Made by a program: the position numbers and the translations under genes | Shown: positions 1-64,000 of the stretch, piece by piece | Layout: every line of letters begins with the position of its first letter | Position numbering within the stretch: the first letter of the stretch is position 1 | The notes under the pieces: generated by a model | What the model saw: the letters and a program-made list of their open reading frames with translations, nothing else | The model's database searches: none | Told to the model about the DNA's origin: nothing | Assembly (NCBI GenBank): GCA_004431415.1 | Contig: QPMI01000515.1 | Location: forward strand, 223,195-287,194 | Length of the DNA stretch: 64,000 nt | DNA from: Cyanophora paradoxa CCMP329 | Taxonomy: Eukaryota; Plantae; Glaucophyta | Reading direction: 5' to 3'

Positions 1-267
1 GCGGCCATCGCAGCATCGCTGCGTGTCCGTAGATAGATAGATAGAATTAGCCGCATGCGCGCAGATATATACTATGAGATGTATTATGTATATATTTACA
101 AATTACATTGGACTGTTGAAAAGTACGTATACCGCGCTGTATATAGCTACCGTATAATTATATACTTAACTTAGTAAGCTTAGCGTTGCATATGAACTGC
201 TTCAGTAAGAATCATTATATATACGTAACCGCCAGTTGCACTGTACGCAACTTGCACACTGTGATTT

Positions 268-780
268 AGTGCTAAAGGTTTTTAGGCGATCTATAATATT
301 TTGTTTTCAAATATTTCCAGCGCCTGTATATATGCATGGCCGGAAAAGCCGAGAATTCTTAGAGGTAGTCCCGTCTCTTTCAAGTTTCGAGCCGGGCCCG
401 GCGCGGGGCCCTGCGAAGACGTCGACGTCGACTGACCTAGGCCTAGGCTACTAAAAATTTACGTTACGTACCAGCTGCGCGCTAAACGTCCCGTCTCCGC
501 CACTCCGCCGGCGCCAATCCGCCAAAGCCAGCTACCGGTGTAGATCTGGAAAAGCCCTGCGAAGAGTCGCCGAAAACGTATACGTACGTATACGTATACG
601 TATACGCGTACGTACGTATACTAAATTTTTGCCAGCTGCTTAAATTATATTTTAAGCCAGCTTGTGGCACTTTAATTAATTTTGGTGAAGTAATAATTAT
701 TTTCCTGTGTTGAATTAACCATTTCCAGTAACGTGCACTGAGCTGCGCCGCTGCTAGCGCTGCGGCCCTGAATGCGGGCA
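268..780 (+). repeat. Degenerate copy of a dispersed repeat shared with 38085-38328
   Basis: Collinear shared words at both loci: CTAAA.GTTTT..GGCGATCTA, AAAGCCGAGAATT, GGTAGTCCCGTCTC, AAAAGCCCTGCGAAGA, CCAGCTGCT, ATAATTATTTTCCTGT, GAATGCGG. Confidence 0.75.
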
Positions 781-1373
781 ACTGATGCAGACCTGCCTCG
801 GGGCTAGTTCGCAACGGACGGGCTGCAGAGGAGGTGGCTGCTGCGAGCGAGCAGCGAGGAGGAGCGGCGCGAGGAAGCTTCCAGGTGCGCGAGCGCGCCG
901 GCCTGCTAGTGACGCGGAAGAGCTCTATCCAGCAAGACGGCCCCCCCCCCCGGTGCCGGCGCAGCGAAGGCCCGACCAACCGGCGACCACCGCTGAGTCG
1001 GCGCGTTTTGCGCAGAGGTGTCTGGCGTGTCTTGGTCTTGCTCGTCTCTGTTCGTCTCTGTTCGTTCGCTGTGGAGATGGTCGCTTCAGTGGATTCCGTA
1101 CTGGGCAGTCCCGTTCTGCACTCGGCGCCCTTGCCCTCCAACACGCCGTTGAACAGGGTTAGTGGGCCCTTCTGCATGTTCTCGTTGCCGGCGACCGTTG
1201 CCCGCGGCCCGCCGATGTCGGATTCTGACTGGAACAATGCAGCATACTTTTGGGCTCTGCAATCGAATCGCCGACGAGGAGTCCTCTCTGGTGCCGCAAG
1301 AGAATCTTATGATCATTCTCGACCTCGGTCAGGCGCACACCAAAGCCTGCGTCGCGACGCAGTGCTCGCCGGC

Positions 1374-3476
1374 ATGTTCGTACCGGGCAGCGAAGGAAGC
1401 ATGAGCAGCAGCAGCTCGTTCTGTGAAGCGCCGTCTCCCCCGTCGTCCTTCGGCGAATCCCTCGGCTCGCCAAGCGGCAACGCGGGTATTACGGAAGACC
1501 TGACTGTCCTCGACATCAGCGTTGAGGACAGTCTCCTGTACGAGACTCTGGCCAGCGATGCAGATTTAGAGCAGCCTGCAGCGTCTCCGCGTCCCTCCGG
1601 CTTCAGCGAGCGCCCGTTCCCGGCGAAAGTCGACGACGGAACTCTCTTTGCGCCCGCGCGCTCCGCCGAACCGGCCTCGCCTGCATTTCATGGTGTCCGC
1701 TTTTCGTTTAGCGTTGCTTCCGGCGGATCTGACGCTCCTCGCAGCCGCCGTTGTTATCGAGGATCCTCTGGATCTGGTTCTTGGGGACGAGCCGCTGCTG
1801 GATCGCAAGCTCCCGCTCGAATCCACCATTTTCAGGACAGAGAGCGCTCATGACGAGTTCACGTCGGACGATCTCTTTGGTCGCGCCGCCAAGCGCCCCC
1901 GGACGGTTCGATCGACCCGCCTCCGCGCCTGTTTCATCGCACAGCTCTAAAGCCCGTAGCAGGAGCACGCGGAGTCGGTCGAGATGACTTTCCTCGAGTG
2001 CGAGATGGACACCGGCACGGTCAAGGGCGAGCCGTCCGAGTGCGGCGGCGAGTCGATCTGCGGCTCGCCGGAGGCGGATAGCATGTTTCTCGAGACATCC
2101 GACTGCGACACGCAGGAGCAGCTGCAGGCTCTCAGCTCGGAGATCTCGATGATGGACGACTCTGCCCGCCGCCTCATCGCGCAGGCCCTCTACAGGCTCT
2201 CGGCCGCGGCCGCGCCCGATCAGAACGACCCTGTAGCGTCCCTCGAGCCTCTGTTCCCGCGCTCCGTCGCCGTTGCCGTCGCCGCGGCCGCGTCTAATGC
2301 CAGCGGGCTCCTGGTGACGGGATCCGGCCGGAAGCGGCGCGTCGCCGCTGCGACGCCGGTGGAGCAGCGCGCGATGGACGCCGTCGCTGAGGCGCACCGC
2401 CGCTCGGACCGCGCCGTCGCGCGCATCACTTTCCTCGTCGATTTCGACCCGGAGTCGTTCGCCGTGGACGCCTCTCCCGCCCCCGCGCCGACCTCCGCCC
2501 CCGCCCCGCCCGCCCCGTCCGCCTCCATGGCGTGCCCCGGGCCCGCCAAGCCCCCTGTCCCCGGCCAGCCCACCCCGCCCCGGGTTCGCGCGCCTTCCCC
2601 CCCCCCCCCCGGCCCCCCCGGCCCCGCCCCGCCCCGCCCCGCAGACTTGGACTCTCTGTCTGACCGACCGACTGCCGTACCCGCTGCAGAAGCGCGTCTT
2701 CTTCACCGAGGACCAGGTCCGCAAGCTGAACACGTACTACGAGAACCTGGCGGGCAACAAGTGTACCCCGATGGAGATCGCCTCCATCGCCTCCGACGTC
2801 GGCTTGACCGAGCACCAGGTACCCCCCTTTCTTTTCTTTCTTTCTTTCTGCCCTTCTCCCCTTCTCTTATCGGTCCTCTTATGTTACGCCCGCGCAGGTT
2901 CGGATCTACTTCCAGAACAAGCGCGCGCGCACCCGGAAGCCCTCCTCGTCCTCCGGCGGATCGGGCTGCAAGACGCCCCTGAGCTCGCCCCCGGCGCGCG
3001 CCATGCAGCCGCCGGTCTCGTTCCTTCCCCCGTCCACTCCGGCCAGCGCCGCCCAGAGCCCGGCGGCGTCGCCTATCGCGAGCCCCTGCCCCCGCGGGCC
3101 GCGCCCTCCCGGCCTGCAGCCCGCAGCTGCCCCCGGCGGCCGCCGTCCGCACCAGCAGCACTCTCACTATCCGGCTTCCCGTCGCTTAGTAGCCGTTTCC
3201 GGCCTACGACGACAATGTCGCTTAGTAGCCGTTCCGGCCTGCGACGACAATTTTGAACCTTTCCATGTCATATTTTCCTCTTCGCAGATCGCATATAACT
3301 CACATAATCTTATCTTTCCATTTAGCTCCATACCGTTCAATTATCCTCTTGGTTCCGTGGCGACGAGGGCCTTTGGGCCCGTGTCGCGTGTAAGTAAGAG
3401 AGGGACAGTCACAGTTCGGGCGAGGCCCGGCGTCAGGCCTGCCAGCCTGTTTTTTCGCCGCGCCTCGGTCCAATGA
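1374..3476 (+). CDS. Homeodomain transcription factor, multi-exon (both ends uncertain)
   Basis: Splicing GT-AG introns 2584-2689 and 2819-2897 gives PPR|KRVFFTEDQVRKLNTYYENLAGNKCTPMEIASIASDVGLTEHQ|VRIYFQNKRAR, which matches the homeodomain N-arm and helix 3. Upstream acidic/Ser-rich exons join in frame. Confidence 0.85.
3181..3251 (+). repeat. Two-copy ~36-bp tandem duplication
   Basis: GTCGCTTAGTAGCCGTT(T)CCGGCCT(A/G)CGACGACAAT occurs twice in tandem. Confidence 0.9.
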
Positions 3477-4343
3477 TGATGTATCTTGAAGATAGTTCCT
3501 TTTAGTATCTCTGAAACGATAGCAGGTTTTTATATTGGCTCTTCCTGCTGTTTCATTTCTGTTCAGTTTATCTATTTAGTCTTTCTCGAAAGGCACAATC
3601 ACTTGACGCACTGCTGTCAGGAGCTTCTCGTAAGGAGCTCCGCAGCCTCATAATCGCGCTGCTAGGGCCTAGGGAGTTAACCCTCCATGTGTACGTGGTA
3701 GGGTGGAATCCACACAGTCTTAGTTGTAGCGGCCTCCCCGCTTCGTTGGATGCACAATCGTTGCATAGCCCAGATGTATATGTATGAATTCAGTCCCTAG
3801 TACTGCTCCTGCCTGCTAATTGACGCTGGCCCAACTACCCCATGGCCATCCGGGAATCCGGATCTTCTCACGGCGCCGGCAATGCCCTTATAATTACGCC
3901 TCAAGCTCGCGCCGCCATATGCATATATATACTATAGTAGCTATGGGCCCGGGCGAGTAGCTCAGCGGCTTGCGCTAGCTGGGACGTCGACGTCGACAGC
4001 AGCTAGCGCTGCAGTGCACGCGCGTATGCGCATGCATATGCAGGCGGCCCCGCGGCCGTGCCACGGTGCGATCGCAACGCATATGACTTCTTTTATATAG
4101 CTACGCATGCAATTTGCACATAACACGTAAACGCGCGCGACACGAGTCGACGTCGGTGGGCGGACAGGGCGGGCATGTACAGGGGCGAGCCCTGCTTGCT
4201 CCCAACGCGCGGCGGGGCTTGGAAGAATAAGGTAGTAATAGCTGTTTACCAGTCGAACGACTGGGGACGCGGGTCGTGATCGCGGGTCGCCCCCCGCCTC
4301 CCCTCCGGTCCGAGAGGCATACATACATACGTATAGAGGCCGG

Positions 4344-7300
4344 CTACTTTGCGGCACCCAAAGAGGACTCGGCGAGGCGGCGCACGAGCTTTTCCAGGCC
4401 GTCCAGGCGAGAGCTCTGCTTGAAGACCTGTGGGGAAGGAGGTCGGATCGAATCTAGGAGAAGGGGCGCGTGGGGGGGTACAGGGACGCGCCTCGTTGGT
4501 GATCTTGTCGATTGAGTCGCCGGAGCCGCCGCCGCCGCCGCCGCTCTCCGCCACGCGCCGCGCCTCCGACGCCGCGTGCTCCACCTCGTCCATGCGCTCC
4601 GCCATCCCCGTCAGCGCCTCCTGCGCCCAGAAAAGAGAACGAAGTCCGCCTTAGCGAAAAGGAGGCCTTGAGCAGCGCGCGCGCCCCGGCCCGGCCCGGC
4701 CCGGCTCGCCTTCAGCTCCGAGATCGATTGCCGTACCCCCGCGACTCCGCCGCGATCGTCTCGACGACGCCCTTGACCTGTACCCCCCTCCCCGCTCAGA
4801 GACGCGACGGAAGCCTGTACCCCCACCAACCCGACCCGGCGGACCTTCTGCTCGAACGCGGTGGTACCCGTCACGACGCGCTCGATCGCCTCGCGCGTGG
4901 CCGTCTCCAGCCGCTCTATGCGTGCCATGAAATCCTTCATCTCCTCCCGCGTCTTCCCACCTGGGGGATACGGCGTTAGGAACGAGGGGGAAGGAATTGG
5001 GAGGGGGTACGAGGCGGGCGAACCTTCTCCATCTCGCGCTTGAGGCGCTGCAGGAACTTGCCCGCGAGCTGCTCGGCGGCCTGCCGGTTTCGGCCCTCCC
5101 ACTTCTCCAGCTCGCCCTGCGTAGCACTTCAGGCTCGGATGGGGGTACCGAATGTTGTGGGGGTACGGCACCTGGATGTCGACGGGTACGAGCTGCACGT
5201 CGCCAGCCTCGGTGGCCGTGCCGTCGCCCACCTCGCTCCCGAACACGATCTTCTCCATGCTCTCCATTTGCTGTCGTACCCCGGGATGAGCGTTGGGGGG
5301 GGGGGGGGGGGGCGGAAGGGGGACGTAGAAGGCTCACCGCGAGGACCGCCCCGGCGGGCCCGGGGGCGCCCTGGGGCACGGAGGGCCCTCGGCCGGCGCG
5401 GCCGGCGCGGCGGCGGCAGCGGCGGCCGGCGGCGGTGGCGGCGCGGCCGCGAGCCTCGCGAGCGCATCGTCCAGCCTGGCCTGAAGCGAAGCAACGGCCG
5501 CCTCGGCCGCCGCCAGACGCCGCCTGTCCTCCTCCGACATGCCGGCGGGAGGCGGGGGCGGAGGAGGGGAGGAGGGGCCGGGGCCGGCGGCGCGTGCCGC
5601 TCGACGGCCGCCGCGATGCGCGCCTCGAGGGCTGGCGCCTCCAGTCCGGCCTCCGCCATCGCCCGGGCGACCGCGGCCGCCACACGCGCCTCCACCGCCG
5701 CAGCCTGGTCCGCCGCCGCCGCCGCCTCTTCCGCCGGCCTCGCCTGCGGAGGCGGCGCGGCAGTCGCCGCGCCGGCGCTCGCCAGCTGGTCCGCCTGACC
5801 CTTCAGCTCCTTGGCCTAGCTCCGGATCAGCGAAGAACGAAGCGGGCGAAGCAAGCAAGCGAGCGAGCTATCTTTAGACTCACCTGCTTGCGGACGTCCT
5901 CGAGGGTCCTGTTCACGAGCTCGAGCTGCTGCGCCTGCTGCTGCCGGTTGCTCTCCAGCCGCGCCTCCACCTGGCGGCGGAGAATTAGAATAATTAGATC
6001 TCCTCCGAAACATTAGATCCCCCCCCCCCCCCCCCCCCCCCCCCAACTTTCTGCCCTCTACCCCCCCCCCGTACCTTGACCCAGCGGCTCTCGTCCTCGG
6101 AGGCGAGCCGCTCGAGCTGGCCGACGAGGCGGGAGACCTCCTCCTGCACCTTCTTCGCCACCGTCTGCGTGCCAGGCCGGGGAGGAGTCAGAGAGGGACC
6201 GCGCCGTGTTCTTCTTCTCGGGCGGGGGGCGGAGACGATGCGGCCATCGCAGCATCGCTGCGTGTCCGTAGATAGATAGATAGATAGATCTATGCGCAGG
6301 CGTGGCGGCGCCAGGAGTCGGGGAGGAGTCTGGAGAACGGCGGCGGCGTCTCTCCCCCTCGGGCGGCGTCCCGCCATGAAATCGCTAGAGAGGGGTACAG
6401 GCGCACGCGGTCGGCGGTCTCCTCGACGAGGCGGCGGACGCGCTCCTCCTCGCCGCCGCTCTTCAGCGCCGCCACTGTACCCTCCAGCCCCGCCAGCCGC
6501 AACCGCGCGTCCTCCAGCGACGCTGCGAAAGAAGGAATCGGATCGCGGAGAGATCGGATCGGATGGATCGCGTGCGCCAAGCGAACGAACGAACCGCTGT
6601 CGCGGCCGCCGCCGAGCGTGGCGACGGCGGCGCGCGCCTCGGCCGCCTCGCGCAGCGCCGCCGCCGCGTCCTCTTTCGCGATCGACGCGTCGTGCCGCGC
6701 GTCTGCCGCCGCACGCTCCGCCACGCCCTTCGCCTGCGCGCGGGTTCAAATCCGGATCGGATCAAATCCGGATCAAATCTCTCGCTCGCTCGCCTGCTCG
6801 ACGTGCGACCGGGCGGCTGACTCGGCCGACCTTAGCTGCTCCTGGAGGGTCTCCAGCGCCTTCAGAGCCGCCGAACTCTTCGCCTCCGCCTCCGCCAGGC
6901 CCCGCCGCGTCTCCCCGGACTGCGGCGGGCGCGGCCCGGCCCGGTTCGGCCTCGATTCGAATTCGAGAGCGGGGAGCGCGCGCGCGCCTGCCGAGTCAGC
7001 TCCGCCAGCTCCGCGGCGTGCGTCGCCGTGAAGGAGACCGCGGCCGCGTCTGCTTCGTCCTTCGTCTGCTCGTTCGAGTTCGAATGAGAGAGCGGCGCGC
7101 GCGGGCGGGGCGGGGCGGCGCGGCGCGGCGCGGGACGCGCGCCTTCCGCAGCTCGATCTGGTTGCGGAGGAGCTCCGCGAGCGCTTTTCCGTGCGTGTTG
7201 CACGTGTCCTGCGATAGGATCGAGCGAGATCAAATTCGAGATTTAATCCGTGCGCCGGCGATCCGTGCGCCGGCGGGAGTACCTGGATGCGGCCGATCTG

Positions 7301-8841
7301 CTGGCCGAGCTCGGACATCACCTGAGGCGGCCCCACCGTCTCAGACGAAGAAAAACCCTCTTGTTCCTCTTAGTTATATAGAAAGGGGTTCTATCTCACC
7401 TCGCGCCTGACGTCCACGGCGATGTCCTTGGACCACGCGTCGGCCGGCGATCCCGGGGCCGATGCGGCCGCCCCGGAAACCACAGCCGAGTTCAGCCGCT
7501 TCGTGAGCTGCGGGAGGGGCGGCGGTGAGCGACGAGAGGGAACGGGGGCGGGCCGGTGGGCGAGGGAGATGTGGTGCAAGAGGAACTAGACGCGCTAGAC
7601 GCGCTCTCTTGGGCCCGGGTGCGATCTATCCGAACGAGGCGAGAACGCGCCCGCCCGCCCGCCCGGCCGCGCGCACGCACCCCCTCGAGCTGCCCCTGGA
7701 CGCTCTGAAACCGAACCTCCCAGTCCCCTGCCAGACGCTCGGCGATCTGGAGGAGAGTAGTGAGACTTCGTAAGAGGAACGAAAGCTCTCCTTTACTCAA
7801 GCACGCACCGCGCTGGTGTACGATACCGAGTCGTCCCCAGCTGGGCTGCCGGCGGCCCTCCGAGCGACCGCCACCTCCTGCGGGCCGCTCGGAAAAGGAG
7901 CCAAAAGGAAGGGAAATGAGAGGGGATGACCGTCAGGCGCTGCTCGAGGCGCTCGACCTTGGACGTCAGCGCGTCCAGACCCTCCATTAGGCCGCTGTTC
8001 GCTTTCTGCGGGGCGGTGGGCGGGGAAGCGCAGACCGGAACGCAGGGGCAGGCGGGCGAGCGTATCGTACCGAGAGACGGCCCAGGAAATCGTTCATCCC
8101 GGGGCTGGGAGGCACGGCGCCGTGCGCCGGCGAGGAGGCTGCGGGCGTGTTGAGAAAAGTCGAGCGCGCTGCTGAGCGCGGATTAGAGGCGCGTACCGCC
8201 GAATGGAAGAGAAGTGCTGACGCTGCCCGCGGAGAGCGGACGCCCGCCGGGCTGCCCAGGGAGTTGCTGGCCGTTCTGGTTGATGCCGAGCGCCGCGGCG
8301 AGAGTGACCTGAGAAGGCGCGGGCGGGGCGTCAGCTCCACGCAGCTAAGAGCCCGAAGACAAGGGCACCAGGAGCGACATCATGTCCTCCACGCGCCGGA
8401 TGCCCGAGTTCAGCCTGTCGGCGATCTCCTTGTCCTTCTTCTTGAAGCGCTGCAACCGCGGAGGCGCTTGAAGACTGCGCAAACGCTCGTGATTGGGTCG
8501 GCGCACCTCGTACAAGGCTCGGAAGACCTCGGGTGTCAGCCGCGTCACCCCGAGCGCGGCCTCGATGTCGGCGGCCTGCGCCCAAGTGAGCGGCGAGCGG
8601 GGGCGGGCGCAGCAGCGCGCAGAGACTGGCAGACCAGCTGCTTGTCGCTCATGGACGTAGACATCCCCATAGGGCCCGCTCGTGGCGGGCTTGGACTGTG
8701 GGCCGGGCCCTGCGAAGTGTCACGGACGCTCGGAGCCCCCCAGCCGCTGGCGCGCACGTGGGGCTTGGAGCTTATGATATGAGGCAGGCTGCGGTCCAGC
8801 AGGCTGCGGTCCAGCACATCGCCGCTCGAGCCCCGCTGCAT
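4344..8841 (-). CDS. Large multi-exon coiled-coil protein of unknown function (start uncertain)
   Basis: Successive short minus-strand exons with heptad-like Glu/Ala/Leu/Arg-rich sequence (e.g. EEMKDFMARIERLETATREAIE, EGLDALTSKVERLEQRLT). The last exon VFKQSSRLDGLEKLVRRLAESSLGAAK ends at TAG 4346-4344. Confidence 0.65.
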
Positions 8842-9132
8842 GCCGAGCCCGCCGCCAATTCGATCCAGAAGGATCCGGGGTCTAGGCTCCGGCGTACTAC
8901 CGGATGACCGGCTGGGTGATGCCCCCGGAATGAGAAGAAGGACGGGGGCCGGCGCCAGCTCGAAACAGCGAAGTCAAAGTTAGCGAAGTTCCTCGGGTAC
9001 AGCCAACTTGAGCAAGGTCGGAGGGTCCGAGCACCTTTCGCTGCCAGTCGCGCACAGCACCAGCATCTTCAGCAAAAGCACCAACAGCGATTGTGCAGCG
9101 CATGAGCAGGTAAGGAGCGGAGGACCGGCGCT

Positions 9133-12100
9133 ATGGAGGGCCCGAGCGGAGGGGCCGGGGCATCGCCCGCCGGCGTGCGGCTGCCCGTAGCAGCGGGAGA
9201 ACTGCAAGTACCTGGAGCAGGGGCCGCCAGCCAACCGAGCACGCGCGGAGAAACAGCAAGGCAGCCGGACCTAGCTAACTTCTTCTCTGTGGTCGCCTTT
9301 GCTGCAGAACAGTTTCCCGAGGGCGAGGACGACAATGGTGCGCCTCTGCGCCCCGCTCTCCCCGCTTGTCCGCTGCGGACACACGGACACAGCGTGTCTG
9401 ACTCTGCCTGGCCGCAGAGGAGGAGGTGCGGCAGAATCGTGTGCTCGAGTGGGCGCAGTACCAGCCTGCAGGTGTGCCTTCTGCTTGCTCCCTGCACCCG
9501 CTGCGGCCCCGCGTCCGCTGCTGACCAACCCCGCCTGACAGACTTGGAGATTCCGAGCTTCGTGGACTTCGCATCCACGCGGCCCAACACGACGCGGACG
9601 ACCGCAACGGCTCTGGATGCGGAAGGGAACCACCTTCCGCCCCAGACCCCGAAGACCACGCGCAAGCTCCGGGGCAAGGTCCGTCCGCGCCGCGCCGCGC
9701 CGCGCCGCGCCGCCTGTGTGCGCGCTCGTCCTGACGCGCACTACGCAGCTCGAGGAACTGACCTCCTCGGTCCGCTCAGCGATCGACGCGCGCGCGCTCG
9801 CGCGCCCGGCGCTGAGCTGAGCGCCGCGCTGCAGGTCGCTCGGGCCGGAGAGGACATCGAGCGGCTCGCGCAGAACTTCTACGGCGACGGTGCGTCGGGC
9901 CGCCCGCCCCGCGCCGTCGCTCCGGCGCCCCTCTCGAAGGGCGCTCACGGGCGGATACAGGGTACGACGTGGACGAGCATGTGAAGAGGCAGCGGGCCGC
10001 GGGGGCGGCGGCCGGCGTCGGCGTCGGCGGTGCGTGCGGGGGCGCCCCGCCCCCGGCGCGGCGCGCGGCGCGCCGACGCGGCCCCCGCAGGCGGCGCGCC
10101 GAAGCCCCCCGAAGCGGGCTCATATGAGGAGGACGATGAGAGCTCCCTCCCCTCCCGCGACAGCTCATATGACGAATCCGACGACGAGGATCTGGGTGCG
10201 CCGTACCCTCCCCTCCCAAGTGGGGCCTTGTCGTACCCCCTGACGCCTTCGCCCCCGAAGACCCCGAGCCGGGCATGCCGATTCGGGACCGTTACGTCCC
10301 CATCTTCCCCACCCTTACCGAAACCGCGAGCCCGAAAGCCGACGTGAATCTCAAGTACGCGTACCCCTCCTCCCCGCATTGCGCGTACCCCTCGACTCAC
10401 CTGCCCGCGCCTCTTCCGCAGGCGCTCGAGCCTGGCGCCGGGGGTCGTGACCGAGGAGGGGGTGGCGGACGAGATCGCGGGGTACGTGGAGGCCGTCGCG
10501 GACCTGGGTTCGAATCCCTGCGCCTTGTCCTTCCGTGGAGCTCCTCCTCTAACGCCGGCGGGGCGGCGGCAGGCTTCCCGCACGACCAGGTCACCCTGGC
10601 CAAGCAGCGGGTCATGAAGGGCGTCCGCGACGCCATTGCTTCCCGCGCCGAGCGTGCGCCCCGCCCGCCCCGCCCCGCCCCGCCCCCTCCCGCCCTCCCG
10701 GGCCGGACCGCCGACGCGCCCGCAGACATGGACCCGCTTAGCGCGGTCTTCGACCACTACGAGCGCACCTTTGAGGCGGCGACTCTCTGGAGGGACCTGA
10801 TGCTCCAGTGGCAGCGCCGCGGCTTCCTGGGCCGCTTCGTCGTCGGCATTTTCGCTTTCCTGGATTTCGTCTGCATGAACGCCTTCTCGTACACGTACAA
10901 CTTCGTCGTCTCCGCCATCCTGGGCGTCGTTGAGCGGTGGTACAAGAACACCAGGAAGGTCCCGCCCTGCTTTGTCTGCACGGAGGAGGACCACACGGTC
11001 GTCAAGATCAACCGTGCGCGCGCGCGCTCACGCACCGCCTCGCTTTGCGCCGCGCGGCCTTGACCGTAGACGGCCGGCGCGCAGACTGCGTGGACGGGAG
11101 CTGCATGTGCGGGCTCTTCCAAGTCTCCATCGAGCTCTACCTCTACGAGCTCATCTACATCGCCGCCGCCAACTTCCGCATGCCCGCGTTCCTCGCCTAC
11201 CTCTACCACACTTCCCACAAGGCGAGCCGACCGTCCTCTACTCCGGATCCGCTCGGCCGTCTTCTTACGGGCCCCCTGCTTCGTTCGTTCGCTCGCAGCT
11301 GCTTCGGGAGGACCCGGGGGCTTGGGGCGAGTCGATGGTGGACATGAGCGGGGCGACGACGTCCCGCTTCAACGGCGCCTTCACCGCGCGGAGCGGGGCC
11401 GCGACCACGCGGTTCGGCGGGGCGCCGACGAACACGGGCGCCATGACCGCGCGCACCGTCCAGGTCCGAGTGCTCCTTCCCGTCCCGTCCTTTCTTTCCG
11501 TTCTTCTCTTAATGGCGTCGCGCAGGTGCTGCAGGACCTTAAGGAGGCGGCGCTGACGCCCGGCAACTACGTGGAGCAGGAGATCCGCTTCTGGCACGCG
11601 GTGATGCTTGAGTCCAAGAAGATGCGCGAGGCCAAGGCATCCCAGCAGGACTACATCACGTACGCCGGTGCGGAAGCCGCTCCCACGAAGCCGCGATGGC
11701 TTCGTCCTCTTTCGGAGTGTTCTATCTCACTCCCCGACAGACCTCAACGAGCTGTACAGCTGCCCGAGCGTCGTGTGGGGCGACGGCGACTGCGAGAAGT
11801 TCGCGTGGACGCGCCTCAAGGCCGAGGCGCTGAAGTACAAGAAGAAGATCAAGCTGGAGACGGGCCAGCACCAGTACATCGCGCTGAAGACGCACGGCGA
11901 GCGCTCGCGGGACCAGTGGTTCATCCCGGGCCTCTGGTCCATCCTCTACAACGTTTTCCCCTGCATCCACACCGGTGCGCCACCACCGCCGCCGCCGCCG
12001 CGCAACGCGTCGTCAACGGCCACGGCCGCGGATCGCGTCGCGCGACTCGACGCGACGGCTGAGACGTCGCTCGCGCATTTCCAGGCATCCTGACCCTCAT

Positions 12101-15100
12101 TCTGCACATCATCTACACGTTCCAGCTGGACTGGTGGCTGGTGGCCGTGGCGCACGCCGTCTGCCTGGGCGTCAAGGTCGGACCCGCGTCTCGTCTTCGC
12201 CGTCGATCTCTGTTTGAATCCTCTGAGCGTTGTCCTCCGCGCGCAGTTTCTGGGGTGGCTCGTCTTCCAGCCCCCGCTTGGGAACCTCAAGTGGACCGTT
12301 CTACGAATGGACTCCAAGGTCCGAATGGACTCCTCCGATCGGCCCCGCGCCCGATCCGTCCTGTCTCCCTCAGCACCCGTCCCGCCCCGCCCAGATCCGA
12401 TCGCTGGACGGAGAAACCGCCCGCCGCGTCTTCGTCCGCACGGTGCGCCCCGCGCCGCTCGCTGCGCGCCGCCGCCGTCGGGCGGGCGGACGTGACGACG
12501 TTGACCGAGCCCGCCCCGTCAGATGGCGTGGGCCGTCGCGACCGGCACGGCCGTCATCATGGACCAGTACCTCATCTTCGACCGTGTCAAGGTTCGCTCG
12601 TTTGCCTAGCGTTCGTTCGTTCGCTCGAACGCGCGCGCGTCTGACCGGCCCGGCCCGCCCCGCCTCGCAGATGTCGACGCTGTTCCAGATCGGGTGCGCG
12701 GAGCCGTACGGCAACACCATCGACGTGCTCCCGAACCTGGTGCGCGAGGGCGCGGCATTCCTGGCGCCGGCGCTGACTCCGGCCGCTCGCGCGCTTCGTT
12801 TGCTTCGTTCGCAGTGCCCGGACGTGCTCGAGAACTCGGTTGTGAAGGAGCTCGACGCGGCGTTCAAGGCCCGAGACGTGGCGGAGGTGCGCGAGCGCGC
12901 CCCGATCGGATCGAACCCGAGCGGGCCCGCCGCTCGCTTAACTTGGCGCAGCCCAACTCGCGGGCGTACGAGGCGGCGGTGGCCGACGTGATCCGGCTCC
13001 TCCAGTTCGTGCAGCCGCAGCTCTACTGCCCCTTCAACGACATCAACTGCCCCGTCGTCGGCCTCTTCCAAGTCTGCCAGGTCCGCTTCCCTCTTCCTTT
13101 GTATTTTTGAACGGGATTGGGCGTGCTATTTATAGATTATAACCTTCCCGGCAGGTGTGGAAGGGCGAGCCGAGCCGGCGGTACCTCCTGACCCTCTTCA
13201 ACGACCTCTGCATCACCGTCAACGGGTTCAACTCCGAGAAAGTCCCGTTGCTGGCCGCTTTCCTGACCTTGTGCGCTACGCCTACGCCTTCTTCTCTCTT
13301 CCTCCCTTGCCTCTGCTGATGAGCGCCGGCGCGGGCGCCGCAGCGTCTGGCTCCCCGAGCTCATCCGCTTCACGGTCTCCTCGATGGCCGTCTACAATTT
13401 CGTGATCAACATGCTCTCCTGGCTCTACGGCGCCATCGAGGGCTACTCGTCGCTCACATCGTACACGGACGCCCGCCGCTACTTTCTCCTCGCCAAGCAG
13501 CGCTTCAAGGACCGGCTCTGCCCTGAGTACCGATGGGAGAAGAACCCGGCCAACGGCCGCCCCGAGCGCGTCGTCCTCCTCGACCGCGACAAGGAGGCGT
13601 ACTGGCGCCGGGTGCGCGCTTCCCTTCCGCCCCGCCCCGTTCTTCTCATGCCAAGCTGATTCTTCCTGTCGATCGTCCACAGTCGTGGGACCTGTTCGTC
13701 GACAACCTGCAGCAGCGAATGCTGCTGACTGAGAAGGAGGCCGGAAAGCTGAAGCCGTGGCGCTACAAGAAGGGCATAGGCGTCGACGAGATGCCCGAGG
13801 AGGCGCCGGCCAGCGGCGAGGCCGTCCGCCGCATCTGCTCGTACCTCTCGGGCCTGCGGATGGACCTGCCCCGCGTCTGCCCCTTCGAGCGGCAGAAGTC
13901 GCTCACGGTCCTCATCCCCGCCGGCGAGGAGTTCGTTATGTACCAGACGAGGGACCTGCTGCAGGCCGACTCGTCGGGCATCTCCTGCCTTGAGCACATC
14001 GTCCACAAGCGGCCCATCGAGTGGAAGGCCTTCCTGAAGGACAAGGCCGCCACCGCCGTGACGGCCGAGCACCGCCTCATCCTCAAGCAGCTCGGCGAGG
14101 TGCTGGACTCGAACCTGCAGGGCGACCTGCTCGTTCTCTGGGAGCGCGTCCCGCAGCCGATCCGCGAGAACATCCGGCTGTGGGCGTCGCTGCAGTACCA
14201 GCCGGTCGCGCGCACCGTCTACGGCGTGATGACGTACATCGAGGCGTACGGCGTCATGTGCTCGGCGCAGCACCCGACGTGGGACGAGGCGGACGTGGAC
14301 GCGGTGGTCTCCTCCAAGCTGCAGATCATCCTCGCGTACCAGAACTTCCAGTCGGCGAAGGAGTCCCACTACAAGTTCGAGGCCGCCAAGCAGTCCGGCA
14401 CCATCGAAGACCTCGAGGAGCACGGTACTAAGATACTTTGTAGAAGAACACAGCTTGGTTTCCTCACCATGTTATCGCGCCGCGGCAGAGCTGGTGCGCC
14501 TTGAGGAGATGTCGCAGAAGTACAAGGACCTCTGCTTCATGATGACCGAGTTCCCCGCCCTCCGCATCGTCTTCATCGAGAAGAAGGTCCGTTTTTGACG
14601 CAGTTGTTTACGTCTTAGTGGTTTTAACGTTCCGCTAGGGCAACACCTTCTGGTCGGTGATGATCGGGCACAAGAGCTGCCTGGGCGACGACGGCGAAAT
14701 CGTGGCGCCCAAGACGCCGCGGGCCGGCGCCGGGGGCAAGAAGAAGTCGCTCTTCTCCTCCAACCGAGACGAGGAGGACGCCTTCCCCGACATCGTCGAG
14801 CTCGGCCGCCTCAAGGTGCTTCAATGTTTCTTTCTTCTTATACGTCCTCCGTCATAAACAGCAAATGATGTCTGACGCCGGTTTTCGGTCCCGCGCGGCA
14901 GCTGCCCGGGGAGGTGCTGCTGATGTACCCGAAGGGCGAGAACCAGAACCACACGCTCTCGTTCTGCATGGACCAGGTCATCCAGACGCTCGACTCGAAC
15001 CAGGACTGGTACGTCGAGGAGTCCTTCAAGACCCCCGCCGCCCTCCAGCACTTCAACGACCCCCGCTGCCGGGTGCGACGGCGCCGAACGCCGTCGATCT

Positions 15101-18100
15101 CGACGCTTCTTTCGCCGTTCTTGACGCGTTTCTCGGCGTCAGATGATCGGTTTCCCGGAGTTCGTCTTCACAGAGTCGTGGAACATCGTGGGGATCATGT
15201 CGGGCCTGCAGGAGCGCATGTTCAACACGCTCACGCAGCGCGGCTATGCCTTCCTCGACATCCGCAACCACTACGGCCACCCCGACTTCCACGACGCGTA
15301 CTTCATCCGCCAGTTCGGCGGCCTCTCCCACACGCACTACGTGTCCGAGGACATCTTCCAGGGCTACAACGTCAACCTGCACGGCCAGCGGATCGTGCAG
15401 GTCGACTTCATGGAGGGCGGCAAGGCCCGCGACTGCTCCATGCTCGCCACGACCAAGTTCCAGAGCAAGATCTCGCAGGGCGCGGCGCAGATGGGCCTCT
15501 CGCGCGAGTACGCGTACATGCTCAACGCCCGCAACATCGGGCCCATCAAGCGCAGCCTGCTCTACAACACGACGATCGGCCCGTTCCTCGGGTCGGGCCT
15601 CGTCGTCAAGCTGGCCGTCTTCGCCCTTTCGCTCTGCCACTTCGGCATGTGGCTCATGCGCGAGCACGTGACGGAGGCAGACGTTGCCGTCTTCCTCCCC
15701 TTCCCGTGGACGTGGCAGCTCGGCTGGTTCCTCCAGATGGGCCTCGTCGAGCTCCCGCCCTTCTTCCTCGAGATGATCCAGCAGCGGGGCTTCTTCAGGG
15801 GCATCTGGGAGGGCGTCAACTCGCTCGTCCCGCTCGGCTTCTACTCGGTCTTCCACCACATCACGAAGGCGTCGGGCTTCCTCGCCGGCCTCAAGTCCAA
15901 CGCGGCGTACATCCCCTCCGGCCGCGGCTTCGGCCTCACCCACGAGAACCTCAACACCCTCGTGCGTCGTCGCCCTCGCTTTTCTCTCTCTTCTTCGCTC
16001 ACTCTTCTTCTTCCTCTCAGCTTGACGCCTTTTGGGACTCGCACTTCCGCTACGCCTTCCTCCTCTTCGCCTTCACGTTCATCTCCTCCGTCAACGAGAA
16101 CCCCGACGCCGCCCTCCGGTGCCGCCCTTCCTCCCCAGAGCTTAGGGGTTCTTTGGCGCCGGGGAGCTGAGGCCCGCCGTAATCTTAATCTTAAGCTTAA
16201 GCTTAGCCGCCCGCCCTCAGTCTTGAGCTTGAGCCTGGGCCTGACGTCCGCCGCCTCGTCCGCAGCGGGGGCCTCCTGGGCGCCTTCTTCGTGTTCGCCT
16301 CGTGCTTCATCGTGGTCTTCCTCTTCAACCCGGGCTGCTTCCCCTTCGGCGGCTTCTCCATCACCAACGTCCGCGCCATGCACCGCGTCGACATGAAGTC
16401 CTTCTTCGAGAACAAGGTCCTTACTTCCCTTCTTTTCTTGGGATCTTTAGGTCTTGTAGCCTTTAATTTAACTATGATAAGCGTTTTCTGAGGACAAGGT
16501 CCGCCGCCGCCGTCCAACCTTTCTCTCCTTTGTTCCTTGATCTTTTTAGATCTTGTAGCCGTCAGCCAACTAATAGGCTTTCCTCCACCGTTAGGCCCAC
16601 CCCATTTCGGCCCGCCCACTCAGCCGTTAGTCAGCTATAATAAGCTTTCCTACTTTCCTACTGCGCGTTTCCACCGGGTCTCGCTCGCCGCTCACCTCGG
16701 GTCTCCCCTCCCCCGCCGCGCGGCAGCTGGTGCCGCCGGCGTTCAAGTTCACGCGGGCGTACATGGGCGCGCACATCACCGCCTGGTCCTCCTTCGTCTT
16801 CAACCTCTCCCGCGTCCTCCACGGTGAGCGAGCGAATAGTAGAAAAGAACCGCTTACATAGAACGGTCATAGTGAATATATAAAAAGAATGGATCATAGT
16901 GATATAGTATATAAAAGAATGGATCATAGTGATTAACTGTTAAAGAACCTCTCCCGCGTCCTCCACGGTGAACTCCGCCGTCGAAAGACACGCTAGAGAT
17001 TCGCGCATCAAAGCACAAGAAGACTCGCATTACGCACGAGCGACTTACATGACACCGCCTCCCTCCCTCCCTCCCCCGCAGTTCTCTTCTTCTACGTGGA
17101 CAAGTCGCTGCGGATCATCGTCGGGGCGGCCGCCGCCTTCGTGCAGCGCCTACTCTCCGAGATCTTCCACCTCGTCCTCCTCTACCATCCCACCGGTGCG
17201 CTTCCGCGCCGCGCCAAAAGAAAGCGAGAGCATAGGAGACGCCCGTTCCCGCGGCCTCTTCGGGCCTTCGGCTAGAAAGACTACACGGCTAGAAAGACTA
17301 CGGCAGTTAGTTAGTTGGTTAGTTGGATAGGTTCGGGGGTTCCTCGCTCGCTCACGCCGGTCGCTCACGTCGGTCGCTCACGCTAGCTATCTAGCTAGCG
17401 CCCCCGCGACGCCACGCCCGCGAGGGACCTAGATCCCTCGCTTCCATCCAAGGGCTTCTTCCTCGGTCCATCCATCCCGCGGCTTGGGGGTTACTATCGC
17501 TAGACGGTCCACTTCGTCAGTCAGTTAGTTAGTTCGGCGAGTTGGCGACCGCGCGCGCGACGGGCTTCGGCGTCGGTCGCTCACTTCTTCCCACACGAGA
17601 AACGCCCGCCCGTTCCCACGGCCTCTTAAGCTTTTGGCCCTCGAATCCGGCTAGAAAGCGATCGAGCGATCGGCTTCTTCGTCTCTCACGTCGGTCGCTT
17701 CGCAGGCCCCGGGTCGACGGCGTACGTGGTCGCCGAGATGGGCTTCCCCAAGATGTGCGAGCGCACCGGCTCCCTCATGAAGGACCTCGCCCACATCAAG
17801 GACGAGATGGGCAAGGTGCTGAAGCGAAGCGCGAAGCGCGAAGCGATAGATGCCTGTGTTAACCAGAAACGCGGCCTATGAACTTTACCTAAATAGCTAT
17901 AAACAAGGACGAGATTGCGGGCGTCGTTCCCCGAGGCCCCCCATCTCTGACGCTGACACCCGCACCCGCGCGCACCCGCAGCTGACGGCCTACTCGACGA
18001 TGGACATCCGCGTCGACAACATCGAGCGCAAGCTGACGCGCGTCGAGCGGGTCGTGCAGGTGAGAAGAGAGCAATCCACCCGCCTTGTGCTCCGACCTGA

Positions 18101-20234
18101 ACTCAGCGCAGGGCCTGGAGGGCCTGTCCAAGAGCCCGAGCCTGCGGACCTCGCTGGGCGCGAGAAAGGCCAGCCGCGCCACCATCGCCTCGGTCCGTGC
18201 CTGCCCGTCTTCTTCTCTCTGTCCGGGACGGCTGCCTGGCTGGCTGGCTACCTGGCTGGCTGGCTGGCTGGCTAGAGGAGGGGGCGCCTCCCGCCTTCCT
18301 TCCTTTCGCCTTCCACTGCGTTTCTTCTTTCTCACCCACGAACTCGTCAGGCCTCGGCGGTGTCGCTGCTCTCGATGCCGGCCTCGCACTCGAACGGGCG
18401 CGCGGGGCCGGGGGCCTGGGAGCGCTTCAAGAGGGACCGAAAGGCATCCGGGGGCAGCGGCGTCTGGGAGGAGCTGCCGCCGTCGGCCGCGTCGGCGATG
18501 TCGGCCGCGTCGGCGGCGCCGCCGCCCAAGCGCCCCTTGTCGCTCCGGTTCGGGGACGAGGAGGAGCGCGGCAGGGGCGAGCCCTCTGGCGGGGCCGGAG
18601 GCCTCCGCAGCAAGTCGACGCCGGAGCTGGCGCTCGGGGCCGGGGCGGGGGCGGGTGCGGGCCACGATAGTTTCGGCCCCCTGCTCCACCGCATCGCCGA
18701 GAGCGAGCACGGCGGCGGCGGCGGCAGCGACGCGCCGGTCCGCTCCTTCATTTATACTAACGAACTTCTTACTAATCTTATAACTTCTAACTTCAAAACA
18801 GGTTGGCGACCGCGACCACGACCACGTCGCGGCATCCTTCGACGACTTCCTCAAGAACCTGCGGGCCCGGCGGGCGCGGAGCCAGCCGCTGGAGGCCCTC
18901 CGCTCCTCGAGCAACAGCCTCTCGCTGGACGCGGCCGCGTCGCCCCGGTCGCGGGCGCGGGCGCGCTGGCGCATGCTGGCCGTGGCCGTCGCCGGGCACA
19001 CGCACGACGCCCAGGTGCCTTCCTTCGCCCCTCGCCTCGCCCCTCGCCCTCGCCTCGCCCGCGCCGGCTTTGTTAGTGCCCGTCCTCTCTTGCGAGCCTC
19101 GTCTGACGCGCGCCCCGCCCCGCCCCGCCCCGCCCCGCCCCGCCTCGTCGCAGCTGGGCCTGCGCCGCCGCCGCAAGTTCTCCTTCGCGGACATCGCAAA
19201 GGTCCGCTCGGATCAGATTTGATCCGCTCAGATCTGATCTGATCTGATCTGATCCGATCCGATCTGATCCGTCCCGTCTATGACAGGCGGTGGTCATGAA
19301 GAAGAACTTTGCGAAGCGGTCGGCCGGCCGCTCCCTCGCCGCCGATACCGCCAAGGTCCGCTCAGATCAGATCTGATCTGATCTGATCTGGACCGATCTG
19401 ATCTGACTTCGGGCGTAGGACGCCGGCGCCCGCAACCGCGCCAAGGACGCCGCCCGCGGCATGATCAAGCGCCAGATCCGCTCCCAGGTCCGCTCAGACG
19501 CTCAGATCTGATCTGATCTGATCTGATCTGATCTGATCTGAGCGTACTTCTTCCCCGTCGTACAGGCGCGCCAGATCCGCGCGGGGCAGACGCTCAACGC
19601 GACGGCCGTCGATCGCGACGGCGGCGCGAGCGAGACGCACTCGGTCCGGTCCATCGGCATCCGCTCGGACGGCGCGGCGCTGGCCGCAACCCGCGAGCGG
19701 GAGCGCGAGCGGGAGCGCGAGCGTGAGAGCGGCGGCGCCGGCGCCGGGGCTGGCATGGGAACCCTCTCCACCCATGGCCTGGGCCTCCCCTCGACGTCCT
19801 TCTCCGCCTCTTCAATCGGCCCGGCGCCGCCGGAGGGCCCCACCGGCGGCCGCCTCTCGGTCAACGCGGGGCGCTCGGGCCGCAGCGGCGCCTCCCGCGC
19901 CTCTCGCTCCTCCTCGTTCCTCGGTACCCTCGGCGCGCTCTTCGGGAGGGGTACAGGCGCAGGCGAGGCGAGCGACGCCGCGGCGGCGGCTGCGGCCGCC
20001 GCCTCGGCCACAGTGGCCGCCCTCCCGCCGCGGCCGCCTGCCAGCATCACCTTCGGGCGCCGCGCCGAGCCCGCCGCCGCCCCCGCCGCTTCCGCCGCCG
20101 GCGCCGCCACGACTCAAGACGTGCTCTCAGATTCTGGCGCCGGCGCCACTGCGGCGCCGGCGGCCGGGGAGGGCGCCCGCTCTTCCACCGGGAGCGCCAG
20201 CAACGGGCCCCGGGACGCCGCCTCCCTCCTGTAA
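9133..20234 (+). CDS. 1,3-beta-glucan (callose) synthase, GT48/FKS family, many introns (start tentative)
   Basis: Family motifs in order: EAVRRICSYLSGLRMDLP, SLTVLIP, IRLWASLQYQPVARTVYGVMTY, RLKLPG..KGENQNH, QTLDSNQDWYVEESFK, HYGHPD, VSEDIFQG, GKARD, KISQGAAQMGLSRE, AAYIPSGRGF, followed by multiple hydrophobic exons. Confidence 0.93.
19202..19540 (+). repeat. (GATCT)n microsatellites in three consecutive introns
   Basis: Introns starting at ~19202, ~19356 and ~19488 each begin GTCCGCTC(A/G)GA and continue into GATCT runs. Confidence 0.9.
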
Positions 20235-20731
20235 ACTCCCAAGACATATTGATGATTGCATCGCAGCTGCAGTTCCCTATTTATGTCTCTCCATGTTAGC
20301 CAGCCACAGGCAGCGATCTAGGCTAGTCAGCCGGCTGCAGTTAGGCGAGTCAGCTAGATAGCGTGAGCCAACCAGGACAGTCAGCCAAGGTAGGCACGCT
20401 GCACAGCCCTTTAGCTTACGCGTCGTACTACGTTTCTCTGCATCCAGTTTCCCTTTTCGCCAGTTTCATGTTCTGTACATTCTCGAGCTCTCTCGTTTTT
20501 AAGTAAGGCGCCGATAATTGAATTTCAAACTGTACTTCAGAAATACGATGCCATCTACGAGCTTGCCGAGAGCTAGTCTGGGCTCTTACATGCGATGCTT
20601 CATTTATACTGCAGAATCCAAAAGACGGATGACATAAAAGACGCGATCGATATCGATATCCTTACATCCTTACATTTCGCGATCGATATCGATATCGATC
20701 CCCCAGACCGCGGGGGGGTGCAGCCTCCAGG

Positions 20732-23700
20732 CTACAGGGAGGGCCCGTTGCGGAGGATGTGCCTCATGAACTTGATGAAGCGCGCCTGCGTGCGGGGTCG
20801 GCGTCAGCCTCAGCCTCAGCCTTCTCCTCAGATGCGGGGCCCCTTCTTGAACAGCGAGCGGAGCCCGGCCCTCCCTCCCTTCCGCGTTCTATCGAGCCCG
20901 AGAGGTAGCCCTCTAATCCCTCGGGCTCCCGTCTACCCCCGGCGCCTCGTTCGTCCGCCCCCGCACTCGCCTGGTACTGCTTCGGGGGTACCGCCGAGAT
21001 CGTCCCCTCGTCCGCCACGAACCCCTGCGGACGGCCGGCCCTCAGGCGGGGTACAGGATTGACGGAAAAAAGGAGCGGAGGGGGGTACCTTGAAGAAGTT
21101 CTCGAGGTCCTTGGCGAAGGACCACTCGGTGAGGTAGTCTGCGGGCGGGCGGGCGTCGTCACACACGCACCCGAAAAGAACAACAACAACAACAACAGCA
21201 ATCACTGTTCTAAAACTTTCCAAGTGTCTCTCTTTCGTTCTCTCCTGTTTATGTTTATCTGTTAACGTGTTCTTCCTCACCGATGAGGCCGATGTAGTAG
21301 GCCGTGGAGCGGTCCGAGGAGACGATGGTGCCCGGGGTGAGCACCGTCCCCTCCCGCACCTTGTGCACGCCCTGCGGTGAGGGGGGGGGGGGGGCAGGGC
21401 CGCCGCGGCGTGAGACGCCTGGCGGGGTACAGGACGGAAGATGGACGGGGAGATTAGGGGGTGCTGTGAAACGAGGAGTGCTACAAAAACATCCTATAAA
21501 ACATTCTTCTCAGAGGGCGCCAAACGCCCCGGGGCGACTCGGCATTCGAGCTCGAAAGCACTCATTCGGGGCGGGCGGGCCGGACGACGAGGGGGTAGAT
21601 AGATATGATAGATAATAGAAGAAGATACTATGACAGATAAAAGATCGCGAGGGGCCATAATGCTATGATGTTTAATGCGGCGGGCGCACGACAAGGAGGG
21701 GGTAGTCCATAAGGTCGAAGGCGGAAAAGGAAAGACGAAATTCGAAGGCTTAAAGATCCTAAGAAAGAAAGAACGAAATTCTATCGCCAAAGATCCTAAG
21801 AAAGAAAGAAGAGCGGAACTCTAAGATATCCCAAGGGGCCAAGGGGCGGGAAGCTTAAGCTTAAGGGGGCGGGCGGGGCGGACGACGAGGAGGGAGTAGT
21901 CCATGAGGTCGAAGGCGGCGAGTAGGGCGCTGTCCCGCTCCAGCATCACGAGGAGCTTCTCCGCCGCGGCGCCCACGTCGAACGGCTGCGGGAAGCGAGG
22001 GGAGAGGGGTGAGGCAGGCGAGGGAGGGGGCGGCGAGAAGAGCGGGCGATGCAGCGGATTTCTTCCGACGAAAAGGTGCTGGCGGCGGCTCCGGGCTCCT
22101 ACTACTACCGCTTCTCCTAGGACCGGACTGCAGCCCTACTCTCCCGGGCTACTGCTGCTACTAGTAGCACTCCTAGAGCCTAGAGCCTGCGGGGGGCGGG
22201 TGGGGGCGCCTGGGCTGCTGCTGCTCGGCGAGGCGAGGCGAGGCGGACCTTCTTGACGTTGAGGTCCTTGTGGATGAAGGCGTCCTCCGCCGCCAGCCGC
22301 TCGTGCGTCGACCCCTAAGGGGGGGGGGGGGGGGGGGGGGGGGGGGGTGAGAGTGGGGAGGGCGGGGGAGGGGGAGCGAGGGGCCCGTCTAGCCGACGGG
22401 CGGGGCGGAGGGCGGGGGAAGGGCGGAGGGACGTCCCCCCGTCTAGCCGTCTAGCCGTCCGGGGACGGGCATCTAGTCGTCTGACTCTCTGCGGGCGGGA
22501 GGCTGGGGGGGCAGGGGGCCCGCGCGTGCCTTGAGGTCGTAAAGGCGCTGGAGCTCGTTGGGCGTGTCCAGCACGTTCGCCACCTGCGAGGAGAGGCGCG
22601 CGTGAGGCGCGGGCGGAGGAGGAGTGGACCGGTTCGCGTTCTTGGGGGGCGGGGGCGCGGGGGGGTACAGGCGCACGACGACGAAGGGGATGCCGTTGAT
22701 CTTGTGCAGGCCGTAGATCTGGGGGGACAGGGGGCGCGCATCAGCGTCGGCGAGGGCGCCCCCTCTGTTCGCGCGGAGGAGGCGACGGGGGAAGCGAGCC
22801 CGGGGTACCCTCCTTTCTATTCTGGGGCGCCAGAGGGCGCCCCCTCCGTCCGCTCGCGCGGAGGGGAGCGAGTCGGGGGGCGAGTCCCCTCCTATTCGAG
22901 TACCCTCTTTTCCTATTCTAGGGCCGGCGGGGCAGGGCGGGGCGGGGCGGGCGCGCATCAGCGTCGGCGGGGGCGGGGGCGTCCCGAGGCAAGAGAGTCA
23001 GGGGCACCCTCCTCTCTAGTCTAGGGCGGGGCGGGGCGGGGCGGGACGGGGCGGGGCGGGGGCACCCGCATGAGCATGGTCTCGCGCCCGTGCTTCTCGA
23101 TGTGCCCGTACAGCGCCGGCAGCAGCTGCGCGGAAGGGGGAGCGTCAGGGAGGAGGGGGGGAAGGAAGCGGGATGGGTACGGGGCGGGCATGCCTTGAGG
23201 AGGGGCTTGAACTCGCGCATGGGGATCGTCTTCGCCATGTACTGCGCGGGGCGGGCAAGCCGCTCAGCCCGGCGGGGCCGGCCCTGGCCGGCGGCGAAGG
23301 GGGAGAAAGGGGGGGGGGGGTACCGCACCCGGCCGTCCGGGGTGTGGAAGAAGAGGGAGCCGGACTTGCCCGCCGACACCTGCCGGCCAACCGTCCGTCC
23401 GTGAGACGGGCGGCGCGGGGGGCGCCAGGCCAGGTTCGCTTGCTCGCTCGCTCGCGAGGGGCCCCTCGAGCAGCCGACCGGCCCCCACTCCCCGCCCCCC
23501 CAGCGAAGAAGCTGGCGGCGTGCCCTCCCCCAGCACCACCGCCGAGGGAGGCCCCGCCCACCCCCGCCCAGCCCCATCGGATCGGACCTGGGCGGTGAGG
23601 GAGGCGAGGTCGCCGAGCAGCAGCCGCGCGAAGAGCTGCCCCCGGAGGCTTAGTCCGAGGAGAGGGGGGGGGAGGTGGGGGGAAGGGGGAGGGGAGGGGC

Positions 23701-25900
23701 CGGGACCTGGGCGGGCCCGATGGACTCGAGGTAGGCGTCCTCCTCCACCCCGTCCATCCCCCGCAGCGCCCGGAACACCTCCGGCGCTGCCCGCGCGGGA
23801 CGCCAAGGTGAGAAGGGCAGCGGAGAGAACTAGCATCTATCTTCGTGCTCCCGGCTTTCTTTCTCGGTGAGAATCGAGCAGCCCGGAGCAGCCTTGGTTT
23901 CCTAGCCACTTCTAGAATCTTGAAATCTCTAGTTTGGGAGGGACGTGGGGAGGGAGGGAGGGGGCGGCACCGTAGTCCTCGAACTTGTAGGCGCTGCCAG
24001 CCTGCACCAGCTCGTTGCTCTGGGTGAGGTACGCGGTTAGGAGGAGGGGGAAGGGTAGGGGAAGCGAGGGGAACGGAAGGCCAAGGGGGCGGGTACCGGG
24101 ATCTCGAACTCGTTGACGTACGTGAAGGACTCCTGGATGTACGGGTATGGGAAGAAGGCCGGGGGTGGGGAAGAAGCGAAAGGGGGGGTACGGAGCCGCG
24201 CACGGGGGAGGGCTTGAAGGGCTTCGGCAAGCTATCCCACCGCTCGTGGGCCGCCTCTCCCGCCGCCCGCTGCGCGAACGAAGGTGGAAAGGGAGGGGGG
24301 TACCGCGCCTCAGCGTTCCGAGCGAGGATTCCGCGGGGAGGGGAGGGGTACCGCACCATGCCGATCATCATGGAGACGACGAGGGCCCACTCCTTCTGGC
24401 CCCAGCTCACCGGCAGCTCCTTGCCTGTCCGGATTCGCGCAGGCGCCCGTTGAGAGACGGGAGGAGGAGGAGGAGGGAAGGGGGGTACGCCGCACTGTGT
24501 CCCTTGCGCTGGTTGAATCGCGCGTCGGAGCGGCGGTTGCTGCCCATCCCCAGGAGGGCCTGGCGCCCCAAAAGTCAATCTCAAATTCAAATCATGGTGG
24601 GGGGGGAGAGACGGGCTCACTTGAGCTTCGTGGTCCGAGGCCAGCCCCTCGCAGAACTCGTTCTTGTCGATGAGCCCGTCCCGGTTCCGGTCCCTGCGCG
24701 GCGGCCCCCGCCGGATTCGAACCGGAGACCACAGGGCGGATGGGAGGAAGAGAGGGTACAGTGCGCACAGCTTCGCGAAGAGCCGGTTGCTGATCTCGAT
24801 GATGTCGGGCCGGACCTGCGTTGGGGGGGGGGGGGGGGGGGGGGGGGGTGAGCCGGACGGGGGAAGGGGGGTACGGGAGCACTGAGAGAGCGCGGCGCGC
24901 CTTGCGCTTGCGGGGGTCCACGAGAGCCAACGTGTCGATCACGGATCCCAGCATGGCCTGCATCTGATCCCCGTACCCCGGCTCGGATCTTGGGGGGGGG
25001 TTAGCGGGGTACGGGCAGGGGCACCTCGGTCTTCGCCACGAACTTGTCTGCGTGGAGGAGAGGGGAGGGGCGATGCGTCATGGGAGGGGTACGGGGCGGA
25101 ACAGACAGGAGGCATCGTACCCTGGTCGTGGTCGAACATGCGGAAGGCGAAGCCCTGGGGGGTAGCAGGAGTTCAGTTCGGGGAGGGAGGGAAAGAGGAG
25201 CAGCCGGGATTCGAACCAGCTTCGTGCGGAGGTCCCCGCGAGAGAGGACGCCAAGAGCGCCGATGAACTCGGGGATGGAGATGCGCCCGTCGCCGTCGAA
25301 GTCGAACGCCTGCGGCGAAAGAAAGGGCATCGGGGCGGGGCGGGGCGGGGCGGGGAGGGCGGGGGGAGGAAGCGGGCGGAAAGGGCCCCGGCGCGCCTTG
25401 AAGAGGGAGCGGCCAAGAACATTCGATCCGAAGTGCTTCACGAACTCCTCTGCGGGGCGCGCCGGGCGTCCGTTGGGCGGGGCGGGGCGGGGCGGGAACG
25501 AGGCGAGGCGAGGCGGGGCGGGGCGCTGGCCGCCAAGACGCGGGGCGAAGCGAACCGGGGACGAGGACGCCGTCGTTGTCGCTGTCGAGCGCCTTGAAGC
25601 GCCTGCCGCGACCGCTTAGTTCGAGGCGATGCCAGGCGGCCGAGGCGCGGCCGACGGCTGACGGGACGGGGCGCGGCGGGGCTGTCGCACCGACTCAATT
25701 CCTCCAGCTGTGCGGCGCTAAGGTCCGCGGCCTTGAGCTGCGAACGAGTCTGAGCGGCCAGCGCGGCAGCTGACGTGGTCAAGGGCGAAGCGCACCGCGG
25801 CACGCGGGCTCATCGAGGAGATGAGCTCGGCATACGCCGCGGGCTTCGCGGGCCCTTCCTCGCGCACATCCGTCGCGGGCGTGGATTCCGAAGCGCCCAT
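20732..25900 (-). CDS. PIP5K-family phosphatidylinositol-phosphate kinase with N-terminal myristoylation signal and NCS/calcineurin-B-like EF-hands
   Basis: N-terminus MGASES. EF-hand exons FKALDSDNDG and AFDFDGDGRISIPEFIGALGVLSRGDLRTKL. Kinase motifs GKSGSLFFHTPDGR|YMAKTI, YDLK|GSTHER, KDLN, LMDYSL, YYIGLI|DYLTEW, ISAVPPKQYQ|ARFIKFM. Stop TAG at 20734-20732. Confidence 0.92.
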
Positions 25901-26093
25901 CTGCTCGCCGTGTGCTGCTCGCTATACCGCTCTACCGGCTAGGTTCGGCCCAGCGTGCTATATGCTGCGTCCCGAGCAGTTCGAAATCGCCGCCGCCGCA
26001 GGAACACGAAACTTCGGTTAGCTGCACGCCGTACCCCGCAGCCCCAAAGTTTTGCCGTGCGGCCCACACCTAAGCTTTGGAGCGCGCGCGGCA

Positions 26094-28056
26094 ATGTGCG
26101 GCCGGGCGGCGCTAGGTCTTGCACCCGACGAGCTCCAGTCCGCGACGAAGGCGCGCGGATGGGTCGGGCGGGACAAGTACCGACCGAAGTACAACGTCAG
26201 CCCGTGCCTGAGGCGCGTACGCGACCACCGCGGCTGACACTGAGCCCCGGCAGGTCGCGCCGACCAGCTTCAATCCCGTGCTGCGGGCGGCGAGCGCGCG
26301 GCAGCGCGGCGGAGCCAAGGACGACGGCATCGCGCCGGCTTCGAAGGCCGCCGACGACGGAATAGTCGACGTTGACCTGGAGGCGGAACTCGAGACGACG
26401 GCGGCGGCGGCGGCGGCGGAGCTCGAGGCGGAGGGAGACGAGCTCGAGAAGAGGCCCGTGCGCGTGCTGCACCAGGTCGGCGCGTTCGGAGGCTAAGCGT
26501 GCGCGCTTTCGGGTGCTGACACGCACTTTAGATGAAGTGGGGTCTCGGTTCGCGCTTCCGCCGCCGCGGATCCAGAGCGCGCGCGTGCTCACTCGGGGCG
26601 CTCGCTGGCCGCGGTCGCAGTCGCATCGTACGAGAAAGAGATGCGGAAGGACATTTCCACGATCAACGCGCGGGGCGAGTCGGTGCACTCGGCGCCCCGC
26701 CCCTCTCGCAGGCTCCAGATTTGATCGCCGCCTCAGCTCGAGAGCAGCGGGATGTGGCGCCGCCTGCTGGCTCGCCGCCGCGCCGTTTACTTCTGCGAGG
26801 GATTCTACGAGTGGTACAAGGCATCGGAAAAGGCTAAGGAGCGAAAGCCGTACTTCCTGCACATGAAGGACCCGTGCGGGTGCTTTCGACTTCCCTCCGA
26901 TCCGCCCCTGCACGGCGCAGCGCCTCACTCGCGCGCCGCGCGGCAGCCCACGGGGCCGAAGGCTTCTCCCGATGGCGGCTCTGTACGATGTATGGCGCTC
27001 TCCGGAGGGTCCGTTGGGTACAGGGAAGGCGCGGCGCGCGCCCCGTCCTCACTCGTACCCCTCTCCCGGTCCGCAGGCGAGATCGTGTACTCGTACACAG
27101 TCGTCACGACCGCCGCCTGCAAAGAGATCCTCGTGCGCCCCGCCGGGTTCGAATCCGCGCCCGCCGCCCCTGATTCGCCGCAGTGGCTCCACGACCGCAT
27201 GCCCGTCATCCTGGACCCCGTACCCCCGCCCGGCTCTTCACGCCCCCATCTCGCTCTCACAGCCCCACGCAGGAGGACATTGACGACTGGATCGACCCGA
27301 CCGTACCCTGGGAGAAGGTTCGCGCCCGTACCCCCCCCTCCCCTACCCCACCCTCCCCTCGCTCACCTCCGAGCAGGTTCGGGACCGCATCCGAGCTCGG
27401 AGGGACCTGCAGTGGTGTCCACGTACCCCCCTTGCCCGCTGCAGTCCGCAAGCGGCTACGCCCGGATTCGAGCCCGCGCTCGCAGGTACGAGGTCTCGCA
27501 GGAGGTCAACGGGATCAAGGTGCGGTACCCCGGCGGGCCTGTACCTCTCCCATGACCCGTACCCCCCTCCAGATCGACAAGCCGGACCTGATCCGCCCCG
27601 CCGCGGAGACGCGCCCCCGCGGCATCGATTCCTTCTTCGCCAAGTGCGGCGTACCCCTCCCTCCCATCTCCCGTACCCCCCACGACGTCGACCTCCGCGC
27701 CACAGGAAGCCGAGCCCGGCCAAGACCCCCAAGGCCGACGTCGACTTGGAGGAGGGCGCGAAGGCGTTCCTAGGCCGAGGGCCGGCGACGCCAGATCTAG
27801 ATCCAGAGGCCAAGATCGAGGTCAAGGCTGAAGAGAAGCCCGCGGGCAAGCCGGCGGTGCCGGCGGCGGCGGCGGCGCCGGAGAAGCGGCCCCGCGTTGA
27901 CCCGCCCCACGAGGCGAGGGCCACCCCCTCCCCCTCCCCTCCGAATTCGTCCCTCTCAAGCTCAGTTGCAATTGGCAAGCGCAGGTCGTCGAGCTGGACA
28001 GCGACGGGGAGGAGGAGGGCGAGGCGCCGGCGAAGAAGACCCCGCGGCCCTCCTAG
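26094..28056 (+). CDS. HMCES: SRAP-domain abasic-site protection protein (HMCES/YedK family)
   Basis: N-terminal MCGR (catalytic Cys2), YNVSP, NARGES, RRAVYFCEGFYEW, WLHDRMPVIL, and a PIP-box-like GIDSFF near the C-terminus. Confidence 0.93.
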
Positions 28057-28214
28057 AGCAAGCCTTAGTTCGGGTCAGATTTAGAGCCGTGTGCAGAGTT
28101 CAGCGAGGCCTGTTCGGTGCAGGCAGAGTCGTGTGCAGGAGCTCGTCTGTACACGATAAGATTGCCAATGCGTGACCAGGGCATGGCCTAGCTATAGGGG
28201 AGGCGCCCGGGTCC

Positions 28215-29091
28215 CTAGCGGGGACCGCAGCAGCCGCCGCCGGGGCCGCGCCGCGCCGGCCGGAAGTGGGCCCCACCCGTGCCCCCGCCCCCCAGGTGGT
28301 CGAAGCCCGTACCCCGCCCGGCGCCCGCACCCGCGCCCGCGCCCGCGCCCGTGCCTGTGCCTGCGCCGGAGGCCGGAGGGTCCGGATCCTGCGGAGCGGC
28401 GTTGGCGTCGGCGCGCGCAGCGACGCAAGCTCCGCTCCCAGCTCGCACCATGAGGCGGCGGCCGGGCCCGCCGCGGAACGGCGCGTTGGGGACCTGCTTC
28501 TCGAGCTCCTCGAGGTGCCTGGCGGCCCGCTCGCGCTCCCGCTGCTTCCGCTTCTCGAACTCCTCCCGCGCCGACTCGTCGATCGCCTCCTGCGCCTTCA
28601 AGCGCGCCTCGAGGACGGCGTCCACGAAGGGGACGCTCTGCGCCGCCTCGTACGCCACGGGGCTCAGCGGGTTCGCTGCGGCCCGCGTGAGCTCGGAGGC
28701 TGGGTGCACGTGGATCGACATCTGGACGAGCGCACCGAACGTCGGCATCCTGCTCTCCCGCATCTTCGCCAGCGTCGGCGCGTACTTCTTGTAGAGCACG
28801 TAGAGCAGAATCCAGCCGGCGAGGATGAACCAGCCGTACCGCTCGAAGACGGTGAAGACTGCAGCGACATCGGTCAAAGCTTGCGCAGCCACAGCCGAGG
28901 GCAGGCGCACTCATTGTCCGCATCTCGTGTCCCAGATGTGCGCCGCGTGGCGGCGGGATGTGAAACGCATGCTGCTGGGGCGGCTGCGGCCGCTGGGCTG
29001 AGCCTGCGCCGGGCGTCGCGGGCGGCTCGGGCGCCGCGGCCGGCGGTGGCTCGACGGGCGGATGGTCTGGCATCGGCGCTGTCGCTTCCAT
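28215..29091 (-). CDS. SELENOS: Selenoprotein S/VIMP-like ER membrane protein, cysteine homologue
   Basis: YGWFILAGWILLYVLYKK transmembrane helix, EARLKAQE..EKRKQRE coiled coil, and a Gly-rich tail FDHLGG..FRPARRGPGGGCCGPR ending at TAG. This mirrors the SelS ending RPGRRGPSSGGUG. Confidence 0.8.
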
Positions 29092-29288
29092 CTGTACAAG
29101 TAGAGGCCGAGAACCGAGGTCGTTTCTGGGGTACGCGCTCTCTGTCAGAAAGGCGGCGCAAGCTAGCGAGCGGGCCTCAACCGGCGAATCCCTGAAGTGC
29201 GCACGCACAGGCGGTCCAGCAGCTCGCACATCGCACCTTGGCCGTCGCACCATCGCATCGAAACTTCTTGAGCACTTTCGGCACCGCG

Positions 29289-31068
29289 ATGGCTTTCTTT
29301 CAGCCGCAACCGAATAGCTATGGTCGCGTCCTTACGAGCGATGTGCGCGGTCGCCGTTCGCGCTTGTTAACATTCGCGCTGTCCGCGCCCCGTCGAGGGC
29401 TGAAGCGCTCTGGCCTGCAGGTCTTCCGAAACCCGATGATGTGGTTTGAACAGTCACTGCTGATCCCGCACGGTGCGTGCTTCCTTTAGCGAGGCCCAAG
29501 CGGCCTGTGGGCCGGCGCCGTTAGCTCGTCGGGCGGAGCGAAGCGAAGCGCGACAGCCTCGTTCGGCGCGGATTATCTAGATTCGAGCTTCATAGCCCTT
29601 GATCCTCCACAGGATGAGGCGCTAGCCAGGGCGATCTTGCTTCCGACCCCTTCAGCTGGTTTTCCGGATCCCGCTAACGCGCGCACGCCGGGCGCCGCAG
29701 AGCCGCTGCGGCAGGCGATGGTGGACATGGAATACGCCCTTCAGCCGCAGTTCTTCCCGGGCAGGCCGCACCAGGAGTTCAAGGTCAAGAACTTCTTCAA
29801 GTGGTGCGCAGTGGGCCCCAAGCTTGGGCGAGCTCGCCGCGCCACCTGCTAAGCCCGGCCCGCCGCGCCGCGCCGCAGGTTCCGTGATTTCTTCTACGTG
29901 ATGACTTACGACCACCATGGTGCGTCCTCGCTCGGATCAAATCCGGGTTCGATTTCGAACTGCGGCCGCAGAGAACGAGGAGGAGATCTTCATCCCCTGG
30001 ATTCGATCCCGCGCGGTCATTCCCGCCAAGGTGCAGGACGACCACACGACGATCCTGAACGCGCTGAAGGACATCCTGGGTTCGAATCCCGCCGGGTCAC
30101 TTCCTTCGATTCGTCGTGTTTTACAGTACCCTTTCGCAGCGATGGAGGGCAAGTTCAACGTCGCTTCGCACTCGCCGCGCGCGATGGAAGACCGTTATAT
30201 GCTCGCCGACGAGTGCGTACTCCCCTTTCTCCCCCCCCTCCGCGGCGCCGCCGTACCCCGACTGACGTACCCTTCGTTCGCCCCCAGGCTTCGCTTCATG
30301 GTGCGCGATTTCTGCGAGATGATGCGCCACCACCTGCGGGTTCGCCCTCGCACCCCCCTCGCCCGCACTCCCCCGTTATCGCCCCTCACGTGTACCACCT
30401 GCAGGAAGAGGAGGAGATCATACCCGTGATCATGCGGGATCACTTCACGCGGGAGGAGGAGCAGAAGGTCGTCGAGAGGGTGCGCCGTACCCCGGCCCTG
30501 CCCTACGCGTCCCTTCGCCTACCCTTCTGGCTCTTGCCCATCTCCGCTCCACCCCTCCTGCTCTCCCCTAGCAAGCCTGATTCGTGTACCCCCGCCCCGC
30601 AGATTATCGCGCGGATGCAGACCTCTTTCCGGGGGGAGGCCATCGCGTGGATCGCCCGCGTCGCCCGGCAGTGGTACCCCCCTCCCAGATAGATGGAGGA
30701 TGCGCTTGATCTGATCGCGTACCCCCGCAGGATGCTCGCGCACGAGTACGAGGGGTTTGAGGCCTCGCTTCCCGGACCGGCGCGTACCCCGCCCCCGCGC
30801 CTCCCTCTCGTTTTGATATCGTCTTACCCCCCTCACCCCCCTTTCTCGTTCAGGTGAGGTTCATGCTGAGGAAGCTGTGGGCCAAGCAGCACGTGGAGAA
30901 CAACGTCCAGCTCCTCCGCAGGTGCGAACGCGTACCCCAGCACGCGGGAGTCCCGCCATGTACCCCCCCGCACGCCCCGCCTGACCGCCTGGCCGGCTCG
31001 GCAGCGTCACCTACGACGCGGAGCCGCCGGCGAAGCCCGTTTGCGAGTGTGCCTGCACCGTCTCCTGA
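29289..31068 (+). CDS. Hemerythrin-like (HHE cation-binding) protein with C-terminal CaaX
   Basis: Spliced ligand motifs LIPH|EPLR, DHH|ENEEEIFIPWI, DDH and H|LQEEEEIIP. The last exon reads SVTYDAEPPAKPVCECACTVS, stop TGA 31066-31068. Confidence 0.82.
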
Positions 31069-31740
31069 GTGAGGGGCGCGCCCGATATCGCACGTAGTCT
31101 GCAGGCGCAGGCGCGGGGCCAATTCTCTGCAAGCTGTGTCAAATGTAACCGAACGTTCCTCTCTGGCCACGCGTACGGCTGGCTGCTCGGGCGAGGAGCT
31201 AGCCAAGCAGCATAGAATGGAGCTCAGACGTGGATTCAATCAGTAACCCGGTAGCATTTAATGATTGCATCGGCCGCGGGTCAAAGAAATCGACGCATCG
31301 CGCGAAATGGCCGGCAGCCTGTACACATATGGCTACTTTTGGCTGCTAGTCTGCTTAAAAGAAATGCGATTCGAGGCCGTGTCTTCGGAAGCGATATGCG
31401 CACAATAAAGTGCGTGCCACGCCAGTGCACGTAGAGGAAAAAAGAGCATTTACAAGAGCTAGCGTACTAAAGAAAGGGATCGGGGGGCGGCCGTAACTGT
31501 ACAAGACTCTCGAGAGAAAAACCACGCCAACTTGGCAAGGAGCGTTCTGCGATGATTATACGAATCACACGCGTAATCACAGGCAGGTGCTGCCGTAATG
31601 CAGACTAAAAAAGCTTGAGCGAGCGAGGGTCTCGACTGAAAAAGAGTGTACCTAGTCTCAACTGGAAAAGAATTTAGCTAAGCTTTCTCTCAACTGAAAA
31701 AGATTGCTCGATTCAAGGCTGGTCTAGTAGATCTAAAAGA

Positions 31741-33192
31741 TCAGTAGAGGGACTTGGGGGCGATGAGGGCACTGTCGAGGGCGGCCGTGGTGCCCTCGGC
31801 GAAGCGGGGGGACCCGCCCCACGTGCACCCGTTCCGCGTGCGGGGCCGCTGGGGCTCGCGGGGCGTGTAGACGTGCCCCGGCGAGTGCGTGAGTTCCAGC
31901 TCGCGGCTGTGCGCCGGGGAAATGTAGCGAGCCTCTCGGCGCGTCGCCTTGGAGGCGAACGTCCAGTTCCCGGAGCGCGGCGACGCGTCGCCCTTGCTCG
32001 TGTACGCCCCCGCTGCGAATGCGAACGAAGTTAGTGGAGGGCCTCGAGGGGGGAGGAGGGGGAGGGGGGTACGGCGCACGTCCGGGGTCCTCGGCGGACT
32101 GGAGGGGCTTGTTGTGGATTTGGCGAACGAAGCGCGCGGTGCTGAAGCGGCCGGGGGTACTGGCGCGCCGCTCCGTGGGGCGGTACTCCCCCGGGCCGGG
32201 CACGGGCGAGTTGTAGTCGGGGCGCTGGGCCGAGGTCTGGAGGGACCAGGCCGACGCGAGATTCGAAGAGGCGGTCGACGAGGGCCGCTGGATCGCCTCG
32301 TACTCCCCGGGGCCGGGCGTCCGCGCCGCTGCGCCGGCGATCTCTGATTCCGAACGAGAGGGTCGAGAGGAGAGAAAGGGTGCGCACGGTCCGGGAAGCG
32401 GTCGGTGCGGGAGGCGGAGAAGGCCGTGCCGTCGCTGAGGGCGAGCGAGGAGCGGGAGCCGTAGCGGGCGGGCCCCGGCGAGGAGCTGCGGGCGGCCTGC
32501 TCCTCGAACCAGCTGTGGCGGCGCCGCTCCGGGCTGTGCAGCGACCAGGAGGGCACCGGGAAGCGCGGCGAGAGCGACGGCTCGTCTGAGCGTACGTGCG
32601 CGCACAGTCCAGTCAGACCGGCGCGGCGCGGTCGGATGGCAGATATGTAGGTAAGGCGGGGCGCGCGCACAGTCGCCGGGACCGGGAGTGGACCGCGCGG
32701 AGGCGCACGAGCGCGCAGAGGAGGCTGCGCTGATGCCGGAGACACCGGAGGCGGCCGAGTCGATCGAGGCGCGCCGGGCCGACCCGAGCGAGGCGCGGCG
32801 CGCCCGCGGGCTCATGCCGGGGTTCGAGCGGGGCGGCTCCAGCGAGTTGGGGAGGGAGGGCCGCCGGGCGTTCAGGTTGAGGGGCGGGACCAGCCGGGGG
32901 CTCGTGGGCGGGCAGGGGACCAAATGCGGCGCCCCGGCGGACGTGGTGGGCGAGAGCAAGGCCGATTCGGACGCGGGCCGCGCGTCGTGGTCGGGGACGA
33001 TCGCCTCCTGCCGATCGTCGTGCGCGGTGGGCTCCTCGGCGTTCACTTTGCTCTCAGGCGGCTGGGCCCCAGGTCCGGTCAGAGGGGCGGGGGAATCGAA
33101 CTCGCGGATCCGCGGATGGGCGGATAGCGCACGGTCACGACCGGATGCAGGCTCAACACGGGCGCGGAGGGCGGCTGTGCCGGCGCGTGCAT
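31741..33192 (-). CDS. STPG/SHIPPO (ODF3-like) repeat protein, likely ciliary
   Basis: Repeated PGP..Y units: STPGPGD, SSPGPARY, RTPGPGEY, PVPGPGEY, HSPGHVY, with F..RF spacers. First exon MHAPAQPP from ATG 33192. Confidence 0.78.
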
Positions 33193-33913
33193 GATGTTCA
33201 AGAGGACCATCGCTGCTGCTGCTACTGTTTACGTACGTATGCGCTGGGAATGGCTCGATCGTGCTGCGGCTTTGGGATCTGTCTGCTGCACTGCGGGCAA
33301 GTGCGCTGGCGTCGCGGCTACCAGTCTGGCGGGGCGGCTACCAGTTGCGTCGCTGACTCGCTGCAGTTCGATTCAAGTTGCGTCGCGAGCTGATCGGCAG
33401 ACACGTATCAAATGTCCTCCGGCGCTGTGCGAAGCCACGCCAGCACAAGGTTGCAGATTGCCAGGTCACAAAGCTGCGGAGGTTCTCCCCCAATCGCTCG
33501 CTACCCCCCTGGGCCCTTTCGGTCTGCGCGCTGCTGGCGGCGCCTGGCGCATCCGCGCTAGCTCTCAAACGCATGCTGTTGCCAGGGAAGCCGCAGCACT
33601 GCGGCAGCCGCTGCTGAGCCGCAATTACATCGGGTACACAGATTCCTGCAAGTGCGAACGAAGTGCGGTTGGTCTTTGTCGCAAGAGAGCTGCTAGCTAC
33701 AACGCCGCACTGCGGCCGCAGTGCTGCTTCCAGCGTTTTAGCCTATTCCAGTGCCCCGGCGAGAGTCCACTGATCAGTCCGGCCTACTAGTACGTTCCGA
33801 TAGCTAGCTATAGGAAACTCGAAGACCTGCTCTGCGAGGGACCTGGAAGCCGGCACACGTGGCCTCAGCCGCTGAGCGGCCCGCGGCGCGGCGGCCCGGG
33901 GGGATGAGCTGGG

Positions 33914-36612
33914 ATGCCGCCGCTCGTCGACCTCGCCACAGCTGCGGTTGAGCTCTTCTACGCGGAGCTCCTCCCCGTGGGTCACGATGAGCTCGCCCTC
34001 GCCCCGCAGGAGAAGCGGGCTGTGCCCAGGTCACGGAAATGGCGACCCGCCTCTCCTCGGGCCGAGGCCTCACGAAGGCGGCGCAGGTTCCAGAGCTGGG
34101 AGGAGATGGCGGACGCCGTGGTGGATTTGGTCTGGCGGCCCCAGGCGTGGGCGCGGGACCAGCGCTCCGCCGGCCTCCTCGTCTCCGTCCTGAACGAGGC
34201 AGCCGCCCATCCCTCCCCGCGGTAGCCGGGCGCCGCCGCTGACGCTTCCCCGCAGCACGTGCCGCGAGACGAGCTGAGGCGCGTGGTCAAGGTCGTGCTG
34301 AAGGCCCGCAAGGCGCAGCAGCAGCCGCCGCAGCTTAGCCTCCGCCTCTGCCGCGAGGCCGTCGCCCTCGCCCTGCGCTCGTACCTCAGCCAGCGGGTGC
34401 GCCTGCGCGCGCGACGCGGCCTGGTCTGGCCTGGCCCAACGGTCCTCGCGTGCGCGCAGGAGGCGGAGGCGAGGCCGCCCGAGGAACCCGAGCCGTTCTA
34501 CCTCGTGCGGGAGATCCCGACCCTGCCCCCCGTCGCCCACCCCGTGCCGGCGTTTCGGCCCATGCCGGCGCGACCGCCGCGCCGTCCCATCGCGAGGCCG
34601 TCCAAGGCCGCCCAGGGCCCGCCCTCGCCGCCAGCGGCTCCATCGGCGCAGCCGTATACGTACGCCGAGGAGCCCCCGCCGCGCGGGCCGCCGCACTCGG
34701 CGCCGGCCGTCGCCGGCCCCTGGGCGCAGGAAGGCCCGCCGCCCCGCACGGCCCCGCGGGACGCAGTCACGCTGCTGGTGACCCCCGACGAGCCGGCGGG
34801 CCGCCCGAGGCTGCGCCGGGCGCGCCCGGCGGCCCCGCGAGCCGCTGGCGGAGCGAGGAGCTGTTCGCTGGTACCCCCGAGGCCGCCTCGTCCCGGCAGC
34901 GACCCGCCAGCTCGGAGGGCGGCCAGGCGCGCCCCGCGCCGGCGCCGGCGCCCGCGCCGTTCCACTACAGGTACTGCTGCCCGCCAGCTCAGCGGCGCGC
35001 CAGCGAGTAAGCTGAGGCCGTTCCGCAGGCGGGGCCTAAGAGCGGACCGGGCGGCGACGTGGGGCGCCACAAAGCAGGCGCAGGCTCAAGCGCAGCAGAC
35101 GCGGGCGGGGGGTACGCTGCGGCTCGGGATCGCCACCCAGGTGGAGGCGGACCTGGGGGTTGGCCCGAGCGGCCCCAGCCGGCGGGCGGGGCGGGGCGGC
35201 GCCCCGCCCCGCCCCGCGGCTCGACCACGGCGCACGCGTGCGCGCGGTGCAGGCGCTGCGCGGGGCGGCCCCGGCGGCGCCGGCGCCGGCGAGGCGGCGC
35301 CGGCCCCGCCGGCGCCCTCGCTGGGGCCGCCGGTGGCGGCGCCCGCGACGGTCGAGGAGCTGTTCCTATCGGCGGCGGTGGACGGGTACGGGCGAACGGG
35401 CGAACGTTCGTACGTGCCCATCAACACGACCCTCGCGATCGCTGTGGCCGCCCTCTCCGGGCACGCCCCGCTCCGCGCCGTCGCCACCCCCAAGACCCCC
35501 TCCCGCGCCCTCCCCGCCCCGCTCCCCGCGCAGCCCAACTCCCCCCGGGCCGCCGCCCACGCCCAGGCCCGCCGCCGGCCACCCCAGCACCCGCACAAGC
35601 CGCCGCCGCCGCCTCAGCAGCAGCAGCAGCAGGAGCCGGCCGGGGGCCCGGAGGACCTTTTCGCGATCGCGACCCGCAGGGCCGCCCCGCGCGCCCCCGT
35701 CCGCCTCCGCGTCCTCTGAGGCGCCCCCGCAACTTTCTCTTACCCCCCCCACCTCCCCCCCCCCCGTGAACGTGTGCAGCTTTTGCCTCCAGTCGGCGGC
35801 GGGCGGGGGGGGGGGGGGGGGGGGGGGGGGGGGCTGTTGTAAGAAGGGTAATAATTATGCGATCTATTGGCGATTGGCGATCGATTGTTCCTGTGCGCCC
35901 CGGGGTACAAGCATGCGAAGCCTTTAGCTCCGAGCAGCTGCTGTCGACGCGAGTCTCATTTTAGATCGACTTCGACTTCGACATCGGCTGTTCTTCTAAA
36001 GCCTCCAGAACGGCGGCGGCCGCCGCCGCGGCGGGCCCCGGCCGCCCCGCCCCCGCTCGAGGTCCCGCTACCTGGCGTACGTGCTGGCGCGGCGGTATCT
36101 GCGGCGGCGGCACGGCCTCAAGGCCGTCGAGATCCTCGACGACCTCGAGAGGGAGGGCGAGACGGGGGGCGGGCGCATCCGCCTCCACTTCCCCGCCGCC
36201 TTCGGCCCCCAAAAGGTTCGCCTGGTTCGCCTCCGCCCGCCGCCCCCCAGCCCTGCGCGCTTCCGGAGTCTAATTCTAGATCCTCGCGATCGATCGATCG
36301 TACCACCAGGCCTAGGGCTCCTCCGCCGCCGCCGTGCCGCCCCCCGACTCCGACTTCGAATTCGATATTAGCGGCTCTCCGAAGGCATCCAGGACGTCAA
36401 TGGCGGCGGCCGCCGCCGCTGACGCGGCGGGCCCGGGGGCGGAGGCGCCCCGCCCCCGCTCGAGGTCCCGCTCGGTATCGGCTCCGCGGGGGCGGCCGGC
36501 GGCGCCGCCGCCGCGCGGCCCCCGCCCCCCGCCCTCGCCCCCTCCTCCACCGCCTCCTCCGCCTCCGCCTCCGCCTCCGCCCCCACCGACCGCCCGCCCC
36601 GGCCGCGGCTGA
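33914..36612 (+). CDS. Hypothetical multi-exon Pro/Ala-rich protein (3' end uncertain)
   Basis: Exons MPPLVDLATAAVELFYAELL.., FQSWEEMADAVVDLVW.. and VPRDELRRVVKVVLK.. are joined by GT-AG introns. No family recognised. Confidence 0.45.
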
Positions 36613-38084
36613 AGTCCATGCCCTCCCTCACCGCCACCGCCACCGCCGCCGGCGGCGCGCCCGATATCGATCGCAAGGTCGACGCGTACGTCGACGGCGG
36701 GGGCGCGTGCGCGGAGGGGCGCTGGCGCCGCTGTGGCTGCAGCCGGGGGCCCCGCCGCGGAGAGCGTCCTCCGCAACGTCGTCTTCCTCCCCAACGACCG
36801 CTGATTCGAGGCCGGCCCGACGCGCCCGGCGCCGCCCGCGCCCCGCGGCCGGCGTCGGGGGCGGGTCCCGGGCCCCGCCCCGGCCCGCCCCGCTTATATA
36901 ATCTGGCGTCTTCGAATTCATGATCAGCTCCGTCTGCGCTACTGCGATCATCGACATCGCATATATAGTCTTAGTTTAACTTATTTTGCCGTTTGGCTTC
37001 CTGGCCATGCCAGACCGTCTGGACCTGCTATTCTCGCGCTTCGCCCGGTCTGTTAAGCTTGTACATGCACGTACGCGTGCGAGCTCCTAGTTCTGTTTCT
37101 TTTGTAATTAGTTCTGCTGCTTTTTGCGGACGGTACCGTGTATCTGATCGTTTAGTGCCAGTGCTGCTCCCAGATTTGTATTTTCATGTATGCCATCAAT
37201 TTCAACCTCCACCTCGTCTTCAACGTCGGAATAAAGGCGCCGCAGTTCTCAGATCTAGTCTTTCGAATTCCGCACGCTCATGATCAGCACCGAAGCTTCC
37301 GAAGTTCGGCCTGGAACCTTCAAATAACTTCTTCTCGCGAAACCTTTCGCCGCGCGCGCGGCGATCATCGCCGAGTCGGATCATCGGATCATCGGATATA
37401 TATATTAAAATGGCCGCGGTCGCGGGCGCAAACTGGAAGCTGCTGCAAAATCCAGCTGCAAAATCATTGACTTCGTTCACATTTGCAACTGCAAGGCGCA
37501 TGCCATGATGCTAGCGCTCTGCATGCTCCTCGCGGCATCGCGATCGCGACCGGAGGGTGGGCTTCGTATATTGACGCTGGAAATATTTCTCTTTGCCAGT
37601 AGGCGCTGGGCGAAATCATGATCATGAGTTCGCCTAATCATATGCACGAGGCAGGCCGCACCGCGCAGCTGCAGGCACCTGCAGTCTGGCACCGTGGCAC
37701 GTAACACAGCTCTAGATCTCCGGGCAGGCAAGACTCTGAGACTATATAGCTAGGCCCGGGCCGCCAGGCTCCCTGGGACCCAGGCCCAGGCTAGTGCTAG
37801 GGCCCATGCCATGAAGGCCAAAGCCTCGCTCAGGGACCAGGAGTCAGGGTGCATTGGGCCGGGCAGGGCCGGGCCTACCGCGGGCGCCCGGCGCCCGGCT
37901 TATATTAATTAGTGGCAAAGTTAGTGCCCAAGCCTTGAAGGTCTGGCCCATTCTATGATATGGCAGGGAGGCTGGCGCGCTGGCGCCCTCAGGCCGCGAG
38001 TCAGGCGGCTCAGCCGGCCCGGCGGCTCACTGAGTCAGCCGCTAATTACTGGAGAACTAGAAATATTAAGTGGGCTGCATATTT

Positions 38085-38328
38085 ATAGTACTAAAAGTTT
38101 TTGGGCGATCTACTAAATATTTTCCGCCTGCTAAAGCCGAGAATTTGTAGGGGTAGTCCCGTCTCCGCCATACAAAAGCCCTGCGAAGACCGACCTACTA
38201 AAGATTTACCAGCTGCTAAAGTGGCAGTTTTGGCGAAGTACTATAATTATTTTCCTGTACTAAATAAACTAGTTCTCCAGTATAAGCCTGCCGCTCCGGC
38301 AGCCTGGCGGCAGGCTTATGAATGCGGA
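38085..38328 (+). repeat. Compact copy of the dispersed repeat also at 268-780
   Basis: Same collinear words as 268-780 but without the palindromic insertions. Confidence 0.75.
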
Positions 38329-38395
38329 AGAGGCAAATTTTCAATTCATGAATTTCGCATTCATGTTTGGGTATGTCGGGTCGGGTCGAGTTGTA

Positions 38396-38646
38396 CCGTG
38401 TGGCACTAAATTACCGCGGCATAAATTACCGCGGTAAAAACTCCGGCCCGAGGGTGGCCAAAATACCGCGGTACCAAATTACCGCGTTTTAAAAAACTTG
38501 AGGCTTGTATGGGGAGGTAATTGTGGGGGGTACTGTATGGAGCAGCATATTACCGCGGTACCAAACTACCGCGTTTTAACAAATTCTCGGCGCGGTAATT
38601 TGGTACCGCGGTAATTAAGTGGGCGCGGTATTATAGTGCCACACGG
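38396..38646. mobile_element. 251-bp MITE, Tc1/mariner-pogo-like
   Basis: 23-bp TIR CCGTGTGGCACTAWAWTACCGCG (2 mismatches), TA on both flanks (38394-38395, 38647-38648), and many internal TACCGCG(GTA) motifs. Confidence 0.9.
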
Positions 38647-38749
38647 TAGTCTTAAACTTGTAGCCTAGTAGTAGATCACGCACCATGCTACTCAAGACTC
38701 AAGACTCAAGCTTCGGAGGCTGTAGATCAAGTCGGCGGTAGATCAAGAC

Positions 38750-39124
38750 TAGGGCACTGGCCGGCGGGTCTAGAAGCTTGCACCGGGGCTGGCCCAAAAT
38801 TCCGAAAGCTTGCACCGGGGCTGGCCCTAGCGGCTTGGCGGCTCCAAAATTTCGGCTGGCTTGCCAGCGGCTTGCCAGTTACTATGGTACCAGTGGCCAG
38901 CGCGGCTTGGTCTGGCTTGGTGCAGCTCGCGCTAACGTTAACTTCACCTATGCTTCGTTCGCCGGCTCGATTGCGAGCTCCGGGCTTGCTGACTTGGCTG
39001 ACAAGCCGGGGAAAACCGGCAAAACCCCTGGGCTGGCAAGCCGGGGTTTCGGCTGCCTAGCCCAGGCGCCCCCCGCCCAAATTGGCCGGCTAGCTAGCCG
39101 GCTTGGCCGCCGGCCAGTGCCCTA
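38750..39124. mobile_element. 375-bp non-autonomous hAT-type element
   Basis: Perfect 18-bp TIR TAGGGCACTGGCCGGCGG and perfect 8-bp target-site duplication ATCAAGAC (38742-38749, 39125-39132). Confidence 0.95.
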
Positions 39125-39885
39125 ATCAAGACTCAAGCCTCGGAGGCTGAGTCGGAGGGGACTCGGAGCCTGATTCCTGAATCCGGGGGAGCCCGCCGGG
39201 CCGAGCGGCCCGAGCCCCGCCGCGGCGCGGGCCGCGGCCGGGCCGTCGGCCGCGGGCCGCGGCCCGCGGCCCGGCCTGGCAGTGCTCAGCGGCTGGCACT
39301 AGCCTGGCAGTGCCTGGCACTGCTGAAATACTAAGGGGCTACTAATAGCCTACTACCGTAGTACCCGTAGTACCGTAGTACCGGCGCTGTACGGTCTGTA
39401 CCGCAGGCTCCGCAGGACCGCAGCTAGTACGACCGTGTGCCGCGTTGGGCGCCATCGATCATCGGAATCGATCGGATATCGCATCTGGAGATTCTGGACT
39501 CTAGGCTCTAGCTATATATATGAGGGCCATCAATGGGCCAAACGCGAAAAGTCAACTCCGAGAGCTCGAGACTCGGAAGTGACGCTTGGATTGCGGAGGT
39601 TCTTATAACCGCCGCAACAGCTGTGGGGGTACCCCCTCCGAGGCTGGCGATCGCGGCGATCACGAGCCGATCGCGACCCTGGTGATCGCGACTTTCTCCC
39701 GATCGCGACCCTTTTCGATCGCGATTTCGAGATCGGGGGCATTTCTGCGATCGCGAAAAAGGAAAAATCGGAAAAGGCCGAAAAGTGCGTTTTCTACGCG
39801 TGAAATTGAGGGAAAACGAGGGTTCGAATCCCGGGGCCGGATTTGGACTTGGGCAAAATCTCGAGTCAAAATGGGAGAAAAATGC

Positions 39886-39963
39886 GACTTGGGACTTGGG
39901 ACTTGGGACTTGGGACTTGGGACTTGGGACTTGGGAAGAGTTGGAATCAGAGTCTGGACTCAA
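39886..39963 (-). repeat. Divergent copy 1 of the ~100-bp heptamer-array repeat
   Basis: (GACTTGG)x7 followed by GAAGAGTT..TCAGAGTCTGG, the same layout as 41910-42010. Confidence 0.7.
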
Positions 39964-39993
39964 AAGCGGGGAAATTTTCGGACGGGGAGAAAA

Positions 39994-40464
39994 ATGTCAG
40001 ACAATCTCTATTACGATTTTCCCTTTGAGTTGAATATGGCATTCGAAAGGTTGCGCGAGTTCTGGCGTTGGCACCTCACGGGACATGACATCCCCGACGT
40101 AACACCAGAGCCCAACACACAGGGCGTGCTTGAAGTCATCCGTCAATATCCGCGCCGATTCAATGAATGGATTGCGTTCCACACGACGAACCGTTTCCAG
40201 AGCCTCCCCGAGGCCATACGCGAAAATTTCGTGAGGCTGGTGGGGCCAGGCTACGACAACCCTAACAATCATAGACCAAGCCCGGCTGGCGTGATGCGCG
40301 AAGCTCGAAGCGACCGCAGTCTTTTCCGCAGGGAATTGAGAGAGGACAGACGGAGACTCTCAATGGGGCTCCCGCAGATCGTGAGGGGGTACAGCCCGGA
40401 CTACGAAACTTACCAACAATTGTATGGCTTCGAAAATCCCCTGGAGAGGGTACTACCAGAATGA
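39994..40464 (+). CDS. Hypothetical protein, 156 aa
   Basis: AAAATG start (MSDNLYYDFPF), uninterrupted ORF with normal composition. The longer ORF from 39586 runs through repeats. Confidence 0.65.
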   Translation: MSDNLYYDFPFELNMAFERLREFWRWHLTGHDIPDVTPEPNTQGVLEVIRQYPRRFNEWIAFHTTNRFQSLPEAIRENFVRLVGPGYDNPNNHRPSPAGVMREARSDRSLFRRELREDRRRLSMGLPQIVRGYSPDYETYQQLYGFENPLERVLPE

Positions 40465-40797
40465 GAGGGGGGCCCCTGAGGGTGTACCCCCGGCCCGAGA
40501 CTCGACCTTCGGCGGACGCACTCGGGCGATTTCCGTCAGGCCGGCTCCCTTTTTCTGCCTTCGGCCCAACGCTAAATTTGGCTTTTTTCAGGCCAGTTGG
40601 CAACGTTTTCCGTTGCGAACTAGACCGCGAAAAAAATCGCCCACAAAACCGCGGTCCGCCGCCATTTTGGCTCACTCTTGAAACGGGTTCGCCGCCTTCT
40701 CTCAGCCCAAGGAATCCCGCCTCTCCGAATTTTCACAAGTCCGCTCTCTCAGTCACCTCACGTTTTGCCTTTGCTGATCTCTCTTCCCTTTGCGCAG

Positions 40798-41850
40798 ATG
40801 TCGATTCCCTCTGAGCTTGTCGAGGACCTTGCCAAGGCCCGTGAGATGTGGGCTAAGTCCCGCGATTGGCCTACCCGTGAAATGGAGAAGCGTGCCCGCA
40901 AGCTGGGGTACCTCTACCAAGCTCACAGCGGAGAAGGCTTCCATACCATCAACCTCAACTTTGTATCCTCCCTTCTGCCCAAGTCCAAGCAACCCAAGCC
41001 CGAGCCCAAGCCCGAGCCCGTCGACGTGCCCCCGTCCCGGCTGGGTCAAGACTCCCACTGGCTGGGGCGACCCCAAGCTTTTCGCCGAGTCTGCCGCCGA
41101 GACGCTCGCCTGGGCCTATCCCCTCAAGTCTTCACGAATTTCCCCCCTCCGTCATCGTCGTCATCTGCCCCTCAGCCCGTCGCCGAGCCCGCTCCCGAGC
41201 CAGTCGATGACGCCGAGTCCGAGGCCTCTGACGCCGAGTCTGACATCAACGACTTTATCGACTTTGACGTGCCGATTCAATACGACTCTGAGTCCTCTTC
41301 CGACTCTGAAGGCGACAACGAAAACCCGACTCGCAAGCGCCGCATTATCAAGACCAAGTCAATCGTCAAGAAGAAGTTCATGGAGACCACGTCATTCACC
41401 GACAACTCCGAGCGAGTCAAGGACCCCGCCAAGGAACACGAAAAAGACTTGAAGATCGGCGCTGGCATTGCCCGTTCTCGCGTCACGTCACACTACAGCG
41501 AGCGCCTGACTCAGCACGTCAAGACCATTGAGAAGCGCATCATCGCCAAGCGCGAAATGGCCGAACTCCGGCGCAAGCTGCGTCACGAGCGCCTTCTTCG
41601 TCGCGAGATGACGCTGGCCAAGATTGCCGAGCGCAAGAAGAAGGAGGCAGCGGAACTTAGGGCGCGCGTCGAGGCTCAGCAGCGGCGCGAGGCAGAGGCG
41701 GCAGCGGCCTTGGCGGCGCAGCGCGAGCAGGAGCGGCAGGACTTAGTGCAGGCAGCGCAGGCCCTTCCCCGCATTCCCCTTAAGTCCGCGCCCGAGGCCC
41801 CGATTGACTTGGTTTCCGATGACGATGACTCTGACTTTGAGATGCTGTAA
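40798..41850 (+). CDS. Hypothetical acidic/coiled-coil protein (may contain an intron)
   Basis: Open frame with strong codon bias, an acidic middle, an NLS-like RKRR, and a C-terminal coiled coil ending IDLVSDDDDSDFEML (SIM-like). Confidence 0.7.
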   Translation: MSIPSELVEDLAKAREMWAKSRDWPTREMEKRARKLGYLYQAHSGEGFHTINLNFVSSLLPKSKQPKPEPKPEPVDVPPSRLGQDSHWLGRPQAFRRVCRRDARLGLSPQVFTNFPPPSSSSSAPQPVAEPAPEPVDDAESEASDAESDINDFIDFDVPIQYDSESSSDSEGDNENPTRKRRIIKTKSIVKKKFMETTSFTDNSERVKDPAKEHEKDLKIGAGIARSRVTSHYSERLTQHVKTIEKRIIAKREMAELRRKLRHERLLRREMTLAKIAERKKKEAAELRARVEAQQRREAEAAAALAAQREQERQDLVQAAQALPRIPLKSAPEAPIDLVSDDDDSDFEML

Positions 41851-41909
41851 ATAGTATTGCGTCATTCCATTGTACATACTTGTAAAAATTGGCCGACTAT
41901 TTTTTACTT

Positions 41910-42010
41910 GACCTTGGTGCTCGGACCTTGGTGCTTGGGGCTTGGTGCTTGGGGCTTGGTGCTTTGGAAGCGTTACTCTCAGAGTCTGGGCCCAGACTTT
42001 CTCTGGATCC
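41910..42010 (-). repeat. Copy 2 (inverted) of the ~100-bp heptamer-array repeat
   Basis: Its reverse complement GATCCAGAGAAAGTCTGGGCCCAGACTCTGAGAGTAACGCTTCCAAA(GCMCCAA)n GGTCCGAGCACCAAGGTC closely matches 42290-42390. Confidence 0.92.
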
Positions 42011-42289
42011 GAGAGTTTGCCGCGCCAAGTCATTAACCATCGGGCAGACTTAGAAAGGGGTACTGCATTTTGCATACGACGTTTCCGGTGACATTTCAGG
42101 TGAGATTCAGGTGAGATTTCGAGAGAGGCAGAGTCTGAAATGTCGACAGAGTTTTCGAGAGCGATTTCAAGCGAGATGTCAAGAGACAGAGGGTACGAGA
42201 AGTCGTAAGAGTAAAAAAGACTACGAGTAAAAAAGACTACGAGTAAAAAAGTCCGTAGAAAAACTCACCTGACTTGTCTGACAAATTTC

Positions 42290-42390
42290 TGATCCTGGAG
42301 AAAGTCTGGACCCAGACCCTGAGAGAAACGCTTCCAAAGCACCAAGCACCAAGCACCAAGCACCAAGGTCCGAGCACCAAGGTCCAAGGT
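42290..42390 (+). repeat. Copy 3 of the ~100-bp heptamer-array repeat
   Basis: TGATCCTGGAGAAA...GAAACGCTTCCAAA(GCACCAA)x4 GGTCC. Confidence 0.92.
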
Positions 42391-42423
42391 CCCCGGTCGA
42401 ACATTTTCTGAACCTAGGGCAAA

Positions 42424-42783
42424 ATGGCCCTGCTCAAGTGCACCGACTCCCGCGACGTGCCCTACAACGTCCTGGTCAACTCGGACGTACCCCGGAGTGC
42501 GATGGAGTTTCCCTGGCGACTGGACAGGGGCAGGGTGACCAAGACCTTCGGGAGGCGCAAGCACTACCTCTCCCAGCTCATCCTCGGGAAGCCGCCACGT
42601 GGACTGTACGTGGAGCACATCAACGGTAACCCGCTGGACTACAGGAGGGAGAACCTGCGCTGGGTATCGATGTCGGAGATCCAGAAGAAGAAGAGGGAGG
42701 GTACGAGCCTGCAGGAGAAGAGCGAGGAGATTGCGGAGATGATGGAGGCGGCGCAGGCGCTGGTGCAGCTCAGCCGCTCTTGA
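42424..42783 (+). CDS. HNH-family (HNH_3/I-HmuI-like) protein with a degenerate active site
   Basis: LSQLILGKPPRGLYVEHINGNPLDYRRENLRWVSMSEI versus the family consensus HR.I.G....VDHINGN.LDNR..NLR.VT..EN. Confidence 0.85.
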   Translation: MALLKCTDSRDVPYNVLVNSDVPRSAMEFPWRLDRGRVTKTFGRRKHYLSQLILGKPPRGLYVEHINGNPLDYRRENLRWVSMSEIQKKKREGTSLQEKSEEIAEMMEAAQALVQLSRS

Positions 42784-42880
42784 TCCTGGAGAAATCCCGG
42801 GCCGAGTCCAGAGGGAAACGCTTCCAAAGCACCAAGCACCAAACACCAAGCACCAAGCACCAAGCACCAAGCACCAAGGT
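42781..42880 (+). repeat. Copy 4 of the ~100-bp heptamer-array repeat
   Basis: TGATCCTGGAGAAA...GAAACGCTTCCAAA(RCACCAA)x7 GGT. It fills the gap between two convergent stop codons exactly. Confidence 0.92.
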
Positions 42881-43639
42881 CTACCCCTTGACGTAGATCT
42901 TAGAGTCCATTTCGCGGTTCGTGATAGCGGCTAGGAAGGAAGTGGCGCCATCGGAAGAGGCAGTGGTCAGGTCGGCGCAGGCAGAGACCAGCTCCGCCAT
43001 CAGGGTAGACCCCACCACGAGCCCGGATGTGGGCATGCCAGCGATGTTGTTGAAGAGCTTGAACGTGAATTTATTGAAGGCGAGACGCGGCCAGATCTGG
43101 GTACGGGGATTTTTGGCATCGAAAACGGCGGGGGCTACCGTGGTCGTGGCATTGGCCATCATTTCCTTTGCCGTCATCTTCCAGAGGTTGTACATTTCCG
43201 AGGGCACGGCGCGCGTCGATCCCGTGCTGGAGCCGTCCACGTTGAGCTGGGAGCCGGCGTTGAGCTGCAGGTGCAGGCTAGTATCCGGGGTGAACTTGAG
43301 CTCGAGCACGCGCACCGAGGGCCGATCCGGGGACGAGGGCTCTATCTTTTTGAGCAGGCCCGAGAGCCAGAGGGCCTCCGCCTCCTCGGCGTTGACGGTG
43401 TTGCTCGCGTTTCCGTCGATGTCAAAGTACACGTAGACGGAGCAGGAGACGGGGCTCTCGAAATCGTTGGACGTGACTCGCAGCATGACCGGATTCTGCA
43501 GCTTCACGGTCATGTTATTCGCGTAGGTGCCGTCCCAGGTGACGTAATCCGTCCCCGCGTTCGCAGCCGTACCCGAGATGCCCTGCCAATCGGGCGTCGG
43601 GAATCCGGAGGCCATGAGGGTGGTGTTGGTCGCGGGCAT
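42881..43639 (-). CDS. Hypothetical beta-rich protein, paralogue of 43673-44353
   Basis: Shared motifs QNPV, E.P...S....FD, SGL.K...P, R.LE.KFT, PRL.F..F.F, G.TL.AELV. Confidence 0.8.
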   Translation of the reverse strand: MPATNTTLMASGFPTPDWQGISGTAANAGTDYVTWDGTYANNMTVKLQNPVMLRVTSNDFESPVSCSVYVYFDIDGNASNTVNAEEAEALWLSGLLKKIEPSSPDRPSVRVLELKFTPDTSLHLQLNAGSQLNVDGSSTGSTRAVPSEMYNLWKMTAKEMMANATTTVAPAVFDAKNPRTQIWPRLAFNKFTFKLFNNIAGMPTSGLVVGSTLMAELVSACADLTTASSDGATSFLAAITNREMDSKIYVKG

Positions 43640-43672
43640 TTTGGGAGGGAATGAGAAAGATTACCCGTACAC

Positions 43673-44353
43673 CTATTCCACCAACCATCCCATTGTGAAG
43701 ATGGACATATCGCCGCCTACCTCTGCGACACGAGCCACGGGCTGCACGTGGCGGGAGCCCGTACCGAAGCTGTAGTTGTACGAGCACTCGACGAGCTCGG
43801 CGCAGAGGGTGTTGCCTGTGACGAAATGGGGATGATCAGCTGCGTAGGAGAGGGGGTAGATCTGGAATTGGAAGAAAGTGAAGGGGAGACGGGGAAGCGA
43901 GCTCGCGCGCGGATTCCCGTCCGTGTACAGTAAGCCCAGTCTAGAGGGACTGGGATTCAGCTTTTCGAAGAGTGCACTCCCCTTGAGGTTACCAAGGTGG
44001 TAATAGGCCCCCGTGCCCGGGAGCGCTGCATCTGTGTACTGCCGAGCCGTGGGGTACGACTCCGTGAACTTGATCTCAAGACAGCGTAAGGGCGCGGCTG
44101 TCGACGTGGCGGGGGCCACCCTCTTAACAAGGCCGGACTCGTGCAGCAGCTCGATGGTCTCGGCCGTGACCTGGCCCGGGTCGAAGAAGAGCTGGTAGGA
44201 GTAGTTCTTTGGCGTCTCGTACGCGTTCTGCACGGCCTGAATCACGACGGGATTTTGAACGAAGACATCGACGTAGCTGCCCGAGGAGATTCTAGCGAAA
44301 TCGTTGGCGTTGGAGCCGACGTCGAGGGTGCTGTTGTAGACGGAGCTCGTCAT
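43673..44353 (-). CDS. Hypothetical beta-rich protein, paralogue of 42881-43639
   Basis: Uninterrupted 226-aa ORF with the shared motifs listed for its neighbour. Confidence 0.8.
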   Translation of the reverse strand: MTSSVYNSTLDVGSNANDFARISSGSYVDVFVQNPVVIQAVQNAYETPKNYSYQLFFDPGQVTAETIELLHESGLVKRVAPATSTAAPLRCLEIKFTESYPTARQYTDAALPGTGAYYHLGNLKGSALFEKLNPSPSRLGLLYTDGNPRASSLPRLPFTFFQFQIYPLSYAADHPHFVTGNTLCAELVECSYNYSFGTGSRHVQPVARVAEVGGDMSIFTMGWLVE

Positions 44354-44391
44354 TTCCCCAGGGGCAGATAATTTTTCGGACTCCCAGTTAA

Positions 44392-45054
44392 ATGCGGAGG
44401 GTGAAGCGCATCCTGATGGTGAGGCGCAAGGCTCCGAGGGTGGTCACACCGGCAGCGCCCGCGAATCTCACCGCCACAGCACCAAATGATGAGCAGCAGC
44501 CCGTGAGCCTCAACTGGACGGGGGTTTATGGGGCGACGGGGTACAAGATCTACCGGGACGGGATCTACCTTGACGCCTCTGTAGCCAACTCCTACAGTGA
44601 TGCGACCACGGTTTGGGGTACGGGGTACGAATTCCAGGTCTCCGCGACCAACTCTGCAGGGGAGGGACTGAAGAGCATAGTGACGTACGTCACCACGGAC
44701 CCGGCAGCACCCACGGGGCTCACGGCCTCTGCACCAGCTGCTGGCGTCGCTCAGCCAGTTGTTCTTGTGTGGTCTCCGCCTGCAACTGGCATTACAGTAT
44801 CATACAACGTGTACCGTGGTGGTGCCCTGCTTGCCTCCAACGTTACGAGCCCCTTTTCAGATACAACAACCTACTTCGATACGTATACCTACATCGTCAA
44901 GGGGGTCAATCAGATTGGAGAGGAAGGGCCACCTTCCGGCAGCGCGAATGCGACGCCCGTGGGCATCTTCCTTCTGGACAGCTCAGCCATTTCCACAGCC
45001 ACAAAGAACGCCCTTGTCGCTGCGTACTCTACACGGAGGTTGCGTAACACATAG
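44392..45054 (+). pseudogene. Fibronectin type III x2 fibre-like gene, apparently 3'-truncated
   Basis: Two FN3 units (PAAPANLTA..LNW..GATGYKIYRDG..YEFQVSATNSAGEG; PAAPTGLTA..LVW..YNVYRGG..YTYIVKGVN). It ends AAYSTRRLRNT, with the stop lying inside the hairpin arm. Confidence 0.75.
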
Positions 45055-45121
45055 GGATACCCCTGATCCAAGCCCTCCGGCCTTCGGCCTACAGGCTTGG
45101 ATCAGGGGTATCCCTATGTGT
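45047..45121. other. Perfect 28-bp inverted repeat (19-nt spacer) at the block A/B junction
   Basis: ACACATAGGGATACCCCTGATCCAAGCC (45047-45074) pairs with GGCTTGGATCAGGGGTATCCCTATGTGT (45094-45121). Confidence 0.95.
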
Positions 45122-45243
45122 GCGCGTTTCAGGTACTAGGGTAGTAAGCATTTATTTCAGGTCTTAGGGTATTAATCATGTCTTTTTGGCACCAGTATGT
45201 TGGCCGCCTCTGGGGTATTAGAAGCTTGGATTCGGCACCAATT

Positions 45244-45336
45244 AGGCAGGAGAGGCAGGAGGGTTATTTGTAAACTTTCCTAAGGAATCCCCTCTTGTGT
45301 GGGATTTTACATATAACCCTCCTGCCTCTCCTGCCT
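45244..45336 (-). terminator. 31-bp-stem hairpin just 3' of the AdoMetDC gene, candidate 3'-end signal
   Basis: AGGCAGGAGAGGCAGGAGGGTTATTTGTAAA pairs with 45306-45336 (1 mismatch), about 24 nt after the stop. The function is inferred. Confidence 0.55.
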
Positions 45337-45359
45337 CTCTTGCCTCTCCTGCCCCTCTC

Positions 45360-45758
45360 TTAAACCTCAAATCTCCTCTTCTCATGGTGTAATCTCTTTT
45401 TAATTACTGCCCCAAATCCAACAGCATATTTGTTTATCTCCTCCTCCAGCTCAAAAGCAATTAAACTTGTATTCCTTTCTGCCTGTTTTCCACAGCTGAA
45501 TATATCTATTGCTAACATGCCTTGATCACTGTAGCAATGAGCAGAGCAATGGCTTTCATCTAATAATAATACTTGGGCAAATCCAGGGGGTGATTTGGTG
45601 CCATCAAAAATCTCAGCATGTTTGTGGACAACCTGTATTCCATATTTCTTGATGATGTCTTCACTGACATTCATGAGCCATTTAGAGAGCTCCACATGGT
45701 CGCTGATTGGTTGGCTGAATTGGAAATCAAGCATCACATGGTAACCTTTGGCAAGCAT
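45360..45758 (-). CDS. speD: S-adenosylmethionine decarboxylase, prokaryotic-type class 1 proenzyme
   Basis: GYHVMLDF, GFAQVLLLDESHCSAHCY (E|S autocleavage site), G.LAIDIFSCG. The ORF is intact. Confidence 0.9.
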   Translation of the reverse strand: MLAKGYHVMLDFQFSQPISDHVELSKWLMNVSEDIIKKYGIQVVHKHAEIFDGTKSPPGFAQVLLLDESHCSAHCYSDQGMLAIDIFSCGKQAERNTSLIAFELEEEINKYAVGFGAVIKKRLHHEKRRFEV

Positions 45759-45803
45759 TTTGATTACCAATAGAATAGAAAAAACAATACGATTGCTGGA
45801 GAT

Positions 45804-46649
45804 TTAAGGCAAAGGATCACTTCCTCCAATGGGATTGTATAAATTTGTGGTTAGATATTGACCAAATCTATTTCCTCTGGCAATTTCATCATTCCTTTCA
45901 GCATACATAATCACTGTGTAAGCCCCTTGCTGGGTAGCTCTTATAATATATTGGTCATCTTGTGTGTCAAGAAGTGGCAGTGAATGGAAAGCAAGTCCGA
46001 AATTATCTACTGGGACTACTTGGACAGTAATTCGGGGTCTTGCTCCATCTGTTCTTCTACATAATGCGTAAATATCAGCAGGCAACGTCTCAGTATATCT
46101 ATAGTGATTTCCCAAAGGCTCTATAACATCAATGACAGCAGTCTGAAGGTTGATAATGATTGTGTTGATTTTGATAATGTAAGGCTCATTCATTCCCGGG
46201 ACATATGTCCTGATTCTTGTATTCACATCATCTGGATTGGGTTGATCATTTACTAATAAAGGCGCTCCAATAATTCCACCAACCCTTAAACCATCTCCAA
46301 TATAGGCACCTCCTGACCTACATTTAATTGCTCCCCTTCTTGCTTCGTAGGCAAAATTGGTTACCTTGTTATCATCATTGTAACTATCAGGATCCCCATG
46401 AAATGCGTTGAAATTCGCATTTGTTACAAGAAGTTTAGTAGTTTTAACGACCCCATTATTTTTGTCACATCTTAACTCTTTTAGTCTTAGCATGTGAGTG
46501 TCACCAAAAGTATTCAGAGTTGGGGCTATCTCTGTGGATTCGAGACCATCAATATTATCAATAATAGCATGCTGTAAGACGTGGTTAGCTGGAGCAGCTA
46601 ATGATAGTTGCGCTGTTAAAATGCGCTCTGGTGGTGCTGGTGCTGCCAT
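45804..46649 (-). CDS. Putative virion fibre/spike-associated protein, paralogue of 46669-47512
   Basis: Shares R.KELR.DKN.GVVKTT.LLVTNANF and SGGA.IG.G.RV.G..G with its neighbour. The C-terminal LP...TVQ...AERND resembles domains at the ends of phage and giant-virus fibres. Confidence 0.7.
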   Translation of the reverse strand: MAAPAPPERILTAQLSLAAPANHVLQHAIIDNIDGLESTEIAPTLNTFGDTHMLRLKELRCDKNNGVVKTTKLLVTNANFNAFHGDPDSYNDDNKVTNFAYEARRGAIKCRSGGAYIGDGLRVGGIIGAPLLVNDQPNPDDVNTRIRTYVPGMNEPYIIKINTIIINLQTAVIDVIEPLGNHYRYTETLPADIYALCRRTDGARPRITVQVVPVDNFGLAFHSLPLLDTQDDQYIIRATQQGAYTVIMYAERNDEIARGNRFGQYLTTNLYNPIGGSDPLP

Positions 46650-46668
46650 TTAATATACTGAAACATAA

Positions 46669-47512
46669 TTACGGAATGGGATCATTCGGAAATGGTTCAT
46701 TGTAGAAATTCGAGACCTGCGAATCAGGATTTATACAGTTGGCAACAGCCCATGCTGCTTCATCATTACGATATCCAAAAATTAAAATATCATAACCCCT
46801 ACCTCTGATGCCCAAAAATCGAAACTGTTTGGTTGTGTGGCAGGATTTCTTGTGATCCATCCACGCCCACCATGGCCTACTGCTTGAACAAAGAAAGTAT
46901 AACCTTCTAATCCTCCATTCTGAGAGCGACACATAGAATACATTGCCTTTGGTAGAAGCTGATTAGCCAATTTCCATGGTCCGGCAATACCTTGGGGTTG
47001 AGTGGCATTTTGCGTATTTACATTAGCTCTAATGATACCAAAAGCATACGGGGAATCCCGCATGGAAGAAACATGCGAATTCTTTGGGGATTATCAGCAT
47101 GTTCAGGTAAAGTGTCCGGAAAATCATTAAAGGCAGCAGAAGAGCCAAGCATTCCCGATACTCTACAGCCACCACCAATTATTGCTCCTCCTGATCTTAT
47201 AACAGCAGCAGCCCTTGTATTGTCAAATTCAAATGCTTTGATATCTACACCATACGCATCAGGTTGTCCATTTGCTGATTGAAAATTCGCATTTGTTACA
47301 AGAAGTTGAGTTGTTTTCACCACTCCCGAATTTTTATCAGCTCTCAGTTCTTTTACACGAATCATACTATTCTTGTCAAAAGCATTACCTGAATTTGCCC
47401 GTTCTGTTGATTCCATTCCACGAACTTCATCAGACACTTCATGTTGTCTAAAATGAATTGCTGGACTCCCCAATGCGTAAACTGGTAATTGGACTCGATT
47501 ATATTCGCCCAT
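46669..47512 (-). pseudogene. Frameshifted paralogue of 45804-46649
   Basis: Homology to the neighbour continues across three track ORFs (47018-47512, 46782-47063, 46669-46932). Confidence 0.75.
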
Positions 47513-47551
47513 TACTTCTTCTATTAAGAAGGATAGAAAAATAAAGCTTCA

Positions 47552-50500
47552 TCACGGAATTCCATATGCTGTCCAGTGAATTGTGAAGGTATATGTCGTA
47601 TTTGCTGTAGCAGTCGCATCAGTTAGCAAGGTAACATGAACTGTGGACGAGGAAGAACTTGAATTCGATAATCCAAATTTATAGCCAAGCGCTTGGGTTG
47701 TCACAGGGGTTCCTTCCATTACTAAACTAATGACAGGTGGTTTCGTGTTGAATGCTGGGTTCCAATTTAAAATATAAGTGGCTTCTCCACGGCTATTGGC
47801 GTTGAGGGGTCCTATACTCATCTGGAAAGTCCCAGATAGAAATCGTTGCCTGATTTCATTCCATGTCGGGATTTTACTTAGACTATTTGTAGTTCCAGTG
47901 GCCACCTCATAGAAAGACCTTGCGTAAACATTGGTGTTCACACTGAGCTTGTCTACCAAAAGATTTGCTGAGAGCTGAGTGTATGTTTCGGGATAAGTGT
48001 ATGGAAAGTCAAGCCCAAATTTGAGCTTAAAGTAATATCTCATGAAACTCTTTTCAGTTGGAGATAAAGCCCGATTAAAAATTACAACTTCGGCTATCTC
48101 TCCTACATAGGAAGTGAATGAGAGTTCCTTTATTTTTATGGTCGGCGTGTTTGACCACAGGAAGCTTCCAGTAATTGAGGGAGATACATCTGCGCCATTC
48201 AACCCCATAGTTAGTGTTGTAGGGGTTAATTGAAAGTCGAACAACCCCCAAGAATTCAAGAAGCTTGTTGTTGAGACTTGTGTTAATGTGGAAGTGATAA
48301 TACCAAGGGAATTTCCATTAACTGCTCCCAGTGTGATATATCTCCCGTATGTAGGGTCACTTGTGTCATCATTGGTAACTACAAAATGTGATTGGTTACC
48401 TGTGGCAGTGTGCTTTCTCACTGAAAATACAGTCATGCCACTGGCAAAAATGTTTGATAATGCTGTGGTGTACTGATGCCGATATCCAGAAGAACTACTT
48501 GTGCTGACCATGTATTTATTTCCATTCAATGCTGTCCCACTGCTTATTGAGTTCTTGGATAAAGTGAACCCAGGGCTCATGTTTGGTAAGGCAAGTGGGA
48601 GCCCTTCTGCTCTGTTGACCATTGTTTCTAACAACGAGCCATTGACATCAGTTGAATTTGGGTACCAGTGGAACACACAATTGGATGTGAAAAGTGGATT
48701 AGTATATGAAAGGAGCTGGTCAATTGGTGGCGATGTAGAAATTGGATAGAACTTGATGGACTGCTCACCATTTATGATTGAAGGAGTGTAAAGGTTGCTT
48801 GAAACTACAAGGTTTGATGTTATTGTACCTCCCGTTCGGGGCAGATAGCTGCTGAGCCAGTCCCTTGTAACATTTGAAGTAACAAGTTGTGGATTAATTT
48901 TTTCAGCTATCAATGTTTGAACGACATTTGAAGTGGTGTAAGGTTGAAGCCAGTTTTGAACAATGTTTGATGTGGGGATATTTGGCAAGGCTACATTGCT
49001 ATTCACAGTCAGCTTATTAAGTATAAGATTGGGGTGGACACCTGTAGGAACTCATTTGAGGAGTAGGCTGGGCTGATTTGGGGAATTGGGTTGCTCAGAC
49101 CATACTTTTGTGATAGATAGTAGCGGATAAAGCCCTTCTCATCAGCTGATAGAGCCCGATTGTAAATGATTATTTCTGCCATTTGTCCTTGGAAGCTTTC
49201 TATCCCAATCTTTTGGATTGTGAGATTTGCCACTTCACTTAAATTGTAGTTGCCAGATAATGTGGGGGATAAATCAACACTATTGATGCCTACTGTGGTT
49301 ACGGTTGAAGTGACATGATAGTCAAACAAAGTCCAATTGTTGTAAAAGCTTGTGGCTGTGGATGCTGTGGAAGTTGCTTGATACACTCCATTTGTTTGAT
49401 AACTCGTTATTCCAATAGATGTTTCTCCTGTGGTTCCGAATCTTATATATCTACTTGATGTAGGGTCACTGTAAATGGTTAGATGAGCTGAAGGACTGGC
49501 AGAGGTTGAATAGTTCCTTCTCACAGAGAACATTGTCATCCCATTGCTGAATGGGTTTGCTATGTAGGGACTTGGTTGCGCCAAATAGGTTGTTACCCTG
49601 TAACCCCAAATAGTTTATTCCCATTGATTAAAGAGGCACTCAGCACGAAGGCCCCAGTTGACACTTTAAGCCAAGAAGGCAAAGCATTGGGTTGCCCAGA
49701 TGCCCTATTGGTAAGTTCTGGTATTGCTGTGCCTGATGGCTCATTTAAAGGATACCAGTGGAATACACAGTTTGGTGTAGACAGTGGATTTGTGTATGCT
49801 GAAAGGCGTTCCAGGGGAGGTATCAAGTTTTGGATTAGAACCAAGTCTATGGATTGGCTACCACTTCTTATGTTATTTGTGTAAAGGCTGCCCGAAACAG
49901 AAAGATTGGATGTGATAGTCCTCCTGATTTGGGCAAATAGTCACTCAACCAGCTCTGAACTATATTTGAGGATGTGAGTGGAGATATTTGGGTATTGACT
50001 GTAGCCGTATCAGCCTTGGGAGCTAACCAGCCCTGAACTGTGTTGGAAGAGGTCAGCAGGGCTACTTGGGAATTAACAAAGGCAGTCTCAGCCTTTGGGG
50101 CTAACCAAGCTTGAACTGTGTTGGAGGATGTCAGCAGGGCTATTTGGGAATTTACAGCTGCTGTATCAGCCTTGGGGATTAACCAGCCCTGAACTGTGTT
50201 GGAAGACGTCAGCAGGGCTATTTGGGAATTTACGGTTTCTGTATCAGCCTTGGGGATTAACCAGCCCTGAACTGTATTGGAAGATGTCAGCAGGGCTATT
50301 CGGGAATTTACGGTTTCTGTATCAGCCTTGGGGATTAACCAGCCCTGAACTGTATTGGAAGATGTCAGCAGGGCTATTCGGGAATTTACGGTTTCTGTAT
50401 CAGCCTTGGGAGCTAACCACTCTTGAACTAAATTGGAAGAAGTCAACGGGGCTATCCATTCCTGAACCACATTGGAAGCAGTCAATGGGGCTATCCACTC

Positions 50501-53500
50501 TTGAGCTACATTAGAAGAAGTCAACGGGGCTATCCATTCCTGTACCACATTAGATGAGGTGAGTGGGGCTATCCATTCCTGAACTACATTGGAAGCAGTC
50601 AGTGGAGCTACCCATTCGTGAACTACATTGGAAGTGGTTAAAGGTTCTATATTGGTATTGATACTGTCTATGCTTTCTTGTATCTGTGTAATCTGGGCAT
50701 TGATGGCAGTTATTTCTGCCTCTTGAAGACTTGAGCTTGTTTGGAAATCTTTGATAATAAAACCACCTCCTGGTGCTGGTGCTGTATATTGGAGGTTGTT
50801 AGCTATAAGACTTCCTGTTACTCGAAGGCTGTTTGTTTGGAGAAGAAGTTTGTTAGGGTCACTGGCGAAAGGATTGTCCAATGGCTCAGGATAGCCGTAT
50901 TTTTGGAGGAGATAACTTCGTATGTTGTCCTTCACGATTTCTGTTGTTGGTTTAATAATCACTATTAGCTCTGCTAAATCTTGTTTGGAGGTTGAAGAGC
51001 CAATACGACTTTCAGTAACAAGGTTATTGGGGAACATGTTTGTAACATTTTCAACACTTCTATTGCTACCATTGATCCCAAATGTAACAGTGGAAGGAGA
51101 GACTGTTACTTCGTAGAGTGTCCATGTCGTCATTTCGGAGTATGTAATTTCTGCTTTTGCGTTACTTGGTGAAGTGCTTTCACCTAATCCTGCTGCTCCA
51201 ACCCCATTAGAAACCTGAATATAACAAGTCGCACCATTGTTCCATTTATTGATGCTCCAATTTGTGGTTCCATAACTCAAAGATAAAACGTTCTCTACAT
51301 TTGGAGGTGCTGTATCTGTGAATTTCGCGACGAAAAACACAGTTAAATGTTGCTGTGAAGTTTGGCTCATGAAAAGTTCACACTCAGCCCCCCACGTATT
51401 ATAGGCTGAAAAGTTGAAGTTAATTGTAGGATACGAATTAAAATAAGGTTTGTTGTTAGGACCTCCATTATTCTTAATTTGTGTCGAGTTCCCAGCAACA
51501 TTACCAAACCCAAGAAGAAAATTCGGTGTCTCAGGGTTATTATCAAACCAAACGTCTCCTGCTCCGTTTCCAAGTCCACTCACTATCGTTCCATCTTTCA
51601 TATTGTCCCTTGCTCTGACCCAAACGAAAACATTAAGAACTGAAAGGACATTAAACGTCGAAACATCCAAATAATCCAATTTGAAAGTGTTCTCATATAT
51701 TTTGAGTTTGCTGTCAGTGTTTCCTTGATTGCTCACGTTAAGATTTCCTGTGATTGTTCCACCTGTTAATGGTAAGTAGTTATCTAACAACGCTTCTGAA
51801 TCTGCTATCCAACCCCTCACAACATTTGAAGTGGTGTATTCATTTAACCATCCTCTTACAACATTCGAGGTTGTGCGATCTGTCAATAATGCTACTACAC
51901 CATTGGTGGTTGCTAAGTTCATCCCTGTTACTTGTAGTTCCTGAGTCTTGATGAGTAGTTTATTATCATCTCTTGGTATTGGGTTTGAAGAGTCTTCTAC
52001 AAATCCGTAGAACTGATGAAGATACCACCGTAGATTATATAATTCAGCAGCTGTTAAGGCTCTTGTGAAACAATAGAATTCGCACAGGTCGAATTTCGAG
52101 TATTGACTTCCCAAATATACATACTTTACATCATTTCGGGGCAGATGAGAACCATTTGTAATCGAAAAGGTCTGTCTCTCTTTCGCATTAACACCCACTT
52201 TTACGGATGTGCTTGTGATTGTGATGTCATAGATTGTCCAAGAATCTACTTCGTCAATTGTGAGTGGAACCCTGAAAGTAGATTGGTCTAATTTACTGAT
52301 GTTCAAAACGAAACCATCACCCCATTGACCTTTGGAAATACTCCAAATTTGCCCATTACTACCAAGTGTAGAAGACCCATCAAACTGTAAAATAGGTTCA
52401 AGCGGTTCAGCATTTCTTAACTTAATCACAAATGCGACAGTTATTCCTCCACTGAAATCGATGGTTTCATAGCCTGCTGAATTTGTAGAAGTGAAGGAAT
52501 AACGGAAAGTAGAGAAGCTATTGGTGTCTGCTACATCATAGTAGGGTTTGTTATTAGGACCTCCTGAGTTTCTGAATACTACACTTCCTGACTGTATCAG
52601 TTTTTGAATAACATTAGCATTTGCTTTATTAACAAGCTCATAGACCAGTACATTATTTTCCCAAGCATCATCCAAACTCGCATTAAATCTTAGAAGGCAA
52701 TGAGACAAACCCCCAACATCGAAATTTAAGAAGTTTAAAGGGGCTCTTGAAATCTCATTGTTCCCTATAACAATCTTATCCTTTACCTCCAGTTCTCTAT
52801 TGACTGTAAGATCACCTGTAATGGTGCCACCTGTCAATGGTAAATATTTAGCAAGTTCAGCATCAAGCTCAGTCTCTGTCACATAGGGTATTAATGCTGC
52901 TGCCAGTGTTGTGGCATATTCAGTTTCTGTTACATAATCATTGAGTATAGTAGTTAATTCGGTTCCATCTATGTAATTCTTATTTTCTAAATAATCCTCT
53001 GTGACCACTCGTGATATATTTTCGTTGTGAATGTTTTTTGCTGCTGCTCTCTGATTTATTTCTAAAACACCTTGCTTATCAACATCATTATAGTTCGTTT
53101 TCTTCCACCCTATCTCACATTGCTTGTAATCGTCTCGATCTCCAACTAAATCATCAGGTAAGAGCCGTTCTCGGCTAAATATTAGCTTTGGTCTTGATCC
53201 ATCAAAAGCGCTAACATCAGTCACATTAATCTGAAGAGTCGCATCTTTGTCTACATAATTAATTGGATTGGCTGGAAGAGATGGTATAGGTGGTAATGTT
53301 GCTGTCATTGGGATGTCGTCAGGGTAGTAACTTGTTAAATAGATACCTGGTTTGGTGTCTTTTATTTCAACACCTCCACCAGCTGCCACTAAATTAACTC
53401 TTGTAGGTGGTCTAATATAGAGTTCGCCTTCCATTGTGGTTCCAGCATTAATTCCGTGGCGATTGACATAATATGTATCTAATAGTAATCGTTCTTCTGT

Positions 53501-54946
53501 GTCTATATTTTTATACAGACTCACACCATGTAGCCCATCATTCACAGCATTACCTGCTGATGCGAAAGTAGGTTGCTGGTCGATTTCATCCCAATCGTGT
53601 CTGTGGTCTTCTGGTGGGAACAATTCTGGTACATCAATTTCGTCCCAAGTGTGTCTATGGTCTGCTGGTGGAAATTCTTCTGGTATTCCATCGATTTCTC
53701 CCCAATCATGCCTATGATCCACAGGTGGAAATCTATCAGGTTTATTCTCGATTTCGTCCCAATCATGGCCATGGGGATCAGGTGGATATGTTTGTGGTTT
53801 ATTTCGAATGTCCTCCCAATCCACTATGAAATCGAATAGATCAGGTGCGAAACCATCAGGTACAAGCTGCTCATCAAAAGGCTCGTAGCGATCATAAGTT
53901 ACAAGATTTGGGTCGAAACCATCTGGTAAGACATTATCCTCTTCAAATCGCCTATCTTCAAGAGGTATAACATTTACATCTGGTGATAAAAGCTCCTCAG
54001 CTGGTTGTTTGTAATCTGTAAATACTGGTTTGTTTCTGACTTTTTCCCAGCTAACTATGTGCTGCCCAAAGGCTACATTTTCCTCTGCTGTGTATTCCCT
54101 CCCTGGTTGCTTCTTTGGTGTAAGGTCAGGTGGATCCCACGGAAGCGGAAAGGGGACAGGAACAGGACCGTAATGCTCAAAGATTTCCCTTATAGTTTTC
54201 TCACTGACAAGCTTCTCACCATTGGCATACACATTGCTTCCATGGATATTTCGCCACTGCCTCGTCCTGATTCCAAGGTCTTTTGTGTTTGTGACCAAAG
54301 GTAAAAGGTGCCTATCCATTTCGACAAGATCAGGATGTAAATGGATTGCTACTGGTTGAGTGGGGCTGCTGTTGATGGTAATTGATGGCTTTTTCTGGTG
54401 GACATCATTTGGAGTAAAAAACCCAAACGGCTCATTCCTCGCAAAGTCATATGTAATATCCTTGGGGTATACATCATTAGTTGAACAGACTTGATTTGTG
54501 TTCTGGAAATGGCCCACTTGTAATACTTGGGGAACCTCTGTTTTTGTGGTGCTGCCCTCATTATAAATTCTCAAACCTGTGTTCTGTTTGCCCTGCTCAT
54601 CTTGTACATTGAAAATCAAACGGCCACTATCACACCTTGATGGTATGTCTGGATGGGTTCCACTTGGTTTGAGTTTTCTCGGTCTCCTTCTGGTTGCCTT
54701 GATCTCTGCTACTTGATTGGCTTTCACATTGCCCAAACTAAAAGCTATACTGACATCCTCCTTGTCTGGATCGGTCTGATTTAAGGACAGGGCATGCTCC
54801 CTTGATTGAGTCTTTGAAGAACCGTCAGAGCTGTGGTCGATTGATATTGAACCTTTAACTTTTATATTATCAAAGTTCACATGCTTTGTGCTGCTGGAAT
54901 TACCATCTTGAATTGTTTCCAGATTAGGGGGGTAATTAAAGCTCAT
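47552..54946 (-). CDS. Giant fibre protein (~2,460 aa) split by three 1-nt frameshifts
   Basis: FPP.DH.H.W.EI tail-fibre repeats; four YLP.TGGTIT-headed LamG/ConA-like modules ending AE....RAL...E...R.YL..KYG; LTSSN.VQ.W stalk repeats; and an H-type-lectin-like C-terminus (F...PP.I...IHWTAYG). Internal homology restores the frame at ~49920, ~49593 and ~49032. Confidence 0.82.
49960..50640 (-). repeat. Coding tandem repeats (42-bp and 81-bp units) in the fibre stalk
   Basis: 14-aa APLTSSNVVQEWI-type units followed by 27-aa PKADTETVNSRIALLTSSNTVQGWLI-type units that are near-identical at the DNA level. Confidence 0.9.
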
Positions 54947-54989
54947 GGCTTTTACTATATGGATTTATAATATTCCTTATAAGTATTAG

Positions 54990-56545
54990 ATGCCTCTCAA
55001 GGTCGTTTTAGCATTGTCAGGAGGCGGAGCAAGGGGCATTATCATTACCAGACTGCTCAAAGAAATCGAAAATCGAACTGGCAGGCAAATCATTGACCTT
55101 GTGGATCTTGTTAGTGGAACTTCCACGGGTGGGATCATTGCCATTGGGTTGAACATCAGGCATCCAGATAGGGCAGGCGAACCCAAACTCACAGCCAGTG
55201 ATTTACATAATATTTACCTCACTCAGCTGCCCTTGATTTTCGCGAATCCTCGAAATATAATCGAAAATGCCCTTTTTAACACCAAGTATGATGTGGCTCC
55301 TTTGGAAAGCGCAATCTATTCTGTTACTGGCGAATCTCTCATTCAAGATTCCTTAAAGGACATTGTGATTACTTCGTTTGATACTCAGTACATGAAACCT
55401 ATATTTATCACAAATGATAACAACTATAACTTTCTGCCCTGTAAAATAGCAGCAAGGGCTACCTCTGCTGCTCCCACCTACTTTTCTCCTGTGAGTATAG
55501 TTGATTTTAATCGAGGGTAACTGCTTGCCTTATTGATGGTGCTATTTCAGGAAACAATAACCCAAGTGTGTGTGGCTATAGCCATGCGAGGAAGATTTAC
55601 AGTGATGATGATGACATTATAGTTATAAGCATCTCTTGTGGTGAGGTAGACCCATATTTAGAGTCTGATTATTTCGGCTATGGTTATGAGACTGTGAACA
55701 GTTGGGGCATTCTCTCATGGATTGCCTCAACAGATGGAAGCCCATTGATTAACATGCTCATGGCAGCAAGTGAGCTGTCAGCTCTTGACAAGATGGAGGA
55801 GTTGCTGCCTTACAACTACGATCAGGATTATGGGAGGTACTATAGGCTATCTGTTCCTCTTCCAAATCACATAGTCAAGTCCCTTGATGATACCTCTAAA
55901 ATCCCCGACATGCTTTCGTTCACTGAGACATACATAGCAGCAAACAACACCATGATTAATAAGCTTTGCGATTTGCTGGTAGCAAACTATGAATTAAAGA
56001 ACCCATCAAAAGCTTATATCTCTTCCACTCTCACCCTGTCACCACCTTTGGATGCTAATTGGTACAAACTTGCTGATGATGCTTTTACTGCCTCCTCCTC
56101 TGTGATAGGTAAAGAGCCCCACATGGCTCGACCTTCATCATTTGGCTGGGAAGCTGGGGCATTTGCTCCAGAGCAGATATGGGAGACCCCCACTGAGTAC
56201 CTTCAAGTTGCTTTCCCATACACTTTTGAACTCTCTTCAGTGGTTGCCTATGGGTCAGGGGACACCAATGCTTTTATAAAGACTTTCAATGTGGCTACAT
56301 CAACTAATGGGATCAACTGGTCTTTTATTCGAGCAGAAGGGCAGAACAAAACATTTGTTTGTGAGAATATAAACAATGCTAATAATTCCGGCGATATAGC
56401 TTTATTAAATGGTTACCCTCTCACCATCAAGGATGCTTTCTACGTAGGGTTCTCTTTGAGAATCAAATATGTTCGCATTTATCCCCTTGTCTATGTGAAT
56501 GCTCCCACAATGAGAGTCGATTTTACAGGTGCGTTTATTCGATAA
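54990..56545 (+). CDS. Patatin-like phospholipase fused to an F5/8 type C (discoidin) domain; 1-nt frameshift at ~55516
   Basis: LSGGGARG, GTSTG, ATSAAPTYF. Adding one G to the GGG run gives VTACLIDGA. The C-terminus has FTASS..W....EYLQV..G...FIKTF..S.NG.NW..YVRIYP...MRVDF.G. Confidence 0.88.
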
Positions 56546-57470
56546 ACTCGAGCTGAAAAGAATTGTCAATTCCATTCATGTCAATGATGTCACCAAAGTA
56601 GTCTTTGAACTCAACTGTTAGTTCTCTCACCACCAGATGTCGGTCATTAATTCGAATAAACTCCCCATGTTCACCATTATAGTAAACATAGCCTCCTATA
56701 TCCTTGCTTAATTGGAGTCTCAGTATGGCGCCTTGGTTTTGTGGCTGTGATTTTGGGACTATATTATGTCTGCTGGCAAAGGGAGCAAGTTCTTTGACAT
56801 GTAAATAAAGGTACTGCTCAGCATTCATATCTGCCATCTTATTGCTGTCATAAACATATCTAAGAGGTGTGGATGAAAGTCTGGATCCCGAAAAGGTAGT
56901 TCCCCACAAGGGGTGATTGAGTGTGATAGGTTTGCCATCATACTTTAGAAAATTCTCAGGGCGATATGGAGATTGAGAGGGCGAATTGTCATCCATAAAT
57001 GAAGACTGGAACTCAGTTGAGCTTAAACCCAATAGCTTACCAATGCGCTTATTGCTTGCTTTTATACGGAAATATCGGTTACTGTAGAACTCCACTTTAT
57101 AGGTGGTTGGATTGTAGAATAATTTGAATTCGAAAGCAACTGTTTTTCCTGCTATAGTTTCCTCATAGAACACATAGTTCAATCCATAGTTGTATGGTTG
57201 GGTGACCCCAAAATGTCCCTGATTGATATAACCGGTTGGCAGGGGGGAAATGTTGTAAGTTACTGTTTCAGTGACAGAACTATCCTGATAGGTGAATTCC
57301 ACTATTAAATGATCTGTTCCCACACTATTGTAAATGCTGTTTGGAATTTCTGCGTAAATAACCCTACACTCTCGAGGTCTCTCTACTGGTGTTGTGAGGG
57401 CAACCCTGTAAGAGTTTTCGGTTTCACCTTGGCTGCGATCCCTGCTATCAACATTGACAAGCCGGTTCAT
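56535..57470 (-). CDS. Minor capsid (penton) protein 1
   Basis: N-terminal VDSRDR..SYRVAL..AEIPNSIYN and C-terminal ELTVEFKDYFGDIIDMNGIDNSFQLEF are typical of PLV/NCLDV pentons. Confidence 0.82.
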   Translation of the reverse strand: MNRLVNVDSRDRSQGETENSYRVALTTPVERPRECRVIYAEIPNSIYNSVGTDHLIVEFTYQDSSVTETVTYNISPLPTGYINQGHFGVTQPYNYGLNYVFYEETIAGKTVAFEFKLFYNPTTYKVEFYSNRYFRIKASNKRIGKLLGLSSTEFQSSFMDDNSPSQSPYRPENFLKYDGKPITLNHPLWGTTFSGSRLSSTPLRYVYDSNKMADMNAEQYLYLHVKELAPFASRHNIVPKSQPQNQGAILRLQLSKDIGGYVYYNGEHGEFIRINDRHLVVRELTVEFKDYFGDIIDMNGIDNSFQLEFIE

Positions 57471-57499
57471 TTTAATATATGAATATAGATAAAAGGAGA

Positions 57500-58510
57500 A
57501 TGCCCGTGGACTACATTGAGGTGAGCTCTTTTAATACAATCTCTGGTGACGGTCCTACTTCAAGCTTTATAGCTCGACTTCCAAACATATATGAGAATGT
57601 GAGGGCTGTCAGGCTGGTCTCGGCCGAATTTTATAATAGTATCCCTATGGTGAGTGGTGAAACGCAACCAGGGGATATTACAATTGATAATTCATTCAGC
57701 ATTTTTTGGAGTGAAGAATTCGATGGTGCTGGCATTGATGGCATTCCAACTACTCGACCAGCGGCCGGCTTTGAACCTTGGAAGCAATTAATAATAAGCC
57801 GCAAAAAACCCATTCAAAGCCACCAGCAATTGGTAAATGTAATTAATGCGAAATTCGATGATAGAGAGCCGGAACCATCTATTCGCTGTAAATGGGATGA
57901 GTCACTAAAACGAATTATATTCCACTCAGAGAAACCTTTCTATCTAGCCTTCTCTGTTGCTGGAAATCCAAACCAGAAAACGATCCAAAAGTTGCTGAGC
58001 GCTGCCCGATTGCTTGGTCTTGATCCCGGAAGATATGGAAATTCCCCAATCCAATCACAGGTTTATAATGCTCTTACTGATGGCATCTTTACTGGTGAAC
58101 GGGTGAATGGTATTATATCTTCATTTGAGCCTGAAAAGACCAGGGACAGTGTTTTATTTGTCAGAGTAAAAGAGTTGGGTGATCTAGTTCAGTGTGGGGA
58201 TGGTCTCCTGACTGGTTACTTCCACAAAATCGTGGTTCCTGACAAGGACTATGGTGAGCATGTGGTTTACAATTCAACAGAATCTCACCCACTTTACAAG
58301 TACTATAACAAAAAAATGGGTTTGTCTACATTCTCTGTGGATATAGTAAATGCTATAAACGAACCAATCGATTTTGAGGGTCAACCTGTCCACCTCACAT
58401 TTGAAATTCGATATGGGGAGGAGCCAGCAGGCGACCCTGTCTATGAATACTTTAAGATGCGGATGTCACAAAGTCATCCAACATATCCAATCATTGCGAG
58501 TTTTGGGTAA
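57500..58510 (+). CDS. Minor capsid (penton)-like protein 2
   Basis: IEVSS..SSFIARLPNIYENVRAVRLVSAEFYNS, LFVRVKEL, LSTFSVDIVNAINEPIDFEGQPVHLTFEI. Confidence 0.75.
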   Translation: MPVDYIEVSSFNTISGDGPTSSFIARLPNIYENVRAVRLVSAEFYNSIPMVSGETQPGDITIDNSFSIFWSEEFDGAGIDGIPTTRPAAGFEPWKQLIISRKKPIQSHQQLVNVINAKFDDREPEPSIRCKWDESLKRIIFHSEKPFYLAFSVAGNPNQKTIQKLLSAARLLGLDPGRYGNSPIQSQVYNALTDGIFTGERVNGIISSFEPEKTRDSVLFVRVKELGDLVQCGDGLLTGYFHKIVVPDKDYGEHVVYNSTESHPLYKYYNKKMGLSTFSVDIVNAINEPIDFEGQPVHLTFEIRYGEEPAGDPVYEYFKMRMSQSHPTYPIIASFG

Positions 58511-58563
58511 ACACAAGGTTCATTCGTAATTTTTTATGTTACAGTATAATAAAAGAGAAAATC

Positions 58564-59928
58564 ATGGATATTACGTCGACCCTCCAGCGCCTTTCGTTGA
58601 AAGAAGCCCTAACAACCCCAGAGGAGGCCAAGGCCTTCTTTCTGGATAACTCCCTAATGCTTGGTCTTGAATCCAAGTCGAAGCCCGTTCTTGTTGTTGT
58701 GAACCCGAGCAATACTTTTGAAAATAGTGTTGGAAATCGCATTTCATTCAAACTCCCTCGCTACAATTTCTGTGGCAAACTCGAACTTGCCTTCGACCTT
58801 CCAGCTATCACTTTTGGTGATGCTGATCTTGTTCGGAATGGGTACACTCGCCCAGTTGGTGCTTTGGTTCAGCGACTTGAAATTACCTATGGGTCATACA
58901 CCTACCATATCCCTTCTGATTTCCTTGCTCATTTCCCTCTTGTCTATTATAGTGAGGATCAGCTTGCCAAAAAGAAGCGATCAATGGCATGCTTCACGGC
59001 ATCCCCGCCCATGGAACCAACCGACTTGGTGGCTCATTCTTTGTTGAAATTCCTGTGCCTTGGCTAAACCACTACCTACCTCTTGGTGCTCTGTCTGGTG
59101 AAATGGTAGTAACTGTTTGGTTCAAGGATGTAGGGAAGGGTTATGTTGAGACTTCTTATGGTGGTCGTACTCTTCCTAAGGCTGGGGACACAGCCATTGA
59201 TGGGACAAGGATGATGGGCTTGGCGTCGCACCTGCTGAATCTGTGCTGGCACATGTTGGCCAAAACATCACCACTTTCAATCTTGGTGCGCCAAACGTTG
59301 AAATTAAAATTACTTCTCCTCGCCTTTATATGTATGCTGTTAATGTGTCTGATGAGCTTTTCGCTACTGTTATTGAGAAGGTAAAGACAATGGCATGGCT
59401 ATCCCTGCTCTGGATATTGGATTTGTGGATGTCAGTGATTTGAAAGCCAAGGGTCTTGCCCACCCAATCGAGTTAACTCTCCCAAATATCAGGTCTCGTT
59501 TATGCTCTGCTTGTTTCAGTTCGTGATAACGCTAATGTTGACAAAGCTAATGGTTCCCACAGTGTACTTAAGACCTACTCCAACTCCAAAGATATTACTT
59601 TCACTGTGGAAATTAATGGTCAACGTCTCTATGCCACTGAGCCCATTCCACTGCTCAAGGGTGCTGAGCTGATTGCTGATGTCTTCAAATGCTCTAATAT
59701 GGATAAGGTTGCTGATCGCTATGTTCTTTCAGGCTTCCGTTCTGTCTTGATGGTGAGAAGGCAATTCGCAATGTTGCCCAGTCTGGCTATGTTGACCTGA
59801 CCAATTCTTCATCTTCATTCCTCACTCTCTACATGCCCACTGACAAGGTTATTGATGTCAATGTTCGCGCTCTCATGCACAGCTTTATCATAGTGGACAA
59901 GGACGGCTTAAGGCGAATCAATCTATAA
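58564..59928 (+). CDS. Double-jelly-roll major capsid protein, several frameshifts
   Basis: RISFKLPR, LELAFDLPAI, LVQRLEITYG, VEIPVPWLNHYLPLGAL..VVTVWF, VEINGQRL, and C-terminal VNVRALMHSFIIVDKDG. About 455 codons, lying between the penton and the ATPase. Confidence 0.82.
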
Positions 59929-59980
59929 ACCATATTCAGTCACATCGTATTATTTTTATCTGGTTCTTTATAGAAGAAGC

Positions 59981-60710
59981 ATGGGCGACTTGGACGAATT
60001 TAATGCTGGTGAGATGATAAATCCCCCTTTCCGCGTTTTGGCAATTGGCAAATCTGCTACTGGTAAATCAGAGGCTGTCAAGTACTGGCTCAAAACAGCT
60101 TCATGATGCCAAAAAGATTGATGTCGTTTTGGTGGTGAGTGGAACAAGCTTTAATCATTTCTGGGATAAAGTGGCCACATTACAATTGGGGAAATGGGAC
60201 GCCCCCTACATTGCTAAATTGCTGGATGAAAGGCAAGAGAAAATAGAAAAGGGGAACCTGTAAACCAATTATGTGTTGTTTTGGACGACCTTATTGACAA
60301 CGAAATAGTAGATTTAACCCGAGATAAATAATCGGAAGTCTTTACAGTCGTGGTAGACATTCGAAAATATCTATTATCTGTATCACACAAAAGCTGAGGA
60401 AAGTCTCATCAACAATTCGTGTCAACTCAGATTATGCTATGTTCCTAAGCGCTGCCAATAGAAAGGAGCTTGAAGCCATTGAGGAAGAATATAATATAAT
60501 GCGGACAAAGATGTTTTCTATAAAATGTTTGAAGAGTACGTTCATTCCTATCAGTTTCTAATTTGGTCATCCGCCGATTATTCTGTGAAATATTTCGTAG
60601 ATAAAGCGGATTTGGTCAAAGATTTCCCATTTCCACGGTTCCACAGGAAGCCAAAGAAGAAAGAAGATGAGCTTAAACCACCAGAGAAAGAAGAGGGCGC
60701 AAAGAAGTGA
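59981..60710 (+). CDS. A32/FtsK-HerA-type DNA packaging ATPase, several frameshifts
   Basis: Walker A GKSATGKS, Walker B CVVLDD, and the A32 motif SRGRHSKISIICITQ...IRVNSDY. These motifs are not shown in the ORF track. Confidence 0.92.
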
Positions 60711-60788
60711 AAAGCCAAGTTCATAGTAATAAGTTAATGCGATATAAACGCGGTCTATAAAAATATCTCTCACTTTAATAAAGACACA

Positions 60789-61521
60789 ATGCCCCCCAAA
60801 CGAAAATAGGCATCCCTGCTGGGGCTGTTGGTTATTCAGGTGGTGGTAACAATGGCTCCATTAACACAGACCCGCTTAAATTCAATGGAATGAATGAGAT
60901 AAAGCCCTCACAACAGCAAGAGGATCCCCTTAATGCCGCCTATGAGGAATCTTTGATGACAAAGCCCCACAGACGTCCACCAGTGATCAGCTCAACATCT
61001 CCCCTGAAGCTTCTAAAATGAAGGCTGTGGGTGAGGGTGCCAGGCGAATTATAGGTGCTGCTGATGATAAAGGTCTTGGGCTCCAAGATCTATCACTCAC
61101 TCGCAAAGGTGAGGGTCTCAGTAAAGAATCCGACAAGGTTATCCAGTCTATGGCGGGTGAAGTCACATACAAGACTGCTCCCACCCAGAATATTCATAGA
61201 GTTCCCAAGGCTCAATGGGACGAGATGACTGCCAAGCTTAAAGATCTGGAAGCCAAATCAAGTGCCTTAGAGCAATATGTAACTGAGAAGAGAGAGAGAT
61301 CCAAACTCAAGGAGATGCTAAGAAAGGAGGTGTTCAAAATGGGGATCACTGGGATTCCAGATAAACAGTTTATTGCCAAGAAAGAGAACCAAATTGATGA
61401 GCAAGCTGTTGATGAAATGAAAACAAAGACCCAAAAGGGGACTATTGAGCCAGGTGCTACAAAGGCTGAGGTGGACAAAGGTGTAGCCCCCACAGTGTAT
61501 AAACGACGGGTTTGGCTTTGA
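60789..61521 (+). CDS. Hypothetical basic protein (frameshifted), possible core protein
   Basis: ATG 60789 (MPPKRK) follows an AT-rich leader, and the coding sequence continues into the 61018-61521 ORF. Confidence 0.55.
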
Positions 61522-61549
61522 GAAAAAATAAACGTTTTTTCTATTATAA

Positions 61550-61780
61550 ATGGATGATACCATCAGTCTGGTTGAGTTCACCGTTGATAGTCCTGTTAGT
61601 GAGAGTTATATTAAGAGCGCTGTAGCAAACCAAAAACGATACAGGGAAGACCCAGAATATAGAGAGTTTAAGAAACAGCAAGCCTTGGCATCATATTATC
61701 GCCGAAGGGCACAAAAAGATGTTGTGAGGCCTATAGGGAGGCCAATTAAACATTATTTGACCACTGAGAGCAGCAACTGA
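61550..61780 (+). CDS. Small basic protein with an AT-hook-like RPIGRP
   Basis: 76-aa ORF, KRYREDPEYREFKKQQALASYYRRR. Confidence 0.65.
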   Translation: MDDTISLVEFTVDSPVSESYIKSAVANQKRYREDPEYREFKKQQALASYYRRRAQKDVVRPIGRPIKHYLTTESSN

Positions 61781-61805
61781 GTTATTTTGTCCTGTTACTT
61801 GTAAG

Positions 61806-62072
61806 ATGTGGCAATGGCTCCAACAATTGCTGGATATGTTTCATATACATGTGACCAGCAATTATAAGTGTAGCTGTTGTGATACTACTATTGACGTCAG
61901 CATTGGATCTTCCTCCCCAAGTGGATCCAGGAGTGGGTCTCCCTATGATGTGGTGCGCTCAACTGAGGGGCAAAGGGTAAGCTTGGAGAGCATTGAAGAG
62001 GTGACAGGGGAGCAATTTGCTCAGGCTGTAAGCAGCGCTTGGAATGAGTACCAAGGAAACCGTCTACATTGA
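61806..62072 (+). CDS. Hypothetical protein, 88 aa
   Basis: ORF that tiles with its neighbours; contains CSCC. Confidence 0.5.
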   Translation: MWQWLQQLLDMFHIHVTSNYKCSCCDTTIDVSIGSSSPSGSRSGSPYDVVRSTEGQRVSLESIEEVTGEQFAQAVSSAWNEYQGNRLH

Positions 62073-62077
62073 ACACA

Positions 62078-62314
62078 TTATCTGCCATCAGGGAAGGGGC
62101 TAATCTCATTTCCAAGCATGAGGAGATCGTTTGATATTTTTTGTAAAGCTGCTTTGATATGTGGAGACAGGGGGGCTATTCGATGACCAAGGTTGTACAG
62201 TTCTATAGAGACGCGATGTATGGAGTCACTCAATTCAGGGCTTGGAGACGTCAGCGCCAAATATGAGAGTTCAAAGGAGACCTCTACAAGGCGAGTATGG
62301 ATGGGAGTTGTCAT
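62078..62314 (-). CDS. Hypothetical helical protein, 78 aa
   Basis: Convergent ORF that tiles with 61806-62072 and has an AT-rich leader. Confidence 0.5.
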   Translation of the reverse strand: MTTPIHTRLVEVSFELSYLALTSPSPELSDSIHRVSIELYNLGHRIAPLSPHIKAALQKISNDLLMLGNEISPFPDGR

Positions 62315-62510
62315 AATAATCTACTTTTAGGCAGCATAAAAATGCGAAAGGGGCGGCTCTGCGTAGAGCTTGATGAGAGCTTCACAGGAAAAAAAAGAGC
62401 GCTCAAAACGGCCAATCTGGTGCCGAGATATTCGCGTTTGAAGTTCCTTAAGTGGCTCTAATTGAAAGTTTTAGAAACATTCTTATAGAGCTCTATAAGG
62501 AAATAGCTGC

Positions 62511-62687
62511 GCAATCTCAGCGTTGCGCGGCCATACAAGGAGCAATCTCAGGCTTGCGCAGCCACACACTGAGCAATCTCCGGCTTGCGCGGCCATACAA
62601 GGAGCAATCTCAGCGTTGCGCGGCCATACAAGGAGCAATCTCAGGCTTGCGCAGCCACACACTGAGCAATCTCAGGCTTGCGCAGCC
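62511..62687. repeat. Six 31-bp tandem units with dyad GCAA-N8-TTGC
   Basis: GCAATCTC starts at 62511, 62542, 62573, 62604, 62635 and 62666. Confidence 0.95.
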
Positions 62688-62694
62688 CGCGTGT

Positions 62695-62848
62695 ATATGT
62701 ATATGATATATATGAAAAAAAAACAAGTTTTGGTAAAAACCACAGCGCCGTGATCGCCATGACGCGGCGAGTCCGAAAAGCTATGATATATATATATGTC
62801 ATGTGACATCATAATATATCATATACATATATCATTATGGTATATACA
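62695..62848 (+). repeat. ~150-bp direct repeat, copy 1 (copy 2 at 63184-63334)
   Basis: Near-identical ACAAGTTTTGGTAAAAAC...GTGATCGCCATGACGCGGCGAGTCC...ATGGTATATACA. Confidence 0.95.
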
Positions 62849-62939
62849 AGTCGCTCAAATTTAAGTCTTATAAGGTCTTATAAGAGTTGTCTTATAGAAT
62901 TCTTTTCTAAAATCTTATATGGTCTTATAAGATTTAATG

Positions 62940-63173
62940 TGCGTACTTTAGCTGGTACGCAAGCCACTGTGCGTACCGTAGCAGTACGCAGCCCACTGTG
63001 CGTACCGTAGCGCAGTACGCAAGCCACTGTGCGTACCGTAGCGCAGTACGCAGCCACTGTGCGTACCGTAGCGCAGTACGCAGGCCACTGTGCGTACCGT
63101 AGCGCAGTACGCAAGGCCCTGTGCGTACCGTAGCGCAGTACGCAGGCCCCTTGCGTACCGTGGCTCAGTACGC
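62940..63173. repeat. Eight ~30-31-bp tandem units with dyad TGCGTAC-N7-9-GTACGCA
   Basis: GCGTAC starts at 62941, 62971, 63000, 63031, 63061, 63092, 63123 and 63153. Confidence 0.95.
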
Positions 63174-63183
63174 GCGAACGTAC

Positions 63184-63334
63184 ATATGTATATGATATAT
63201 ATAAAAAAACAAGTTTTGGTAAAAACTACAGCGCCGTGATCGCCATGACGCGGCGAGTCCGGAAAGCTATGTTATATATATATGTCATGTGACATCATAA
63301 TATATCATATACATATATCATTATGGTATATACA
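63184..63334 (+). repeat. ~150-bp direct repeat, copy 2
   Basis: Matches 62695-62848 with a few differences. Confidence 0.95.
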
Positions 63335-63492
63335 TTTGGTATATGCGAAACTGAAAATATTCGTAGCTCGTCACCAGATCATCGTAAGGCTATGATGTTG
63401 GGGTCTATAAATATCTACTTTTTACGAGGAATCCAACAGAGATAGTATCAAGGGATGAATCGGTGATTTTGAGATGGGGGTACTTACAATTT

Positions 63493-63729
63493 TCATGACT
63501 TTCTCCAGCTAAAATTTGCTTTGTGGAGTAGGGCATACCCCTCCATGCCATAGTTATCACATATGATGTTCTCATATGCCTCCATCAATCTGCGCAATTC
63601 TTTACTTTTCTGGGGGTTGATGTCTTGGGGGGACTTCCTATACTCATCATAATACTGCTGCCTGACTGCCTCCCACAGTTCAACCATGTCCTCAAGGGGG
63701 ATGTCATCATAGCTGCTATCTGAGTCCAT
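63493..63729 (-). CDS. Hypothetical protein, 78 aa
   Basis: MDSDSSYDDIPLEDMVELWEAVRQQYYDEY...; same CpG-poor composition as block B. Confidence 0.55.
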   Translation of the reverse strand: MDSDSSYDDIPLEDMVELWEAVRQQYYDEYRKSPQDINPQKSKELRRLMEAYENIICDNYGMEGYALLHKANFSWRKS

Positions 63730-64000
63730 GGTGGTACTGGTGGGCTTATGTAAGACTGTTTGGGGGGTTGGGGGTGTCAAGAATCAATTTTTGGTGGGCA
63801 CTTGGGGGCTTGGGCTCTTCACCATGCTATATGAAGATGTCCTTAAGTGCTGGTGGCCTACAAGCAAGTGGGGTGGATTTTGGGGGGGTTAGGGGACTCA
63901 AGGAGAAGTTAGGGGGGGTTTCTGCCAACTGACGTCTTGTTGTTTAGGTTACCATTCTCAGTCTGGAAGGTGGGGTTTAGGGGGGATTAGGGGGTTGTGG

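What the first reader, a model, noticed from the sequence alone, without database searches (positions are those of the whole stretch)
45360..45758. SAM decarboxylase in a small endogenous virus: possible anti-methylation function
Seen: an intact AdoMetDC with ESH and SCG motifs, no spermidine synthase in the window, and only one CpG in 45361-45780. Known: the enzyme consumes SAM, decarboxylated SAM inhibits methyltransferases, phage T3 destroys SAM to evade restriction-modification, and some protists silence viral insertions with 5mC. Some homologues instead decarboxylate Arg or Orn. Inference: counter-silencing by SAM depletion, or polyamine supply for genome packaging. I know of such genes in phages and giant viruses but not in PLVs.
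Basis: partly seen in the sequence, partly recalled or inferred. Interest (0 to 1): 0.8.

Follow-up and report, generated by a model that had tools for sequence, protein, structure and literature searches.

The report
Polinton-like virus arginine decarboxylase, not SAM-eater
A small DNA virus integrated in an algal-type genome carries an intact, optional enzyme gene that looks like SAM decarboxylase but sits in a family branch whose tested members act on arginine, so it likely makes the polyamine precursor agmatine rather than sabotaging the host's DNA methylation.

Summary
The ORF is real: 132 aa, class 1b SpeD fold, Ser69/His74/Cys89 intact, 1 CpG, no spermidine synthase in the window. The interpretation mostly fails. 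Its cellular relatives are Poseidoniales/MGII archaeal proteins, with a deoxyhypusine-synthase-like speY directly downstream in 78 of 80 genome loci and spermidine synthase in 0 of 166 loci. Assayed members of that clade decarboxylate arginine, not AdoMet (PMC10407285). The protein groups with them (99/100), next to giant-virus homologs. It lacks the HxWP proline and all four ornithine-decarboxylase signatures. An AU test did not reject grouping with true AdoMetDCs (p=0.30), and no assay exists. The gene is not new to PLVs: Table S6 of PMC12220804 counts AdoMet_dc 66 times in 156 glaucophyte elements and 72 times in three cryptophyte species, without discussion. Here it fills a swappable slot near the left hairpin end: some copies lack it, and diverged paralogs exist. 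CpG depletion covers the whole element (O/E 0.46). Best reading: an accessory pyruvoyl arginine decarboxylase (SpeDA) supplying agmatine/polyamines (0.7). SAM-depletion counter-silencing is about 0.06. The scan earlier noted the same enzyme class in a prokaryotic speDA-speY operon, not in a virus.

The parts
45360..45758 (-). Class 1b SpeD-fold pyruvoyl decarboxylase, SpeDA (arginine decarboxylase) clade; Ser69 predicted cleavage/pyruvoyl site, His74, Cys89
45198..45801 (.). Variable cassette slot that holds the gene; contigs in 3 of 4 runs laid join 45197 to 45802 with 32 other letters between, i.e. sister copies without the gene
   Evidence: tables 5, 5c
45055..45113 (.). Palindromic hairpin at the GC/CpG boundary, likely the element's left terminus
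   Evidence: -27.3 kcal/mol, z -8.2
45804..47512 (-). Two paralogous ORFs of unknown function (48% identical over 140 aa)
   Evidence: no Pfam hit for either, no PHROG hit for the first
47552..54946 (-). Laminin-G-like fibre/adhesin ORFs, including a 1692-aa repeat protein
   Evidence: (PF13385, below cut-off)
54990..56545 (+). Patatin phospholipase followed by an F5/8 discoidin domain, in two overlapping frames in this copy
   Evidence: the fusion is described for PLVs in PMC12220804 section 13
56535..58510 (.). Two divergently transcribed ORFs of 311 and 343 aa, possibly minor capsid proteins (label from recall; no database hit)
58564..59928 (+). Major capsid protein with an NCLDV-like N-terminus, in several frames in this copy
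   Evidence: Atlas 0.97 to a cluster with PF16903 on 70% of members; recognition score below 2300, so weak
59984..60710 (+). A32-like packaging ATPase, in several frames in this copy
   Evidence: PF04665 E 5.6e-4, below cut-off; Walker A-like motif seen; table 4
62480..63300 (.). Two arrays of about 31-bp tandem repeats, each followed by a shared AT-rich block; role not examined
   Evidence: (D8, D13)

Best explanation
The gene is an intact, optional cargo gene of a multicopy endogenous polinton-like virus, and it likely encodes a pyruvoyl-dependent L-arginine decarboxylase (SpeDA) that would make agmatine, not decarboxylated SAM. Shown: the fold, the catalytic Ser/His/Cys, the clade, the presence/absence slot and the diverged paralogs. 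Inferred: the proenzyme self-cleaves at Glu68-Ser69 to form the pyruvoyl group. When the virus is active it converts host arginine to agmatine, a PLP-free and SAM-free entry into polyamine synthesis. Agmatine would then serve directly as a DNA-binding cation or be turned into putrescine/spermidine by host enzymes, supporting replication, translation or packaging. The gene was likely exchanged with giant viruses of similar hosts; the direction is not established.
For:: speY directly downstream in 78 of 80 genome loci and 73 of 80 metagenome loci; these were the best 80 of 353 and of 542 confirmed hits. The downstream gene is PF01916 in 3 of 3 tested. Agmatinase family is present in 5 of 5 such genomes and spermidine synthase in 0 of 5 (incomplete MAGs). 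SpeE hits 0 of 166 loci. Fusions of this clade to DHS or an arginase-family domain exist (P0181, P0182, P0185, P0220, P0249). PMC10407285 (read: abstract, results, discussion, start of methods, supplement) assayed Poseidoniales, MGII/III, Gimesia, Solirubrobacter, Nannochloropsis and Tribonema proteins of one clade as arginine decarboxylases; those tested did not complement speD. Tree of 44 rows: query in a 99/100 clade with the speY-linked MGII proteins, 97/93 with giant-virus homologs L001/L002, and separated from 7 phage SpeDs by a 99/99 branch. BLAST 100-111 bits to the 8 MGII rows against 36-37 bits to three validated phage AdoMetDCs. Ser replaces Pro at +8, as in 77 of 80 MGII loci (Ala in 3), whereas 6 of 7 phage SpeDs have Pro. 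Variants among near-identical copies: 5 synonymous, 2 non-synonymous, no indels listed.
Against: No assay. The assayed sequences themselves were not in my alignment; membership rests on taxon and gene context. The AU test does not reject holding the query with the phage AdoMetDCs (p=0.296; long branches, root unstable), and the bootstrap had not fully settled. The validated AdoMetDC of phage phiYS40 also lacks the +8 Pro, and I could not see the figure that marks the diagnostic Pro. No agmatinase or speY in the window or in loci L001, L002, L005, so the fate of agmatine depends on unexamined host genes. The eukaryotic-virus SpeD homologs assayed so far were true AdoMetDCs (PMC9992855, passages); I did not have their sequences. 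This copy's capsid and ATPase genes are frameshifted, so it may be defective or carry assembly errors.
Confidence: 0.7

Rival explanations
1. A true or dual-specificity AdoMetDC that raises dcSAM for the host's spermidine synthase, an ordinary polyamine-boosting viral gene.
For: Same fold and catalytic residues. Algal giant viruses encode validated class 1b AdoMetDCs (PMC9992855). AU test p=0.296. The Pro criterion has an exception.
Against: Below the TIGR03330 cut-off. Nested among speY-linked, speE-less relatives.
Confidence: 0.1
2. Counter-silencing: the enzyme drains SAM or builds up dcSAM so that host DNMTs cannot methylate the provirus.
For: The likely host methylates CpG and viral genes (host identity unchecked). 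The element is CpG-depleted. dcSAM is described as a methylation inhibitor in human cells (PMC2933235, start of abstract only). PLVs do carry candidate counter-methylation genes, TET-like demethylases (bioRxiv 2026.06.19.733378, passages).
Against: Needs AdoMet as substrate, which the clade evidence disfavours. The closest relatives sit in archaea and in giant-virus contigs with no link to silencing. CpG depletion covers the whole element, not just this gene, and fits a history of being methylated or general avoidance equally well. A methylated, silent gene could not start its own rescue, and SAM drain would act cell-wide (inference).
Confidence: 0.06
3. A pyruvoyl ornithine decarboxylase (SpeDC-like) making putrescine directly, which would need no partner gene.
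For: A stand-alone gene is easier to explain with ODC, as PMC10407285 argues. One phage homolog uses both Arg and Orn.
Against: 0 of 4 diagnostic residues: Leu, Glu, Cys and Ala stand where SpeDC has Gln, Thr, Phe and Tyr (positions read by me from the SpeDC domains in Fig. S5).
Confidence: 0.08
4. A neutral passenger, or an enzyme for another substrate, with no benefit to the virus.
For: Some copies lack it. No confirmed RNA evidence. Some clade members are fused to NNMT-type or SET domains, which hints at other chemistry.
Against: Intact frame with mostly synonymous variants, and diverged paralogs that keep the core motif. Counted 138 times in PLVs of four host groups and present, on a separate branch, in another small virus, L082.
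Confidence: 0.06

Closest known systems
SpeDA arginine decarboxylases of the Poseidoniales/MGII-Gimesia-Nannochloropsis-Tribonema clade (Li et al. 2023, PMC10407285)
   Same: Fold, catalytic triad, SPPGF...DESH..AHCY[S/A] core, loss of the +8 Pro, tree position beside MGII proteins (45-56% identity in local alignments)
   Different: Carried by a small eukaryotic DNA virus, with no speY or agmatinase beside it in the window; activity untested
Virus-encoded SpeD homologs (Li et al. 2023, PMC9992855): phage AdoMetDC/ADC/ODC, and algal giant-virus AdoMetDCs of HaV and YSLPV2
   Same: Small PLP-independent polyamine enzyme as viral cargo
   Different: In the passages read, pyruvoyl ADC/ODC activity was shown only for phage proteins; the eukaryotic-virus ones were true AdoMetDCs, some paired with spermidine synthase
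AdoMet_dc-bearing PLVs of glaucophytes and cryptophytes (PMC12220804 Table S6)
   Same: Same Pfam domain in endogenous PLVs; laminin-G fibres and patatin-discoidin genes as here
   Different: Only counted there, under the AdoMet_dc label; main-text searches for adomet, adenosyl, decarboxylase, polyamine and spermid gave 0
Chlorovirus PBCV-1 arginine-to-homospermidine pathway
   Same: An algal virus entering polyamine synthesis through arginine to agmatine
   Different: PLP-dependent enzyme of another fold, with its own AIH, NCPAH and HSS
T3 SAM lyase/hydrolase (recalled, no call) and PLV TET-like demethylases
   Same: Only the proposed aim of evading methylation-based defence
   Different: Unrelated folds; no evidence here that SAM is the substrate

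Membership tests
Class 1b SpeD fold (PF02675) | Profile score over cut-off, and fold | tested here: met
   45.5 bits against 25; best Foldseek hits 2iii, 1vr7, 1tmi, 1tlu
Class 1b SpeD fold (PF02675) | Processing Ser, His and Cys (T. maritima S63/H68/C83) | tested here: met
   S69, H74, C89 align; invariant in 32 rows
Bona fide AdoMetDC | TIGR03330 equivalog cut-off | tested here: not met
   50 against 75.65 bits
Bona fide AdoMetDC | Conserved diagnostic Pro | tested here: inconclusive
   Ser at +8 (HxWP site); but which Pro the paper marks is inferred (figure not seen), and validated phiYS40 lacks it too
Bona fide AdoMetDC | Co-occurs with spermidine synthase | tested here: not met
   0 hits in the window, 0 of 166 loci, 0 of 5 MAGs; rest of the element and host genome not available
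Bona fide AdoMetDC | Complements delta-speD or decarboxylates AdoMet | not testable with these tools
   needs an assay
SpeDC ornithine decarboxylase | Gln, Thr, Phe, Tyr diagnostic residues | tested here: not met
   L, E, C, A
SpeDA arginine decarboxylase | Falls in the clade with speY-linked MGII/Poseidoniales proteins | tested here: met
   99/100, SH-aLRT 94 in the 150-row tree; the AU test of the alternative is not significant; assayed sequences not included
SpeDA arginine decarboxylase | Agmatine-using partner (speY, speB, aguA/B) in the same genome | tested here: inconclusive
   speY and speB absent from the window; aguA/B not searched; host genome not held
SpeDA arginine decarboxylase | Activity on L-arginine only | not testable with these tools
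   needs an assay
Polinton-like virus | Jelly-roll major capsid and A32 packaging ATPase | tested here: met
   Atlas 0.97 to Capsid_N clusters (weak recognition); PF04665 E 5.6e-4, below cut-off; both in pieces in this copy
Polinton-like virus | Replication gene, integrase, both termini, 15-40 kb size | not testable with these tools
   Only a left hairpin and 19 kb lie in the window; no genome held

The most novel reading that the evidence does not exclude
Glaucophyte and cryptophyte PLVs carry a metabolic weapon rather than a housekeeping aid: either the enzyme has kept or regained AdoMet activity and lowers host methylation of proviruses, or its arginine drain and agmatine output starve a co-infecting giant virus of polyamines. 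It would be the first metabolite-level counter-silencing or antiviral function in a small eukaryotic DNA virus.
Probability: 0.1. Interest if true: 0.8.

Novelty: new member of a known kind. Interest (0 to 1): 0.38.

Why it matters
PLVs are rarely credited with metabolic genes, yet this one is counted 66 times in 156 glaucophyte elements and in three cryptophyte species, under a probably wrong label and without comment. If it is an arginine decarboxylase, it would extend pyruvoyl ADCs, known from archaea, bacteria, two stramenopiles and phages, to eukaryotic viruses, together with its giant-virus sister clade. It is a 132-aa enzyme with an established E. coli assay, and natural gene-plus and gene-minus sister elements sit in one host, so it is cheap to test. 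The anti-methylation reading would matter much more but has little support.

Tried and rejected
No whole genome is held, so host DNMT, agmatinase and polyamine genes and the element's right half were not examined. Single-protein scans of viral contigs found no relative of the decarboxylase or of the capsid N-terminus, and only L082 itself for its own decarboxylase. No RNA holder was listed. Run X20 is RNA only by guess; it holds a contig of this gene at depth 4 and of a paralog at depth 153, which I do not count as expression. Contig depths are not copy numbers and were used only qualitatively. The codon-shuffle CpG test expected 13.1 against 1 observed, but 11 of 12 element genes fall below expectation, so its p-values overstate and I set it aside. 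The first careful tree did not finish; the quick tree left out L083 and L084; one search failed on a pattern error and was redone. The spermidine synthase search over viral handles covered 1 of 5 (no match, 6% complete). The T. maritima substrate-complex paper was not held, so AdoMet-binding residues were not used. Literature searches: adenosylmethionine decarboxylase + polinton-like gave 0 papers; polinton + virophage + decarboxylase gave 5 listed, 2 opened for passages, neither relevant. Supplements of the two bioRxiv preprints were not available, the PNAS supplement was not opened, and only one part of Table S6 (the 19 host-group rows and 2 reference rows) was read; these may bear on novelty.

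Full report
Observation. The window holds an intact 132-aa ORF at 45360-45758 on the minus strand. It matches PF02675 at 45.5 bits but reaches only 50 of the 75.65 bits required for the AdoMetDC equivalog TIGR03330. The AlphaFold model is confident (pLDDT 95.9) and its best structural matches are the solved class 1b AdoMetDCs. Ser69, His74 and Cys89 correspond to the processing and catalytic residues of T. maritima (PMC10407285). There is one CpG in the stated stretch. The whole region 45060-62300 is depleted (O/E 0.46) against 1.13 in the flanking host DNA, and the gene is its poorest spot, modestly beyond chance. E. coli SpeE finds nothing in the window.

Setting. GC falls from 57-60% to 42% at about 45.1 kb, at a palindrome that folds with z -8.2, likely the left end of the element. 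To the right lie two paralogous unknown ORFs, laminin-G-like fibre genes, patatin plus discoidin, two possible minor capsid genes, a major capsid gene with an NCLDV-like N-terminus (weak) and an A32-like ATPase (below cut-off). Capsid and ATPase are in several frames in this copy, at places where deep contigs carry indels relative to it, so this copy is decayed or has assembly errors. Replication and integration genes are not in the window. The host part has intron-split glucan synthase, SRAP and selenoprotein S genes. Earlier unchecked notes on the same genome name the glaucophyte Cyanophora paradoxa; I could not verify this, but the gene set fits published glaucophyte PLVs.

The gene is optional and diversified. 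Nineteen of 24 listed runs, all of one organism label, hold at least half of the words of 44000-49000. In 3 of the 4 runs laid, a contig joins 45197 to 45802 with 32 other letters, so sister copies lack the cassette. Near-identical copies differ at 7 listed sites in the ORF, 5 synonymous and 2 not, with no indels. A deeper contig at about 85% identity covers the catalytic core; 7 of its 12 differences were listed, giving 3 synonymous and 2 changed codons, including a Ser AGT-to-TCC switch that keeps the residue at the +8 site. Its loose end reads SPPGFALV by hand translation, so it is a paralog; other loose ends suggest more. Its genomic context is not shown.

What the relatives are. The closest is a 66% metagenomic protein on an 800-base contig with no context. 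Next come proteins of 45-61% local identity; three loci of this group (L001, L002, L005) look like giant-virus contigs by their genes, with an NCLDV capsid confirmed in L001. Among genomes, the best 80 of 353 hits are almost all titled Poseidoniales, Marine Group II or unplaced euryarchaeotes. In 78 of those 80, and 73 of 80 metagenome loci, a deoxyhypusine-synthase-like gene lies directly downstream or is fused. An agmatinase-family gene is in 19 of 80 genome loci and in 5 of 5 genomes searched; spermidine synthase is in 0 of 166 loci and 0 of 5 genomes. This is the speDA-speY-speB arrangement of PMC10407285, where Poseidoniales, MGII/III, Gimesia, Solirubrobacter, Nannochloropsis and Tribonema proteins form one clade and decarboxylate arginine but not ornithine or lysine, and those tested fail to complement speD.

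Tree and motifs. In a 44-row tree the query lies in a 99/100 clade with the speY-linked proteins, in a 97/99 subclade with DHS fusions, and 97/93 with giant-virus homologs. Three validated phage AdoMetDCs and four other phage SpeDs lie beyond a 99/99 branch (bootstrap not fully settled). A 150-row quick tree agrees. Against this, an AU test on 25 rows does not reject holding the query with the phage group (p=0.296), because the long outgroup branch can attach almost anywhere. At the HxWP site the query has Ser, like 77 of 80 archaeal loci; none of 109 hits and none of 135 scorable of 144 representatives has Pro. Six of 7 phage SpeDs have Pro, but the exception is a validated AdoMetDC. None of the four ornithine-decarboxylase residues is present.

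Mechanism. Most likely the proenzyme self-cleaves at Glu68-Ser69 and converts arginine to agmatine when the virus is active, with no need for PLP or SAM. With no partner in view, agmatine would be used as such or passed to host enzymes toward putrescine and spermidine. Chloroviruses use an arginine-agmatine route with a different enzyme. Expression, the host's downstream enzymes and the benefit to the virus are all inferred. The SAM-depletion model needs the less likely substrate. Its premise of a methylating host is plausible (PMC12344493, passages), and PLVs have another candidate route, TET-like demethylases; no TET-like hit appeared in the ORFs I scanned.

Novelty. PMC12220804 Table S6 lists PF02675 counts of 66 for Glaucocystophyceae (156 elements), 10 for Cryptomonas borealis (177), 17 for C. 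pyrenoidifera (57), 45 for Rhodomonas lacustris (706) and 0 in the other 15 of 19 host groups; counts may be genes rather than elements. The main text does not mention it. An 18-kb IMG/VR contig (L082) with primase-helicase, A32 ATPase and a capsid-like gene carries a same-clade gene on another branch, which points to repeated capture. I found no paper assigning arginine decarboxylase activity to PLV or giant-virus SpeD homologs (searches; limited library). Verdict: a real feature and a new member of a known enzyme clade, in a context already tabulated but never interpreted. Interest 0.38.

Noticed in passing
window 39871-45054: A separate 57%-GC, CpG-normal virus-like block left of the hairpin: HNH endonuclease, two paralogous ORFs (26% identical), and an FN3 ORF that stops right at the hairpin, as if the PLV inserted into another mobile element.
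   Followed up: partly
window 41910-42881: Three arrays of a 7-bp unit (AAGCACC) in inverted orientation around the HNH gene.
   Followed up: no
window 45244-45336: An imperfect inverted repeat (77% over 94 nt) just downstream of the decarboxylase stop, inside the variable slot.
   Followed up: no
L082 (IMGVR_UViG_3300020048_000801) 5367-5741: A second small PLV-type virus with a same-clade decarboxylase, plus LicD and collagen genes.
   Followed up: partly
L001, L002, L005: Giant-virus-type contigs with the closest placed homologs; no speE, speY or agmatinase in the fetched stretches.
   Followed up: partly
P0182, P0220, P0235, P0170, P0231, P0188: Fusions of this decarboxylase clade with NNMT-type methyltransferase plus DHS, with SET domains, or with PQ-loop domains.
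   Followed up: no
P0154: Tandem double-domain member with Lys in place of Glu before the processing Ser in both domains.
   Followed up: no
L081, L086: Two phage-like contigs carry members of this SpeDA clade, one grouping with MGII proteins and one with planctomycete proteins.
   Followed up: no
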